64,000 nt of DNA from an uncultured delta proteobacterium (GCA_963736855.1 CAVTQK010000009.1:448001-512000), one strand, 5' to 3'. Positions 1 through 64,000 are shown, counted from the stretch's first letter. The notes: a model not told the origin generated them from the letters alone. Program-made: numbers and translations.

Positions 1-712
1 GGGAACTCCTATCCGTATCGGCATCAATTCGGGATCCCTCGAAAAGGACATCATCCGTAAATACCAGGGAGTCACCCCGGAAGGAATGGTAGAAAGTGCC
101 ATGCGGCACATCCAGATGTTCAAAGAGTTTGACTTTGAGAACATGAAGGTCTCCTTGAAAGCCTCCGATGTGCCCAGAACCATTGCTGCGTACCGCCTCC
201 TTTCTGCCAAGAGCGACCTGCCGCTTCATATCGGCATCACGGAAGCGGGCTCTCTGTATCCTGGAATTGTTAAATCGGCCATCGGCATCGGGATGCTCTT
301 GGCCGAGGGCATCGGCGATACCCTTCGAGTCTCTTTAACCCGGGATCCGGTGGAAGAAGTGCGGGTGGGTTATGAGATTTTAAAGGCCTTGAATCTTAGG
401 CGACATGGGCCTGAAATCATCTCCTGTCCCACCTGCGGTCGCTGTGACATCGATCTGTTTCGCATCGTCGAGCAGGTGGAAAAGGCCCTGATCCGGAGTT
501 CCGTTCCTGTCAAGCTGGCCATCATGGGGTGCGTCGTCAACGGCCCTGGAGAAGCCCGGGAAGCCGACATCGGCATAGCCGGCGGCAAGGGCACGGGTGT
601 GCTCTTCAGAAAGGGAAAAGTGATCAAGAAAATTCCGAAAGAACGCCTGGTGACGATCTTGCTGGAAGAGGTCCGGCGGTTTGAAAGGGGAAGAGAGGAT
701 AAAACAGCATGA
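1..712 (+). CDS. ispG: 4-hydroxy-3-methylbut-2-enyl diphosphate synthase (5' truncated by window edge)
   Basis: Frame is open from base 2 (PIRIGINSGSLE). Motifs LHIGITEAG, GIGDTLRVSLT, SCPTCGR and MGCVVNGPGEA are present. Confidence 0.97.
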   Translation, partial: GTPIRIGINSGSLEKDIIRKYQGVTPEGMVESAMRHIQMFKEFDFENMKVSLKASDVPRTIAAYRLLSAKSDLPLHIGITEAGSLYPGIVKSAIGIGMLLAEGIGDTLRVSLTRDPVEEVRVGYEILKALNLRRHGPEIISCPTCGRCDIDLFRIVEQVEKALIRSSVPVKLAIMGCVVNGPGEAREADIGIAGGKGTGVLFRKGKVIKKIPKERLVTILLEEVRRFERGREDKTA

Positions 713-2229
713 CAAAGCGTGGAGAGACGGCGATTTCCCCCACTCGAGAAGAAGATTATTCGGAGTGGTACCAACAGGTGATCAAGGCTTCCGATCTTGC
801 CGAAAGATCGGCCGTTCGGGGGTGCATGGTCATCAAACCCTGGGGATACGCCTTGTGGGAAAACATCGTAGATGCCCTGGATGCCATGTTCAAGGCCACC
901 GGAGTCCAAAATGCCTATTTCCCCCTGTTTATCCCCCTGTCCTTTTTAAAAAAAGAGGCCGAGCACGTGGAAGGATTTGCTAAGGAATGCGCCGTGGTAA
1001 CCCATCATCGCCTGGAAAAAGCACCGGACGGTAGCTTAGTTCCTGCAGGTCTGCTGCAGGAACCCCTGGTGATCCGGCCCACATCGGAGACGATCATCGC
1101 GGATTCTTTTTCACGATGGGTTTCCAGTTATCGAGATCTTCCCATCCTCATCAACCAGTGGGCCAACGTGGTTCGCTGGGAGCTGAGAACCCGTATCTTT
1201 TTAAGGACCAGTGAATTCTTATGGCAGGAAGGACATACCGTTCACGCCAAGTCGGAAGAAGCTGTAGAGAGGGCTCTTTTGATGCTCGATATCTACGCCC
1301 GGCTTGCTGAAGAATACCTGGCCATGCCGGTGATCAAAGGCCGAAAGACAGCCTCGGAACGGTTTCCGGGTGCTGTGGACACCTTTTCCATCGAATCGAT
1401 AATGCAGGATCGGAAGGCTTTGCAGGCGGGGACCTCCCACTTTTTAGGACAAAATTTTTCGAAAGCATCCGGAATCAAGTTCCAGAACACCGACGAGAAA
1501 GAAGAATTCGCATGGACAACATCCTGGGGATCGTCTACCCGGATGATCGGCGGCCTCATCATGACACACGGGGATGACGACGGGATCATCCTTCCGCCCC
1601 GGGTGGCTTCGGCCCACGCGGTGCTGCTCCCTATTTATCGGTCTCTCGAAGAAAAAACCGATGTCATGACTTATGCCGAGAGCCTTGCAAAGGAACTCAG
1701 AGGCATCCGCTACCACGATGCTCCGCTTCGCGTGCTGATCGACGATCGGGAGACCGGCGGGATCCGGAATTGGATATGGATCAAAAAGGGGATCCCCTTG
1801 AGGGTCGAAATCGGGCCTAGGGATATCTCCCAAAACGCCGTCTACCTGGGAAGACGCGACAAAAGGAGCAGCGATAAAATTTCCATCAAGCGGGATGCCT
1901 TTGTGGGGAGCATCACCCAGTTACTCGATGAAATTCAGAAAAATCTTTTTGAACGGGCCCTGAGCTACCGCAACGCCCACACCATAACCCTGGATGATCG
2001 AGACGGTTTTTATGCGTTTTTCACACCGAAAAACGCTGATCAGCCGGAGATACACGGTGGGTTCGCTCTTTCCCATTGGTGCGGTTCTCAGGATTGTGAA
2101 TCCAAACTAAAGGAAGATCTGGGTGTGACCATTCGATGCGTTCCCTTCGAAAACGCACCTCAGAACGGTTCATGCATCGGCTGCGGGAGATCCAGCAGCG
2201 AACGGGTCGTCTTTGCCAAGGCCTACTGA
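709..2229 (+). CDS. proS: Prolyl-tRNA synthetase, archaeal/eukaryote-like family
   Basis: EDYSEWYQQV, IRPTSET, NQWANVVRWE, EFLWQEGHT, QAGTSHFLGQNF and C-terminal VVFAKAY with a Cys cluster. Confidence 0.97.
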   Translation: MTKRGETAISPTREEDYSEWYQQVIKASDLAERSAVRGCMVIKPWGYALWENIVDALDAMFKATGVQNAYFPLFIPLSFLKKEAEHVEGFAKECAVVTHHRLEKAPDGSLVPAGLLQEPLVIRPTSETIIADSFSRWVSSYRDLPILINQWANVVRWELRTRIFLRTSEFLWQEGHTVHAKSEEAVERALLMLDIYARLAEEYLAMPVIKGRKTASERFPGAVDTFSIESIMQDRKALQAGTSHFLGQNFSKASGIKFQNTDEKEEFAWTTSWGSSTRMIGGLIMTHGDDDGIILPPRVASAHAVLLPIYRSLEEKTDVMTYAESLAKELRGIRYHDAPLRVLIDDRETGGIRNWIWIKKGIPLRVEIGPRDISQNAVYLGRRDKRSSDKISIKRDAFVGSITQLLDEIQKNLFERALSYRNAHTITLDDRDGFYAFFTPKNADQPEIHGGFALSHWCGSQDCESKLKEDLGVTIRCVPFENAPQNGSCIGCGRSSSERVVFAKAY

Positions 2230-2281
2230 CCGGATCCGGTGAACTTTGTCCTTAAAATAACGCCATAGATTTCCGATCCAT

Positions 2282-4429
2282 ATGATTCGGATCAACGACA
2301 TCATCGATAAGGTCCTTGAAGTCAATCCCGATGCCGATATCGACATCATCAACCAGGCATACATCTATTCCGCCCGGGTGCATCAAGGCCAGGTGCGTCT
2401 ATCCGGCGAACCTTACCTGACCCATCCCCTGGAAGTTGCGGGGATCCTGGCGGATATGAATCTTGACAGCGTCAGCATTGCGGCCGGTCTCCTTCATGAC
2501 GTGATCGAGGACGCGGAAGAGACCCGGGTCACCCCGAAAGATCTGGAGGCTATGTTCGGAAAAGAGGTGGCCCAAATCGTATCCGGCGTGACCAAGCTCA
2601 GCATCCTCCCTTTCAGCAGTGCACAGGCCAGACAGGCGGAAAGCATCCGGAAGATGATTTTAGCCATGGCCGACGATATCCGGGTGATCCTGATCAAACT
2701 GGCCGATCGCCTTCATAACATGCGGACCCTTCAATACCATAAGATCAATAAACGAAAGGAGATCGCCCAGGAAACACTCGATATCTACTCCCCCATATCC
2801 GGACGTCTCGGGATCTACTGGATTAAGAAGGAATTGGACGAAATCGCCTTCATTAACCTTAATTACGGCGAGTACTCCAAGATTCAAAGCCGTCTCAATA
2901 AAGGGCGCCGGGAGTCTGAAAAATACATCGAAACGGTCAAGACGCTTCTCAAAAAGAGGATGGAAGAATCTGGCTTGAAATGTGAGATTCTGGGAAGGTA
3001 TAAACATATTTACAGCATCTATCAAAAAATGGTCAGTCAAAAGCTCTCCTTCGAAGATATCTACGACGTCATCGCTTTCAGAATTATCCTTTCCACCATC
3101 CCCCAGTGTTATGAGGCTCTCGGAATCCTGCATTCCTTGTGGAAACCCATAGCGACGAAATTCAAGGATTACATTGCCGTCCCCAAACCCAACATGTACC
3201 AGTCCCTTCACACCACCGTCATCGGCCCCTATGGTGAACGGGTGGAAATCCAGATCCGGACCTGGGAAATGGACAAGGTGGCTAAATCCGGAATTGCAGC
3301 TCACTGGAGTTACAAGGAAGGGGAAAAAATCGATGAAAAAATCCTCAGGCGCTTCTCGTGGATTCAAAATCTTGTCGAAAACCAGGAAAATATCATGGAT
3401 CCGGATGAATTTTTAGAGAATGTCCGCATCGACCTCTTCCCCGACGAGATCTATGTCTTTACACCACAGGGGGAAATCAAATCCCTGCCCAAAGGCGCCA
3501 CACCCATCGATTTTGCTTATGTGATCCACTCCGAGGTAGGGGACCAGTGCACAGGCGCCAAAGTGAACGGCCGGATGGTCCCCCTGAAACATGAGCTGGA
3601 AACCGGGAACATCGTCGAGATCATCACCACCAAGGGACATTACCCCAGCAAGGACTGGCTCAATTTCGCCAAAACCGTCAAAGCCAAGACAAAAATCCGG
3701 CAATGGATCAAGTCACAGGAGAAGGAGCGCAGCCTCTCTTTAGGCCGGGAAATGTGTGAAAAGGTTTTTCGGAAATTCCGTCTTAATTTCGCCGAGCAGA
3801 GCAAGTCGCCGGTCATGGAAACGGTGGCGGCGGAATTCGGATTCAAGTCCCTGGAGGATCTGATCGCCAGCGTGGGATACGGAAAGATCACTCCCCTTCA
3901 GGTAGTCCGGAAATTCCTCCCCAAACCTGAGGTGGAAGAAGACTCTATCTTGACCAAGGTCACCGAGAAAGGAGATAGAAAGAAACCCAAAGGGGGTGTA
4001 ATCGTCAGAGGCGTCGATGATATCCTGGTTCGGTTTGCAAAATGCTGCCGCCCGGTGAGAGGGGATGCCATCACCGGTTATATCACGAGAGGATACGGAG
4101 TCGCGGTCCACCGCACCAACTGCATCAACGCCCTCAAGATGAACCCGGAACGCCAGATCGATGTCGAGTGGAATCCGGAAATCACCGAAACCTTTCCGGT
4201 TAAAATCCGGGTACGGTCTTTGGACCGTGTGGGTCTTCTAGCCGATCTTGCCGCCAACATCAGCAAGAACGCCGCAAATATTTTAAGTGCCAAAACCGAG
4301 ACCAAAGATGATGCAACGGTAACCAGTTTCTTTACCATCACCGTGGACAGTACCACGCACCTGGAACGGGTTATTGCAGATATTCGAAAGATTAAGAACG
4401 TTCAGGAAGTCACCCGCATCGATCATTAG
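2282..4429 (+). CDS. rel: Bifunctional (p)ppGpp synthetase/hydrolase (long RSH, Rel)
   Basis: Intact HD motif (LLHDVIED), [25 protein letters not shown], and TGS, CC and ACT regions. Confidence 0.95.
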
Positions 4430-4617
4430 GCGACTTTAACCACACGACCCGATTTGATGCATTGGGTACAAACAACCATGCGCCTCACTTCACCTTTTTT
4501 GATAGTCCGAACTCTTTGAAGATTTGGGTTGAATCTCCGTTTGGTGACGTTGTGCGCATGGCTGATATTGCTTCCCACCATGGGTCGTTTCCCGCATATT
4601 TCACAAATCCGTGACAT
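4426..4617 (-). CDS. rpmB: 50S ribosomal protein L28 (Zn-ribbon form)
   Basis: [10 protein letters not shown]...[16 protein letters not shown]...CTQC. Confidence 0.97.
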
Positions 4618-4760
4618 TTTATCTCTCCTATGGATTTCTCAATGAATCCTATATCTAAAAATTTGATTTTATATCCGATTCAATATTGAAAGTAAAGGAA
4701 TTTTTACAAGGAAAGGCGCCGGCCGGATACAATCCCGGATAGAAGCGGCTGCAAAAAAAA

Positions 4761-5405
4761 TCACTTTTTGGCCATGACCGCATCACAGCGCTCAACGTAA
4801 TCGATGGCCTGTCGGTGCACCCCCACATCGGGATGAAGCATCAAGATGTTCATAAAGCGCTGTTTGGCGGCTTCGTAGTGTTGGGACTTGAAATAAAAAA
4901 GGCCGATGTAAAATTCATGCCCTGCCATGCTCTCGTGGCATTTCTTGATATGAGTCCGAGCTTTTTGGGCATATGGGTCTTCAGGAAATTGTCGGGTAAG
5001 TCGTTCAAATGTTTCCAAGGCTTTTTTTGCCGGGGTTTGATCCCGGTCAATGGTTTCCAGTTGATCGAAGTGGCACCTACCAATCTGATAGATCACGTAT
5101 GGAACCGCTTCATTTTGCGGATGGAGGGCCTCAAACTCTTCGTATGTAAATACGGCCTCTTCATATTCCTCCAGCTCATAATGGGCGTCCGCCTTTTTTA
5201 ACTCGGCCAGAATTGCGTACTTGGAAAACGGGTACCAACTCTTGAGTTTATCGAAAAGTTCGATGCTTTTTTTATAATTTCCGCTTGAAAACGCATCCAT
5301 CCCATCGCTAGCCAATTCCGGGGCGGTTTTTTCCTCCTTGGACTGAAAATAGGAGCATCCGGATACGAAAAAGAAAACAAATATTAAAATAAGCAAACGT
5401 TTCAT
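4761..5405 (-). CDS. bamD: Outer membrane protein assembly factor BamD (lipoprotein)
   Basis: Lipobox VSGC, YPFSKYA, TPR repeats, DRDQT and AGHEFYIGLFY. Confidence 0.9.
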   Translation of the reverse strand: MKRLLILIFVFFFVSGCSYFQSKEEKTAPELASDGMDAFSSGNYKKSIELFDKLKSWYPFSKYAILAELKKADAHYELEEYEEAVFTYEEFEALHPQNEAVPYVIYQIGRCHFDQLETIDRDQTPAKKALETFERLTRQFPEDPYAQKARTHIKKCHESMAGHEFYIGLFYFKSQHYEAAKQRFMNILMLHPDVGVHRQAIDYVERCDAVMAKK

Positions 5406-5500
5406 TTCCAGTCGTCACACCCTTCCTAAACCCCGGCGGCGAGCCTGGAAAGCCCGCCACCGAAAATCCGATTGAAAGCGACTGTTGACACGAGATTGAA

Positions 5501-5830
5501 TCAGGCAAGGACCTTATTGATGGTATCTTCGAGTCTGGACTTGGCAACCATTCCCGTCACTTGTTCCACGACATTCCCCCCTTTGAAAAAAATAAGGGTG
5601 GGTATGGCCCGAATCCCATACTTTCCAGGAGTCGCCGGATTGTCATCCACGTTGCACTTGGCAAACTTGATCCGATTACCGAAAGCGCTGGACAATTCTT
5701 CCACGATGGGTGAAATAGCCCGGCACGGACCGCACCAGGGAGCCCAAAAGTCCACCAGCACGGGTTGGTTGGCTTGTAGAACCTCTTTTTCAAAACTGGT
5801 ATCACTGACTTCCATCACGCCTTGAGCCAT
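5501..5830 (-). CDS. trxA: Thioredoxin
   Basis: VDFWAPWCGPC and YGIRAIPTL. Confidence 0.97.
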   Translation of the reverse strand: MAQGVMEVSDTSFEKEVLQANQPVLVDFWAPWCGPCRAISPIVEELSSAFGNRIKFAKCNVDDNPATPGKYGIRAIPTLIFFKGGNVVEQVTGMVAKSRLEDTINKVLA

Positions 5831-6406
5831 GTCCATTCATCCTTTCCTAAAATTTATCAATTTTTTATTATAAAAAACAGGCTCCTTCTTGTCAATATGC
5901 TTTCATCACCGTGTGTTAGCCAAGCGAAAATGTCCCCTTCAACTATCATGCGACAATGCTCCCTCAGGGAGAAACAGATCTTAAAGGGGAGAATCGATTT
6001 GATGCAAAAGGAGATTCACCGTGTGCGTATCTTTGAGCGGGTAAAGCAAAGCAGGGGGCGGTATCGTTTGCGCAAGGTGTCCAGCTGATGGGCTTTTATT
6101 ACCATAAGGTCAGGAGGATGCCCGGGCGATCCTGGCATCGAGGGGTCGGTGGGCTGGTACACCGCAACCGTAAAGACGCTCCTCAAAATCGCCTGGATCC
6201 CACTCTTGAAGGCTGGCTCCTTGAGCTTTACGGCCGCATCCCCAGTGTTTTCGACAATTTCCACTTCATGGAAATATTCCCCGCCAAGAGGGGATCGGAA
6301 TTAGCAGAAAAACATACCGCAATCGGGTTCTATAAAAACGAATAAACCCCCCATTTATCACCGCCTACGGCATCTGTCAGGAATGCGATAGTGTTGACGA
6401 GGGTCA

Positions 6407-6437
6407 GGCCCCGCCACAGCTTCTTGCTTGCGGGGCC
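6407..6437. terminator. GC-rich hairpin downstream of the 6488-6820 gene (possible terminator)
   Basis: GGCCCCGC/GCGGGGCC 8-bp stem, but no clear U-tract. Confidence 0.4.
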
Positions 6438-6487
6438 GTTCCCGAAAAATTTAAGTGAATCGATTGAGCAAAATCGAAAAGGACCGT

Positions 6488-6820
6488 TCAGTGTTGCCCG
6501 GTGCCCCGCCCGAAGATGTCCCGGCCGGCCAGCGGATTATAAAGCTTGGTGATGGCAAACTTCATGACATCCAGGCTTTTCATGTCTGTGATGATCTTCC
6601 AGAGCAGTTCATCGGCTTTTTCCGGCAGCACACAGGCCTGGGTTGCATCAAAGCTCAGTCCGGGGTACCCTTTTTCCAGTTTTTTTTGATCCTTTTTGGT
6701 CATCTCAACCTGGACCGCCTTCTTGCCGCTGATCTCCTTGATCCGGTCAGACAAACCCAATCCCTGAAGTTTTTGAATCCGTTCATCATTCAGAAAAACA
6801 TTGATGTACGCATCGGCCAT
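6488..6820 (-). CDS. Hypothetical protein (110 aa)
   Basis: Strong RBS (GGAGGTG) before ATG 6820 and protein-like composition. No recognised motif. Confidence 0.75.
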   Translation of the reverse strand: MADAYINVFLNDERIQKLQGLGLSDRIKEISGKKAVQVEMTKKDQKKLEKGYPGLSFDATQACVLPEKADELLWKIITDMKSLDVMKFAITKLYNPLAGRDIFGRGTGQH

Positions 6821-7057
6821 TCGATCACCTCCATTTAAGCGGTTATCAGTAATAGGCATTCCGCATGCCTTTAGAATGCCTCGACTTGATTTCAATGTCA
6901 GCCAGATAACACGGGCAATGGGGGAGATCAAGACCCAAAATGACCCCGAACATCCCTTTTCTCCCTTTTTTGAAAACCCATTAATCTTTTAAATAAAGCG
7001 TATCCATGATATGGAGTCGGTATCAGGCCATTTCAAAAAGGTTTAAAAGACCTTCTA

Positions 7058-8041
7058 ATGAATCCCGCATACTTGGCTTCCTGGAAATCAGGTTCGTTTT
7101 TGAGGACCCTCGAAGGGGTTCTTGACCGCTTTTCGCCCTGCCGATTGTGTCCCCGGCAATGTAATGCTGCCCGCACAGACGGAGAGGCGGGCCTGTGCGG
7201 TCAGGCGAGCCTGCCCCGGGTGGCTCGGGCGTTGCCGCACTTCGGGGAAGAACCGCCGTTGACAGGCCGTTTCGGTGCCGGAGCCGTTTTTTTCAGCGGT
7301 TGTGCTTTGCGCTGTGTATATTGCCAAAACCATCAGATCAGCCAGGAAAACCTGGGAGAGGAAATCAACACCAAAGATCTGGCCGACCTTTTCTTGGAAT
7401 TGCAGGCAAAGGGTTGCCATAACCTGGATCTCGTGTCCCCCACGCCCCACCTGCCGTTCATTTTTCAGGCGCTGGCAATAGCCATTCCCAGAAGGCTTCA
7501 GATTCCCATTGCTTACAACACACACGGATTCCTGACTTCAGATGTGATTGACCTTTTGAGCGGCATTGTGGACATTTATCTTCCGGACATGAAATACGGG
7601 TCCGAAGAGTCCGCAAAGACTTTTTCCATGGCCCCAGGATACGTGGCCGTCAATCGGTCGGCAGTGGAACAGATTTATCACCAGGCAGGTCCCCTCGATA
7701 TCGGGCCGGATGGAATCGCCCAAAAGGGGCTTCTGGTACGGCATCTGGTCCTGCCGAATCATGCATTTGAAACAGCACGGGTTCTTGAGGCATTAAGCCG
7801 GATATCCACCCGGATCCCGGTCAGCCTAATGGCTCAGTATCGGCCCTGCCACCGGGCAGGCAGGCATCCGGTTCTTAACCGACCCATTACCGATATAGAA
7901 TACCAACAGGCCTTGGAATCGGCTCAGGAACTGGGGTTTGAAACACTTTTTATCCAGAGTCTGGAGAGTTCTGATATTTACTTCCCGGATTTTGATCGAA
8001 AAGATCCTTTTTCTCATCCCGATCCGGCCGTTTTTCCCTGA
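7058..8041 (+). CDS. Radical SAM protein, PflX-like family
   Basis: CRLCPRQC, HFGEEPP, CALRCVYC (CX3CX2C), DIYLPDMKY and RHLVLP. Confidence 0.88.
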   Translation: MNPAYLASWKSGSFLRTLEGVLDRFSPCRLCPRQCNAARTDGEAGLCGQASLPRVARALPHFGEEPPLTGRFGAGAVFFSGCALRCVYCQNHQISQENLGEEINTKDLADLFLELQAKGCHNLDLVSPTPHLPFIFQALAIAIPRRLQIPIAYNTHGFLTSDVIDLLSGIVDIYLPDMKYGSEESAKTFSMAPGYVAVNRSAVEQIYHQAGPLDIGPDGIAQKGLLVRHLVLPNHAFETARVLEALSRISTRIPVSLMAQYRPCHRAGRHPVLNRPITDIEYQQALESAQELGFETLFIQSLESSDIYFPDFDRKDPFSHPDPAVFP

Positions 8042-8047
8042 GGCAGG

Positions 8048-9229
8048 ATGCCCCCATTGGTCAAAGAATTGCTCTTTGCAGCATGCGCTCCCGGATTGGA
8101 GCCTTTTGTTTCAGGGGAATTGGAAACACTCGGACTGATCCGCCAAAGTGAATCGGAATCCCATGAAACACCACCCCCGGAACAATCCGATCTTGAAGAA
8201 AGCGGCGGCATCCCCTTTTCGGGAACCTTGGAGGATATCTACCGGGCAAACCTTGCGCTTCGATGCGCCAGTCGCGTCTTGGTCCGTATGCCCTCGTTCC
8301 GTGCCGCCGCCTTTCCGGAGTTAAGGCGAAAAGCCTCTCGGCTTCCCTGGGAAAGCTATTTTTCAAGGGGTCATTCCGTGGCTTTTCGGGTCACATGTCA
8401 CAAATCCCGTCTGTATCACGGAGAAGCTGTGGCGGAACGAGTTTCTGCGGCCATCCAGGATCGTCTGGGCTTTCCGATTCCCAGGATAAAATGGAACGAA
8501 GGGGCGAGCAAAGACGGCCTGCAGCTGATACTCATCCGACTGGTGCATGACGCATGCACCATCAGTGTTGACGCTTCCGGGCCCTTGCTGCACCGAAGAG
8601 GGTACCGCTTAGCCACCGTCAAGGCGCCTCTTCGGGAGACGCTTGCCTGCAGTATGCTCTTTGCTTCCCGATGGGATAAGACCGCCCCACTCATGGATCC
8701 GTTCTGCGGCTCCGGAACCCTTCCTATAGAAGCGGCCCTATGGTCCCGGGGGATTGCACCTGGCCATTTTCGGCGCTTTTCATTCATGAACTGGCCCGGT
8801 TTTGATCCCCAAAAAATCCAAGTCCTCCTGAAATCTTTAGAAAAACATCCTATAGGGCCGCCGCCGATGATATTGGCCTCGGATCGGGACAAGGGTGCTG
8901 TTCGTGCGGCCCGGGAAAATGCCGAACGCTGCGGTATGTTGGATTTCATCCGGTTTTCAGAACTGCCAATATCCGCCATCGAAGCGCCGAAAGACCCGGG
9001 CTGGGTGGTTTCCAATCCCCCTTTTGGGATCCGGATCGGTCAACGAAACGATTTGAGAAACCTCTTTGCTCAACTGGGAAAGACTCTGAGAGTAAGATGT
9101 CCCGGATGGAAGGTCACACTGCTGTGCTTAAATCAGGAGTGGATCCGATATGCCGGGCTGATCTTTGATTCCGGAATACCGGTGCTTCACGGCGGCAGGC
9201 GTGTCTGGATCTTTCGGACTAGGGTTTAG
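8048..9229 (+). CDS. THUMP-domain rRNA methyltransferase (RlmL/YpsC-like)
   Basis: LHRRGYR, APLRETLA, DPFCGSGT and NPPFG. Confidence 0.9.
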   Translation: MPPLVKELLFAACAPGLEPFVSGELETLGLIRQSESESHETPPPEQSDLEESGGIPFSGTLEDIYRANLALRCASRVLVRMPSFRAAAFPELRRKASRLPWESYFSRGHSVAFRVTCHKSRLYHGEAVAERVSAAIQDRLGFPIPRIKWNEGASKDGLQLILIRLVHDACTISVDASGPLLHRRGYRLATVKAPLRETLACSMLFASRWDKTAPLMDPFCGSGTLPIEAALWSRGIAPGHFRRFSFMNWPGFDPQKIQVLLKSLEKHPIGPPPMILASDRDKGAVRAARENAERCGMLDFIRFSELPISAIEAPKDPGWVVSNPPFGIRIGQRNDLRNLFAQLGKTLRVRCPGWKVTLLCLNQEWIRYAGLIFDSGIPVLHGGRRVWIFRTRV

Positions 9230-10407
9230 CCTGGCTTCCGGTTCACTCGAAAAAGGAGCGTGCTTGCCATGGCCGCAGAGAACAGGAAACAAATTCCCAT
9301 GGCATGAAAGACCACGTGCAGTCCGAAGTGATCCGCAAGGTAACCGGACACCGCCGCTGCTGTGGATCCGATCCCAAAAGTGACAAAAAAGTGGATCCCA
9401 TACCCCAGGCCATGTCGGTGACGGGGCAAATAGGTGGATAGAAGGTAATTCTGGATGGGCTGAGTGGAAAAATAAAAAAAGGCATACATCACCGCGGAAA
9501 GGACGAGGATCCAATTCCTTGAAATCGCCATCAGGAAAACAAATACCGTTCCGATTAGGATCGCTCCGAGATAGAGCCGTTCGGCCTGGATACGGTCCAC
9601 ACCACGGCCGGCAAAGTATTGACCCAGGGCCCCTGACATAAGAGCGATGGTAGCCATGGTCCCACCCAGGGCCACCTTTCCGACCTTGAGTCCTCCGATA
9701 TGAATGCTTTCTCCCATATAGACCGGAAGAAAGGTCATGATTCCTTTATATGTCAACCCGAGGGCCATGGCGGAAAGGAAAAAAACGACCAGATTCACAT
9801 AGGAAATAGAAGGGGATTCTTTTGTGCCTGAGTTTTTTTCAGCTTTTTCCTTTATCGCCGGGCGCCTGGGGATGGTGAGAGAATAGAATCCTGTGAGAAT
9901 ACCGATGAATCCATAGAGAACATGAGGTGACCTCCAACCCAGGGCGGTTCCGATCCAGGCGGAAAGCAAGGGGACCGAGGCGACCCCCAAACTTCCGGCG
10001 ATCCCATGGATGCCGAAAGCTTTTCCTTTCTCTTTTATTCCTAGCGAGATGAGGGTATTGGATGCCGGATGATAAGTGCTGCAGAAAAAGCCCATCCCCC
10101 CCATGAGCACGCCATAACTCATGAGGGAGCCGATGGGCCATACCCCTATCGCTAAACTGCCCGCTCCGAAGAGATACAAAGTAATCAGCCTTCGGGGGCC
10201 GATTTGGTCCGCCAGATATCCGGAAGGCAGAGAGCCGATCCCGAAAGCGTAAGAAAATACGGTCACGACAAGGCCCAAGTGGAAATAATCGGTACCGAAC
10301 TCCGTCATGAGCATTGGGATCAGCGGTGGAAGGACTCCCTCAAAAAGATGGACCAGGGAATGGGATGCCGTGGTCAAACCAATAATCCGTTTTTCTTCTT
10401 TATTCAA
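9226..10407 (-). CDS. MFS transporter
   Basis: About 12 hydrophobic segments and motif A GYLADQIGPRR. Confidence 0.9.
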   Translation of the reverse strand: MNKEEKRIIGLTTASHSLVHLFEGVLPPLIPMLMTEFGTDYFHLGLVVTVFSYAFGIGSLPSGYLADQIGPRRLITLYLFGAGSLAIGVWPIGSLMSYGVLMGGMGFFCSTYHPASNTLISLGIKEKGKAFGIHGIAGSLGVASVPLLSAWIGTALGWRSPHVLYGFIGILTGFYSLTIPRRPAIKEKAEKNSGTKESPSISYVNLVVFFLSAMALGLTYKGIMTFLPVYMGESIHIGGLKVGKVALGGTMATIALMSGALGQYFAGRGVDRIQAERLYLGAILIGTVFVFLMAISRNWILVLSAVMYAFFYFSTQPIQNYLLSTYLPRHRHGLGYGIHFFVTFGIGSTAAAVSGYLADHFGLHVVFHAMGICFLFSAAMASTLLFRVNRKPG

Positions 10408-10535
10408 TCGATGATCCTTCCGAAATCCCAGCGGCGTCTCATCCGATTGGCCCCGTTTTGAAAAGTCGTTTGATTCGACAAGCGCCTTGAGTACCCGTAA
10501 TAAATATGTCTGTCAAATTGAATTCCGGGATCCGG

Positions 10536-11351
10536 TTATCTTGGTTCATGAATCCCCATTCCCTCAAGCGTTTCACCGAAAAGGTCTTTCGCCGGGATAA
10601 GGATTTCGGCATCATCATAACTCATGAAACGTCCTGAAAAGGACTTCGGTGCGGCAAGAACCATCCACGCAATACTGCGCGCCGGAATCTCAGGCGGTTC
10701 AAGGGCGCTTTTTTCCTTCAAGGATAGATAGAAGTCAATCTCATCAGGCGGCATTAGGCCAATACCTTCATTTCTGATTTTGGCCTGCATGGCGGTATCG
10801 ACCACTCCCGGCCGCACGGCAATGCAGGCGATGGTCGGCTCTTCCTTGGCCAGTACGCTGTTGAGTTGGTTCAGGGCGGCTTTAGAGGCACAATAGGCGC
10901 TTCCGGAGTAAATGGGATGGTGCGCCGCACCGCTGCTCACGCTGACGATCCGACCCTCCTGTTTTCGCAAATGGGGAATCGCTTCCTTCATCAGGTAAAA
11001 GGGACCGAACAGATTGACCTCCAGGTTGCGGCGCCAGAGGAAGATATCGGCGTCTGCCACCGTGTTCAGTGGATCGAGGATCCCGGCGTTGTTCACGAGA
11101 CCGTCGAGTCTTCCGAATCGCCTGACGGCCTCGGCCACGCAGGCCCTGCAATGCTCAACATCCGATACATCCCCGGGAAACGGGTGGGCCGTCCCGCCCA
11201 GATCTTTCACACGTCCGGTCACCCTGTCGAGGGCTTCCTTGGAGCGCGCCATGAGCACCACAGAAGCCTTTGTCTTTCCCAGCCAGCATGCAACGGCCTC
11301 CCCGATACCCCGGGAGGCGCCGGTTACGATAATGACCGGACTTGTGCTCAT
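10536..11351 (-). CDS. Short-chain dehydrogenase/reductase
   Basis: TGASRGIG, NNAG and YCASK. Confidence 0.93.
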   Translation of the reverse strand: MSTSPVIIVTGASRGIGEAVACWLGKTKASVVLMARSKEALDRVTGRVKDLGGTAHPFPGDVSDVEHCRACVAEAVRRFGRLDGLVNNAGILDPLNTVADADIFLWRRNLEVNLFGPFYLMKEAIPHLRKQEGRIVSVSSGAAHHPIYSGSAYCASKAALNQLNSVLAKEEPTIACIAVRPGVVDTAMQAKIRNEGIGLMPPDEIDFYLSLKEKSALEPPEIPARSIAWMVLAAPKSFSGRFMSYDDAEILIPAKDLFGETLEGMGIHEPR

Positions 11352-11439
11352 GCTTTTAGATCTCCTTTCTTTCGATTCATTTCAAGAGATTGTCAATCAT
11401 AGGAAAGATTGATACAAAGTCAATAAAGGATGGTTGTTC

Positions 11440-11943
11440 ATGACCCATGATCAGACGGTAAAAGCTCTGCACCCGGATTTTTCCGGGGCCTATCCCGAAT
11501 ATCCACGCGTTGCGGTGGGGGCCGTGGTGTTACACAACGACCGGGTTCTTCTGGTCAAGCGGGGAAAGCCCCCGGCCGAAGGGGTTTGGGCTATCCCCGG
11601 CGGAACCGTCCATCTGGGGGAATCCCTCCAGGAGGCCGCCCGGCGGGAAATATTAGAAGAAACAGGGATTGTCATCCAAACCGGAGAAGTCATTTATGTT
11701 TTTGAAAAGGTGGAACGGGATACCGACGGTCGCGTACGGTTCCACTACGTGATCATCGACCTTCTGGCCGACTATGTCGGAGGAAACCTTCAGCCCGGAG
11801 ATGACGCCAAGGATGCCTGCTGGGTCTCCAGAGAAGACCTCTCTATTCTTAAACTCAGCGAAAAAACGCGGCAACTTCTCCGGTCGCGATTCGGCTTTCT
11901 GGGTCGAGCCACTCAATGTCATACCCTATTGAAAAATGAATAG
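11440..11943 (+). CDS. NUDIX hydrolase
   Basis: Nudix box GGTVHLGESLQEAARREILEETG. Confidence 0.93.
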   Translation: MTHDQTVKALHPDFSGAYPEYPRVAVGAVVLHNDRVLLVKRGKPPAEGVWAIPGGTVHLGESLQEAARREILEETGIVIQTGEVIYVFEKVERDTDGRVRFHYVIIDLLADYVGGNLQPGDDAKDACWVSREDLSILKLSEKTRQLLRSRFGFLGRATQCHTLLKNE

Positions 11944-12484
11944 CGATCGAATCCGTTGGAATAAAAAATACCTTGAGGAAACCCATCCCGTTCAACCCTC
12001 CGCCATCCTCAAACGGTATCATCGCCGGGCAGGAAAGGGCAGGGCTTTAGACTTAGCCTGCGGCAACGGCCGAAACGCTCTGTTTCTCATTGAGCAGGGT
12101 TTTAAGGTGGATGCGGTGGATATTTCCGATACCGGACTTATTTATATGTCAAAACGTCCGGAAGGACTGAATCTCATGTGTGCGGATTTGGACACCTTTG
12201 ACATTCCCGCAAAACGGTACGACCTCATCCTCAACATCCGTTTTTTGAACCGGCGCCTTTTTCCTTACATCCTGGAAGGGCTTGCCCCGGGCGGCATTCT
12301 CATTTTCGAGACCTACCTTGAGGAAATAGGACGAGAGTCCAAAACCATTTCCTGCCGGGATCATCTTTTAAGACCCAACGAGCTGCTGCACGCCTTTATC
12401 CCTCTGCGGATTTTATACTATGCCGAAAAGCGGGAAAACGGGAGCGGAGCCGTCGCCTCCCTGGTGGGGATTCACAGCGCATGA
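11936..12484 (+). CDS. Class I SAM-dependent methyltransferase (TehB-like)
   Basis: ALDLACGNGRNA, VDIS and LAPGGILIFE. Confidence 0.88.
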   Translation: MNSDRIRWNKKYLEETHPVQPSAILKRYHRRAGKGRALDLACGNGRNALFLIEQGFKVDAVDISDTGLIYMSKRPEGLNLMCADLDTFDIPAKRYDLILNIRFLNRRLFPYILEGLAPGGILIFETYLEEIGRESKTISCRDHLLRPNELLHAFIPLRILYYAEKRENGSGAVASLVGIHSA

Positions 12485-12512
12485 AAAGTGACGGAATGGG
12501 ATTGAGATCGGC

Positions 12513-13319
12513 ATGAAAAAAAAGTTGAAAATCGGCGTTCTGGTTTCCGGGGGAGGCACCAACCTGCAGGCTATTCTGGACGCCTGTGCGAATCAAACGC
12601 TTCCCGGAAAAGTCGTATTCGTGGGGTCGGACAACCCCGATGCTTTCGGTCTTACACGTGCAAAAAACAGCGGGGTTCCTGCATTCAGCATCGATTACAG
12701 ACAAATCCTCAATAGCGCTCAAGACCGGGATGCCGATCTGACCCCTCCTTCCGACTGGAATCGGAAAGACGTTTTAAAAAAGCAATCCCTGTTTGGTCCG
12801 CAAACATCGCGGGAAAAGGTCGAGCGCTTTTTTGCGTACCGGGCCTTGGCCGAAGCCGCGCTTCTGGAGCAGATGTCCCCATACCCCTTTGATCTTCTGG
12901 TCCTGGCCGGGTTCATGAGGGTATTGACTCCCTATTTCATCGACCGGGTCAATGCTGATCCGGAGCATCCCCGCATCATGAACATCCATCCGGCTCTGCT
13001 TCCAGCCTTTCCGGGAACGGACGGATATGGAGACGCCTTTCGGTACGGATGCAAGGTGGCCGGCTGCACCGTGCATTTCGTAGATTACGGCGAAGACTCC
13101 GGGCCCATCATCGCACAGCAGGCTTTTCCCATCGAAGAAGAGGATACCGAAGCCATGGTTCGAGAAAAGGGGCTTGCCATCGAATGGGAGCTGTATCCCC
13201 GCTGCATCGCGCTTTTCGCCCAAAACCGAATTGAAGTGGTGCTAAAAAAATACGCCCTGCCGGACGGAAAAAAGGTTCAGAAAACCCGAGTACAGATCCT
13301 ACCACCGCCGAAAAAATAG
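12513..13319 (+). CDS. purN: Phosphoribosylglycinamide formyltransferase
   Basis: VLVSGGGTNLQA, LAGFMRVL, NIHPALLP, GCTVHFVD and DSGPII. Confidence 0.93.
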   Translation: MKKKLKIGVLVSGGGTNLQAILDACANQTLPGKVVFVGSDNPDAFGLTRAKNSGVPAFSIDYRQILNSAQDRDADLTPPSDWNRKDVLKKQSLFGPQTSREKVERFFAYRALAEAALLEQMSPYPFDLLVLAGFMRVLTPYFIDRVNADPEHPRIMNIHPALLPAFPGTDGYGDAFRYGCKVAGCTVHFVDYGEDSGPIIAQQAFPIEEEDTEAMVREKGLAIEWELYPRCIALFAQNRIEVVLKKYALPDGKKVQKTRVQILPPPKK

Positions 13320-13450
13320 ACTGCTTTTATATACACACTGGTGACCATTTGCTGATTTTCCTATGAAAGGTGCGCCATATGAAGCTTTAATCCATCTGCC
13401 GCGAGCATGCCACAACACAACAGATACGGCCAAGCACATTTCTTTCCTCT

Positions 13451-14332
13451 TCAAAATCGGCGCGCGCCCAGAGCGGCCAGGCAAACTCCTGAAGTGACCA
13501 GCACCGCTCCGATGAAAAGAGATAATGTGAGGGGTTCCTTAAGGATCAGAAAAGAAAGTAACACGGCACTGATGGGAACGAAGTTGATGAAAAGCCCGGC
13601 ACGGGTCGGCCCGATGCGCCGGATGCCTTCGTAATACCATAAAAAACCGAGCACGGTACCGAAAAAACCCAAATAGAAAATACTCGCCCAGGTTTGAAAC
13701 GAATAATGCCGGCCGTCGAAGAGACCTTCCGCCACGGCCGGAGGTAAAAGACAGATCATCCCTGCCAGCGAACTGTATGCCACCGCCGTAAGCGGAGATA
13801 GATCGGTCATCACAATCTTGCCGAGGAGGGAATAGGACACCCAACTGGCCACACAACCGAAAATGAATATTTCCCCCCATCCGAATCCGCCTCCCAGCCC
13901 ATCTAAAAGACGACCCCGGGTGATCACAAGAATCGCTCCACTCACGGAGACAAGAATACCTATCACCTTCAGGGCGTTGATTCTCTCTTTGAAAAGCACA
14001 GCAGACATCAGGGCGATAAAAATCGGATTGTTAGCGATGATGACAGAGGCCCTGCCGGCTTCAATCAGCTTAAGCCCTTTCAGAAAAAGAACATTGTAAA
14101 GGAAAATCCCCGTCATGCCCATCAAGAACAGGTAAAGCATCTGTTTTTTTCCGAGAGGAGAAAAGGGTCGTTCCAACCGAAAAAGAATGGCCGTCAAAAA
14201 AAGGGACGCCACAAAAAAACGAAGGAAGGCCCCGCAAAAAGGCCCCATTTCCATGGCCAGGATGCGGCCGGCAATAAACGTTCCGCCCCAAAAGAGGGCC
14301 ATCAGCAAAAGCTTGATATAAGTGGAAGCCAA
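13451..14332 (-). CDS. DMT (EamA) family transporter
   Basis: FWGGTF, 10 TM segments and two EamA repeats ending in FKE/LKE. Confidence 0.9.
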   Translation of the reverse strand: MASTYIKLLLMALFWGGTFIAGRILAMEMGPFCGAFLRFFVASLFLTAILFRLERPFSPLGKKQMLYLFLMGMTGIFLYNVLFLKGLKLIEAGRASVIIANNPIFIALMSAVLFKERINALKVIGILVSVSGAILVITRGRLLDGLGGGFGWGEIFIFGCVASWVSYSLLGKIVMTDLSPLTAVAYSSLAGMICLLPPAVAEGLFDGRHYSFQTWASIFYLGFFGTVLGFLWYYEGIRRIGPTRAGLFINFVPISAVLLSFLILKEPLTLSLFIGAVLVTSGVCLAALGARRF

Positions 14333-14405
14333 TTCCGATTCCGATCCGCTTTCAGCCCTGGCCTGTTCCTCTTTTTATGGAAGCGGTTTCTGCATGAAAG
14401 AGAAT

Positions 14406-15005
14406 TTATCCGGCGAAAGAGGATGCTTTTTCATCGACGCTCCAGACGATAGCAAAATGCCCACAGGTGATGGATGCGATATGCCCTTGAAAAAAGTACT
14501 GCTCCACATCCCAATGTTTCCCCCGATAGTCTATCGTCATAAAATTTTCGTCGCGAACCGCCTCGATCCGGCATCCGGAAAGCCCCGAAAGACCATCCCC
14601 GGCGGCTTTCAAGACCGCTTCTTTGGCTGTCCAGTATCGAAAAAACCGGAGGGTTTTATCCCCTTCGGTAAGCTGCCATTCCCTGTCATCGGCCACCTTT
14701 CTGAATAGCGCCTCGGATCGGGGTCGGATCGGTTCCACGTCGATTCCAACAGGCGCCGGGGCTACTACGGCGGCAACGAAGGTTTCTTTATGAGAAATGG
14801 ACCAGAAGACGCCGCTTTCAGGAAGCGGAGCGCCGCTTTCAGCTTTTTGGAACCTAGTCAGAACGACGCCGCTTTTTTGAGCCGAGTGAACAAGGGCTTT
14901 ATGGGCCCACGCCTGAAGGCAGCGCATCTTCTCCCGTCCTTTGAGTCCGGGACCGATATCCGGAACAGGGAGCAGCACCGGATATAGGGTTTTAATGGAT
15001 GCCAT
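14406..15005 (-). CDS. 4'-phosphopantetheinyl transferase (Sfp-type)
   Basis: SISH, VGIDVE and FFRYWTAKEAVLKA. Start placed at ATG 15005, overlapping the rsmI end. Confidence 0.88.
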   Translation of the reverse strand: MASIKTLYPVLLPVPDIGPGLKGREKMRCLQAWAHKALVHSAQKSGVVLTRFQKAESGAPLPESGVFWSISHKETFVAAVVAPAPVGIDVEPIRPRSEALFRKVADDREWQLTEGDKTLRFFRYWTAKEAVLKAAGDGLSGLSGCRIEAVRDENFMTIDYRGKHWDVEQYFFQGHIASITCGHFAIVWSVDEKASSFAG

Positions 15006-15879
15006 CTTTGATGCGCAATGCCTCTTCATAAACCGCACGCCTGGACAGCCCGAATTCGCCGGCAACTTTTTTAACAACCTCTGAAAGAGTACCGTTGTTC
15101 TGATGAAGCGCTTCTTTGAGTTTAACGCGGATATCTTCCCTGGAAATGATCTTGCTGCCTGTCTCCCCGGCAACCAGCAATGTGCACTCCCCCTTGATTT
15201 CGGGGCGTTTTTCCAATTCATCGCGCAACATTAAAAGGGTCCCTCTCAGGATTTCCTCGTGAAGCTTGGTCATCTCACGACACAACACAGCGTGACGGTT
15301 TTCCATAACACTTTGAATTTCTTGAATCAGCGCCAGGATGCGCCTTGGGGACTCATAGAAAATCAACGTTTGACTCAAACCGGAAAGGGCCTGGAGCTGT
15401 TTGAGTCGTTCTCCCTTTTTTTTTGGCAAAAATCCGATAAAAACAAAGGCGTCCGTCGGAAGTCCGGATACGCAAAGGGCGCTGACGGCGGCAGATGCAC
15501 CGGGAACGGGAACGACCTCCAGACCCTCTTCGATGGCCGCCCGGACCAGTCGAAACCCGGGATCCGATACAGCAGGCGTTCCGGCTTCAGACACCAATGC
15601 AACCGAAGCGCCCTGTTTCAGTTTTTCAATCAGGCTCGGTGTCTGCTTTTTTTCATTATGTTCATGATATGCGATTAAGCGGCCTGAAATGTTGTGATGT
15701 TGAAGAAATCGCCGAGTATGCCGGGTATCCTCGGCGGCGATCCAGTCTGCCTCCTGAAGGATTCTGAGGGCTCTGAGCGTAATGTCTTCCCGGTTTCCGA
15801 TAGGGGTTGCCACCACATAGAGTTTTCCCGGTATGCTCCGAATGTTGTCGTATTTATGGATAGGCGAGTTCAAAGGCAT
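14992..15879 (-). CDS. rsmI: 16S rRNA C1402 2'-O-methyltransferase
   Basis: LYVVATPIGN, AEDTR, SEAGTPAVSDPG, FYESPRR and REMTKLHEE. Confidence 0.96.
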   Translation of the reverse strand: MPLNSPIHKYDNIRSIPGKLYVVATPIGNREDITLRALRILQEADWIAAEDTRHTRRFLQHHNISGRLIAYHEHNEKKQTPSLIEKLKQGASVALVSEAGTPAVSDPGFRLVRAAIEEGLEVVPVPGASAAVSALCVSGLPTDAFVFIGFLPKKKGERLKQLQALSGLSQTLIFYESPRRILALIQEIQSVMENRHAVLCREMTKLHEEILRGTLLMLRDELEKRPEIKGECTLLVAGETGSKIISREDIRVKLKEALHQNNGTLSEVVKKVAGEFGLSRRAVYEEALRIKDGIH

Positions 15880-16225
15880 TCTTGATCAGTTCGATCTTTG
15901 GAAGAGGCGTCCCTGATACAACGGTCACCACATCGAATCGAGCCCTGGCGCCGATCTGATGCGTCGCCTTGAGATAACATAGGGCGACCATGGAAATCTT
16001 TTTTTGCTTCTGACGCGTCACCGCATATTTGGGGTGGAGATGATCGGCATTTTTTTTGGCTTTAACCTCAACAAATGCGATAGTGTTCTCATCCTTTGCA
16101 ATAATATCGATTTCACCCAACCGGTTTCGGTAGTTGCATTCCAGGATCTTGTACCCCTGCTGCCGGAGAAATTGTCCCGCCTCCGATTCGCCTTGTTTTC
16201 CGAATGCCTGCCGCTCACTGGGCAC
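15854..16225 (-). CDS. yraN: YraN/UPF0102 family protein
   Basis: GKQGE, GEIDIIA, FVEVK and RFDVV. Start placed at GTG 16225. Confidence 0.9.
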   Translation of the reverse strand: MPSERQAFGKQGESEAGQFLRQQGYKILECNYRNRLGEIDIIAKDENTIAFVEVKAKKNADHLHPKYAVTRQKQKKISMVALCYLKATHQIGARARFDVVTVVSGTPLPKIELIKNAFELAYP

Positions 16226-16253
16226 GCGTCGTCGTCCTTTTCTCTTCCCGGAA

Positions 16254-16868
16254 TCAAAGGTGCTCTTTGACGCCCCTGAAGGTTTTACGGTGGATGGGCG
16301 TGCAACCGAACCGCTGAATCGCCGCCTTGTGATTTTTCGTGGGGTACCCCTTGTGCCTGGAAAAATCGAATTGCGGATACCAAATATCGTAGCCACCCAT
16401 CAACCGGTCCCGGGTCACCTTGGCCACAATGGATGCAGCGGCAATTGAAAGACTCAACGCGTCTCCTTTCGGAATGGGTTGCTGATGAATTATCGAAGGG
16501 ATGCGCTGGTTGCCGTCGATCAATAGGCAGTCCGGGGGCGGACAAAGGTTCTCCACCGCCATAGCCATGGAAAGAAGTGAGGCCTTCAGGATATTGATTC
16601 GGTCGATTTCAACAGAATCCACGATACCGATGCCGATGGACAAGGCGTGCGTGTAGATATTATCATAGAGGCGCTCACGAACGGCGCGTGTCAGCTTTTT
16701 CGAATCGGTAACTTTCGGCAGGTCTGCACCTCGGGGCAACACGACAGCTGCAGCCACCACCGGCCCAGCAAGGGGACCCCTCCCCGCCTCGTCGATACCG
16801 GCGATCCGGTGGAAGCCATTTTTGCGGGATTCGTTTTCAAAAATCCAAAGGTCGGATACCATGGGCAC
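16254..16868 (-). CDS. rnhB: Ribonuclease HII
   Basis: GIDEAGRGPLAGPV, DSKKL, SIAAASIVAKV and HKGYPT. Confidence 0.97.
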   Translation of the reverse strand: MPMVSDLWIFENESRKNGFHRIAGIDEAGRGPLAGPVVAAAVVLPRGADLPKVTDSKKLTRAVRERLYDNIYTHALSIGIGIVDSVEIDRINILKASLLSMAMAVENLCPPPDCLLIDGNQRIPSIIHQQPIPKGDALSLSIAAASIVAKVTRDRLMGGYDIWYPQFDFSRHKGYPTKNHKAAIQRFGCTPIHRKTFRGVKEHL

Positions 16869-16944
16869 GGCTTCCCGGTGCTTACTTTCGATTCGAGGGG
16901 CACCAACCGTTACATCTCGAGATGCCCTGATCTGCTCCCCGATA

Positions 16945-17298
16945 TCAGGTTAAATTTTTCTCTTTGATTCTTGCGGCTTTTCCCCTGAGTTTTCGAAGAT
17001 AATAGATCTTGGCGCGTCGGACCCTTCCTTTAGAAATAACCTCGATATGGTCAATAGCAGGCGAGTGGAGCGGGAAAACGCGCTCCACGCCCACACCGTA
17101 AGAAACCTTCCGCACGGTGAAAGTGCCGGTGGTGTTCAGAGGGCCTTTGCGTTTGCTGATAACGACCCCCTGGAAGGCCTGGAGGCGCTCCTTCTCCCCC
17201 TCCTTGATTTTTACATGGATTTTCACCGTATCCCCCGGCGAAAAGGAGGGATGGTCGAGCCGCATGTTCTCTTTTTCAATCTGAGTGATGATTTCCAT
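16945..17298 (-). CDS. rplS: 50S ribosomal protein L19
   Basis: [17 protein letters not shown] and [12 protein letters not shown]. Confidence 0.98.
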
Positions 17299-17342
17299 GA
17301 TTCCAATCCTTCTATATTAACGTATTGATGATTTTTAAACCT

Positions 17343-17499
17343 TTGATGGCTTCGTAAAAAGTCCATCTGCTGCGTTGCACTGCATACTTCGTCATTACGG
17401 TGTACCTATAAGTACGCCTCATTCCTCAGGATTTGCGCGCCTTGCATCTGAATCTTTTTACTTTGCCATCTCAATTTTGAGTTTTTATAATGCCATCAA
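17343..17499. repeat. MITE/REP-like element with terminal inverted repeats
   Basis: Left end TTGATGGCTTCGTAAAAAG. Two imperfect complements: CTTTTTACTTTGCCATC (17454-17470) and TTTTTATAATGCCATCAA (17482-17499). Confidence 0.65.
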
Positions 17500-17503
17500 C
17501 CTT

Positions 17504-18094
17504 TTACTCACTTTGTCTTCCCAGCAGCCGATCGAGAATGACTGCCGCCGCCGAACGTACCGAGAGATGGTTATAATTTTCCGGCCCTGCGACCGGCTCT
17601 AAAATATGATCCGATTCTCCCGTCACCGATGATGCCAGCCCCCATGCCGTTCCGAATAAAAGCAACCAAGGTTGATGTTCCATAAGCATCCGTCGAAGAT
17701 CGATAAAACGGATCTCTTTTGATTTCCCTAAAGATCCGACCCGGGCTCCGGTAGCCACCGTTTTTGGCGCTTTCCCCTCCAAATGCGCGATCTCCCGCTT
17801 GACATCATCCAAGGAATCTCTAATCCGGATCATCGCGAGGGCTTCTTTCCTGTCTGGATTAACTTTAGCACCCCATCCATCAACCCAGTGCCGGATGATG
17901 CTTCGGCATATGGTCTGTTGATCCGTCAGCGGCGTCACCACATAAAAAGCTTTGGCGCCAAAGGTCCGCGCCGCCCTTGAAATATCATGAAGATCGAGAT
18001 TAGTAACGGCCGATGCGATGACTTCGCTTTTTTTATTGACCACCGGGTAATGGATCAGAGCCAGATAGAGGCTGGGCTTCAAGGAGTTGTTCAA
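17504..18094 (-). CDS. SPOUT-like RNA methyltransferase (TrmD-associated, DUF2168-type)
   Basis: LALIHYPVVNK, SAVTNLDLHDISR, LFGTAWGL and YNHLSVRSAAAVILDRL. Confidence 0.88.
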   Translation of the reverse strand: MNNSLKPSLYLALIHYPVVNKKSEVIASAVTNLDLHDISRAARTFGAKAFYVVTPLTDQQTICRSIIRHWVDGWGAKVNPDRKEALAMIRIRDSLDDVKREIAHLEGKAPKTVATGARVGSLGKSKEIRFIDLRRMLMEHQPWLLLFGTAWGLASSVTGESDHILEPVAGPENYNHLSVRSAAAVILDRLLGRQSE

Positions 18095-18821
18095 TATCCC
18101 GGTACCATTTCTGGAGTATCTCTCTTTCCTCCGGCTTTAACCCCCTTTTTATCAATAAATCCCTTCGCTTTAAAAACGTTCGGATCAAAGCGCTTTCCCG
18201 GCGCCAGGCTTCAATGGCTTTATGATTTCCGGAATAGAGTGCTTCCGGGACCTTTTGGCCTTCAAAAATTCGGGGCCGGGTATATTGGGCATGTTCCAAG
18301 AGCCCGTTTGAAAACGAATCTTCCTGGGCCGATCCGTCTCCACCCAGGGTCCCGGGAACCAAACGGGTCACTGCATCCATAACAATCATGGCAGCCAGCT
18401 CCCCGCCGGTCAACACATAATCCCCCACCGACACTTCCAAGTCGATGAGGCTTTCGCCCACCCGCTCATCTATGCCTTCATAACGCCCGCACACTAAAAT
18501 CAACGCCCCAAGGGAAGCAAGGTACCCAGCCATCTGCTGGTCAAAGGGTCGTCCTTGGGGAGTCAGCAGGATCGATTGAGCCTCGGGTAGACGGCTTTTG
18601 GCTAAGCGGATAGCACCGACTAGGGGTTCTGGTTTCATCACCATCCCCAATCCCCCGCCAAAAGGTCGATCATCCGTTGTCCGGTGCCTGTCTTCTGTAA
18701 AATCCCTGGGGGTCACGGCACCGGCCGTAATTTTACCTTCCTTTATCGCTCTCCCGACAATTCCATGGTCCCAAAACGTAGAAAACATCTCCGGAAAAAT
18801 AGTCACGACGATGTAATCCAT
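18033..18821 (-). CDS. trmD: tRNA (guanine-N1)-methyltransferase
   Basis: DDRPFGGG, CGRYEGIDER, SVGDYVLTGGE and YTRP. Confidence 0.97.
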   Translation of the reverse strand: MDYIVVTIFPEMFSTFWDHGIVGRAIKEGKITAGAVTPRDFTEDRHRTTDDRPFGGGLGMVMKPEPLVGAIRLAKSRLPEAQSILLTPQGRPFDQQMAGYLASLGALILVCGRYEGIDERVGESLIDLEVSVGDYVLTGGELAAMIVMDAVTRLVPGTLGGDGSAQEDSFSNGLLEHAQYTRPRIFEGQKVPEALYSGNHKAIEAWRRESALIRTFLKRRDLLIKRGLKPEEREILQKWYRDIEQLLEAQPLSGSDPLPGGQ

Positions 18822-18834
18822 GGGCCTGCTGCAG

Positions 18835-19356
18835 CTACAACCCCTCGGGAAGCGTCACATGCATGACGCCTTGCGCGATATCCACGGCCCTCACCACGGA
18901 AGCCAGGGCCGGAATCAGCGTTTCTCCTTTTCCGTTTTCCCTCGGATCCTTTACCACATACACATCATTGCTGCCTGTCGTGATGATGGTGTGGATTCGT
19001 CCGATAAACTCCTTATTTTCCGAATACACATTCAGACCGATCAAGTCGCACCAGTAATACGTTCCTTCATCCAGATCCGGCAGGGATTTTCTTTCGATGA
19101 AAAGCGAAGATCCCTTCAACTCGCTTGCCTGTTCTGCATTCGTCACGCCTTCCAAAGAGACCCGCAAGACCCTTCCATGCGGTCTTGCCCAAAGAATTTT
19201 TTTCGATGAGACCCTGCCGTTGGGATCCTCCAAGCGGAAATTTCGACCGGCTGAAAAAATCTCGGCGGATTCCGCATAGGAATGTACCTTTACGGCTCCT
19301 TTGATTCCATGGGAACCGACGATCTTTCCAACCAGGAGATGCTCTTGCCTTGCCAC
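18835..19356 (-). CDS. rimM: Ribosome maturation factor RimM
   Basis: VGKIVGSHGIKG, YYWCDLIG and GSNDVYVV, in the expected context. Confidence 0.95.
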   Translation of the reverse strand: MARQEHLLVGKIVGSHGIKGAVKVHSYAESAEIFSAGRNFRLEDPNGRVSSKKILWARPHGRVLRVSLEGVTNAEQASELKGSSLFIERKSLPDLDEGTYYWCDLIGLNVYSENKEFIGRIHTIITTGSNDVYVVKDPRENGKGETLIPALASVVRAVDIAQGVMHVTLPEGL

Positions 19357-19361
19357 GGATC

Positions 19362-19592
19362 CTATTCGATGATTTCAAGCACCGTCCGCTTCTTCACCTT
19401 GGCAGACGCTGCACTTAGGATGGTCCGCATGGCCCGTGCCGTCCGGCCCTGTTTTCCGATCACTTTTCCGAGGTCTTCTTTTGCCACCTTCAGCTCGAGT
19501 ACGGAAGTCTGATTCCCCTCCACCTCGTTTACCGAAACCTGATCCGGATAATCCACCAATGCCTGCGCAATATACTTGATCAGATCTTTCAT
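19362..19592 (-). CDS. khpA: KH-domain RNA-binding protein KhpA
   Basis: [13 protein letters not shown], located between rpsP and rimM. Confidence 0.93.
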
Positions 19593-19641
19593 GGCTTCCT
19601 CTCCTTTGAAGACTGTTGCGCGTCCGGTGTGTCGCTACTGA

Positions 19642-19899
19642 TTACTGAGTCATATTAGCAAAAAATCCCTCTTTTTTCAAAAGATTTTTTACGGTACGGG
19701 TGGGGACAGCCCCCTGGCCCAACCAGTGCTTGATGCGATCCGATTTCAACGTAAGTTCCACCGGGTCGGGTTGAGGATTGTATGTGCCGACCGCTTCAAG
19801 GTATTTCCCATCCCTCGGGCTTTCCGAATTGGCTATTACGATTCGGTAAAAAGGATGCTTTTTGGCTCCATGTCTGGCCAACCTGATTTTCACTGGCAT
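19642..19899 (-). CDS. rpsP: 30S ribosomal protein S16
   Basis: VKIRLARHGAKKHPFYRIV, PRDG and WLGQGA. Confidence 0.98.
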   Translation of the reverse strand: MPVKIRLARHGAKKHPFYRIVIANSESPRDGKYLEAVGTYNPQPDPVELTLKSDRIKHWLGQGAVPTRTVKNLLKKEGFFANMTQ

Positions 19900-19912
19900 G
19901 ATCCCATCTCCC

Positions 19913-21244
19913 TTAAAACGGCAACGCCGCACGACCCATGCCGTGAAGGCTGCCTTTGTTGATCTTCTTCATCATTTTTAAAATTTGCGTGTAACTTTTC
20001 AAAAGTCTGTTGACATCCTGTACACTAGTGCCGCTTCCATTGGCAATCCTTTTCCTGCGGCTCCCGTTAATGAGTATATATTGACGCCGCTCATGCGGGG
20101 TCATGGAATTGATGATAGCTTCCACCCTGACCAGTTCCTTTTCGTCGACGCTGAGGTTCTTCATGTGCTTGTTGATCCCCATCCCCGGGATCATCCCGAG
20201 AATATCGGTCAGGGATCCCATTTTGCGCACCTGGACCAACTGATCCCGGAAATCTTCCAGGGTAAACTGATTCTTTCTCAGTTTTTTTTCGAGTTCGACA
20301 GCCTGCTTTTCATCCATTACCGACTGAGCCTTTTCGATCATCGTCAGGACGTCTCCCATCCCGAGGATCCGGGAGGCCATACGATCCGGATGAAACGGCT
20401 CCAGTGCATTCAGTTTTTCACCGACCCCTATGAACTTAATGGGCTTTTGGGTGACCGCCTTGATGGAAATGGCGGCTCCACCCCGAGCATCACCGTCCAT
20501 CTTGGTAAGAATGACCCCTCCGATGTCGAGGGCCTCATTGAAGGCCTGGGCGATGTTGACGGCATCCTGACCGGTCATGGCATCGGCCACCAGCAGAATC
20601 TCGGCCGGTTTCATCGCCTCCTTGATCCGCTTCAACTCCTCCATGAGAGGAACATCGATATGCAATCGTCCCGCCGTATCCAGGATCAGCGTGTCACACC
20701 CTTCCTTCAGTCCCGCGATCCTCGCTTCCCGACAGATTTCCACCGGGTCCATTTCCGCACTGGATGAAAAAACAGGGACCTTTAGCTGGTGCCCGAGCTT
20801 CTGAAGTTGGTCGATGGCTGCCGGCCTGTACACATCGGCCGGAACCAAATACGGTTTTCTGCCATTTTTCCTCAATAAAACAGAAAGCTTTCCTGCGGTG
20901 GTAGTCTTTCCTGACCCCTGCAGGCCCACCAGCATGATCGTCCCCGGACTCGGTCCGGCAAGTCGCAAATCCTCGTGAGTCGCACCCATGAGCGCGGTCA
21001 ATTCATCGTTGACGATCTTGATGACCTGTTGCCCGGGGGTGAGGCTGGCCATGACCTCCTGTCCGATAGCCCGGGATTTGATGCCGGCAACAAGCTGCTT
21101 GACGACTTTGTAATGCACGTCAGCCTCCAGGAGCGCCATGCGAACCTCCTTGAGGCCTTCTTCGATATTTTTCTCCGTAAGCTTGCCGTGCCCCTTTAGC
21201 TTCTTGAATATCGAGTTGAGCTTTTCGCTTAAGTTATTGAACAT
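19913..21244 (-). CDS. ffh: Signal recognition particle protein
   Basis: GLQGSGKTTT, DTAGR, TKMDGDARGGA and an M domain with INSMT. Confidence 0.98.
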   Translation of the reverse strand: MFNNLSEKLNSIFKKLKGHGKLTEKNIEEGLKEVRMALLEADVHYKVVKQLVAGIKSRAIGQEVMASLTPGQQVIKIVNDELTALMGATHEDLRLAGPSPGTIMLVGLQGSGKTTTAGKLSVLLRKNGRKPYLVPADVYRPAAIDQLQKLGHQLKVPVFSSSAEMDPVEICREARIAGLKEGCDTLILDTAGRLHIDVPLMEELKRIKEAMKPAEILLVADAMTGQDAVNIAQAFNEALDIGGVILTKMDGDARGGAAISIKAVTQKPIKFIGVGEKLNALEPFHPDRMASRILGMGDVLTMIEKAQSVMDEKQAVELEKKLRKNQFTLEDFRDQLVQVRKMGSLTDILGMIPGMGINKHMKNLSVDEKELVRVEAIINSMTPHERRQYILINGSRRKRIANGSGTSVQDVNRLLKSYTQILKMMKKINKGSLHGMGRAALPF

Positions 21245-21404
21245 CGCCTTTCCGATCTGCTATAATTCAAATGATCAAACATCAGCATCTTTCCTCTCCC
21301 GGACAGCATCCCGCAAGGCAATCGGCTGTTCTGTCTTTTTGCGTCCCGGATCCGGACCAAGGATCCCGGAAGCCTCGGGAGAGATGTAACTGACTAAAAT
21401 TTAT

Positions 21405-21433
21405 AGTTTATTATTATGTTTCAATGCTGTCAA
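21405..21433 (-). promoter_or_regulatory. Sigma70-type promoter for the ffh operon
   Basis: Minus-strand TTGACA-17 nt-TAAACT. Confidence 0.65.
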
Positions 21434-22513
21434 GAAAAAAGCGTCCTGACCAATAAACCGGACATCAAAGATCTGACCCAAGACAGGCTTGCCGCATGGC
21501 TTGAGGAAAGGGGGATCGAGCGCTATCGGGTGCAACAGATCTTCAAGTGGATCTATATCCGTCAGGTGGACCGCTTTCAGGAAATGACCGATCTGGGAAA
21601 AGACTTGAGGGACCGTCTGGCATCTTGTTTTTCCATCCGCCGGTTGACGGTTCAAAAGCTACAGACCGCCGACGATGGCACGCGCAAGTTTCTTTTTCGA
21701 CTTGCCGACGGCGCCCATGTTGAAAGTGTCCTCATCCCGGAGCGGGACCATGAAACCCTTTGCATCTCCAGCCAGGTCGGGTGCGCCATGGGTTGCGCCT
21801 TTTGCCTGACCGCAAGAGGCGGATTCATCCGGAACCTGACCACAGGAGAAATGCTTTCCCAAGTGAGGGATGTCTGTCGGACGGCTTTAAAAGACCGCAT
21901 CACCAATATCGTCTTCATGGGGATGGGGGAACCCCTGGCCAACTACGACCATTTGGTCGACTCTCTTGAAATCCTGACCGACAGCGACTGCGGTCTGAAA
22001 TTTTCCAATCGGAAGATCACCGTCTCTACGGCCGGGCTGGTCCCGAAAATGGCAGATCTGGGTCGGGACACCCTGGTGAATCTGGCGGTCTCCCTGAATG
22101 CGACTCAAAACCCCACCCGGGATCTCTTGATGCCCATCAACCGCCGTTTCCCCCTTGAAGCGCTCTTGGATGCCTGTCGCCGGTATCCGCTTCCGCCGAC
22201 CCGCCGCATCACCTTCGAATATGTGCTCCTGGCAGACATCAACGACACCCCTCAGGACGCCCGGAGACTATCCAAACTGCTTTCCCCTCTCAAGGCAAAA
22301 GTCAACCTGATCCCTTTTAATGAATTCGAAGGAGCGACCTTCCGGCGTCCACGGGAAGAACAAATCCTGGGCTTTCAGAAGATTCTGATCGAAAAGAATC
22401 TGACGGCGGTCATCCGCTCCAGCAAAGGAACGAAGATCTCGGCTGCGTGCGGGCAGCTTTCGGCCAACGCCCTTCCGCGTCAGGAGGATTGTTTTTCAAA
22501 GGGCTTCCAATAA
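21416..22513 (+). CDS. rlmN: Dual-specificity RNA methyltransferase RlmN (start uncertain)
   Basis: SSQVGCAMGCAFC, MGMGEP, VNLIPFN and AACGQL. Confidence 0.96.
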   Translation: MFQCCQEKSVLTNKPDIKDLTQDRLAAWLEERGIERYRVQQIFKWIYIRQVDRFQEMTDLGKDLRDRLASCFSIRRLTVQKLQTADDGTRKFLFRLADGAHVESVLIPERDHETLCISSQVGCAMGCAFCLTARGGFIRNLTTGEMLSQVRDVCRTALKDRITNIVFMGMGEPLANYDHLVDSLEILTDSDCGLKFSNRKITVSTAGLVPKMADLGRDTLVNLAVSLNATQNPTRDLLMPINRRFPLEALLDACRRYPLPPTRRITFEYVLLADINDTPQDARRLSKLLSPLKAKVNLIPFNEFEGATFRRPREEQILGFQKILIEKNLTAVIRSSKGTKISAACGQLSANALPRQEDCFSKGFQ

Positions 22514-25500
22514 AAGGCCCTCGCCCTGGAAATGATTCCCGCCGAGCGCATCTTGAGCGAAGCTTCCAGGTCGTAGAGAACAGGAACAACCACCAGGGTC
22601 AGAACCGTCGCAATCCCCAGACCGAAAATCACCACCATGGCCATGGACTGCCACCACTGGGTGGATTCGCTCACATAGACCATGCTCATCTTGTGGAAAT
22701 CATAGGAAATGCCTGTAACCATGGGGATAAGACCCAGCAGGGTGGTAACAGCGGTCAACAGGACCGGCCTTAAGCGCGTTGCACCGGCGGCAACGACCGC
22801 ATCCTTGAGAGGCATCCCCCGATTCCTCAGCTTGTTGGTGTAATCAATGAGAATGATGGCGTTGTTGACCACGACACCGGCCAGGGAAATCACTCCCACC
22901 CCCGACATGATAATCCCAAAGGGTGCATTCAGGACCGTAAGGCCTAAAAAGGCCCCGCCCAGGGAAAGCACGACGGACGTCATGATGATGGCCGGCTGAA
23001 TCACGGAATTGAAGAGGGTCACCAGGATTAAAAAGATTAAAAACACGGCGATGACAAAGGCTTTGGATAAAAATTCCTCAGCCTCTTTCTGAAACTCGAA
23101 TTCTCCGGTAAATTCGACGGCATACCCCGCCGGCAGGGGAAATTTTTTCAACAGAATTTCCGCTTGCGCCCGGGCCAGGGTTCCCGGGATGCGGGTGGTG
23201 TCAACATCGGCTTTCACCGTAACGACCCGGTTGTGGTCGATACGCGTAATATCGCCGATGCTCCCCGACATATCGATCTTGGCCAAAGTCGTCAGAGGAA
23301 CCAGCTGCCCTGACGGTGTCGGAATGAGAAGCTTGTAAAGCACATCCAGGACCGATCGATTTTTCCGGTCCAGGATCACAGAGATATCATAGTCCTCGTC
23401 GCCCTCCCGGAACGTGGAGATGTTTAATCCGTTGTAAGCGGTCTTGAGGGCAAAACCGATGGTCTCGGTGCTCAGGCCGAACAGGGCCGCCTTTTGGCGG
23501 TCCACCCTTACCCGTACGGTGGGGATCCCTTCCATGTAGTCGTCCCTAACATCCTCCACATGGGGAATCTGGGAAACAACACCCCGCACATTCTTGGCCA
23601 GCTCTCCCAGAATACGGAAGTCATCCCCGGAGATCTCGATATTGATGGGTGCTCCGGTGGGGGGGCCTTCTTCGGCCTTGGCAATGGTAATCTTGGCTCC
23701 CGGAATATCTTTGATCCGCTTACGAATCTCCTCCACGGTCTCGGTGGAAGCGGTTTTCCGATCCTCCAGGTCCAGGAATTGAACCCCGATGTGCGTGGGC
23801 GTGTTGGGACTGAATGCTGCGCCGGGGCCGGGAATCTCCACCGCCCGTGCATAGATATGATCCACATTGTCAAGATCGCCGGGCCCTGAAAAGACCTGGC
23901 CTCCGGCCTTTTGATGGCTTTTCGGTACATAGACCTTGGCATACCCCTCATCCAAGGGAACCCCTGATATTGATGCCTCACTTCCGGGGCCACCGACGAC
24001 GGCTATTTCCGCATGCTTGACGATCCGGTCAATATACTCCAGATCCGCTCCTTCAGGGGGATCGATGTTCACATAGATGCTTTTAGGATCGATCTCCGGA
24101 AAAAATTCCACAGGTTTTTCAAGGCCAACCTTCAGAAGCCAAATTTGGAAAAACAGGACCAGAACAGCAAAGGAAATCATAATTACCGCGATCCGATGAT
24201 TCAAGGCACCTTTTAGCACCTTAGAATAGACTGTCAAAACCGGGCCCTTGATAGTCACCGGCCGCTCACCCGAGGATCGGATTTGTTCTGCGTCCACCGA
24301 TAAAGGCGAACCCGAGGGTTTCCCCTTCACCTTGATGAAGAAGGCGGTGAGAGCCGGATTAATCACCAGTGCAACCAGAAGGCTTGAAGTAAGGGTAACG
24401 ATCAGCGTGATGGGGAGAAATTTCATGAACTCCCCCATGATCCCCGGCCAGAAAATCAGGGGAAAAAATGCCGCCAGGGTCGTGAGGGTAGATCCGATTA
24501 CCGGCCAAGCCACCTCACCGGTGGCATTCATGACCGCTTGGATGCGGGAAACTCCCTGTTCCATATACCGGTAGATGTTTTCAATGATGACGATGGCGTT
24601 GTCCACCAGCATACCCAAGGCCAGGGTCAATGAGAAAAGAACAACCATGTTCAAGGTGATACCCAGGGCGTAAAGAACCATGAAAGACAACAGCATGGAA
24701 AAAGGGATGGCCAGACTCACCAGAAGGGCGTTTCGGAACCCCATGGCCAAAAACAGTACGGCAATGACCAGAACCAGTCCGGAAAGGATATTGTTCTCCA
24801 GATCCGCCACCATCACTCGGATGTCTTTAGCTTGGTCCATGAGCTTGGTGATCCGGGTCCCTTCCGGCCATTTTTCCTTCCGGCTTTCGATAAGCTTTTC
24901 GATTTTATCGGCGATGGCAATGATGTTTTCACCGACTCGTTTTTTCACCGTGATGCTGACCGCCTCGGTTCCATCGAGCCGGGACCGGCTGTTTTCATCC
25001 TTGAAACCATCGCTCACCCGGGCCAGATCCTTGAGGTAGACGGGCCTGCCGTCTGTGGCGTTGATAACCAGCCCCAGGATCTCTTCGGGGAGGGTGAACT
25101 CTCCGGGAACCCTCAACTGGTAGCGGCCGTCTCCCAGTGTGATGGCGCCGCCGGAGGTGTTCTGGTTTTCACTGGAGACCACCCTCTGGAATGCAGTGAT
25201 CGGAATTCGATAATAGGCCAGTTTGTCCGGGTCCACCTCGATCTTGATCTCCCGTTCCAGCCCGCCGGTGACCTCGGCTTCCAGGATCCCCGGGATCGAC
25301 TCGATGTCTTCTTCCAGATCATCGGCGATCTTTTTCAGACACGTCAGGCCGCAGGTTCCGGAAAGGGAATAGACGATGATGGGCATCTCTGAAAAATTGA
25401 CCTCGAACACAGAAGGATCATCCTCCAGATCCGCCGGCAGATCCTTCTTGGCTTCATCCACCTTGTCCTTTACCTTTTGGAGGACCTCATCGATATCGGT

Positions 25501-25794
25501 TCCGGGGATGAATTCCACGTTGATCATGGAGAGCCCTTCGGAGCTGATGGAGTGGATTTTTTTCACTCGATCCAACCCTTTGAGCTTCTTTTCAATGGGG
25601 ATGGTGATGGATGTTTCGATATCCGAAGATGAAACGCCTTTGTAGTCGGTGGAGACAAAGACGTTCGGTATGGTAATATCCGGCGCCGACTCCCTGGGAA
25701 GCTTAATATAACAATACACGCCGAAGACCAAAAGGATCACCGACAAAACCACCACACTGACCCGGTTTGTTACCGATACATCCGTTATGATCAT
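22480..25794 (-). CDS. RND efflux permease (AcrB/AcrD/AcrF family)
   Basis: GMLVDNAIVIIENI, GVVVNNAIILID and RLRPVLLT in 1104 aa. Confidence 0.95.
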   Translation of the reverse strand: MIITDVSVTNRVSVVVLSVILLVFGVYCYIKLPRESAPDITIPNVFVSTDYKGVSSSDIETSITIPIEKKLKGLDRVKKIHSISSEGLSMINVEFIPGTDIDEVLQKVKDKVDEAKKDLPADLEDDPSVFEVNFSEMPIIVYSLSGTCGLTCLKKIADDLEEDIESIPGILEAEVTGGLEREIKIEVDPDKLAYYRIPITAFQRVVSSENQNTSGGAITLGDGRYQLRVPGEFTLPEEILGLVINATDGRPVYLKDLARVSDGFKDENSRSRLDGTEAVSITVKKRVGENIIAIADKIEKLIESRKEKWPEGTRITKLMDQAKDIRVMVADLENNILSGLVLVIAVLFLAMGFRNALLVSLAIPFSMLLSFMVLYALGITLNMVVLFSLTLALGMLVDNAIVIIENIYRYMEQGVSRIQAVMNATGEVAWPVIGSTLTTLAAFFPLIFWPGIMGEFMKFLPITLIVTLTSSLLVALVINPALTAFFIKVKGKPSGSPLSVDAEQIRSSGERPVTIKGPVLTVYSKVLKGALNHRIAVIMISFAVLVLFFQIWLLKVGLEKPVEFFPEIDPKSIYVNIDPPEGADLEYIDRIVKHAEIAVVGGPGSEASISGVPLDEGYAKVYVPKSHQKAGGQVFSGPGDLDNVDHIYARAVEIPGPGAAFSPNTPTHIGVQFLDLEDRKTASTETVEEIRKRIKDIPGAKITIAKAEEGPPTGAPINIEISGDDFRILGELAKNVRGVVSQIPHVEDVRDDYMEGIPTVRVRVDRQKAALFGLSTETIGFALKTAYNGLNISTFREGDEDYDISVILDRKNRSVLDVLYKLLIPTPSGQLVPLTTLAKIDMSGSIGDITRIDHNRVVTVKADVDTTRIPGTLARAQAEILLKKFPLPAGYAVEFTGEFEFQKEAEEFLSKAFVIAVFLIFLILVTLFNSVIQPAIIMTSVVLSLGGAFLGLTVLNAPFGIIMSGVGVISLAGVVVNNAIILIDYTNKLRNRGMPLKDAVVAAGATRLRPVLLTAVTTLLGLIPMVTGISYDFHKMSMVYVSESTQWWQSMAMVVIFGLGIATVLTLVVVPVLYDLEASLKMRSAGIISRARAFYWKPFEKQSS

Positions 25795-26978
25795 AAAGAC
25801 AGATCCTCAATTCGCTCCACGGTTTTCACCACGGTCACCCGTTGTCCCGGGTTGATATCCCGATGCCCGACAACGATCACCCGGTCTCCCGGCTTCAGGC
25901 CGGATTTGACCTCGATCTTCCATCCATCCATGAGTCCCAATTCTACTTTCCGGGCATGTGCAAGCTCGTCATTAACCACAAAAACCACATTTTCCTCATT
26001 CCGATTGATCACCGCATAAAGAGGAACCGAGATTCCGTCCCGGATCTCCTTTTTAACAATCTCGACCTTGGCAAACATATCCGGGAGGATATCTCCGGAA
26101 GGGTTATCCAGGATCAGGTTCAAATTATACAGGCGAGCCACCGGGTCCGCCGTCTTGGACAAGGAATCCTTTTTTGCAATAAAAGACTTTCCCCCCAAGG
26201 CGTCGATGATAACCTCGAATGTGTCCCTTCGCCGGACAGCATCCACGTCCGATTCCGGAATTCCCACCCGGACCTTTATCGGATCGATCTGAATAATTTC
26301 GGCGATGGGGTCGCCGATCCCCACAAAGTCCCCTTCTTCCACATGAATCCGATCTAAAACACCAGCGAGAGGGGCGGAGATGGTGCACCGTTCCAGCGCC
26401 AGGGCGGTGTTGTCCACGTTTGCCTTTAAATTCTGGGCATTGGCGGTGGCGTCATCGAGCTGGGCGCGGGCGGTGGCGTTCTTCTGAAAAAGCGATTCGA
26501 TGCGTTTTAAAGAGGAAAGGGCTGCCTCGTAGGAGGCCCTTGCCGCAGACAGGGCATTTTCATAGTCCCGGGAATCCAAGGCTACGACAATAGCCCCCAT
26601 TTTTATTGATCTGCCTTCGACAGTGCTTTTTCGAATCACTTTGCCTTTCACTTCGGCGAGCAGTTTCACCTGCTTCGAGGGCAGAGTACTCCCCGGAAAA
26701 CGGATGCGGTTCCTAATCGTTTCCGGGACAATCTTTAAGGCTGCCACATTGGCCTGAATCTCTTCCTGATGAAGTTCGGAGGCAGCTTTCTCTTTGAGAT
26801 GCTTTTGTTTGGATTCGATCTTACTGAAAAAGATCCAGATGCCGAGGATGATCAACAAAAGAGCGATGAAAGGAAGAGATCCCCAGATCCGTTTCAACCA
26901 TTTTTTGGATGCATTTTCATCAGGTTTCAGTTCGTTTTCCATGACTGTTCCCATTTGGCTAGGAAAGGACGGTTCCAT
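25791..26978 (-). CDS. RND periplasmic adaptor (membrane fusion protein; start may be 26942)
   Basis: N-terminal TM, coiled hairpin, TISAPLAG and GLKPGDRVIV. Confidence 0.92.
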   Translation of the reverse strand: MEPSFPSQMGTVMENELKPDENASKKWLKRIWGSLPFIALLLIILGIWIFFSKIESKQKHLKEKAASELHQEEIQANVAALKIVPETIRNRIRFPGSTLPSKQVKLLAEVKGKVIRKSTVEGRSIKMGAIVVALDSRDYENALSAARASYEAALSSLKRIESLFQKNATARAQLDDATANAQNLKANVDNTALALERCTISAPLAGVLDRIHVEEGDFVGIGDPIAEIIQIDPIKVRVGIPESDVDAVRRRDTFEVIIDALGGKSFIAKKDSLSKTADPVARLYNLNLILDNPSGDILPDMFAKVEIVKKEIRDGISVPLYAVINRNEENVVFVVNDELAHARKVELGLMDGWKIEVKSGLKPGDRVIVVGHRDINPGQRVTVVKTVERIEDLSL

Positions 26979-27618
26979 GTTGTGCCGGGCCGGCCGAAAG
27001 ATTGGAAATGGAATGGATGAGGGTGTTCATGTAGAAATCCACGTTTTCTTTGAGATCGAAATTTTTTTGAGTTATAATGCTGTGGAGTAGGATTCCGTCC
27101 AGATACGCGATGAGGTTGATAGCGATCTTATCCGCATGTTCGGCGATTTCCGGCTTGAAGGTCCCTTTCGATATTCCATCGAGAATGACCTGTTCTACCA
27201 TCTGCTGGGTACCCCGCATCATCTCTCGCATCTCGTAACGGCGGTTGAAAAGGACACCATCTTCAAGTGCCGCCTCCCGAATGACCTCCACGGACATCCT
27301 GGCAGTCACGGAATCCAGAGGGTCGACCAGTTCGGCAAAGGCCTGGGATAGGATCATCAGCCGCTTTGCCGGATCTTCACTTCTCCCGAGGCGGATTGAA
27401 AAGCGCACCTCGATCTGATTCAACCAATGCTTTGCAGCGGCCACAAAGATATCTGCCTTGGTGGGAAAATATTCATAAAGGGTGCCCTTTCCTATACCGG
27501 CCGCCGTTGCAATCTCTTGGACGCAGGTCGCCGCATACCCTTTTTTGGAAAAAACTCCCAATGCCGCCCGGGCGATCTGTCTCCTCTTTTCCTCTTTAAC
27601 CACCAACTTTGGACTCAC
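26959..27618 (-). CDS. TetR/AcrR family transcriptional regulator
   Basis: IATAAGIGKGTLYEYF HTH. Confidence 0.93.
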   Translation of the reverse strand: MSPKLVVKEEKRRQIARAALGVFSKKGYAATCVQEIATAAGIGKGTLYEYFPTKADIFVAAAKHWLNQIEVRFSIRLGRSEDPAKRLMILSQAFAELVDPLDSVTARMSVEVIREAALEDGVLFNRRYEMREMMRGTQQMVEQVILDGISKGTFKPEIAEHADKIAINLIAYLDGILLHSIITQKNFDLKENVDFYMNTLIHSISNLSAGPAQHGTVLS

Positions 27619-27882
27619 GATGGACTTTTATCTCCTTTTTATCGACCGGAAAGTTCTCATATAGCACGTTTCTCAACACGTCAAGAAAATGTTTATGTTC
27701 AAATAATATTATAGTATTATTAGCATAATTTAGATTGATAGACTTTTAAGATATTATTAATGACCGACCGTTCGGCTGATGTGGGAATAATCTGGATTGA
27801 CTCACAAACCGGATCTTGATGCCGGCAACTCCTGCTTTCAATTCGAAAAACGAGGGGCGGGATTCCCTATGGGTTCGAGCCG

Positions 27883-28875
27883 TCAAATCAAGAGATGCCG
27901 GATTTCAGCAGGGTAAATCGGCTTGACATTTATGCTGCGTTTTCCGGCGGGAGAGGAAACGACGATTCCCACCGGTGCATCTCCTGAAATCTTGATGTAC
28001 CCTGCGCAGATGGATGCCGCTTTCAGGACGATTCCCCCGGATCCTCCGTGAGGAATCAACAAAACGGGACCGGGAATGTACGGATTCATGAGGATGTCGC
28101 TTTCGGGATCGCAGTACGAAAAGATATTTTCGTTGTCTTTTTGCGTGCGTCCTACAATGATCTTGGTCTCAGGGTCCAACCGCATGTGTCGTCCATATTT
28201 TAAAAGGTGAAATTCCCGGATCTCGTGGGAGCGCTGATGATTGAACAGATCTTTCAGTCGCCGGGAATATCCCGTGTCGGTGAGGAGACAACCTCCGGCA
28301 GGGGCAGGGTATTCGTTGATGTTGAAGCTTTTGGCCAGCTCCATCTGACGCTTGCGGGACCTGCCTGAAATATCCAAAAGTTGTGATCGGTCCACCAGCC
28401 CCATCTTCTCCGGAAGGGTTTCCGGAAGCTTTTTGGCACTCAGGGGTCGCACGATGCAACCGTCGAACCCGGAGTGCTTCTCCACGTATCTTAGAGAAGG
28501 TCTGGATTGGGACATGGGTCTTTGTCCGAGCACTTCGCCGCTGAATAAAAAGTCGAATCCTTTTTCTTTCATCACCCGGCCTGCGATTCGAAACATCAGG
28601 GAATGGCAATCCAGGCATGGGTTCATATACCGACCATATCCGCAAGGAGGGTCTTTTAACATCTCCAGGTATTCTTCGGTGATATCCTGAATCATCAGGG
28701 AAATTCCTGTGATTCGCGATGCGTTTTGCGCCTTATCGGCGGAGAAAAAGGGGGTCACGAAGGTGATCCACTCCACCTCGACCCCCTGGCTTTTCAGCAC
28801 CATCGCCGAGAGCATGCTGTCCAACCCACCCGAACAGATCCCCAGGGCGCGAACTTTTTTCTTTGTTTTTTCCAT
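27883..28875 (-). CDS. PP-loop tRNA thiolation-type ATPase (ThiI/MnmA-like)
   Basis: SGGLDS, NPCLDC, GEVLGQRPMSQ and PAGGCLLTD. Confidence 0.85.
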   Translation of the reverse strand: MEKTKKKVRALGICSGGLDSMLSAMVLKSQGVEVEWITFVTPFFSADKAQNASRITGISLMIQDITEEYLEMLKDPPCGYGRYMNPCLDCHSLMFRIAGRVMKEKGFDFLFSGEVLGQRPMSQSRPSLRYVEKHSGFDGCIVRPLSAKKLPETLPEKMGLVDRSQLLDISGRSRKRQMELAKSFNINEYPAPAGGCLLTDTGYSRRLKDLFNHQRSHEIREFHLLKYGRHMRLDPETKIIVGRTQKDNENIFSYCDPESDILMNPYIPGPVLLIPHGGSGGIVLKAASICAGYIKISGDAPVGIVVSSPAGKRSINVKPIYPAEIRHLLI

Positions 28876-28970
28876 GTAACCCTTTTTCCCGGTTGACGGT
28901 TTTCGGCCGACCCGTTAAAAAGGACCGTTCCACAACTTTTAGCAAACTGGTGAATACCGAAAGCCTGAAT

Positions 28971-29618
28971 ATGAACCCTCTTCGATCCCGAGCCGAAAAG
29001 ATCTTTAAGAGCCTAAGAGCCACATATCCTCATGTCAAGACTCAGCTTCATTTCAAGAATCCCTTCGATCTCCTCGTGGCGACCATCCTTTCCGCCCAGT
29101 GTACCGACAAACAGGTCAACATCGTCACTGAAACCCTGTTTCAAAAACTTAAAACCCCAAAAGATTTCGCTCAGGTCCCTTTGGACACTCTTGAAGCCCT
29201 GATTCGCCCCACCGGCTATTTTCGCAATAAAGCCAAAAGCATCAAGAATTGTGCGACAGCACTTCTGGAAAAATATGACGGCCGGGTACCGGACACCCTC
29301 GAGGAGATGGTGGCCCTTCCAGGCGTGGGGCGCAAGACCGCCAATGTGGTGCTGGGAGCGGCCTTCGACGTTCCGGGGATCGTCGTGGATACCCATGTGG
29401 CAAGAATATCCCAACGCATGGGATTCACGGAGAACAAGGACCCCGTAAAGATCGAATTCGACCTCATGGAGATCCTTCCCGAATCAAAATGGAGCGACTT
29501 CTCCCTACTCTTGATTTATCTGGGCAGAGAATTCTGCAAAGCCCGGAAACCGGATTGCACCCGCTGCCCGGTGAACCGGCACTGCCCCTGGCCGGAAAAG
29601 ACGCCCTCGAAAAAATGA
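28971..29618 (+). CDS. nth: Endonuclease III
   Basis: LSAQCTD, LPGVGRKTANVV, VDTHV and C-X6-C-X2-C-X5-C. Confidence 0.96.
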   Translation: MNPLRSRAEKIFKSLRATYPHVKTQLHFKNPFDLLVATILSAQCTDKQVNIVTETLFQKLKTPKDFAQVPLDTLEALIRPTGYFRNKAKSIKNCATALLEKYDGRVPDTLEEMVALPGVGRKTANVVLGAAFDVPGIVVDTHVARISQRMGFTENKDPVKIEFDLMEILPESKWSDFSLLLIYLGREFCKARKPDCTRCPVNRHCPWPEKTPSKK

Positions 29619-29642
29619 GGCGGAGGGGGCGTTTCTCATAAA

Positions 29643-29677
29643 AAGAGGCGCTTTCGAAAATCTCGAAAGCGCCTCTT
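29643..29677. terminator. Intrinsic terminator between convergent nth and csp
   Basis: 15-bp perfect stem AAGAGGCGCTTTCGA/TCGAAAGCGCCTCTT with a T-tract on the minus strand. Confidence 0.85.
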
Positions 29678-29696
29678 CACTTGCTCAGGTCGTCGA

Positions 29697-29897
29697 TTAG
29701 CCGACGGTCACGTTGACGGCGGCCGGGCCTTTTTTCCCCTGCTCGACGTCGAAAGTCACTTTGTCGCCTTCATACAGGACTTTGAAACCCGACGCATTGA
29801 TTCCCGAATGATGAACAAATACATCCGGGCCGTCTTCCTGTGAAATGAAGCCGTAACCTTTGCTGCTGTTAAACCACTTAACGGTTCCACTTGCCAT
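29697..29897 (-). CDS. csp: Cold-shock protein
   Basis: GTVKWFN, KGYGFI and DVFVH. Confidence 0.97.
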
Positions 29898-30096
29898 TGA
29901 TGCATCCTCCTTTCGTAAAATTATGGTGTTCGGCTAAAGGATGCTTCTTTTGACAAATGGGCTTTCCTTCAGAACGAAACCGGCCCACCTACATACAACG
30001 GGCCTTTTTTTATTCTTCTAAAATAAACCCTTCTACGGGACAAGTCAAGTGAAAATGGCAGAAGAATTTGAAACGTTCGTTATTAAAAACGGGCCT

Positions 30097-30600
30097 TCAT
30101 TCCTGCAAGTGCTTGACCAGATGCCCCAGCTCGGGAAAGATGAGGGCCTTGCAGGCGAGGCGACAGGCGTCAAGGCTTCCCGGCATGCAGAAGATGACGG
30201 CCTTTCGATAGACCCCGGCACAGGCCCGGGAAAGAATGGCTGCCGAGTCGATCTCCTCGAAGCTCAGATAGGCGAAAAGGGACCCGAAGGCCGTCAGTTC
30301 CTTTTCGAACAGGGGCCGGATCGTCTCGATGGTCACGTCCTTTACGGCAATCCCGGTCCCTCCGGTCATCAGAATCGCTTGGGCTCCATGCTCGTTGATC
30401 GCCTCATGGAGTGCCGCCAGGATCGGATCCGGTTCATCCGGGACCACCCGATGGCTCACCACAAAGTGCTTCTCCTTTTTGGCCCGTTTCACGATCCAGC
30501 CGCCGCTTTTGTCTTCCGCAAGGGTGCGCGTGGAGGATACCGAAATAACGGCAAGTTTGATCTGAAAAGGTGCGCTGCGCTTATGCTCCCGGGTGCCCAC
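30097..30600 (-). CDS. moaB: Molybdenum cofactor biosynthesis protein MoaB/MogA family
   Basis: DKSG, TGGTG, DVTIE, SRA and PGS. Confidence 0.88.
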   Translation of the reverse strand: MGTREHKRSAPFQIKLAVISVSSTRTLAEDKSGGWIVKRAKKEKHFVVSHRVVPDEPDPILAALHEAINEHGAQAILMTGGTGIAVKDVTIETIRPLFEKELTAFGSLFAYLSFEEIDSAAILSRACAGVYRKAVIFCMPGSLDACRLACKALIFPELGHLVKHLQE

Positions 30601-30609
30601 AAGTTCTCC

Positions 30610-31140
30610 TTATTGGATCAAGACCTCGTCCACCCCGTCCAGTTCCGTTAAAAGGACATTGACCGTCTCCGACCGCCGTGTTTCCACTGTCTTGCCGATA
30701 TAGTCGGCATGGATGGGAAGCTCCCGGTGCCCTCGGTCGATGAGCACCGCCAGCTCGATCCGGTCGGGCCTGCCGAAATCAATGAGGGCGTCCATGGCGG
30801 CCCGGGTGGTCCGGCCGGTAAACAGGACATCATCCACCAGGATGATCTGCTTGCCGTCCACGGAAAAGGAGATGTCCGTGGCCTGGACCACCGGATTGAC
30901 GCTGGCCTTGGTCCAGTCGTCCCGGTAAAGGGTGATGTCGATGATTCCCATCGGGATCTCCACCCCTTCGATATCCCGGATGTTGCGCCGGATCCGCTCG
31001 GAAAGATGCACACCGCGGGTTTGAATACCGACAAGCCCGATATTTTGGGTGCCTTTGTGAACTTCCAATATTTTATGCGTCATGCGCAACAGAATTCGCT
31101 TGATATCCTGGGCGTCCAGGATTGTTTCAGGGCGCTTCAT
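30610..31140 (-). CDS. pyrR: Bifunctional pyr regulator / uracil phosphoribosyltransferase
   Basis: DITLYRDD, LVDDVLFTGRT and DRGHRELPI. Confidence 0.95.
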   Translation of the reverse strand: MKRPETILDAQDIKRILLRMTHKILEVHKGTQNIGLVGIQTRGVHLSERIRRNIRDIEGVEIPMGIIDITLYRDDWTKASVNPVVQATDISFSVDGKQIILVDDVLFTGRTTRAAMDALIDFGRPDRIELAVLIDRGHRELPIHADYIGKTVETRRSETVNVLLTELDGVDEVLIQ

Positions 31141-31312
31141 GATCCCACCCCCGACCGACTTTCAATTTTCATAAGACCGTCAGTACCGGCATATACCACA
31201 CCGTGCGTTTAAAATAGAAACCTTTACTTGATCCTAACCGATATCCCAATTATAGTAAAGGATAAACCTTTAATGGATCGATATCACCCCACACTTTCAA
31301 AGACGATGGAAT

Positions 31313-31921
31313 ATGAGAAATCCATGTACCGGCGTGATCCTGGCAGGCGGCCGGAATTCGCGTTTCGGCGGTCAAAATAAAGCCTTCATCACCCTATACG
31401 GGAAGACCGTTTTAGATTATATCCTGGATACGTTTTCAGGCCTGTTTCAGGATGTTCTTCTCATCACCAAGACTCCATTGGATTATCTTCAATACGACAT
31501 CCATATTGCCACCGACATTTTTCCGACATCCAGTTCCATGGCGGGTGTGCACGCCGGCCTGTTTTATTCGGAAACACCATTTGCATTTTTTGCGGCCTGT
31601 GATACGCCCTTTTTAAAAAAAGAAATGATTCAAACCATATTGGACCACATCGAAGCCGGATGCGACGCCGTCATGCCGGAGACCGAAGCCGGGTTGGAAC
31701 CCCTGTGTGCGGCTTATTCCAAAAACTGCCTTCCCCTGATTGAAAGCCACATTCGTCAAAATCGGGTTAAAATCCTTCGCGTGTTTGAGAAAAAACGCGT
31801 TATCCGAGTTTCCGAAAACGTGTTACGCCAAAAAGATCCGGATCTGATCTCTTTCTTCAATATGAATACACCTGAGGATTTAAAAAAGGCCGAAAGTTTG
31901 ATGGGATTTCAACTGGAATAA
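31313..31921 (+). CDS. mobA: Molybdenum cofactor guanylyltransferase
   Basis: ILAGGRNSRFG, ACDTP, EPLCAAY and FFNMNTPED. Confidence 0.93.
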   Translation: MRNPCTGVILAGGRNSRFGGQNKAFITLYGKTVLDYILDTFSGLFQDVLLITKTPLDYLQYDIHIATDIFPTSSSMAGVHAGLFYSETPFAFFAACDTPFLKKEMIQTILDHIEAGCDAVMPETEAGLEPLCAAYSKNCLPLIESHIRQNRVKILRVFEKKRVIRVSENVLRQKDPDLISFFNMNTPEDLKKAESLMGFQLE

Positions 31922-31982
31922 AAAAGGGGGGCCGCGCTTTCTTTATGAACAGGCCCATGTAAGTGCTTTACCTTCGAAGTCC

Positions 31983-32363
31983 ATGGGAGATCAAATGGAT
32001 GTATCGCATCTGATTCAAAAAATTAAGAGCCATCCCCGCTATTCTGAAGCCGGTATGATCCTGATCCACAATGGTGTAGTTCGAAAGACCTCCAGGAACG
32101 GAAAAACCGTGAAGGGATTGCGTATAAGCGTGGATCACACCAAGCTCCGGGAGGTCATTGCCGCATCTCAAAATCAGCCCGGCATTGTGGACATACTGGT
32201 GGAAATTGCTGAAGATCAGGTCCTTTCTACAGGAGATGACGTGATGCTTCTAGTTGTCGCTGGAGATATCCGTGAAAATGTGATCCAAACCCTTTCTGAC
32301 ACCCTCAATGCCATTAAGTCGACTGTTACCCGTAAAACCGAATTTTTCACGGAACAAGAGTGA
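31983..32363 (+). CDS. moaE: MoaE-like molybdopterin synthase subunit
   Basis: GMILIHNGVVR and VAGDIRE, next to mobA and moaC. Confidence 0.8.
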   Translation: MGDQMDVSHLIQKIKSHPRYSEAGMILIHNGVVRKTSRNGKTVKGLRISVDHTKLREVIAASQNQPGIVDILVEIAEDQVLSTGDDVMLLVVAGDIRENVIQTLSDTLNAIKSTVTRKTEFFTEQE

Positions 32364-32393
32364 ACCGATATCCGGTATTGTTCTGATATTGCC

Positions 32394-33110
32394 ATGGTGA
32401 TCAAAAACGTCGTTTTAAAAGAGTTGATGAATCCAATTTTTCATTCCCCGATGAGCTTGGCTTTTGAATACTGTAAAGGAAAAGGGATTGAAATCGGTGC
32501 TGCTGCTCATAACCCCTTTAGCCTCCCTGGATGTCTGAATCTGTCCATCTACTCAAACAAACCAAATAGCAGAGCCCATAAAGATTTTTTAATGTACCAG
32601 CAAGCCCAGTGCAATATCTGTGGCGCCTATGCCTACATTGACATTGCATCGGAAGCGCAAGCCATTCCATTAAAATCCCGCTCACAAGATTATGTGATCA
32701 GCTCTCACGTCATCGAACACATACCTGATCTGATCAGCGCATTTTTAGAATGGAATCGAATTGTTAAAGCCGGGGGAATCATCTTCATCATTTTCCCGAA
32801 AAGAGATGCCATTCAGGCCGATTCCATCAGGCCCCTGACCCCGTTAGAACATTTCATCGAAGATTTCAAATTGAAGCGAAACGTTGACAGTCATCCTTTG
32901 GATCCGGGTCATACTTTTTGGGGCCACTATCATGTCTTTTCCATTCAAACCATTTTGGACATCCTTGGATGGAGTCGGTCCCATGTCGGTTTAAATTGGA
33001 ATGTTGTGCTTAAAGAGGAGACCGATTCAAAAGTGGGAAACGGACACACCATTGTGTTGAGAAAAAAGAAATTCTCGTTTGATTGGTTAAAAGGAAAAGT
33101 TGGTGTCTGA
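32394..33110 (+). CDS. SAM-dependent methyltransferase (type 11-like)
   Basis: GIEIGA, YVISSHVIEH and RIVKAGGIIF. Confidence 0.82.
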   Translation: MVIKNVVLKELMNPIFHSPMSLAFEYCKGKGIEIGAAAHNPFSLPGCLNLSIYSNKPNSRAHKDFLMYQQAQCNICGAYAYIDIASEAQAIPLKSRSQDYVISSHVIEHIPDLISAFLEWNRIVKAGGIIFIIFPKRDAIQADSIRPLTPLEHFIEDFKLKRNVDSHPLDPGHTFWGHYHVFSIQTILDILGWSRSHVGLNWNVVLKEETDSKVGNGHTIVLRKKKFSFDWLKGKVGV

Positions 33111-33597
33111 ATTTACCCATATCGACGACAAGGGACAGGTTCGCATGGTGGATGTAACGGATAAAAAGAAAACCGTGCGCACCGCTAAAGCGCAGAGCTT
33201 CATTTTCATGAATCCGGATACCCTTGAGAAAATCCGGACACAAGGCGTTAAAAAAGGAAATGTCCTGGAAACGGCCCGAATCGCCGGAGTCATGGCAGCC
33301 AAAAAAACGTCAGAGCTGATCCCCATGTGCCATCCCCTCAGCATCACCCACGTCCAGATCGATTTTTTTCCCGAAACTCCAATGAGTGCCATCCGCGTCG
33401 AGGCCATCGTTCGCCTTGTCGGTGTGACGGGCGTGGAAATGGAAGCGCTGATAGCCGTTTCCGTTGCCGCCTTGACCATTTACGACATGTGTAAATCCTA
33501 CGATAAAAAAATGACTATATCCGACATCTGTCTTCTGGAAAAATCGGGCGGCCAAAGCGGCGATTTTTATCGGTATCCGGAAGTCCAACGCCAATGA
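33100..33597 (+). CDS. moaC: Cyclic pyranopterin monophosphate synthase
   Basis: MVDV, LIPMCHP, TGVEMEAL, IYDMCK and KSGG. Confidence 0.96.
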   Translation: MVSEFTHIDDKGQVRMVDVTDKKKTVRTAKAQSFIFMNPDTLEKIRTQGVKKGNVLETARIAGVMAAKKTSELIPMCHPLSITHVQIDFFPETPMSAIRVEAIVRLVGVTGVEMEALIAVSVAALTIYDMCKSYDKKMTISDICLLEKSGGQSGDFYRYPEVQRQ

Positions 33598-34784
33598 TCC
33601 GCTGGGCCTTTTCCTTTCTCTGCTTCCTTTTCATTATGATAGGTTGCACCGGGCCCATCACTCGGCATGACGACATCCATCTGAAAGTCGTTGCCCGAAA
33701 AGACCACCCTTGTTTTACCGATGATATGTGGTATGATGGGTTGGAGCAAGCCCTCCAACAAAGTCTTAAATATCTTCGGCGACTGGATCCGGATAAACTC
33801 TTTTTTTTTGGTAAAGAAACCTATTCGGTATCCCACGTAATCCGCTCGCTGGAATTTTTTTTGACATTCGTTCATACCCGGCCGTCCAGTCCGGAGTTAA
33901 ACCGCTTTGTCGAAGACCACTACCGGGTTTACAGGAGCGCGGTAGAGGGAAAACCTGGAGAAGTCTTTTTTACCGGTTACTATGAGCCGATCCTTGATGG
34001 GAGTCTGGAAAAAAACGGATCGTTCATCTATCCAGTATATGACAGACCCCTCGACTTGACTACCATCGATCTTGGGCTTTTCGACGATGCATGGAAGGGC
34101 AAAACCTTAATCGGCAGATATGACGGCCAGACGGTCGTGCCCTACCCTGACCGAAAAACCATCGATGCTGAGAACCGGTTGGAAGGAAAAGCAAAAGCTC
34201 TGGTGTGGTTGAAGGATCCGGTTGACACTTTCTTTTTACAGATCCAGGGTTCCGGAAAAGTCAATATTAACGGCCCTGAGCCGTTGAACATTCATTATCA
34301 CATCTCCAACGGCCGCCCCTACCGGAGCATCGGAAAGCTTCTCATTGAAACAAAGAAGATCGAACCTTCCAAAATGTCCATGCAAAGCATCCGGACCTAT
34401 CTTAAGAGTCATCCGGATGAACTCCAGGAGATCCTCAACTACAATCCCAGTTACGCCTTCTTCAAGACCGAAGAAGAAGGACCCAAAGGGTCTTTGGATG
34501 TGGTGCTGACACCAGGGCGCTCCATCGCGCTGGATCGCCGGCTCTTCCCGCCGGGTGCACTGGCCTTCATCGAAACCCACAAGCCCCTCGTGGATCCTGA
34601 TGGAACGATTCAAAAATGGAGCCGATTCGGCCGATTCGTCTTAAATCAGGATACCGGGGGGGCCATCAAAGGTCCAAGCCGCGCCGACCTGTTCTGGGGC
34701 AACGGACCGTATGCGGAAATCGCGGCAGGTCACATGCAGTATATGGGAACGCTTTACTTTTTAATACTGAAACCCGACGCCTGA
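33594..34784 (+). CDS. mltA: Membrane-bound lytic murein transglycosylase A
   Basis: Lipobox MIGC, FTGYYEP, FFLQIQGSG, QDTGGAIKG and DLFWG. Confidence 0.93.
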   Translation: MIRWAFSFLCFLFIMIGCTGPITRHDDIHLKVVARKDHPCFTDDMWYDGLEQALQQSLKYLRRLDPDKLFFFGKETYSVSHVIRSLEFFLTFVHTRPSSPELNRFVEDHYRVYRSAVEGKPGEVFFTGYYEPILDGSLEKNGSFIYPVYDRPLDLTTIDLGLFDDAWKGKTLIGRYDGQTVVPYPDRKTIDAENRLEGKAKALVWLKDPVDTFFLQIQGSGKVNINGPEPLNIHYHISNGRPYRSIGKLLIETKKIEPSKMSMQSIRTYLKSHPDELQEILNYNPSYAFFKTEEEGPKGSLDVVLTPGRSIALDRRLFPPGALAFIETHKPLVDPDGTIQKWSRFGRFVLNQDTGGAIKGPSRADLFWGNGPYAEIAAGHMQYMGTLYFLILKPDA

Positions 34785-34933
34785 CCCTTGCCGCAATACC
34801 CTTATCGCTCGTAACATTCCGATCCAACAGCATCCTTGACACCTTCAACTAAAACCTGTAGGAATACGGATCTTCTGTAACGCACATCGACAATAGACTG
34901 CAAATTCAGCCCCAGCGGATAAGGAGCTTTTTT

Positions 34934-35290
34934 ATGTTCGGCATCGGAGCGTCGGAGATGATCATGATCCTGGCCATCGCCGTTGTTGTGATCGGGCCTA
35001 AAAAGCTTCCGGATCTGGCGAAATCTTTAGGCCGCGCCCTCGGCGAATTCAAAAAGGCCACCCGGGATTTCAAGGAATCGCTGGAAGTCAACGATGATTT
35101 CAAAGAACTCAAAGAGGTTAAAAAGGCTTTCGACGATATCAATAAAGACATCCGGGAAGCCGGAAACATCCCGGAGACACCCGCCGAAAAAACCAAAACA
35201 ACGCCCCCCCAAGACACGGCAGAGATCCGGTCTGAAAATATGACAGCGGAAACGGAGGAATCCCCAAAAGATGGCCAAGGCATTAAATGA
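34934..35290 (+). CDS. tatB: Twin-arginine translocase TatB/TatA-family subunit
   Basis: MFGIG..E and GPKKLPDLA, directly upstream of tatC. Confidence 0.85.
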   Translation: MFGIGASEMIMILAIAVVVIGPKKLPDLAKSLGRALGEFKKATRDFKESLEVNDDFKELKEVKKAFDDINKDIREAGNIPETPAEKTKTTPPQDTAEIRSENMTAETEESPKDGQGIK

Positions 35291-36023
35291 AGAGGACAAG
35301 CTTCCGTTCACCGCGCATCTGGAGGAGCTGAGGAAGCGGCTCATCGTCTGTTTCATTGCCATCGGCGTGGGGTTCGCCCTCTCATACGGTTTCAAGGAAA
35401 AACTCTTCGATATCTTGACCCGCCCTCTGATCGCGGCGATGCACGAGGGCGACAAACTGGTCTACACCGGCCTTCCCGAGGCTTTCTTCGCTTACATGAA
35501 GGTCGCTTTTCTGGCCGGCTTGATGCTTTCTGCACCTGTTATCTTGTACGAATTCTGGATGTTTGTGGCTCCCGGTCTGTACCAAAAAGAAAAACGGCTT
35601 CTTTTACCTTTCGTCTTCCTTTCTTCTTTTTTCTTTGTCGGCGGGGCTCTATTCGGCTATTTTGTAGTATTTCCCTTCGGATTCCAATTTTTCTTGAGTT
35701 TTTCCACAGAGACCATCAGGCCCCTTCCCTCCATGAAGGAATATCTGAGTCTTGCTTCCATGATGCTTTTGGCCTTCGGACTTGTCTTCGAGTTGCCGCT
35801 CTTGATCACCCTGCTTTCCCGGATGGGATTGGTTTCCGTGGCCTTTTTAAAGAAAAACCGGAAATACGCTATCTTATTGATTTTCATCGTGGCAGCCATC
35901 TTGACGCCGCCGGACGCGGTTACCCAGATCCTCATGGCAATTCCCATGATGGCTCTTTACGAAATCAGCATCATAGGCGCCCGGATTTTTGAAAGGAAAA
36001 AGCCGGAGGACGATGAAGTGTGA
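35271..36023 (+). CDS. tatC: Twin-arginine translocase TatC
   Basis: HLEELRKRL, FVAPGLY, FELP and LTPPD. Confidence 0.96.
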   Translation: MAKALNEEDKLPFTAHLEELRKRLIVCFIAIGVGFALSYGFKEKLFDILTRPLIAAMHEGDKLVYTGLPEAFFAYMKVAFLAGLMLSAPVILYEFWMFVAPGLYQKEKRLLLPFVFLSSFFFVGGALFGYFVVFPFGFQFFLSFSTETIRPLPSMKEYLSLASMMLLAFGLVFELPLLITLLSRMGLVSVAFLKKNRKYAILLIFIVAAILTPPDAVTQILMAIPMMALYEISIIGARIFERKKPEDDEV

Positions 36024-36116
36024 AATCGTGTTTCCCATTGACAAGCGATTAAAGAGCTTGATAGATAAACCTCGTTTTTCATGGATCATGAAAACCAACA
36101 GGAAAGGAGGTGAATA

Positions 36117-36608
36117 ATGGCTATGGGAAAACGGTCATGGATCGCAGTTGCAGTGATTGTAAGTGTTGCCGTCCTGTTTGCCGCCGGCAGCATCGTGGCA
36201 GCCGGGAAAGCGCCTGACACCATCAAGATGCAGAACAAGGCCTATGAGCACAAGAAAGGCATTGTGGAGTTCAGCCACAAAAAGCATTCGGCAGATTATG
36301 CGAAAAAGGCGCCGAATCTGTATAAAGACGCCTGTGGCGTATGCCACCATGATGACAAGGGAAAACCTCTGAGCGCTCTCAAGGAGACGGATGCGGTAAA
36401 AAGTTGCTTCGAGTGTCACAAGAAGCCAGGGGAAGCGCCCAAGGGAAAAGACGCCCCGAAGCTGGATAAAAAGGCAAAGTTGGAATACCACGCGGAGGCC
36501 TTGCATGAAAACTGCAGGGGGTGCCATAAGGATTACAACAAGGAATTCAAAACCAAAGACGCCCCCACGACTTGCGCCAAATGCCATCCGGGAGCCAAAG
36601 ACGAATAA
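36117..36608 (+). CDS. Periplasmic tetrahaem cytochrome c3
   Basis: Signal peptide, FSHKKH and four CXXCH motifs (CGVCH, CFECH, CRGCH, CAKCH). Confidence 0.93.
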   Translation: MAMGKRSWIAVAVIVSVAVLFAAGSIVAAGKAPDTIKMQNKAYEHKKGIVEFSHKKHSADYAKKAPNLYKDACGVCHHDDKGKPLSALKETDAVKSCFECHKKPGEAPKGKDAPKLDKKAKLEYHAEALHENCRGCHKDYNKEFKTKDAPTTCAKCHPGAKDE

Positions 36609-36644
36609 TTCGGGTCCTGGATTCGCACTTCGTTTTAATTAAAA

Positions 36645-36683
36645 GGGCGATCGTCTCTTTCAGGGGCGATCGCCCCTTCTTTT
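36645..36683. terminator. Bidirectional terminator between cytochrome c3 and dsrN
   Basis: GGGCGATCGTCTC/GGGGCGATCGCCC stem flanked by an A-tract and a T-tract. Confidence 0.75.
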
Positions 36684-38120
36684 GGATGAAAAGGTCCGCG
36701 CTTGATTGGTCATTGCCTCGGCCCACGATGGGGTTCCCAGTGCATGGATATGTGTGTAGGTGGCCAGCACATTTTTATAGCAGACCCCGTCTTTTCCATC
36801 CAGAAAACCACTCCCCCGTTTCATGATAAAAGCAAAATCTGCATCCTTGCCATCCCATTTAAGCACACTGGAATAGTGGAACTCATGACCCCGAATCTGT
36901 TCCCCGATCCGATAATAAGGATTTTCGGCAATGACTTCCACGACGGTATAGCCGTGCCCCTGGGGCCGTTTTGAAAATCCGAAGGTTACCGGCAACACCC
37001 CTGCCATCGGATACATCCCTTCTTTCAACACCAGCGCCTGACCCAGATACATCAGTCCGCCGCATTCCGCATAAACGGGGAGCCCGGCTTCCACCATGGA
37101 TCTGAGCGCTTCTTTGAATCGGATATTATCGGAAAGGGCGGCTGCGTGGGTTTCCGGGAAACCGCCGCCGATGTAAAGGGCGTCGATGTCCGGGATATTC
37201 TTTTCCGACAAGGGGCTGAAAAAGACCAGTTCAGCGCCGGCACAAGAAAGAGCCTCAAAATTTTCCGGATAATAAAACTGAAACGCGCTGTCCCGAATCA
37301 CGCCGATCTTCGGGGCCTGGGATTCAGGAACCGGGTATGTGACGCTATCTGCAATCCGGGTGATGGAAAGCGGTGGTTTTTTCGCAGGCTCGGTATCGGC
37401 CTCTTTTGGGGATTGTTTTTTTCTTTGCATCGGAATGCTTGCGGCGATGGTTTCTAAGGCGTCAAGGTCAATATATCGGTCGACCACCCGGGAGGCTTCT
37501 TCGATGGCTTCTTTGGCCCAGTCGTGTTCCGGGGTGGGAACGAGCCCCATGTGCCGCTCGGGAAAGCGCTGTCGGGTAAGCTTTGGAACGGCGCCCACCA
37601 CAGGAACCCCGCAGTAGTATTCGATGCTTTTTCTCTGAACAGCTTCATGGCGCACTCCGGCAACATGATTTAGAATGACGCCTTTAATGGAAACGTCCGG
37701 GTCCAGGTGCATGCAGCCCATGACCACCGCAGCCATGGTTCGTGTGGCTTTGGTGCTGTTGATGATCAGGATTACGGGGGCGCTTAAAAGTTTGGCCAGT
37801 TCCGCAGAGCTGGTTGACCCAAGATAATCAAGGCCGTCATATAACCCGCGATTCCCCTCGATGAGGGCGAAGTCGCCTTCCCGGCTGTGAAGAAAAAAAG
37901 AATCGAGGACAGCTTCGGAGGGAATCAGGAAGGTGTCCAGATTGTGACAGGGCCGGCCCGCCGCCAGGGTGAGCCAGCCCGCATCGATATAATCCGGACC
38001 TTTCTTGAATGGAATGACGCGCTTTCCCCGGGCCCGATATGCGGCAAGGATCCCGATGGAAAGAAAGGTCTTTCCGGATCCGCCGCGGCACGCCGCAATC
38101 ATGATCCGGGGAGTAGGCAT
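36660..38120 (-). CDS. dsrN: Siroheme amidase (cobyrinate a,c-diamide synthase-like)
   Basis: GSGKT, FKKGPDYID, AFQFYY, YAECGG and GHEFHYS, directly downstream of dsrD. Confidence 0.88.
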   Translation of the reverse strand: MPTPRIMIAACRGGSGKTFLSIGILAAYRARGKRVIPFKKGPDYIDAGWLTLAAGRPCHNLDTFLIPSEAVLDSFFLHSREGDFALIEGNRGLYDGLDYLGSTSSAELAKLLSAPVILIINSTKATRTMAAVVMGCMHLDPDVSIKGVILNHVAGVRHEAVQRKSIEYYCGVPVVGAVPKLTRQRFPERHMGLVPTPEHDWAKEAIEEASRVVDRYIDLDALETIAASIPMQRKKQSPKEADTEPAKKPPLSITRIADSVTYPVPESQAPKIGVIRDSAFQFYYPENFEALSCAGAELVFFSPLSEKNIPDIDALYIGGGFPETHAAALSDNIRFKEALRSMVEAGLPVYAECGGLMYLGQALVLKEGMYPMAGVLPVTFGFSKRPQGHGYTVVEVIAENPYYRIGEQIRGHEFHYSSVLKWDGKDADFAFIMKRGSGFLDGKDGVCYKNVLATYTHIHALGTPSWAEAMTNQARTFSSKRRGDRP

Positions 38121-38161
38121 TTAAATCTGCTGTTGTAAAACGCGGATAAAATGAAGATCGA

Positions 38162-38398
38162 CTATTCGCCTTCTTCGGTCGCCGCCTGCTTGCCGGCCCC
38201 TTTGAGACCATACATGGATGTGCTCCCGCTGGACCAGAATTCCAGAACCTGCTCCTGAATCAACTGGTTGACGATCTTCTTGGCGTCCCTGGGCTTGGCG
38301 TCCAGGATCTTGGCCAAGTCGTTGAAATAGAACTTGCTCTTACCCTTCTTCTTTGAAAGTTCATCAATGATTTTTGCTTTTGCTTCCGCGTATTCCAT
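38162..38398 (-). CDS. dsrD: DsrD
   Basis: KSKFYFND and FWSSGSTSMYGL. Confidence 0.96.
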   Translation of the reverse strand: MEYAEAKAKIIDELSKKKGKSKFYFNDLAKILDAKPRDAKKIVNQLIQEQVLEFWSSGSTSMYGLKGAGKQAATEEGE

Positions 38399-38458
38399 GG
38401 AGGTGTTCCTTTATTGAGGGTATAGGGGCAGGGGCCAAAAGCCCCTGCCCGGGTTGAA

Positions 38459-39607
38459 TTAGAACTTGAACTGCGTTGTCTGGCGCCAGGTGAAATAGGC
38501 CGGATCCCGGAAATCGTCGATGAGGTGATGGGTGAACTCGAGCTCGCATTTTTCAAAGAACCGCTCCCACCCGATCCTTTCAGCCCAATCGCCAAGGCGT
38601 TCGTATTTATGAGCATCCTTAGCGTAGGCTTCGACCATCTTCTTTATAGCGTCCGTCATCGTGGGCCAGCGTGGCATTTCATTGGGGATGAAGGCCACAA
38701 CGACCTTGGAAAACTTGGGCGCGGATATCCGGTTGGACACCTTGCCGCCCGCCATAAGCACGATGCCGTCACCCACGTCGTCGGCCAGCGGCATGGCCGG
38801 ACACATGGTATAGCAATTTCCGCAGAACATGCACCGCTCATTGTTAACAGACACGCTGTTAACCTTTTGTCCGCCGGGCAATTCCACTTTGGCCGGCTTG
38901 ATGGCCGCCGTGGGGCACGCGGCGATGGCCAGCGGGATCTCGCACATCTTATCCAGATATTCATGATCCAGCATGGGCGGTTTGCGGTGGTAACCGAGAA
39001 TCGCGATGTCCGAGCAGTGGACCGCGCCGCACATGTTCAGGCAGCAGGCCATCGAAACCCGGAGATGGGCCGGGAGTCGCATGTTGCGGAAATCGTCGAA
39101 CAGCACGTCCAAGGTGGCTTTCACCGTTCCAGATGCGTCCGTGGCCGGGGTGTGGCAATGGATCCATCCCTGTGTGTGGACGATATTGGAGATCCCGGCG
39201 CCGGTGCCGCCCACCGGGAACTTGTAAGAACCGCCGGAAAACTTCCGTTTCATCAGATCGTCGACCAGCGGTTTGACATTTTCTTTCTTGCTCACCAAGA
39301 ATTCGATGTTGTTTCGAGTGGTAAAACGCAGGTATCCGCCGCAATACTTGTCTGCAATCTCACAGATTTCCCGGATGTGGGTCACGCTCATGAGGCGGGC
39401 ACCGCCGCATCTGACCGTATAGATCTCATCCCCTGTCTCTGAAACGTGAACGAATACGCCGGGCTGTAGATATTCGTGATACAGCCACTTGCCTTTATTT
39501 TTGGCGATAACCGGCGGGTAAAACTCATCGTATTTTCTGGGACCGATGTCGGTGATCCGATCCGTCATCGGGTTGCTCGGATCGTATCCTGAAGATATGA
39601 ATGCCAT
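38459..39607 (-). CDS. dsrB: Dissimilatory sulfite reductase beta subunit
   Basis: [34 protein letters not shown] and [11 protein letters not shown]. Confidence 0.99.
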
Positions 39608-39619
39608 GGTCTTTACCCC

Positions 39620-40933
39620 CTATCTCTTGTGAAATTCTCTAAACTTGTTAATGTCTCGGGTCCATCCGCCTTCCACTTCTTCTTCTTTCCAGAAGATGTA
39701 GGGGTTGGATCGCGGCTCCTTCACCATTCTTGGATCCGGCGACAGGCCGGTGACTTCCAGGAGCTTCTGGAAACCCTGCCGTTTCATGAGTTCACCGAGA
39801 CGTTCGCGGTTCTTCCCTTCCTCCATCCACCAATCCCAGATCTTTTCGATGACTTCCTTGATCTCGTCATAGGGCTCTTCAACCTTTATGAAAGGTACCA
39901 GCAAGGAACCCATCTGGGCGCCGTCGAGAATCGGGGCCTTGGCGCCGACCAGCATGGACAGGCCCCGGTCATTTCCGATCCGAAGGGCTCTCGGCATGAC
40001 GCTGATGCAGTGCATGCACCGGGTGCATTCCTTGTTGTCGATCTTGAGCGTCGTGCCTTCCATCCACATGCACCTGGTGGGACACAGATCAAGGACCTCT
40101 TTCTGGATGTTGAATTTGCCCCAGTCCCGGCCCATGTGGGCGCCCGCGTTGGGTTTCAACTCGCCGCCGATGTAAGCCTGGACAGCTTTCTGATCGATGC
40201 GGATTGCGTCTCTCCAAGTGCCGATGAAGGAAATGTCGGCCCGGGCGATGGAGGCCACACAGCAGTTGGGGCATCCGTCGAATTTGAACTTGAATTTATA
40301 CGGAAAAGCCGGCCGGTGCAGCTCATCCTGGTAGGCGTTGGTCAAATCGTGGCATAGGGCCTGAGTATCGTAACACGCGTATTCACACCGGGCCTGGCCG
40401 ACGCAGTCCGAAGGAGTCCTCAGGTTCGAGCCCGACCCTCCAAGGTCCTGATTCAAGTTATGGGTCAGTTCATAAAAAATCTCTTCCAATTGGGGCGTTG
40501 TTGTCCCCAGGAAGATGATGTCGCCGGTGGAACCGTGCATGTTGGTGATACCGCTTCCCCGTAAATCCCAAAGATCACAGAGCTGCCTGAGGTATTCGGC
40601 GGTGTAGAACTTCCCAGCGGGCTGGGATACCCGCATGGTATGGAAATGGGCGACTCCCGGAAACATCTCGGGTTGGTCGCAGTACCGGCCGATGACGCCG
40701 CCGCCGTAACCGAAAACACCCACGATGCCGCCATGTTTCCAGTGGGTTCTACCATGTTTAAAAGAGAGTTCCAATACGCCGAGAAGGTCGTCGCAAACAT
40801 CCACGGGAATCTGATATTCAATTTTTCGTTCGTTTTTGGCCCGCGATGCCGCTTCCTGCTTAATGTCGGACACAAAACTCGGCCATGGGCCGGTTTCTAA
40901 TTGGTCCAACATCGGAGTTTGGTGTTTTGGCAT
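39620..40933 (-). CDS. dsrA: Dissimilatory sulfite reductase alpha subunit
   Basis: GPWPSFV, HWKHGGIVGVFGYGGGVIGRY, and siroheme Cys motif CVGQARC...GCPNCC. Confidence 0.99.
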   Translation of the reverse strand: MPKHQTPMLDQLETGPWPSFVSDIKQEAASRAKNERKIEYQIPVDVCDDLLGVLELSFKHGRTHWKHGGIVGVFGYGGGVIGRYCDQPEMFPGVAHFHTMRVSQPAGKFYTAEYLRQLCDLWDLRGSGITNMHGSTGDIIFLGTTTPQLEEIFYELTHNLNQDLGGSGSNLRTPSDCVGQARCEYACYDTQALCHDLTNAYQDELHRPAFPYKFKFKFDGCPNCCVASIARADISFIGTWRDAIRIDQKAVQAYIGGELKPNAGAHMGRDWGKFNIQKEVLDLCPTRCMWMEGTTLKIDNKECTRCMHCISVMPRALRIGNDRGLSMLVGAKAPILDGAQMGSLLVPFIKVEEPYDEIKEVIEKIWDWWMEEGKNRERLGELMKRQGFQKLLEVTGLSPDPRMVKEPRSNPYIFWKEEEVEGGWTRDINKFREFHKR

Positions 40934-41099
40934 TGTTTTCCTCCATTCTTGATTGATGTTACCGTCTCTTATTGTTTCTTGTGAGAAATGGCCTTCTCTT
41001 TTATTACCCCTTGGTCACCCCCCCTCAAAATGATTTTCGTTTGATTCACCCGTAGTGATTATTCTCATATTAGAAAACTCTGAATATTCGAAAGAAAAG

Positions 41100-41128
41100 A
41101 CTATAGAAACAATAAAAAACCGTGTCAA
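41100..41128 (-). promoter_or_regulatory. Sigma70-type promoter for dsrABDN
   Basis: Minus-strand TTGACA-17 nt-TATAGT, about 165 nt upstream of dsrA. Confidence 0.75.
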
Positions 41129-41270
41129 CAAAAAAAGCGGGTTGTTTTTATTTGGAAATCCCAACAGTTCGACAAAAAATGGCGTCGTCGCCAAACCCTG
41201 GTACCCGGTCTTTTCCAAACGGACCATATCTATGATTTATTCAGATTAAGGGCTGGATCGCCCTGGTGTT

Positions 41271-42489
41271 TCAGACCCGGCCTCTTACGGCTGCCATCAG
41301 TTGCCCGACATGGGTATCCATATGTCTCAAAACAAATGCCGCCTCCTCTTTGACCTGGCCTCTGTGTCCAACAAGGGCGGCCGTTATTTCGAAAACATCC
41401 TTTTCGGTCAGGGATCCAAGATAGGCCTTGAAACAATCGACAAGCGGTGCCGGAAGTATCGGGACGGGATCTTTTTTGTCCAAGGCATTGAAAAATCCCT
41501 CAACGGTCGGACCGACACATTCTCCGTCGGCCCAAATCCATTCACCCGTGCCGGATATCCGATCCATACGAATCCGATAGGACAGGTTCAGGAAAAAGAA
41601 CAACAGGGCTTGGAGAATGGTTTCAACGGATGCCACAGTTTGATGTTCCTCCGGACGAGGTTGAAACATCGCACGGTAATCGCGGACAGAGATCAGGCGG
41701 ATACTCAATGATCCGTTTTCAACCTTGACCACGAAGTCACCGGATGCATGATGCCAGGACCGGATCTCTTCAAAGGTAACCGGATCATAATAAGAAGTGA
41801 GAATATAGGCAATCTGCCGAAAAAGAGTTTCGGTCATTTGATCGCTCAGGAGATAGGCGCCATGAGTTTCGTCCCAAACGTTCACCCCAACACGGTCTTT
41901 TTTGGATTCCAAAGAAAGATGAAACTCATGATATCCTTCAAACCATTCTCCTAGAAACATCGAAAAGACGCCTGCTTTCGTGGAAACGGATCCGGTACTA
42001 TAAACCCGCGGGACAAACGAAAATGGGTGAGGCTTTTGTAATCGCTCAATGCTTTGAACCTCCCTGTTCAGGATCCTGTTTCCCGCATCGGAAAGGGCAA
42101 CATTAAGCACAAAGCTTGCTGAAAATCGGTCCCCTAAGAGCGTGATCTTTGCCGGGTGGTAAAATTCCCCGTGCTTTTTCAAACAGATGCGAACTGTGCG
42201 GACATCGGTAGGTCGTGCTGTTTGCCCGGGTTTCCGTGAAAAAGCATGCGGTATCCAAGGGATTAGCACTTTCTTTTAAGAACCGACCGGCTGCCTGGAA
42301 ATAATCCCCGAGGGTCACCCTGTTGTGGGGATCGGGGGTCGAGCTTGGAAATGCAGCCTGGCTGCGTGTTAGAGGTATGATTTTTCCCCAAGCCGGCGAG
42401 CCTTTTTCGACAAGGGAATCCTCATGATAGAGGTAATATTCAAACTCGGCGTCGCTTCCGATCACAGCAGTGACGACCGCGCTTTTCAC
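41271..42489 (-). pseudogene. Hypothetical protein (~405 aa) split by a +1 frameshift near 42270 (pseudogene or sequencing error)
   Basis: ORF 42103-42489 (...GDYFQAAGRFLKE) continues one base on into ORF 41271-42269 (VLIPW...KHGEFYHPA...). Confidence 0.65.
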
Positions 42490-42507
42490 GAACCAATCCC
42501 TGTGAGT

Positions 42508-43143
42508 TCACTCAGAGTGTGGAGTGCGATGAGGTTGAATTTCTTTGAGTATTTCCGGTGCCACCTCGTATCCCAACTCCAGAGCCTTCTCACAGTGGCT
42601 CGCCGCCAACGCTTGAGCACCCTCTTCAAGATAGGCAATGGCCAGATTATTGTGCGCTATGGCGAAATTCGGCTCGACAGAGAGGGCCTTAAGATTGGTA
42701 TCGATGGCCTCTTTCGTCATCCCTTTCATGAGATAGGCATTGGCCAGGGTGGTAAGGGCCTGGAGAAAGTTCGGATTCCATCGGATCGCCTTTTCCAATG
42801 CCTCGATGGCTTTGTCCACTTCTCCCTTTTGCATGTGGACAAACCCGATGTTTCCATACCCTTCCGAAAATCCGGCTCTGGATCGAACGGCTTGTTGATT
42901 GTACGACAGGCAACCGTCCAAATCTCCGCGCACCAGTGCGATGCCTCCCAACTGAACGTAGGCTTCCGCCAGATTAGGGCTGCAGGAAACGGCCTCGTGC
43001 AACTCATTTTCGGCCTCGTCATATTTTTTCTGGCCCAACAAGCCAACGGCAAGGTTATAATGAGAAGTACCGCACTCCGGATTGGAAGCGACGGCAACTT
43101 TTTGCTTGTTGATATATTCTTCTACATTTTTTGATTTTTCCAT
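42508..43143 (-). CDS. Tetratricopeptide repeat protein
   Basis: Repeated A..YNL/NL.....G...A.....A...P pattern. Confidence 0.92.
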   Translation of the reverse strand: MEKSKNVEEYINKQKVAVASNPECGTSHYNLAVGLLGQKKYDEAENELHEAVSCSPNLAEAYVQLGGIALVRGDLDGCLSYNQQAVRSRAGFSEGYGNIGFVHMQKGEVDKAIEALEKAIRWNPNFLQALTTLANAYLMKGMTKEAIDTNLKALSVEPNFAIAHNNLAIAYLEEGAQALAASHCEKALELGYEVAPEILKEIQPHRTPHSE

Positions 43144-43355
43144 TTCAGGACCTCTTTAAAATGAAATCTTATTGCGATCATCGTGATTGATTTGAAAATG
43201 TAGGATTTAAAGGTTTACCTTGTCAAGAAAAAGAGGAGGGCACACCCTTTTTTCTTGACAAAATCGCCCTGTTTTTTTATTTTTTTTAATAGATGGCTTC
43301 ATGTCCATTTTTTCCGCCGTCGATTTCACCGGACCGACAAAAAAGGGGGGATGGC

Positions 43356-44390
43356 ATGTTAAAAGGATGTTACACGGCTTTGATCACTCCGTTTTCAGGG
43401 AACGCCGTCGATTACGAGGGTTTGAACCGACTGGCCGCATTCCAGATCGAAAACGGTATCACCGGGATTCTGGCTGTTGGAACAACGGGTGAAAGCCCGA
43501 CGCTGAATTGGGACGAACATAATCAGGTCGTCGACAAAATCGCAAAAGCCAGCAAAGGCAAGTGCGCCTGCATTGCGGGAACGGGCAGCAACAACACACG
43601 GGAGACCCTCGATGCCACAGAGCATGCCGTCAAGGCCGGGGTGGATGCCGTTCTACTCGTAGACCCTTACTACAACGGTCCCAGTTCTCTCGAAATTCGA
43701 AAAGAATATGTAGCACCGGTGGCCAAGGCATTTCCCCACCTTGCTGTGATCCCATATGTCATCCCCGGACGCACCGGCGCCCAGTTGTTCCCGGAAGATC
43801 TGGCCCTCCTTAACCAGGAATTCCGGAATGTTCATACGGTCAAGGAAGCCACGGCCGACCTTTCCAATATGCGAAGAACGCGGGCCTGCTGCGGGTCGTT
43901 GTTTACGATTTTATCCGGAGATGATTCTTTGACTTTTGAAATGATGACGGATCCAAAGATTCGAGCGGCCGGCGTTATCTCCGTGGCCTCCAACGTGGCC
44001 CCGGGACCTGTTACCGAGATGGTGCGCCTTTTAGAACAAGGAAAAAACAACGAAGCTCAGGCCCTTGCCGCCGCACTGGCACCTCTTTTTAACATTGTCA
44101 CCGTCAAAACCCAGGAAAAGACACCTTTTGGGGAAGTGATGTGCAGGGCACGAAACCCTCTGGCAATTAAAACCCTGATGACCATCCTCGGCATGTCTTC
44201 CGGAGGATGCAGACCTCCCTTGGGCAAAATGACGCAGGCCGGATTTGAAAAGGTCTTATCGGCAGCACGAACGGTGCAGGCGCAAAACCCGGAAATTTTT
44301 GCACCCATCGCTCGTTTTTTCAACGTGGACATCGACAGCCGACTCAACAACCCCGTCTGCCGAAAAGACCTGTCTTACGACGGATATTAG
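43356..44390 (+). CDS. dapA: 4-hydroxy-tetrahydrodipicolinate synthase
   Basis: TALITPF, GTTGESPTL, GTGSNNT, PYYN, VKEA and LSGDD. Confidence 0.9.
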   Translation: MLKGCYTALITPFSGNAVDYEGLNRLAAFQIENGITGILAVGTTGESPTLNWDEHNQVVDKIAKASKGKCACIAGTGSNNTRETLDATEHAVKAGVDAVLLVDPYYNGPSSLEIRKEYVAPVAKAFPHLAVIPYVIPGRTGAQLFPEDLALLNQEFRNVHTVKEATADLSNMRRTRACCGSLFTILSGDDSLTFEMMTDPKIRAAGVISVASNVAPGPVTEMVRLLEQGKNNEAQALAAALAPLFNIVTVKTQEKTPFGEVMCRARNPLAIKTLMTILGMSSGGCRPPLGKMTQAGFEKVLSAARTVQAQNPEIFAPIARFFNVDIDSRLNNPVCRKDLSYDGY

Positions 44391-44427
44391 ACCGGTTTGA
44401 AGGAGTACGGTGTGGCTCCTGGTCGCA

Positions 44428-45210
44428 TCAATGGGCGGATGGGGTCGCCATTTCCGAATCTTTGGGTTTGAACAAGACGGTCTTCAGCCACTGCATGCCG
44501 AACTTTAGTAAAGCCACATCCTGGGTGCGGATCTCCTCCAACGTCTTTCCATCCAGCGAAAAACGCTGCAAGAAACTGCTTTCGAACACAAATCGTCGGA
44601 AGGCGTCGATGTTGTAACTGACCATAAAAAAGAGTTCTTTGGCCTTTTCCGTCAGGTGGATATTGGGCGGAAAAGAGCGTTTCCGCACCACAAGATCGGT
44701 CCATTCCGCATTGATGGTGTCATGAATATCCACTCCTTGGTCCGTACGCCATTCTTCGACCGTCCATTCTTTTTTCTCTTCAAAACCCCTGCAATGGGGC
44801 TCATTGACGAAAAAGAAAAAGCCCTCATCGTCGGCGCCCTCCCTATGAACAAGGGAAGCGACTCCTAAAGGGTAATACCTACAGGTGGTGGGCCTATCCT
44901 CATAGACGATGCAGCCGTTTTCCCGAACAAAGGGACACGATTTTTGATCATCATCTAAAAGCTTGAGAATCACCACCGGAAGATCGGTCTTATCCAACAG
45001 TTGGGGATCTGTGTAGATGGACAGAAACTCCCCGGAAGAAAGGCCAAGGCGGTTTTTCAGCAAAATAATATCGTAAGGGGTCAGCGTGATGGAAATCCCT
45101 CTACAGCACTGGGTAAAGCAGGATATGTCCTTGTGGCATCTGAATTGGAATCGGCTTTTAAGACCGATCCGAACCGGTGTAATGCCTGCCGGATTCTCTT
45201 GGCTTTCCAC
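44428..45210 (-). CDS. YkgJ-family cysteine-cluster (Zn/Fe-chelating) protein
   Basis: FRC...CFTQCC, CPF...GCIVYEDRPTTCRYYP. Start placed at GTG 45210 behind an RBS. Confidence 0.85.
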   Translation of the reverse strand: MESQENPAGITPVRIGLKSRFQFRCHKDISCFTQCCRGISITLTPYDIILLKNRLGLSSGEFLSIYTDPQLLDKTDLPVVILKLLDDDQKSCPFVRENGCIVYEDRPTTCRYYPLGVASLVHREGADDEGFFFFVNEPHCRGFEEKKEWTVEEWRTDQGVDIHDTINAEWTDLVVRKRSFPPNIHLTEKAKELFFMVSYNIDAFRRFVFESSFLQRFSLDGKTLEEIRTQDVALLKFGMQWLKTVLFKPKDSEMATPSAH

Positions 45211-45393
45211 GAAAAGGTTTCCTTTCTCGTTTTCATCTGTTTTTCTTATGAACTGTTTCTCTTTTCTTCTATCTGAGGTCAAAACCGATGTCAAATCGGG
45301 GTGTTTAAGGCGATAGGGCTTTCGAAACTTTTTGCCATAAATCATTGAGTTACGAAACTCGGAAAAGAATCCTTGAGATGAATGAGTTAACGA

Positions 45394-46263
45394 TCAGCGA
45401 CAGAAGGATTTTCGAAAAGCGCTTCCGTGTTCGACGATGGCTTCGCCCAATGTTTTTTTCAGTATATCCGTCCTGATATCATGAAAGGTGCCGCTGTTTT
45501 CATCCATATACATTTTTAAAATCTCTGTTGAAAGCACCAAAATATTGGGCCCCCAACTCGTCAATTCGCGGCAAAACGCTCCCTCTCCGCCGAAGACTTC
45601 ATTTTCGGCAACAGTGGTAAAGACATCCGGAATTCTGACGCGACTCAGACAATTTAGCCATGTCTGAACAGGTATTTCCCACCTGGCCCGATTGATGCTC
45701 CGAGTTCCCAGATTGAACACCGGCGGTGAGCGATGGCCGTTTTCAACCTGCCGCCGGCCGTTATAGGAATGGATGTCATAGATGACACAAGCGCCGAAGC
45801 GATCCAAAAGGATTTGAATTACTGTGGCGACGAACCGATAAAAGGCGCTGTATTTCTCCAGGCTTCGCTTTTGCATCGCTTTGGTCGGGGGTGAACCATA
45901 GATCTGTATGCCCCAAAACCTTTCGGGTGTCAATGGCAGTGCCAGATCGATAGGGCGGTTGAGATCGTATTCCGCCCTGGAATCCAGCCCCCAGATGGTA
46001 CTGGGGCAATCGCTGATAATCCGGTCGGTGGCCGCATCTTCCTCCGTCAGACGTTCTATGTCTGAAATCGACATCAGGGGTAAAAGCTCGTCGCGCACCC
46101 TGTGGCCGGCATGGATCGCAAAGGTAATATATGGAACCGAAAGATCCAAGTCGTAGACGAATCCACCCAATGGGCCAATGCCCGACACTTGCGATTGAGA
46201 GCTTAAAAAGGCATAAATTTCCGGATCGGATAAGATTCCCATGGATTTATCCACCATCGGCAA
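45394..46263 (-). CDS. N-formylglutamate amidohydrolase-family protein
   Basis: AIHAGH, EED..TD, SRAEYDLNRP and YDIHSYN. Confidence 0.85.
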   Translation of the reverse strand: MPMVDKSMGILSDPEIYAFLSSQSQVSGIGPLGGFVYDLDLSVPYITFAIHAGHRVRDELLPLMSISDIERLTEEDAATDRIISDCPSTIWGLDSRAEYDLNRPIDLALPLTPERFWGIQIYGSPPTKAMQKRSLEKYSAFYRFVATVIQILLDRFGACVIYDIHSYNGRRQVENGHRSPPVFNLGTRSINRARWEIPVQTWLNCLSRVRIPDVFTTVAENEVFGGEGAFCRELTSWGPNILVLSTEILKMYMDENSGTFHDIRTDILKKTLGEAIVEHGSAFRKSFCR

Positions 46264-46285
46264 GCGACTTTCTTTTCGACCCGGG

Positions 46286-47275
46286 TTACATCAGGTTGTA
46301 TCGGTGCAGGGCCGAATCGACGATTTTATGGACCAGTTCCCGATAATCTTCCTCTGGGCCTTTCGCCGACTTATGGTATAAGGAATAGATCTGAGGACTC
46401 CAGCTCTTGATGGGTTTCAGGCCCGGAATTCCGTTGACTTCGATGATCCGCAACTGATCGTTGGCGTCCACCCGCATGTCAACCCGTACGTGATCACGGC
46501 AATTCAATGCTTCCACAGCGGCTTTGCACAAGGACTTGGCCTCTTCGGACCGGGTTTCAGGGATGCGAATTTGCGTGATCCCCACACCGCGCATATCGCT
46601 TCTCAGGATGGGATACTTTCCGTAGCGACTGCCTTCAACAGTGACCAAACCGGGCAAAAACTCCTGGGTTTCCCCGTTGCCGATCATCAGCACCGTATAT
46701 TCAGCTCCCGGCAGATAATCTTCGATCAAAGCCGGCTGTTCAAAGGTCCGGTGGATGTACCGGACCCGTGCTTCGAGTTCTTCCGGCGTGTGTACCACGC
46801 TCTCATCGCCGACACCCACCGAGCGGGATTCGAAGCTCGGTTTCACGAAAGCAGGAAAGCGAACATCCGGAATCGGTTCGCCGATTCCCACGGTACGATG
46901 GGAGGGAACCGTAACTTGGTTGGCGTGAAGGATTTGGTGGGTCCAGCTCTTGTTGATCATCTGCTTCATCGCCAGGGATCCAGGGCCTATGTATGGGATT
47001 TGTCTTCGGTCGAAGATATCCGCCACCCACGCATCCTCATCCACATTGAGGCCGACGATATCCTTCCGGTCGGAAATGTAGTAAAGGGCGCTCCAGGCAA
47101 TATCATAGCGCTTGCCTTCGATGGCCTTCAGGAAATCTTTCATGGTTTCCACGAAAGCGATCTCTGCGGACTTGCCGTTGAAATTCAACGCATCACAAAG
47201 AGTTTTCGTCACCTTGATGTCTCCCCATCCCTGAGCCTCTCCGCCAGGTCCGGTAGTGATTAAAATCTTTTTCAT
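46286..47275 (-). CDS. D-Ala-D-Ala ligase-like ATP-grasp enzyme
   Basis: IPYIG, PAFVKP...SVGV, EDYLPGAEYTV, RVDMR and IEVNGIPG. Confidence 0.85.
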   Translation of the reverse strand: MKKILITTGPGGEAQGWGDIKVTKTLCDALNFNGKSAEIAFVETMKDFLKAIEGKRYDIAWSALYYISDRKDIVGLNVDEDAWVADIFDRRQIPYIGPGSLAMKQMINKSWTHQILHANQVTVPSHRTVGIGEPIPDVRFPAFVKPSFESRSVGVGDESVVHTPEELEARVRYIHRTFEQPALIEDYLPGAEYTVLMIGNGETQEFLPGLVTVEGSRYGKYPILRSDMRGVGITQIRIPETRSEEAKSLCKAAVEALNCRDHVRVDMRVDANDQLRIIEVNGIPGLKPIKSWSPQIYSLYHKSAKGPEEDYRELVHKIVDSALHRYNLM

Positions 47276-47306
47276 ATGGCTTGTGCTCCTTAGCAAAGAA
47301 ACATCG

Positions 47307-48239
47307 TCAGAATGCAAACAGATCCGGTAACCACTGGTAGTTTCTTAAGGCTTGGGCCGTTTCTGCCGATAGGGGTTGGATGACGTTCGAAATGGCATCG
47401 ATTCTCTTTTTGTCCCAAATAATTTTTGAAACGATTCTTAAGTCCACAATGGCATTATCGTGGCCGATGCCGTCGGTGGTTTCGAACAAAAAAGCGGCCA
47501 TGCGTTGATTTGGATCGAGAACCGTCACCTCTCCGGAAACCCGTTTTTGCATGCTTTCCCGGATGATATTCCGACTGTATCCAAAGTGAGTGCAAAACAG
47601 CGCGACCACAACGTTGGTTTGAGCATGGCCGAGTTCCTTCGCCGCCTGATCCATACAGGTATTTATCAAGCGTACGACCGCATTGTTTCCCGGCCCTTTT
47701 TCGATCTGGGTTGCCAACTGGTCGCAAGGTTGAACGACGATCCGATCGGCCGAAATACCCTTATCGATCAGCTGCGAACGGTGAAGGTCGGAAGCAATAG
47801 TGGTGACGGTGCCCAGCAGCACCGCCTTCGCTTCCGGATTCCGTAAGAGCTGTTCATAAACCATATCCACGCCGAAACGGACAACATCAACAACAGGGAT
47901 CGATTCCCGGCGACTGAAGGCGGTGCGTCCATAGAGCACGGAAAGGGTATTGCAGGCGATCATGATCAAATCCGGTTTATGCCTCTTCATCCCTTCCAGT
48001 GCCCCATCGAACACCCGGATCCGCTCATCCATGTCTTTCAAGGTGTTGAATCCCCGATTCTGCTCGGGCATTGCGTTGAAGTAGATCAGGGACACCCTGG
48101 GAAAAATCGGCTCACTTTTGAGCCTCGAAGCAATTTGTGCAAAGATGGACAGGCCTCCAAGGCCCGAATCGGTGATAAGAACGGTAACCTGTTTCTTTGA
48201 AAACAGCGAAGCGATCGATTTGTTTCCGGTCGAATGCAT
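47307..48239 (-). CDS. Glutamate/aspartate racemase family (MurI-like)
   Basis: DSGLGGLS, IACNT and FCTH, so both catalytic Cys are present. Confidence 0.85.
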   Translation of the reverse strand: MHSTGNKSIASLFSKKQVTVLITDSGLGGLSIFAQIASRLKSEPIFPRVSLIYFNAMPEQNRGFNTLKDMDERIRVFDGALEGMKRHKPDLIMIACNTLSVLYGRTAFSRRESIPVVDVVRFGVDMVYEQLLRNPEAKAVLLGTVTTIASDLHRSQLIDKGISADRIVVQPCDQLATQIEKGPGNNAVVRLINTCMDQAAKELGHAQTNVVVALFCTHFGYSRNIIRESMQKRVSGEVTVLDPNQRMAAFLFETTDGIGHDNAIVDLRIVSKIIWDKKRIDAISNVIQPLSAETAQALRNYQWLPDLFAF

Positions 48240-48243
48240 CCCT

Positions 48244-49479
48244 TTATCCGGTAAATCCTTCGGCCGCCTTTCGAGTGAAGTACTCGGCAACGAACGCGAC
48301 GGTCCACGGTGGGGCATCATCCAGGCTCCCTTCCATGATCCGGGTCATTAATTCGGTCAAATGAAAAGAATGCTGCCATGTGGATAGGCGGTTCCTGAAC
48401 ATGGCGGCCCCTTTTTGAGGCTCTTCTTCAAATTGTTCCATAATCATGGCGATCTCATTTTTGAACCCGTCTGCCCCGTAGTACTTGAGGAATCCGTGCC
48501 AAGCCTCTACCACGCTTTCTTTATTCGACAGGGGGGTGGATAGAGCTTCGAGTTTCTTCAAGGCTCTTTGCAGATTTTCTTTCTTAAGCCGGGTAAGCCG
48601 GTCGGGTCCGATTTCATACGGGACAATCCGGATGGCGTCGACACCGTCTTTTGTGATACCGACTTTTACCAAATAGCCGATTTTTCGGTAGAGGAGCTCC
48701 GTAGGCTGGAAAAAGATGAAATTGCCCAGGCTGAAGCAGATAGGGACCCCGTTATGGATCTTTACTCCCTGGGGTACATGGGGGTGATGGCCGATGACGA
48801 GATCGGCCCCGCATTCGGCAATGCGCGTTAGAGCGTCCACCAGATAGGGTGGCGGAAACGGAATGTATTCCACTCCCCCGTGGCAGACAACTATGACGAT
48901 GTGCACACGGGATCGAAGCTCTTTAACAAGGTTGATGATCCGTTCGATCTCCCAACCCAGCACTCCGGGTTTATCAGGTTCGGCCGCGGTGAGGTCTTCT
49001 CCTTCACCGAAGCTGAATACACCGATCGTGATTCCATTCACGGTTATCTTTGCAGGCTTTTCTGCCTCGGCAAGTGACAAGCCCGCGCCGGTGAAATGGA
49101 TGCCGTTTGAAGAAAGAAGATCCCGGGTTTGGATGAAACCTTCGATGCCGCAGTCAAAAATATGATTGTTCCCCAAGGTGGCGATTTCAAAAGGAACCGC
49201 TGTAAGACCGACGATGTGTGCCGGAAGCCCTTTCAGAACAGAGCCACTTTTCCACACCGGTATTCCTTCATCCACCAGCGGACATTCCAGGTTGACGATC
49301 CTCAGATGGCTTTCCCGGAACACCTCCAGTAGATCCCCGTATACATACTCCGGTTTTTCGAGGATCGTGTCGCTGAAATCTCGAATAGGCGCCCAATCAC
49401 CGGCAATAACGATTTCGGCTTCCGGTTTTTTCCCCTGTGGGCGCTTCCAAGTTCCATTTTCCCAATCAACCGGGTTCAT
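48244..49479 (-). CDS. CapA/PgsA-family metallophosphatase-fold protein
   Basis: AGD, VNLECP, LGNNHIFD, HGGVEY, GHHPHVPQG and SLGNFIF. Confidence 0.9.
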   Translation of the reverse strand: MNPVDWENGTWKRPQGKKPEAEIVIAGDWAPIRDFSDTILEKPEYVYGDLLEVFRESHLRIVNLECPLVDEGIPVWKSGSVLKGLPAHIVGLTAVPFEIATLGNNHIFDCGIEGFIQTRDLLSSNGIHFTGAGLSLAEAEKPAKITVNGITIGVFSFGEGEDLTAAEPDKPGVLGWEIERIINLVKELRSRVHIVIVVCHGGVEYIPFPPPYLVDALTRIAECGADLVIGHHPHVPQGVKIHNGVPICFSLGNFIFFQPTELLYRKIGYLVKVGITKDGVDAIRIVPYEIGPDRLTRLKKENLQRALKKLEALSTPLSNKESVVEAWHGFLKYYGADGFKNEIAMIMEQFEEEPQKGAAMFRNRLSTWQHSFHLTELMTRIMEGSLDDAPPWTVAFVAEYFTRKAAEGFTG

Positions 49480-49511
49480 TTTTTATTTTTCATTCGACAC
49501 TGTTTTAACTC

Positions 49512-50699
49512 TTATTCGATGTAAATTCTGGCAACCCGGGATGTGAGCGACGATACTATCTCGTAATTGATGGTGCCTAAAAGGCCGGCAATTTCATCGG
49601 CTGTGACCGATTCGTTCCCCTGGCGACCCAAAATGACCACCTCATCTTTAAGCATCACACCAGGAATACGCCCAACATCGATCAGGGTTAAGTCCATGCA
49701 TATCCGGCCGATGATGGGGGCACGGACTCCTTTTACCAGCATGTGCCCCCGGGAGGATAGAGCCCGATTCAAACCATCGGCATAGCCGATGGGCACGGTG
49801 GCGATCCGCGTGGGTCTTGGGGTGCGATAGGTGCTTCCGTAGCTCACCGCAAATCCTGGTCCTACCTGCTTGACTTGAATGACCCGGGATTTAAGTGTCA
49901 TGACCGGTTTGATATCGATCAGGCTTTTATCCACTGCGTTCGAAGGCCAGAGTCCATATAGGGATATTCCCGGCCGAACCAGATCCAGATGAGTTTCGGG
50001 CATTTCAATGGTCGCCGCACTGTTGGCCGCATGGCGGAATCGAACCTGAAACCCCGCCTTTTTAAGTGTTTCCAAAAGCTCCACGAATAGGGCGAATTGC
50101 CTACGGGCATCCGTTTTGTCTTTGGCATCCGCATCGGCAAAATGGGTGTATATGCCTTCCACCTCGATATGCGGCATCGAGGCAATTCTCAACACGTCAT
50201 ACACTGTTCCGGACCGGATCGGGCCTTCAGCCGCATCCGCGTTCAAGGCATCTGAGAGAATCCCCAGGCGTCCCATGCCCGTATCGATTTTGATGTGGAC
50301 TATAAGAGTTTTCCCGATGGAAAGAGCCTTTTCGGACAGCTGCCGGGCCGATGTCACGGAGTTGATAGAAGCCCGGATGTCGTTTTCAATCATGTAGGCT
50401 GCATAGGTCGGAAGGCTGTGTCCAAACAAAAGAATGGGTGCAGCAATTCCGGCTTTCCTTAAGCAAACGGCCTCATCGAACCGGGCAACCGCCAAAAACT
50501 TTGCTCCGCATTTCAAAGCGGTCCGAGCGACCTGGACAGCACCGTGACCATAACCGTCCGCCTTGACCACCGCCATGATCTCGGCCCTGGAAGAGGTAAC
50601 CCGCCGCAGTTCCCGATAATTGTGAGCCAGGGCCTTCAGATCGATCTCCGCCCAGGTCATTGAGGGATAACCGGCCTGAGAATCAGCGGCCTGTGACAT
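49512..50699 (-). CDS. alr: Alanine racemase
   Basis: AVVKADGYGHG, KIDTGMGRLG, RPGISLYG, VSYG and GRICMD. Confidence 0.96.
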   Translation of the reverse strand: MSQAADSQAGYPSMTWAEIDLKALAHNYRELRRVTSSRAEIMAVVKADGYGHGAVQVARTALKCGAKFLAVARFDEAVCLRKAGIAAPILLFGHSLPTYAAYMIENDIRASINSVTSARQLSEKALSIGKTLIVHIKIDTGMGRLGILSDALNADAAEGPIRSGTVYDVLRIASMPHIEVEGIYTHFADADAKDKTDARRQFALFVELLETLKKAGFQVRFRHAANSAATIEMPETHLDLVRPGISLYGLWPSNAVDKSLIDIKPVMTLKSRVIQVKQVGPGFAVSYGSTYRTPRPTRIATVPIGYADGLNRALSSRGHMLVKGVRAPIIGRICMDLTLIDVGRIPGVMLKDEVVILGRQGNESVTADEIAGLLGTINYEIVSSLTSRVARIYIE

Positions 50700-50700
50700 G

Positions 50701-51546
50701 TCAAACCTTTCCCTGCCCGTAAGCCGTGGTGTATTCTTTAAACAGGTGCATGACTTTTCGCGTGGTGTTGCCGGGTTTTCCATTCCCGATATGGAACTGG
50801 TCGATCTGGATGACGGGTACGATTTCCTTGTTGGAAGCCGTGATGAAGACCTCTTCCATCGTTACTATCTCGCTGATATCAACATCTCTGAGTTCGACGT
50901 CGAAATGATTTTTCACCAATTCCAAAACCACGCTTCGGGTGACACCGGGCAGTATGTCCGACTTCGGGGTAACCAACCTGCCTTTTTTGAAAAAGAAAAT
51001 ATTCGTGGTGGTACCTTCGAGCATGCGGCGATTCCGATCCGCATAGATGGATTCAATAGCCCCCTTCCGATGGGCCTCTTGAAGGGCCCAGACCGCGGTC
51101 AGGTAGTTGGTGCTCTTGGCTTTCGGGATGAAGCGTTCGATGTCCAGGGTGATGATCTTGACCCCGTCCGTGTACCACCAATCCGGGAGGTTCAACCTGG
51201 GCGTAACCATCACGATCAGTTTGCCGTTTCCCTCCGGAGTAACTCCGTCCGAACTGACGCCGCCGGTATAAACAATCCGGATGTTCGATTCCCCTTGGTG
51301 GGCATTGCGGCGGATCGTTTCTTCCACGATGCCGCAGATGTTATCCCGGGTATGATTCAGTTTGAGACCGATATTTTCGGCCGAGTTCTCCAGTCGCTGC
51401 ACATGCGTTTTAAGATAAAATGGACGTTTGTTGTAGGTAATTAAAAAATCGAACACACCGAAGCCTCTCAGTACCGATAAATCTTTTACCGAGATGACGG
51501 CTTGGTCTTCGGTAACAAACTCTTTATCGATGTAATAAATATCCAT
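50701..51546 (-). CDS. PLP fold-type IV aminotransferase (D-amino-acid aminotransferase-like)
   Basis: RGFGVFD, HVQRL, AKSTNY, EGTTTNIF, LPGVTR and EEVFITAS. Confidence 0.88.
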   Translation of the reverse strand: MDIYYIDKEFVTEDQAVISVKDLSVLRGFGVFDFLITYNKRPFYLKTHVQRLENSAENIGLKLNHTRDNICGIVEETIRRNAHQGESNIRIVYTGGVSSDGVTPEGNGKLIVMVTPRLNLPDWWYTDGVKIITLDIERFIPKAKSTNYLTAVWALQEAHRKGAIESIYADRNRRMLEGTTTNIFFFKKGRLVTPKSDILPGVTRSVVLELVKNHFDVELRDVDISEIVTMEEVFITASNKEIVPVIQIDQFHIGNGKPGNTTRKVMHLFKEYTTAYGQGKV

Positions 51547-51616
51547 TGCGATCCCCTCGAGTGTCTATTCTGTTCGGCTTCAGGCTTGTCTTTTCTCTTG
51601 AATCCTCGGATATAAA

Positions 51617-51654
51617 GCACCCCGACCAAGCCGGAAGCCCAACGGTCGGGGTGC
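51617..51654 (-). terminator. Probable terminator after the HisC-like gene
   Basis: 11-bp stem GCACCCCGACC/GGTCGGGGTGC followed by TTTAT on the minus strand. Confidence 0.6.
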
Positions 51655-51684
51655 GCTATCTTTCGATTTCAGCTTTTCCTGAGA

Positions 51685-52776
51685 TTACCTAAAGTAAGCC
51701 CGGATGAATTTCAGAAAGCGCTCGTTTTCTTCATCCTTTCCCGGTGTCACGCGGAAATAGCCGCTCTTGCCGTGAATCTCGCCGATCTTTTTAAGGAAAA
51801 TCTTTTCCATGTCCATAGCGGCCGCAAGGATTTCATCTGTGGTCTTTCCGGTCATGGTGGCGTCAATGAGCATATAATTGCCATGGGCCGAATACGGTTT
51901 GAGGCCGGCTTTCTTGAGTTCCTCGGTAAAGATGGCCATCCACTTGTTGTTGTGCGCCACCTTTGCCTTGACTTCTTCAGGGTTGTCGAGGATCGCCTCC
52001 GCTGCTGCTGCGGACATCACGCTGACGTTCCAAGGCAGGAACATGCGCTTGAAGGCGGCGATCATCTCTATAGTTCCCAGCACAAACCCAAAGCGGATGC
52101 CTGCAAACCCGTAAGCCTTGGAAAAAGTCACCGACAGAAAAACCTGGGGATATTTCTTGATCAATGGAGCTTTCGACGGATGGTCAGGGTTATAATCCAG
52201 GTAGGCTTCATCCACGCAAAGCGGCACACCGGTTTCGCAGAATCGGATCAGATCCTTGTCATCGATAAACACCCCGGTGGGATTGTTTGGATTGATAATC
52301 AGAATCAGCTTCGTGCGTGTATTGATGGCGTTGAGCATGCCTTCGACATCGTATTGAAGATCCCCTTTTCGAACCGAAATCTGGACCACTTTACCGCCGC
52401 ACAGTTCGGCGCGGGGCGGAAAGAGCTCGAAGGTGGGAGTGGAACAGATGAATTCATCTCCGGGTTTTAGAAAAATCCGCATCATCGCATCGATGATTTC
52501 CGATGAACCGTTGCAGAGCGCCACGTTTTCAGGACCCAGGCCGTACATTTTTCCGATCTTGGTCCGTAGACGGAGAAAGCTGTCAGGATACCAGTTTCCG
52601 TGTTTCATGGAGTTGGCGACAGCACTGATGACCTTGTCCGATGGGGGTATCGGGTTTTCATTGAGCATCAGCCGGCCTTTTTCTGGGCTGGCCCAAGCCT
52701 TATCTAGAATGCCGACGTTGTATTCCCGTGACGTGAGCAGCCACGGCACAAACCAGTCTTTGAGTTCTTTTGCCAT
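51685..52776 (-). CDS. HisC/CobD-like PLP aminotransferase (class II)
   Basis: LNENP, YPD, NPNNPTG, VDEAY and TFSKAYGFAGIRFG. Confidence 0.9.
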   Translation of the reverse strand: MAKELKDWFVPWLLTSREYNVGILDKAWASPEKGRLMLNENPIPPSDKVISAVANSMKHGNWYPDSFLRLRTKIGKMYGLGPENVALCNGSSEIIDAMMRIFLKPGDEFICSTPTFELFPPRAELCGGKVVQISVRKGDLQYDVEGMLNAINTRTKLILIINPNNPTGVFIDDKDLIRFCETGVPLCVDEAYLDYNPDHPSKAPLIKKYPQVFLSVTFSKAYGFAGIRFGFVLGTIEMIAAFKRMFLPWNVSVMSAAAAEAILDNPEEVKAKVAHNNKWMAIFTEELKKAGLKPYSAHGNYMLIDATMTGKTTDEILAAAMDMEKIFLKKIGEIHGKSGYFRVTPGKDEENERFLKFIRAYFR

Positions 52777-52833
52777 TTTTTCCTCCTGATACCATATTTA
52801 GTGTTCAAAAACCTGCGGGAAACGGTCGATCGT

Positions 52834-53946
52834 TTACAGCACCGCATCCAACGGTTTGTATTCCAATCCAAAAGCCTCGGCCACGCCTTTATAAGTCACC
52901 TTACCGTCGATGATGTTCACCCCTTTGGCCAAATCGGGGTTTTGCCTTACCGCGACCTTGTATCCTTTTCCCGCCAGTTCCAGCGCATAGGGCAGGGTGG
53001 CGTTGGTCAACGCAATGGTGGAGGTCATGGAAACCGCACCAGGCATGTTGGCCACACAATAGTGGATAATGCCGTCCACTTCATAGATCGGATCATCGTG
53101 GGTGGTTGGCTTTGCAGTTTCGACACACCCTCCCTGATCAATGGCCACATCCACGACAACCGAGCCTTTTTTCATCAAGCCCAGCATCTCCCGGGTAACC
53201 AGCTTGGGTGCCATGGCGCCTGGAATCAACACGGCGCCGACCACCAGATCGGCCTCCGGCAGAAAATGCCGAATGGTGGCGGGATTGGACATGACCGGAA
53301 AACAATTTTTAGGCATCACATCGGAAAGGTACCGCAAGCGTTCGAGATTGTTGTCCAACAGATAAACCTTGGCCCCCATCCCGCAAGCCACCTTTGCGGC
53401 GTTGGTCCCAACGACGCCGCCTCCGATGACCAGGACAGTCCCTGAATTCACCCCTGGTACGCCGCTCAGCAGAATCCCTTTACCGCCATACGTTTTTTCC
53501 AGGTACTTGGCCCCTTCCTGAATTGCCATCCGACCGGCCACCTCACTCATCGGCGTCAAGAGCGGCAATGATCCGTTGGGCTTTTCCACAGTCTCATAAG
53601 CGATCGCGACACATTTGCTGGCCATGATGGCGCGTGTCAATTCTTCCGATGCCGCAAAATGAAAATAGGTAAAGAGGACCTGCCCCTTCCGGATCAGAGC
53701 GTATTCAACCGGCAAGGGTTCCTTGACCTTCATAACCATTTCGCAGGAACTGTAGATTTTTTTCGGGGTTTTCGCAATGGCGGCTCCGGCCCTGACATAG
53801 TCACCATCCGAGAAACCGGAACCACTCCCCGCCAGGGTTTCGATGAGGACCTTGTGCCCGCGGGTTGCCATTTGTTCCGCACCGGCAGGCGTCATGGCTA
53901 CCCGGTTTTCTTTTCTCTTTATCTCTTTCAAAACACCTATTTGCAT
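52834..53946 (-). CDS. ald: Alanine dehydrogenase
   Basis: [35 protein letters not shown] and VANMPGAV. Confidence 0.96.
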
Positions 53947-53969
53947 GAGATGACCTCCTTCTTTGAATA

Positions 53970-55190
53970 CTATTTTTTCGAAGCGAAATTACAGGCCGAA
54001 TCCAAGCACTTTCCTGCAAAGGTTACCATCTCCTGTGTAGCCTTCGAAAACTGATCGGCCGTTCGCTGTAAGGCCGAATGTGTATTGTATTCATCACGGG
54101 TATATCCGTCTTCGGCATAGGCCCTTTCGAAATAGGGAACCCTCATGAGCTTGTCCATCACGTTCTTGGGAATATTCGCATGGATCCGATCCGGCTCGTA
54201 AACGATATTTTTTTCCTCCTCAAAATTCATGACCTGATCGATGAACGACGGCGGACAGGTGACAACGATGGATGCGCCGGTTTTTTCTTCCAAGTGCCAG
54301 ATCCGGGTGGCACCGTTTACTTTGGGCCCCAAACGCAGCGAACAGGAAAGCATCTTGCTGGGCATCCGATTTTTTTCTAGGAATTGATAGGCCTTCTTGA
54401 AAATCGCCAGTTCCGCCAACCGAATATCTCCATCGGTCAGTTCAATCCCCTTTTCCTTTGCAAAATCCCTCAAGCCGCCAAGATCGCCGTATCGGGATTC
54501 CATGTGGGTGATGACTGAACGCCATTTACTCAGATCCACGTTGTTTGCCTTGGCCCTTTTCAATCCTTTCTGAACGGTGCGGGCGCAATCCACCAGCTGC
54601 GGCAGAATAAACGTGAGGGTGTTGTTGGTGGAGATCCCCCGTGCGGTCAGCTCTTCGATGATATCGTATCCTTGCTTGGAGCCCGGCACTTTGATCATGA
54701 CATTCGGATTGATCGCGGCCAACTCGAGGGCCTGCCTGAGCATGGCGTCCTTGTCGAACACGCTTCTTGGATCCACCTGACCGGAAAGGAATCCCTCTTT
54801 GTATCCGGATTTTTCAAACACAGACAGATACATGTCCGATCCGCGCTTCACCACTTTCTTGTATAACCTCCAAAACAGGGACTCTTTTTCAATACCCGGA
54901 TTTTGGGCGATAATTTCTTTGGCAACGCCTTCCCAGTAGGGCGGATCGTCCTGAATCGCCTGCAAGGACAAGGGCGGATTGGTGGTCACCCCGCGGAACA
55001 GCTGTTTTTCCGGTGCTTTTTCGTCATACATGCGGCCAAACTGGCGTTGTAAGATATTTCGGTTCTCAGGCGCTGCCTTGTCGAGCATCTTATGGCACCA
55101 GTTTTTAAAAATCACCGGGGAGGAATCCCACCAGATCTCCATTCCAGGGCTGACTTCCACCAACTTTTCAATCAGGTTTTTCTCTTCCAT
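53970..55190 (-). CDS. Transaldolase-family protein with atypical active site
   Basis: WWDS, GVTTNPP, QVDP, Schiff-base Lys in MIKVP and NNTL. Confidence 0.88.
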   Translation of the reverse strand: MEEKNLIEKLVEVSPGMEIWWDSSPVIFKNWCHKMLDKAAPENRNILQRQFGRMYDEKAPEKQLFRGVTTNPPLSLQAIQDDPPYWEGVAKEIIAQNPGIEKESLFWRLYKKVVKRGSDMYLSVFEKSGYKEGFLSGQVDPRSVFDKDAMLRQALELAAINPNVMIKVPGSKQGYDIIEELTARGISTNNTLTFILPQLVDCARTVQKGLKRAKANNVDLSKWRSVITHMESRYGDLGGLRDFAKEKGIELTDGDIRLAELAIFKKAYQFLEKNRMPSKMLSCSLRLGPKVNGATRIWHLEEKTGASIVVTCPPSFIDQVMNFEEEKNIVYEPDRIHANIPKNVMDKLMRVPYFERAYAEDGYTRDEYNTHSALQRTADQFSKATQEMVTFAGKCLDSACNFASKK

Positions 55191-55269
55191 TCACATCCTC
55201 CTTAAAATAATGATTGATCAATACAGTTTGGCTCAATGGGAAGCTTCTCCGGTCTCAGCTTCGGATTGT

Positions 55270-56022
55270 TCATGGGGTCAAATGATATTGTCCCAATTCA
55301 ACTTCAAAAACGCATTTGTCCCCTCTGAAATAACTATAAAGCACTTCAACAGGCATGTTTCGATCATTATAGGTTACACTTTCCGAATACAAAGCAGCGC
55401 TGTTTTGCTTGAGTCCAAGCTGTTGGGCAATTTTCCTGTTCAGGTTGACCGCTCGGATCGTTTGTGCGCTTCGGGCCAGAATGACACCAAATTCCTTGGT
55501 AAAGATCTCGTACATGGAGCCGGTCAGATCCATATCCAGGATTCCCTCGAAAAGATCCGCCGGCACATAGGTCTCCTCATAAATCAATGGGTGGTCGTCT
55601 CCGGAGCGCACCCTTCGGATGGCAATGATTTTGCTGTTCGGGCTCACCGCCAAATTCTTTGCCACATATTGGGTCGGCACCTCGTAGCCTTTTTCAAGAA
55701 GCCGTGTCTTTTCGCGGATGCCGGACTGTTGAAGCTCCAGGCCCAAACTCGAAATCCGGTTTAGCTTGTGTCTCACTGGAAGTGATTCGACAGATGAAAC
55801 GAACGTGCCGATCCCTTTGACTTTTTGCAGCAACCCGCCGGCGGTCAATTCTCCGATGGCCTGTCTCAGCGTATTGCGGTTGACCCGGCACATCCGTGAC
55901 AATTCGATTTCAGAGGGAAGCTTTTCGCCGATCTTGTATCTTCCCTGCTGAATCGCATCTTTAAGCCATGCGCTGATCTGAAGATATTTGGGTATCGGGT
56001 TGTTGGGATCAACAATAATCAC
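55270..56022 (-). CDS. GntR-family regulator, HutC/UTRA subfamily
   Basis: LPSEIEL...VNRNTLRQA and GIGTFV, with a C-terminal UTRA region ending SYFRGD. Confidence 0.93.
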   Translation of the reverse strand: MIIVDPNNPIPKYLQISAWLKDAIQQGRYKIGEKLPSEIELSRMCRVNRNTLRQAIGELTAGGLLQKVKGIGTFVSSVESLPVRHKLNRISSLGLELQQSGIREKTRLLEKGYEVPTQYVAKNLAVSPNSKIIAIRRVRSGDDHPLIYEETYVPADLFEGILDMDLTGSMYEIFTKEFGVILARSAQTIRAVNLNRKIAQQLGLKQNSAALYSESVTYNDRNMPVEVLYSYFRGDKCVFEVELGQYHLTP

Positions 56023-56113
56023 GGTTTATTCACCCTTTTTTGCTGAAAGAAACCTAGTCGGGAGGCCGTTACAAATATTGAAATCTGTTGACATAGGGAA
56101 CAGCTTGTTCCGA

Positions 56114-58006
56114 CTACCTTTTACTCATGAACCTGATTTTATCCCTTATGTTATCCGGGCCGAGTCCTTGATACAGGATCTGCTCATTCAGACCGCCACG
56201 CCCTTCTTTGGTGGTCCCCATGTAGGCATAGGCGCCTTTGAATCCTTTTTCCAAAAGCCAGGTGCCGAATCGAACGCCCAGGCCCGATTTTGCGTTCTGG
56301 GTCTCCACCACCAGGACAAATTTTGCTCCTGCCAATCGCCTCATCATTTCTTCATCAATGACATTCAGCGTCGGCTTGTTAATGAGTCCCACTCGAATAT
56401 CATCGGCCTTCAGGCGTTCCACCGCATCGAGGCAGCGGTAGAGCATCTCACCGTAAGAAACGACAAACCCTCCTTCGCCTTCCCGGATCACTTCATCCTT
56501 TCCCGGGACAAACCGATAGTTTTTATCAAAAAATGTTTCCCCATGGGTGTTCAGGATAAACGGAGTCGCAGACCGCGTTGAAAAGACAAACCGCAAGCCC
56601 TCGTCATGAAAAACCTCTTGAAGGACAGCCCGCATCTGGTTGGAATCGGCCGGAAAGTACAATCGGGTGGCGTCCTTTTCCGGCAAACCGTTGTCGGCAA
56701 AAAAAATGTTGATCCCGAAATGGCAGGTGTTGTCCGCCATATCATCCACGCCGGCGTGGGAAAAATGGGCCAGCACATTGGCCCGGTTCAGACGAGCCAT
56801 GGTGACTTCCGAAACCACCATTTCCAGAAACGCGGAAAAGGTTCCAAAGATTCCCTGTCTTCCTTTTTCCGAACCGAATCCGGAGGCCACCGAAAAATTA
56901 CTCCGTTCCATGATGCCGCCCAGGATATAAATTTCGGGAAACGATTTTCGGATATGATGGAGCCCGCAGGATCCCTCCAGATCCGAATCCACGACGAGCA
57001 CCCTGGATTTGCGGTCCGGCATCGTTTTAAGAATATCGCAAAGGATCTTTCCGAAATCGTCCCGGTTTTTCGCTTGTTCCCGGGTACTCCCAAGATAGAC
57101 GGTTGCAGACTTTGGTTTGGCTGTCGTTTCCAGAACCCGAACGGCTTCCTGACGGCCCTTTTCTTTCAGATAGGAAACGGCAAGATCTACAGAAATCACA
57201 TCATGGGCCTTGGGGGAGCCCTCGATTCCCGGAATGCCTGCGGCCATTTTTCGCTGATTGATCATCGCCACCGGCCCATCGGTGGTCAGTGCCCGATGTA
57301 TCCTTTGATATAAAGCCGGCAGATCTTCGCCCAAACCGGTATCCACCTTCACTCCATGGCCCTTCAACGTTTTTTCGACGCTGAATCCTTTCAAATAGTC
57401 GCTGGGATGTCCGGCAATGGTCACATCATTGTCATCGATCAGGAGTTTGATGTTGAGATGCCGGGCCACGGCATACCGGGCCGCTTCCGCATCTCCGCCT
57501 TCCTGCTGGGAGCCGTCACTGCCGAACAGTACCACTATCTTGCCCGGATGGGCTGAAGCTACGCCGTTGACATAGCCCCACAAGTGACCCAGGCGTCCCG
57601 AGCTGAAAAAGACGCCCTGTTTGTCGTCCCTTTCGGGGTGCCCATAAAGGCCGCTGCCAAACTCCCTATAATGCAGCAGCGACTCGATCGGTTTGTACCC
57701 GTTCAGGACTGCCATAAGGTATTGAATGGCAACCCGGTGACCCGCCTCATCAAAGTACACAGGATAAATCGTATCGCTGCCCTTCATGAAACCATCCACA
57801 ATCAGAAGCTCGGGTACGATATCATATGCCCCTCCTGTATGGCCGCCCAGACCCTTGGTGTTGGCATAGGCGGTAAAAAAGACAATACTGTCGCGCACCA
57901 ACGCTATGTTTTGCCGCAACTGCACCTCGTTTTCATCGGTGAGTTGTCTTTGTGAGAAGGAAAACTTCAGGGGTTTAAACGCGCTAAAATCGATTGGAAA
58001 ATTCAT
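56114..58006 (-). CDS. Divergent single-chain transketolase-family ThDP enzyme
   Basis: GGHTGG, GHPE, ThDP motif GSDGSQQEG...DDN, DSDLEGSCG and GIMER. Start placed at ATG 58006 behind GGGAGG. Confidence 0.87.
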   Translation of the reverse strand: MNFPIDFSAFKPLKFSFSQRQLTDENEVQLRQNIALVRDSIVFFTAYANTKGLGGHTGGAYDIVPELLIVDGFMKGSDTIYPVYFDEAGHRVAIQYLMAVLNGYKPIESLLHYREFGSGLYGHPERDDKQGVFFSSGRLGHLWGYVNGVASAHPGKIVVLFGSDGSQQEGGDAEAARYAVARHLNIKLLIDDNDVTIAGHPSDYLKGFSVEKTLKGHGVKVDTGLGEDLPALYQRIHRALTTDGPVAMINQRKMAAGIPGIEGSPKAHDVISVDLAVSYLKEKGRQEAVRVLETTAKPKSATVYLGSTREQAKNRDDFGKILCDILKTMPDRKSRVLVVDSDLEGSCGLHHIRKSFPEIYILGGIMERSNFSVASGFGSEKGRQGIFGTFSAFLEMVVSEVTMARLNRANVLAHFSHAGVDDMADNTCHFGINIFFADNGLPEKDATRLYFPADSNQMRAVLQEVFHDEGLRFVFSTRSATPFILNTHGETFFDKNYRFVPGKDEVIREGEGGFVVSYGEMLYRCLDAVERLKADDIRVGLINKPTLNVIDEEMMRRLAGAKFVLVVETQNAKSGLGVRFGTWLLEKGFKGAYAYMGTTKEGRGGLNEQILYQGLGPDNIRDKIRFMSKR

Positions 58007-58140
58007 GGACTGCCTCCCATGGATCACATAGTCTTTCGCCCATCAGCCGCATACCGTCGACCGACCATCTTCTATCGAACCCCGCTGTCGCATCTTTCGA
58101 TGCGATTGTTTCCGGATGTTCAAGCCCCTCTGTCTAATGT

Positions 58141-58156
58141 TATAGATGTATATACA
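58141..58156. promoter_or_regulatory. Putative HutC-type GntR operator (site 1)
   Basis: TATAGATGTATATACA, containing the palindrome TGTATATACA. An identical inverted copy lies at 60489-60504. Confidence 0.75.
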
Positions 58157-58161
58157 TGTTA

Positions 58162-58191
58162 AATATATCCGGGAACCTGTTTTCATGTCAA
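58162..58191 (-). promoter_or_regulatory. Sigma70-type promoter for the transketolase operon
   Basis: Minus-strand TTGACA-18 nt-TATATT, immediately upstream of operator site 1. Confidence 0.6.
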
Positions 58192-58488
58192 GAAAAATTT
58201 GTGAGCTTAACCCGACCTTAACAGAGATATAAGACACCCTATTGAAAGATTGATATTTTTAATCCAGATGCTATGGTGGTTATATGTCCCATAAAACCAG
58301 CATAGACGCTCCCGGAGCCATTCATTTCCCAATCATCGGCGGCAAATGGGTGCGAAGCCGGATGCAGGATGATTTCATTCATAAATAGCGGCAGAACGAA
58401 AATATGAACGCATCTGTCGATATGTCATGAGCATCCCTGGAACTTTTACGCCCTAAGAGTTTACAAAGTTTTTCAATAGGAGGGCCGG

Positions 58489-59172
58489 ATGTTAAAGCTG
58501 GATGTCGGATGCGGTCAGAACAAAAAGAACGGTTTTTTGGGTATAGATATCGCCAGCTCACAAGGGGTTGATTTTGTTCTTGATATTACCAATGAGAAGC
58601 TTCCGCTTCAAGACAATTCAGTGGATGAAGTATTTTCAAATCACTTCTTTGAGCATATTGATTCACCCAAAGAGGCCCTTGAAGAACTGATCCGCGTATC
58701 CGTGGAAGGAGCGACCTTCGAAATCTGGACTCCCTATCTGAAATCCGACGAGGCCTTTCTTCTCGGTCACCGTCATTTCTATAACGAGACCATCTGGAGG
58801 CATATATGCATCGAATACCCTTACTTCTGGCTGAAAGATGTGGAAGCAACCCTAAGGCTGGATAAGTTATGTTATGTGCTCAAACCGGATGCGGTCGCCG
58901 AGCTGGAACAGCTCAAAATTCCCCTCTTTTTTGCCCTGAAACACATGTTCAATATTGCCAGTGAAATGGGAGCCATCATGACCGTCATCAAAGGAAAGGA
59001 TGTAAAAGGGATTCCCTGCGCCGAACCCGAGCGGTTCGTGTCTCTTTCGAGGCAAGGACCGTTTGAAAAACTGACTGATGCCGGAATTCCCTCAACGAAT
59101 ATGGCAACCTTAACAAAGGTTCGCCGGAAAATATCCTTATTATCCCAAAAGCTGTTTTCCTCCCGTTCCTAA
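58489..59172 (+). CDS. SAM-dependent methyltransferase (type 11-like)
   Basis: KLDVGCG, IDI and LPLQDNSVDEVFSNHFFEH, with RBS AGGAGG. Confidence 0.85.
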   Translation: MLKLDVGCGQNKKNGFLGIDIASSQGVDFVLDITNEKLPLQDNSVDEVFSNHFFEHIDSPKEALEELIRVSVEGATFEIWTPYLKSDEAFLLGHRHFYNETIWRHICIEYPYFWLKDVEATLRLDKLCYVLKPDAVAELEQLKIPLFFALKHMFNIASEMGAIMTVIKGKDVKGIPCAEPERFVSLSRQGPFEKLTDAGIPSTNMATLTKVRRKISLLSQKLFSSRS

Positions 59173-59341
59173 TTTCGTCGATCCAAAAAAGCCATTTTAA
59201 TGCACGCAAGGATTCCGGACCTTGCCATCAGGTCGCTTGGAATAAAGCAAGGATGCGGCCGCAGTCCATAAATGAACCTTCAACAGCGCCGCTGCCGCCC
59301 CTGATCCGTCAAGGATCTGCAGTTTCGCCCCGGTCGACAGC

Positions 59342-60295
59342 TTAAACGGCGACACCGCATTCTTCCCGGATGAACTCCAGATTCTTGACGGCATTCTCAT
59401 ACTTGACCTTGCCGTAGGCATAATAATCGAAGGTAATCTTGGAGACATTCAGTTGAATCAAGCTCCATAAAAACCAGTAGATGTCTGGAAACGGCTTAAA
59501 AAGATCAATGAAAAACATGGTCTTTTCAAACTCATGGTCTCCGCAGTAGGTTGCAACAATCTCTTTTTCGTACTGCCGAGGAACGAGGATTTCCTGGAAC
59601 ATATCGGCGATATCGTAATATTTGGGCGCCATCCCCGCGTATTCCCAGTCGATGATATACATGGGGGATGCATACTTTTCCAATGCGTCTTCATTGATGA
59701 GGATGAAATTGTCCGCCAGCAAGTCGTTGTGGCAGGGGGTATATTCGGACTCGGGAATGTTGATGATGCTTGATAGTTTGATGAGACGATCGATGGTTTC
59801 CGCGATATCGAACTCCGGATAATTGACATCCAGCCGCCTGAGGATGGCGGACATCTTCATGACCTCGATAAGGGGATTGAAAATCTTTTTCAATTTTGCC
59901 CCGCTGGTATGGATCTTTCGAATCGGCTCAACGATTTTGGGATGCAGTGACGTATCCAGAAAATGGTGGTTCTTTAACACAATAGAATCCCCGATGAATT
60001 CGACGATCGTCACTCCCAGTTCGGGCATGAACTTGATCAGTTTTGAACATACGCCGATTTTTGAAATTTCACGAACCGCCTGCGCCTCGTATTCCCGGTT
60101 GATGAAGAGATCGGTTTTGTCCCCATAGATCCGAACCGTATAATCGCCTTTTTCGGATTGAATCCGATACAGCTTGTTGGTGATCCCGCCTTTCAACTGG
60201 GTAATCCGGACATCAAGACCTTTCCATTCAGGCAAAAGGTCATAACAGATTTGCGGGGTCAAATCCCGGTCCAGTAAAGATATTGCACTGTGCAT
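59342..60295 (-). CDS. Choline/ethanolamine kinase-family phosphotransferase
   Basis: GGITN, RIYG, Brenner motif CHNDLLADNF and choline-kinase motif IIDWEYAG. Confidence 0.9.
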   Translation of the reverse strand: MHSAISLLDRDLTPQICYDLLPEWKGLDVRITQLKGGITNKLYRIQSEKGDYTVRIYGDKTDLFINREYEAQAVREISKIGVCSKLIKFMPELGVTIVEFIGDSIVLKNHHFLDTSLHPKIVEPIRKIHTSGAKLKKIFNPLIEVMKMSAILRRLDVNYPEFDIAETIDRLIKLSSIINIPESEYTPCHNDLLADNFILINEDALEKYASPMYIIDWEYAGMAPKYYDIADMFQEILVPRQYEKEIVATYCGDHEFEKTMFFIDLFKPFPDIYWFLWSLIQLNVSKITFDYYAYGKVKYENAVKNLEFIREECGVAV

Positions 60296-60488
60296 GTCCA
60301 TTCCCCCTTCAAATAAAGCGGTTGGCGATTTACATAAAAATCTTGACAAAAGTAAACCTTACACGTTAGGCAGAAAATCAATTTGAGTCCTCTGATTTGA
60401 TGAAGTTTAGTGACGGAATGCGTTCACGACGCCGATGGATCGATAGAGTCCTTTTTGACTGCTGAAGACTATTATTTTTCAGTTATGC

Positions 60489-60504
60489 TGTATATACATC
60501 TATA
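60489..60504. promoter_or_regulatory. Putative HutC-type GntR operator (site 2) in the kinase/TRAP divergent region
   Basis: TGTATATACATCTATA, the exact reverse complement of 58141-58156. Confidence 0.75.
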
Positions 60505-60585
60505 TCAATAAGCCCAATTCATGTCAAGGGGAAACGGCGGGACGAACTTGATGCTGACCCAACACCCAAAAAGGAGGCTGGTTCA

Positions 60586-61635
60586 ATGAAACGACGCGAT
60601 TTTATGAAAAAGGCAGGGATAGGCGCCGCCGCAGTGGCGGCCACAGCGGTCAATGCACCTTACGTGATCGCGCAAAAGAAAACGACTATAAAATGGCGGA
60701 TACAAACCTATGCCGGGCCCGCTCTGGCCGCACATGTTATTAAGCCGTCGATCGATGCATTCAACAAGGCGGCAAACGGAGAAATGGTGATCGAGCTGTA
60801 CAACGCGGACCAGTTGGTGCCCCAGGGGGAGCTCTTCAGGGCCGTACAGAAAGGGACCATGGACGCATGCCAGAGCGACGATGATTCCATTGCGGCCCCG
60901 GTCGATGTGGCGGTGTTTGCGGCATATTTTCCCTTTGCATCGCGCTATTCGCTGGACGTTCCCACCCTGTTTCACTGGTATGGACTGGATAAGATCTGGC
61001 AGGAAGCCTATGCCGGCATAAAAGGTGTCACCTGGCTGGGTTCGGGGTCCTGGGATCCCTGCAACTTTGCCACCGTCAAGCCCATCAACCATCTGTCTGA
61101 TCTCAAAGGGTTGAGAATGTATATGTTCCCCACCGGAGGCAGGTTCATGCAGCAATTCGGCGTGGTGCCCATGTCGCTCAAATACGAAGATGTTCAAATG
61201 GCCATCCAGACCGGTGAGCTCGACGGCGTCGCCTGGTCCGGCATCACCGAAGATTACACGGTGGGCTGGGCGGATGTCACCAAGTACTACCTGACCAATC
61301 CCATATCCGGCGCCTGGTCAGGATCCTACTTTGTGAACACCGCCGCGTGGGAAAAAGTTCCGGAACATCTGAAAGCGTTGTTCAAACTGTCCATGGACAG
61401 CTCCCATTACTACCGTCTGCATTGGTACTGGTGGGGTGAAGCGCATTATCGTGTCAAAGGCGGTAAACTGAAACTGACGACGATCCCGGCCAACGAGTGG
61501 AAAACCGTAGAAGATGCGGCCCTCAAATTCTGGGATGAGATCGCCGCCAAGAGCCCCAGGAACGCCAAGGTGGTAAAAATCCTCAAGGAATATGCCCAGA
61601 TCATGAAGGATGCCGGCCCTCCGTATCGATATTAA
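60586..61635 (+). CDS. dctP: TRAP transporter substrate-binding protein (DctP family) with Tat signal
   Basis: RRDFMK Tat motif, ADQLVP, DLKGLR and QTGELDG, followed by dctQM. Confidence 0.92.
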   Translation: MKRRDFMKKAGIGAAAVAATAVNAPYVIAQKKTTIKWRIQTYAGPALAAHVIKPSIDAFNKAANGEMVIELYNADQLVPQGELFRAVQKGTMDACQSDDDSIAAPVDVAVFAAYFPFASRYSLDVPTLFHWYGLDKIWQEAYAGIKGVTWLGSGSWDPCNFATVKPINHLSDLKGLRMYMFPTGGRFMQQFGVVPMSLKYEDVQMAIQTGELDGVAWSGITEDYTVGWADVTKYYLTNPISGAWSGSYFVNTAAWEKVPEHLKALFKLSMDSSHYYRLHWYWWGEAHYRVKGGKLKLTTIPANEWKTVEDAALKFWDEIAAKSPRNAKVVKILKEYAQIMKDAGPPYRY

Positions 61636-61665
61636 TCCTTAAAAAGCTTTCTGTCAGGCCTTAAA

Positions 61666-61707
61666 TCACCTTCCCGGGTCAGAGTGAAAACCGGTCCGGG
61701 AAGGTGA
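61666..61707 (+). other. Intercistronic hairpin between dctP and dctQ
   Basis: 12-bp perfect stem TCACCTTCCCGG/CCGGGAAGGTGA. Confidence 0.7.
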
Positions 61708-61734
61708 ACCTTTTAAAAGTCATAAGGAATCGAT

Positions 61735-62247
61735 ATGCCGAAAATCATTCAGAACTTCGTACGATACACGGAAGCCACCAGCAAAGCCGTCGGCCGTTTT
61801 TCCCAGTACTTGGTTTTCGCCATGATGGGCATTCTGCTGTTCGAGTCCCTATCTCGAACCTTCTTTAACCGCCCGCACATCTGGGTTGTGGAAACCTCTC
61901 AATTTCTCATGGCCGCCTATTACCTTTTGGGCGGCGCTTATTCCATGATCCTGGAAGGGCATGTTCGCATGGACCTCTTCTACGGCCGCTTGTCAAAGAA
62001 ACGGCAGGGGCTGACGGATGTGATCACCGGCCCTTTTATGATCTTTTACCTGGTCTTTCTTCTGATCGGCGGCATTTCCAGCATCGATTACGCTATAAGA
62101 TACGGGCAAAAAAATTATACGCCCTGGGCGCCGCCTTTGACTCCGATTAAAATCATCATGGCCATCGGAATCCTGCTGATGCTGCTCCAAGCCATCGTAT
62201 TCTTTATCAAAGACATCGCTAAAGCCAGAGGAAAGGAATCCTCATGA
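61735..62247 (+). CDS. dctQ: TRAP transporter small permease
   Basis: 4 TM segments, W..E and GHVRMDLFY. Confidence 0.92.
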   Translation: MPKIIQNFVRYTEATSKAVGRFSQYLVFAMMGILLFESLSRTFFNRPHIWVVETSQFLMAAYYLLGGAYSMILEGHVRMDLFYGRLSKKRQGLTDVITGPFMIFYLVFLLIGGISSIDYAIRYGQKNYTPWAPPLTPIKIIMAIGILLMLLQAIVFFIKDIAKARGKESS

Positions 62248-63570
62248 GTCATGAACTGATCGCCCTTCTGATCTTTTCCTCGATGTTGCTCATGTTGCTG
62301 ACGGGGCAACGGATCTTTGCCGCCATCGGCGGAGTGGCAACCTTGTTCGCCCTCTGGTTATGGGGGGAAGGCGGAGCGGAGATGCCCTATCATGCAAGCT
62401 TCATTCTCCTGAACTGGTATCCGCTTCTTACTTTGCCCTTGTTTATCTATATGGGCTACATGTTTGCAGAATCGGGAATCGCCGATGACCTCTACCGCAT
62501 GTTCCATGTCTGGATGGGTCCCGTCAACGGGGGTTTGGCCATCGGAACCACCGGCTTGATGGTGGCGGTAGCCGCCATGAACGGGTTGAGTGTCGCCGGT
62601 ATGGCCATCGGCGCCAGTATCGCCATGCCGGAAATGCTGAAGCGAAAATACGACAAGGTCATGGTCACCGGCGTCATCCAGGCCGGAAGTTCTTTGGGCA
62701 TCATGATCCCTCCCAGCGTGGTCCTGGTCCTTTACGGCATGATCGCCCGACAGCCGGTGGGCCATCTCTGGATGGCCGGGGTTTTTCCCGGGCTGTTGTT
62801 GGCGGGGCTGTTCGTTCTCTATATTCTCATTCGATGCTGGATCCAACCCCAAATGGGCCCGGCCCTGAGCTTGGAAGAGCGTCAGCAGATCACCTGGGCC
62901 GAAAGATTCCGACTCCTTCGGGCGGGGATCATTCCCCTCTTGATTATTTTTTCCATGACCGGACTGTTTTTGATGGGGATCACCAGTCTCGTGGAGTGCT
63001 CCGCAGTAGGGGCAGTGGTGACAACCGTCGCAGCCTGGATGAAAAAGCGGCTGAATCGACGGGTCATGGAAGACACTCCTCCGAAACACCCTGAGCGTCA
63101 GTTGCATGTTCATGTGGGTGATTCTTGCGGCGATGTGCTTCGGGGCTGTCTTCGACGGCCTGGGGGCCGTTCATGCCATCGAGAATCTTTTCATCAAGAA
63201 ATGGGAACTCAGCCCATGGGGGATCCTGATCATGATGCAGGTTACCTATATCCTGATGGGTATGTTCCTGGATGATACCGCCATGCTCATCATCGTGGCG
63301 CCCCTGTATATCCCTCTGGTCATCAAGCTGGGATTCAACCCCATCTGGTATGGTGTACTCTACACCATCACCTGCCAGATCGCTTATATGACGCCGCCTT
63401 TCGGTTACAACCTGTTTCTGATGAAAGCCATGGCACCTCCGGAGGTGACGCTGGCAGACATCTACCGTTCCATTGTCCCCTTTGTTCTGGTGATGATGGT
63501 GGGTCTGGCGATTGTCATCCTCTTTCCCCCGATCGCCCTGTGGCTTCCCAATTTATACTTTGGAAAATGA
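62244..63570 (+). pseudogene. dctM: TRAP large permease DctM with a +1 frameshift at ~63078 (pseudogene or sequencing error)
   Basis: LGIMIPPS in the first frame and TPPFGYNLF in the second. Deleting one C at 63078 gives continuous MEDTLRNTLSVSCMFMW (441 aa). Confidence 0.85.
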
Positions 63571-63575
63571 CAACC

Positions 63576-64000
63576 ATGAAAATGCCGGATATTCGAATCC
63601 AAAAGATCCTCTTTGCCACCGACTTATCGGAAAGCTCCGTGCACGCCTTTGCCTATGCGGTGAGTCTTGCCAATATCTTTGGAGCCGGGATGACGATCCT
63701 TCATGTGATGGCCGAATTCCCCGGAGAAAAATTCATCCTGAACATGATCCAAACCGACACGTGGAAGGAAATCAAAAAACGGCATTATTCCGAAGCCCGG
63801 GATGACCTGATCCTGAAAAAAAGAGACCATGTCGCCATCAAGGAGGTTCTGGAGGCCTTTTCCGAAGCGGTTAAAAACGGAGACCCCAATCACGATTTCG
63901 TCACCGACGAAATCATCATTAAAAGCGGGCCTCCTGCCGAAACGATCGTCGAAACGGCAAAAAAGCGGAAGTGCGATCTGGTCGTCGTGGGAACCCACGG
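63576..64000 (+). CDS. Universal stress protein (3' truncated by window edge)
   Basis: Manual translation: KILFATDLS...ILHV...GPPAETIVETAKKRKCDLVVVGTH. Confidence 0.9.
   Translation, partial: MKMPDIRIQKILFATDLSESSVHAFAYAVSLANIFGAGMTILHVMAEFPGEKFILNMIQTDTWKEIKKRHYSEARDDLILKKRDHVAIKEVLEAFSEAVKNGDPNHDFVTDEIIIKSGPPAETIVETAKKRKCDLVVVGTH

Follow-up and report, generated by a model that had tools for sequence, protein, structure and literature searches.

The window analysed here is a 64,000-nucleotide stretch of DNA from an uncultured delta proteobacterium, and the locus of interest fills its final part (Table 1). Profile searches recovered every gene that an earlier, sequence-only reading had named there: a TRAP importer with a universal stress protein, a choline/ethanolamine kinase, a HisC-like aminotransferase, an alanine dehydrogenase (Ald), a transaldolase-fold enzyme (TAL), a transketolase-family enzyme and a GntR regulator. 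No Rfam match was found within 51000-64000. The dctM gene is split: near 63077 it has one base more than five related loci and the contig sets of four sequencing runs, a frameshift that is most likely an assembly error. The locus itself was found in contigs of four DNA/unknown-type sequencing runs, a result that concerns presence only.

Table 1. Features of the locus, in coordinates of the window
Feature	Position	Strand	Basis
Possible terminator, GC-rich hairpin 3' of hisC-like gene	51618..51650	-	read in sequence; weak U-tract
HisC-family PLP aminotransferase paralogue	51685..52776	-	PF00155; TIGR01141 260.5 bits
Alanine dehydrogenase (Ald)	52834..53946	-	TIGR00518 506.2 bits
Divergent 406-aa transaldolase-fold enzyme (TAL), TAL_FSA, Gln/Met subfamily	53970..55190	-	PF00923
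GntR/HutC-family (UTRA) regulator	55270..56022	-	PF00392 + PF07702
Divergent single-chain transketolase-family enzyme	56114..58006	-	three TK Pfam domains
Operator copy 1	58141..58156	+	exact TATAGATGTATATACA; profile
SAM-methyltransferase gene	58489..59172	+	PF08241
Choline/ethanolamine kinase	59342..60295	-	PF01633 109.7 bits
Operator copy 2	60489..60504	-	exact TATAGATGTATATACA; profile
TRAP solute-binding protein DctP, Tat signal, EtoX/Csal_0678 clade	60586..61635	+	PDB 4UAB; TIGR01409
DctQ	61735..62247	+	PF04290
DctM, split in two frames	62244..63570	+	PF06808 on both halves
Universal stress protein (USP), ends 64094, past window end	63576..64000	+	PF00582

The cluster is interrupted by a SAM-methyltransferase gene that was absent from the earlier gene list. 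This gene was found in 0 of 80 TAL loci and in 2 of 80 HisC (transaminase) loci, and it is probably a lineage-specific insertion that lies outside the route discussed below. A downstream DAAT-alr-capA-racemase-ATP-grasp block was also considered as part of the route and judged to be separate; it is present in 14-16 of 80 loci, and the hairpin lies between.

The duplicated operator-like sites proposed from the sequence turned out to be real. Both copies match the 16-bp TATAGATGTATATACA exactly, and the whole 3.9 Mb genome contains just three matches with up to two mismatches. A profile built from the sites of relatives scores the two copies at 31.8 and 31.6 bits and the next distinct genomic site at 16.5 bits, which leaves these two as the sole strong sites. 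Copy 1 closely follows, in the direction of transcription, a sigma70-type promoter on the minus strand (-35 at 58191, -10 ending 58162) that is predicted to serve a tkt-gntR-tal-ald-hisC unit, and copy 2, within the divergent kinase/dctP intergenic region, overlaps a promoter-like TTGACA-17-TATAGA on the minus strand, as read from the sequence. The operator recurs in 45 of 80 related loci and precedes tal by about 50 nt in those from Syntrophales; a GntR gene is found in 57 of 80 TAL loci. This conservation establishes, on comparative grounds, that the gene set is co-regulated through the operator.

The import module points to the substrate. By its best PDB match (4UAB, Csal_0678, E 1.1e-138; next match 1.4e-19), DctP is orthologous to Csal_0678/EtoX, a TRAP protein that binds ethanolamine, and it is predicted to bind the same ligand. 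EtoX has a Kd of 7.9 uM for ethanolamine and does not bind phosphoethanolamine (PMC10132767). The neighboring kinase scores 109.7 bits against PF01633 (cut-off 29), has LicA 4R77 and 3DXQ as best PDB matches, and carries the CHNDL..DNF and IDWEY motifs in the alignment to LicA; its start codon was set from the RBS and from 317-aa homologues. Five genomes of the order set described below have EtoX without the kinase. In three of the four neighborhoods viewed (all but G079), EtoX adjoins a component of another ethanolamine pathway, namely EutB in G063 and a glutamylase resembling glutamine synthetase in G153 and G039; the fourth, G135, ended at a contig edge. In loci with an AepX-like ABC importer the kinase is mostly missing (present in 1/13 loci and 1/5 genomes), a pattern that uptake of an already phosphorylated substrate would explain. 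Frequent neighbors in related loci are N-demethylases (DMGDH-like with ETF, and MttB), and pairs of an APH-type kinase with MttB occur in L028, L044 and L048. The kinase/TRAP module is one entry module among several.

The HisC-like enzyme falls below the cut-offs of two family models, with 260.5 bits for TIGR01141 (HisC; cut-off 276.55) and 152.4 bits for TIGR01140 (CobD; cut-off 290.55); two other HisC paralogues in the genome pass TIGR01141, with 344.7 and 292.5 bits. It has the PLP lysine motif and the Tyr/Arg residues that characterise HisC-like enzymes of class Ib, in which these residues have a phosphate-binding role; Y19, Y63, K220, R228 and R342 are invariant among seven members of the HisC-like clade and the two canonical paralogues. 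The paralogue is proposed to be a phosphoethanolamine:pyruvate transaminase. Its clade had no match in plasmids at 1e-40. Ald is well above its cut-off (TIGR00518, 506.2 bits against 391.85), and an Ald gene is found in 49 of 80 TAL loci and 67 of 80 HisC loci.

The TAL model (pLDDT 96.4) has the classical fold, with TM scores of 0.69-0.70 to the C. glutamicum and Neisseria transaldolases, and the protein retains K167 (the Schiff-base Lys), D22, N71, R233, S284 and R286. At the two positions with acid/base roles, transaldolases carry Glu/Phe and fructose-6-phosphate aldolases (FSA) carry Gln/Tyr. The catalytic Glu (E96 in E. coli, E93 in Neisseria) is replaced by Q138, a Gln found in 90 of 91 aligned sequences, and the position of the FSA Tyr is occupied by M230 (Met in 89 of 91), so that the enzyme does not qualify as an FSA even though the Gln is present. 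With Gln at one site and Met at the other, it has neither established acid/base residue. H229 and E231 are conserved in 38/40 and 40/40 members of the close clade. The protein is under the cut-off of all seven NCBIfam models that it matched, and a protein atlas search returned only "transaldolase family" clusters. TAL is the sole PF00923 protein in the window's genome and in 12 of 21 carrier genomes, so its retention could in part be due to housekeeping, and TAL may double as a housekeeping enzyme; 17 of 140 genomes outside the TAL-clade carriers have no TAL-family gene at all. The transketolase-family enzyme exceeds the cut-offs of three TK Pfam domains and scores only 47.3 bits against TIGR00232 (cut-off 682), well short of a canonical bacterial transketolase.

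The strongest indication of the product comes from loci in which TAL is missing. Here the HisC-like transaminase adjoins a class II aldolase (FBA-II) and an orthologue of CbbY. The L089 protein matches PDB 4UAV (AtCbbY) with E 2e-62 and 4UAR with E 1e-38, the next match being 2e-15, which identifies it as an orthologue of AtCbbY/RsCbbY. CbbY was not found in the window's own genome and is present in just 6 of 161 order genomes, all of them HisC-positive; CbbY and the class II aldolase adjoin HisC in five of the six and are unlinked in G031. Seven genomes have HisC without a TAL match, and these comprise five with the CbbY orthologue, one with a TAL fragment at a contig end (G102) and one cut by its contig (G074). 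Among 80 HisC-anchored metagenome loci, many of the 32 with neither partner being short, 41 have only TAL, 6 only FBA/CbbY and one both. A quick tree was made from 55 HisC rows, comprising 45 of the 99 linked to TAL and every one of the 10 distinct sequences linked to FBA, with identical ones dropped. On it the partner label changes seven times, and at least five of these changes are forced by well-supported branches. The comparison of loci demonstrates that TAL and FBA-II plus CbbY are interchangeable in gene content. CbbY is a specific phosphatase that converts XuBP to Xu5P, and XuBP is formed enzymatically from DHAP and glycolaldehyde phosphate (PMC10212915). FBA-II plus CbbY is thus predicted to yield xylulose-5-phosphate irreversibly from glycolaldehyde phosphate and DHAP. 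The alternative partner points to xylulose-5-phosphate made from glycolaldehyde phosphate as the product, and the XuBP specificity of CbbY argues for a C2 aldehyde phosphate as intermediate.

For the sequence-only reading, a lack of co-occurrence in other genomes would have counted as one refutation; the kinase, HisC-like enzyme, Ald, TAL, GntR, operator and DctP clade do travel together, in MAGs of Desulfobacterales, Syntrophales and Thermoleophilia. Among 161 genomes of the Desulfobacterales order, which are related and so not independent counts, the TAL clade is present in 21 (20 with the HisC-like clade), the kinase in 21 (20 with the HisC-like clade, the remaining one with TAL) and EtoX in 25, of which 20 are among the 28 core genomes; many loci in these counts are short MAG contigs. 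The HisC-TAL pairing is kept at about 50% identity in 6/6 phylum-level loci examined. The gene set holds up as a co-occurring unit, but its conserved core is narrower than had been supposed, consisting of the HisC-like enzyme, TAL (or FBA-II plus CbbY) and GntR, with Ald common. Transketolase is present and linked as claimed; however, it looks like a general enzyme that was co-recruited, with looser linkage than the other members (the divergent form in 27 of 80 TAL loci, the canonical form in 7, and the divergent form also in 6/22 genomes without the core), and the kinase and TRAP genes are one entry among several. The core is found in 28/161 order genomes and EutB in 14/161. Mutual exclusion of the two was looked for and not found, with EutB in 3/28 core genomes and 11/133 others.

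These comparisons support the ethanolamine interpretation, with the substrate indicated by the EtoX clade and the product by FBA-II plus CbbY. We consider it likely that this anaerobic sediment bacterium has a GntR/HutC regulon for B12- and oxygen-independent ethanolamine catabolism via glycolaldehyde phosphate to Xu5P and, as part of the same reading, that related genomes use this type of regulon also for phosphoethanolamine and N-methyl forms. We infer each reaction, the amino acceptor and the TAL donor from gene content. Ethanolamine imported by the EtoX-type TRAP system would be phosphorylated by the kinase, and the HisC paralogue would convert phosphoethanolamine and pyruvate to glycolaldehyde 2-phosphate and L-alanine, from which Ald would regenerate pyruvate with release of NH4+ and NADH. 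The divergent TAL would then build D-xylulose-5-phosphate from glycolaldehyde phosphate and a C3 unit taken from F6P or S7P, and transketolase with the remaining steps of the non-oxidative pentose-phosphate pathway would rebalance the products, for a net conversion of 3 C2-P to 2 triose-P + Pi. Phosphoketolase was ruled out as an outlet for Xu5P in the window's genome, where none was found; among enzymes that could regenerate F6P, the genome has no FBPase of PF00316 or PF01950.

The same entry could lead to a different fate of glycolaldehyde phosphate, either oxidation to phosphoglycolate and dephosphorylation or cleavage chemistry by a Gln/Met enzyme that is an aldolase/lyase, with TAL and TK being mainly housekeeping pentose-phosphate enzymes moved beside the operon. 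Such a fate would suit the phosphoglycolate-phosphatase-like HADs in L012, L014, L064, L087, L088 and L183, the loss of the catalytic Glu, and the frequency with which TAL is the only family member in its carriers compared with genomes that have none. It is nevertheless unlikely, given the operator upstream of tal in Syntrophales, the repeated replacement of TAL by the Xu5P-yielding pair, and the absence of aldehyde dehydrogenase from gene clusters seen in at least 3 of 80 loci. Somewhat less probable still is another amino alcohol as substrate (serinol, giving DHAP, or aminopropanol or an aminopolyol). The kinase and HisC families leave specificity unfixed, and a second Csal_0678 entry, PDB 4XF5, has an aminopropanol bound; but DHAP from serinol phosphate would need neither TAL nor FBA plus CbbY, CbbY specificity implies a C2 aldehyde phosphate, the EtoX clade is found elsewhere beside EutB or glutamylase, and the N-demethylase neighbors fit choline-series head groups.

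Two further schemes appear very improbable. Degradation of 2-aminoethylphosphonate (AEP) by PhnW-like transamination, Ald recycling and aldol capture of phosphonoacetaldehyde is suggested by an AepX/PhnS2-like ABC importer, found next to the core in 13 of 80 TAL loci and, in the window's genome, 7 kb downstream, and by FAD/GcvT demethylases that resemble those of N-methyl-AEP routes. However, the ABC proteins are under the TIGR03261/03262 cut-offs, the transaminase is HisC-type and not class V, the kinase and EtoX would make no sense for AEP, and without C-P cleavage a phosphono-pentulose could not be metabolised further. The least credible scheme runs the genes in reverse, from pentose phosphate to phosphoethanolamine for envelope or lipid modification. 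The TAL, transaminase and Ald reactions are indeed reversible, and an arn lipid-A modification operon lies upstream in about eight Syntrophales loci; but that linkage is limited to one lineage, CbbY hydrolysis is irreversible toward Xu5P, and importers, kinase and demethylases all point inward.

The proposed catabolic route to Xu5P differs from each known system that it resembles. The earlier reading noted no eutBC or microcompartment shell gene in the window; the genome, which is 100% complete, has no EutB match and a lone BMC gene on a different contig. Relative to the Eut ammonia-lyase (EutBC, with or without BMC), which shares the substrate, neither B12 nor acetaldehyde is predicted. The EtoXVW/Csal_0678 gamma-glutamylation system of Chromohalobacter and Phaeobacter (PMC10132767) is likewise B12-independent and has an orthologous ethanolamine-binding DctP with DctQM, whereas the window has the kinase, HisC paralogue, Ald and TAL in place of glutamylase and dehydrogenases; the locus has no ethanolamine glutamylase, and the best match in the genome is 28% identical. 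Routes that combine a kinase with a class III phospho-lyase (ETNPPL/AGXT2L1-type) also phosphorylate the amino alcohol ahead of a PLP step, but here that step would fall to an Ald-coupled PLP enzyme of HisC type (class I/II), and the phosphate would be kept as the carbon passes to sugar phosphates; the six class III (PF00202) matches in the genome all lie outside the locus. The PhnW-PhnX route for AEP also involves pyruvate-type transamination of a phosphorus-bearing C2 amine, and related loci have AepX-like importers, but the present route would involve an O-phosphate and not C-P, another transaminase class, and aldol capture and not hydrolysis. MthK/MthB choline demethylation in Eubacterium limosum (PMC12155760) also begins with kinase activation of a choline-type alcohol, but ends at dimethylaminoethanol, whereas the proposed route would consume the C2 skeleton. 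The CbbY described from Rhodobacter and Arabidopsis (PMC10212915) yields the same product in Rubisco damage repair, whereas its orthologue in these anaerobe loci stands beside genes for a class II aldolase and a transaminase. TAL shares with the PF00923 transaldolase/FSA family the fold, Schiff-base Lys, Asp/Asn and phosphate-binding residues, and departs from it in its Gln and Met and its length of about 400 aa. The route as a whole appears to be new, its parts belonging to known enzyme families; a full-text search, which excluded most subscription journals, found no description of the route or its intermediate.

A broader reading, towards which we lean with some reserve, is that a widespread, modular, B12-free route of anaerobes degrades the head groups of phospholipids (ethanolamine, phosphoethanolamine and N-methyl/choline forms) to glycolaldehyde phosphate and takes this on to Xu5P by two convergent solutions. 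One would be a Gln/Met TAL without a known acid/base catalyst, which displaced the housekeeping TAL in many carriers; the other would be a class II aldolase with CbbY, a Rubisco-repair phosphatase turned catabolic in non-photosynthetic cells. Testable functions are hereby assigned to three unannotated clades, namely the HisC paralogue, the Gln/Met transaldolase and the anaerobe CbbY. If the route operates as proposed, glycolaldehyde phosphate would be a physiological intermediate, and bacterial ethanolamine catabolism would have a fourth logic beside lyase, phospho-lyase and glutamylation, the only one of these that retains both carbons and the phosphate into sugar-phosphate metabolism and thus a natural carbon-conserving C2 entry. 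Since the core is more frequent than EutB in a major order of sulfate-reducing sediment bacteria, the route may matter for the anoxic turnover of membrane lipids.

Every gene named in the sequence-only reading was located in the window (see the table), and the genes form a real and conserved cluster that, judged by comparative evidence, probably encodes the route proposed there: ethanolamine is converted to phosphoethanolamine, then to glycolaldehyde phosphate and finally to xylulose-5-phosphate (Xu5P), without B12. The genome is 3.9 Mb and 100% complete, and the reported absence of eutB and of BMC shell genes from the window was borne out: EutB has no match in the whole genome, and the single BMC gene sits on a different contig. 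The closest relatives of the window transaldolase are encoded by MAGs labelled Desulfobacterales. The dctM gene is split, probably by an assembly error, since the window carries one extra base near 63077 that is absent from five related loci and four sequencing runs.

Features of the cluster, its operators and the flanking blocks
Feature	Position	Strand	Remarks
D-amino-acid transaminase-like, alanine racemase, CapA-like, Asp/Glu racemase-like, ATP-grasp and N-formylglutamate amidohydrolase genes	44428-51546	-	looks like a D-amino-acid/peptide module
tkt-gntR-tal-ald-hisC-like run	58006 to 51685	-	gene calls and domain matches
Divergent single-chain transketolase	56114-58006	-	GHTGGAYD motif; far below canonical cut-offs
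Operator copy, TATAGATGTATATACA	58141-58156		sigma70-like promoter
Kinase	60295-59342	-	separated from the tkt to hisC-like run by an inserted methyltransferase
Operator copy, TATAGATGTATATACA	60489-60504		sigma70-like promoter
dctPQM-usp	60586 to beyond 64000	divergent from kinase	
Downstream stretch in locus L083	64147-77523		beyond window end

The two halves of the cluster, tkt to hisC-like and kinase/dctPQM, most likely constitute one regulon, because they share an operator pair that is unique in the genome and recurrent in relatives. The 16-mer TATAGATGTATATACA occurs in exactly two copies, as the earlier reading of duplicated sites tying the units together had held. A profile derived from 31 distinct sites in relatives gives strong scores at only these two places genome-wide (31.8 and 31.6 bits; the next distinct site reaches 16.5). 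With at most one mismatch allowed, 45 of 80 transaldolase-anchored GTDB loci contain the 12-bp operator core (20 shuffles gave 0-4), usually a short distance upstream of tal, tkt, gntR or kinase/dctP, and the local GntR is inferred to be a repressor acting there. The profile also finds a site in four loci of the alternative type that carry a class II aldolase (FBA-II) and CbbY; none was found in L087, another such locus, at three unlinked kinase/dctP loci (L094, L099 and L100) or in the block downstream of the window.

The proposed transaminase is a HisC-family paralogue that falls below the HisC and CobD cut-offs and retains the PLP lysine and conserved Tyr/Arg residues; the genome also encodes two paralogues that do pass the HisC cut-off, one of them in a hisC-cmk-rpsA setting. 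The co-occurrence that the sequence-only reading had proposed as a check was found among the 161 Desulfobacterales genomes compared, where the HisC clade is carried by 20 of 21 genomes with the transaldolase (TAL) clade and by 20 of 21 with the kinase clade. At the 80 transaldolase loci, which as relatives are non-independent samples and whose short contigs make the counts minimum values, the hisC-like gene is present in 67 (32 of the 33 loci of at least 18 kb), GntR in 57, Ald in 49, the divergent transketolase in 27 (a canonical one in 7), the kinase in 18 and the ethanolamine-binding DctP clade, EtoX, in 11. Furthermore, the HisC-TAL pair is kept in all six more distant loci examined, with about 50% identity in five. 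The block at the far side of hisC-like accompanies the core in 14-16 of 80 loci. The divergent transketolase family occurs in 22 of the 161 genomes, 6 of which have no core, and is apparently the only transketolase in the window genome. As a separate observation, dxr lies divergently beside the core at L024, L026, L028, L044 and L048, with ispD at four of these five.

By the established stereochemistry of transaldolases, transfer of a C3 unit from F6P onto glycolaldehyde phosphate yields Xu5P. The strongest evidence in the analysis is that this module and an unrelated one with the same predicted product have repeatedly been swapped. The HisC clade lacks a TAL match in seven genomes of the order, five with a CbbY orthologue; of the other two, one has a TAL fragment at a contig end (G102) and one is cut off (G074). 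Only 6 of the 161 genomes have a CbbY orthologue, all of them with the HisC clade, and in five of the six a class II ketose-bisphosphate aldolase and CbbY share one unit with hisC-like and gntR; one CbbY genome, G104, also has TAL, elsewhere in the genome. Of 80 metagenome loci anchored on HisC, TAL alone is present in 41, FBA/CbbY alone in 6, both in 1 and neither in 32, and a quick tree shows seven changes of partner label, at least five of them forced. The best PDB matches of the CbbY proteins are AtCbbY and RsCbbY. CbbY is described as specifically converting xylulose-1,5-bisphosphate to Xu5P, the bisphosphate being made by aldol addition of DHAP to glycolaldehyde phosphate (PMC10212915). 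CbbY would set the catabolic direction of the route. The window genome has RPE, TPI and one DeoC/class I aldolase-family gene; F6P regeneration is only putative there, since no FBPase match (PF00316 or PF01950) and no phosphoketolase were found.

Transaldolases have a catalytic Glu, and FSA has a Tyr at another site. The window enzyme is modelled with a pLDDT of 96.4 in the transaldolase fold (TM 0.69-0.70 against the Corynebacterium and Neisseria enzymes) and has K167, D22, N71, R233, S284 and R286, with Gln138 at the catalytic-Glu position (90 of 91 aligned sequences) and Met230 at the FSA Tyr position (89 of 91), so that by its residues it fits neither the transaldolase nor the FSA definition in full. 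In 12 of its 21 carriers the clade supplies the sole PF00923 gene (17 of the 140 other genomes have none), which suggests that the Gln/Met enzyme can carry out the ordinary transaldolase reaction, in keeping with a transferase; the same count leaves room for the rival reading of it as a housekeeping enzyme. A homologue in Shinella (44%) sits among genes for a class II aldolase, a CbbY-like HAD (49%), gph and an acetoin-dehydrogenase-like complex, and this second setting is a further hint of glycolaldehyde phosphate. On the Shinella plasmid locus L081 (8982-20497), an acetoin-dehydrogenase-like E1/E2/E3 operon contains an outer-clade Gln/Met-type transaldolase together with gph, a TIM-barrel gene and tpi, and adjoins a class II aldolase, a CbbY-like HAD and glycerol genes; L086 has a similar TAL-E1-E2 order. 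Such operons are possibly another route yielding glycolaldehyde phosphate. Outer-clade transaldolases also occur as fusions, with a HAD domain in P0134 and with a xylose-isomerase-like barrel in P0237.

The window DctP matches Csal_0678 (PDB 4UAB) with an E value of 1e-138, against 1e-19 for the structure ranked second. This EtoX clade is reported to bind ethanolamine (Kd 7.9 uM) and not phosphoethanolamine, and to supply the gamma-glutamylation route of Chromohalobacter and Phaeobacter (PMC10132767). EtoX occurs in 25 of the 161 genomes, 20 of them among the 28 with the core. The neighbourhood comparison covered four of the five others (all but G079): G063 has EutB adjoining, G153 and G039 have a glutamine-synthetase-like gene, and in G135 the contig ends there. 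One importer clade therefore feeds three different downstream modules, and two of these are known ethanolamine routes. Core and EutB are not mutually exclusive (EutB in 3 of 28 genomes with the core vs 11 of 133 without). The kinase scores above the PF01633 cut-off, and its best alignments are to LicA and 3DXQ.

Entry modules vary between loci, and all are predicted to converge on phosphoethanolamine. Besides EtoX with kinase, there are an AepX-like ABC importer, usually without kinase (a kinase accompanies it at 1 of 13 loci and in 1 of 5 genomes), a Thermoleophilia form with APC permeases and a distant kinase, and an APH-type kinase with MttB; DMGDH-like flavoproteins occur at 20 loci and ETF at 16. 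The MttB (TMA-methyltransferase) gene after the core lies in two frames at the FBA/CbbY-type loci L087, L088, L090, L091, L092 and L183, which may reflect a pyrrolysine amber codon. A reported precedent is choline, on which a kinase acts before MttB demethylation (PMC12155760). The L083 stretch beyond the window holds two HAD genes, a split DMGDH-like FAD/GcvT gene, an AepX-like ABC importer, a NagD-type HAD, a glycerol-3-phosphate oxidase/dehydrogenase-like trio and a PiT transporter; no operator was found in it. These modules flank the core in other genomes, which suggests that it and the window locus form a larger glycerophospholipid-salvage island.

No description of the ethanolamine route was found in the literature searched, whose coverage mostly excluded subscription journals. 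Its parts are known families, and the route predicted for the window is, as a whole, no variant of the lyase (Eut), phospho-lyase or glutamylation pathways of ethanolamine.
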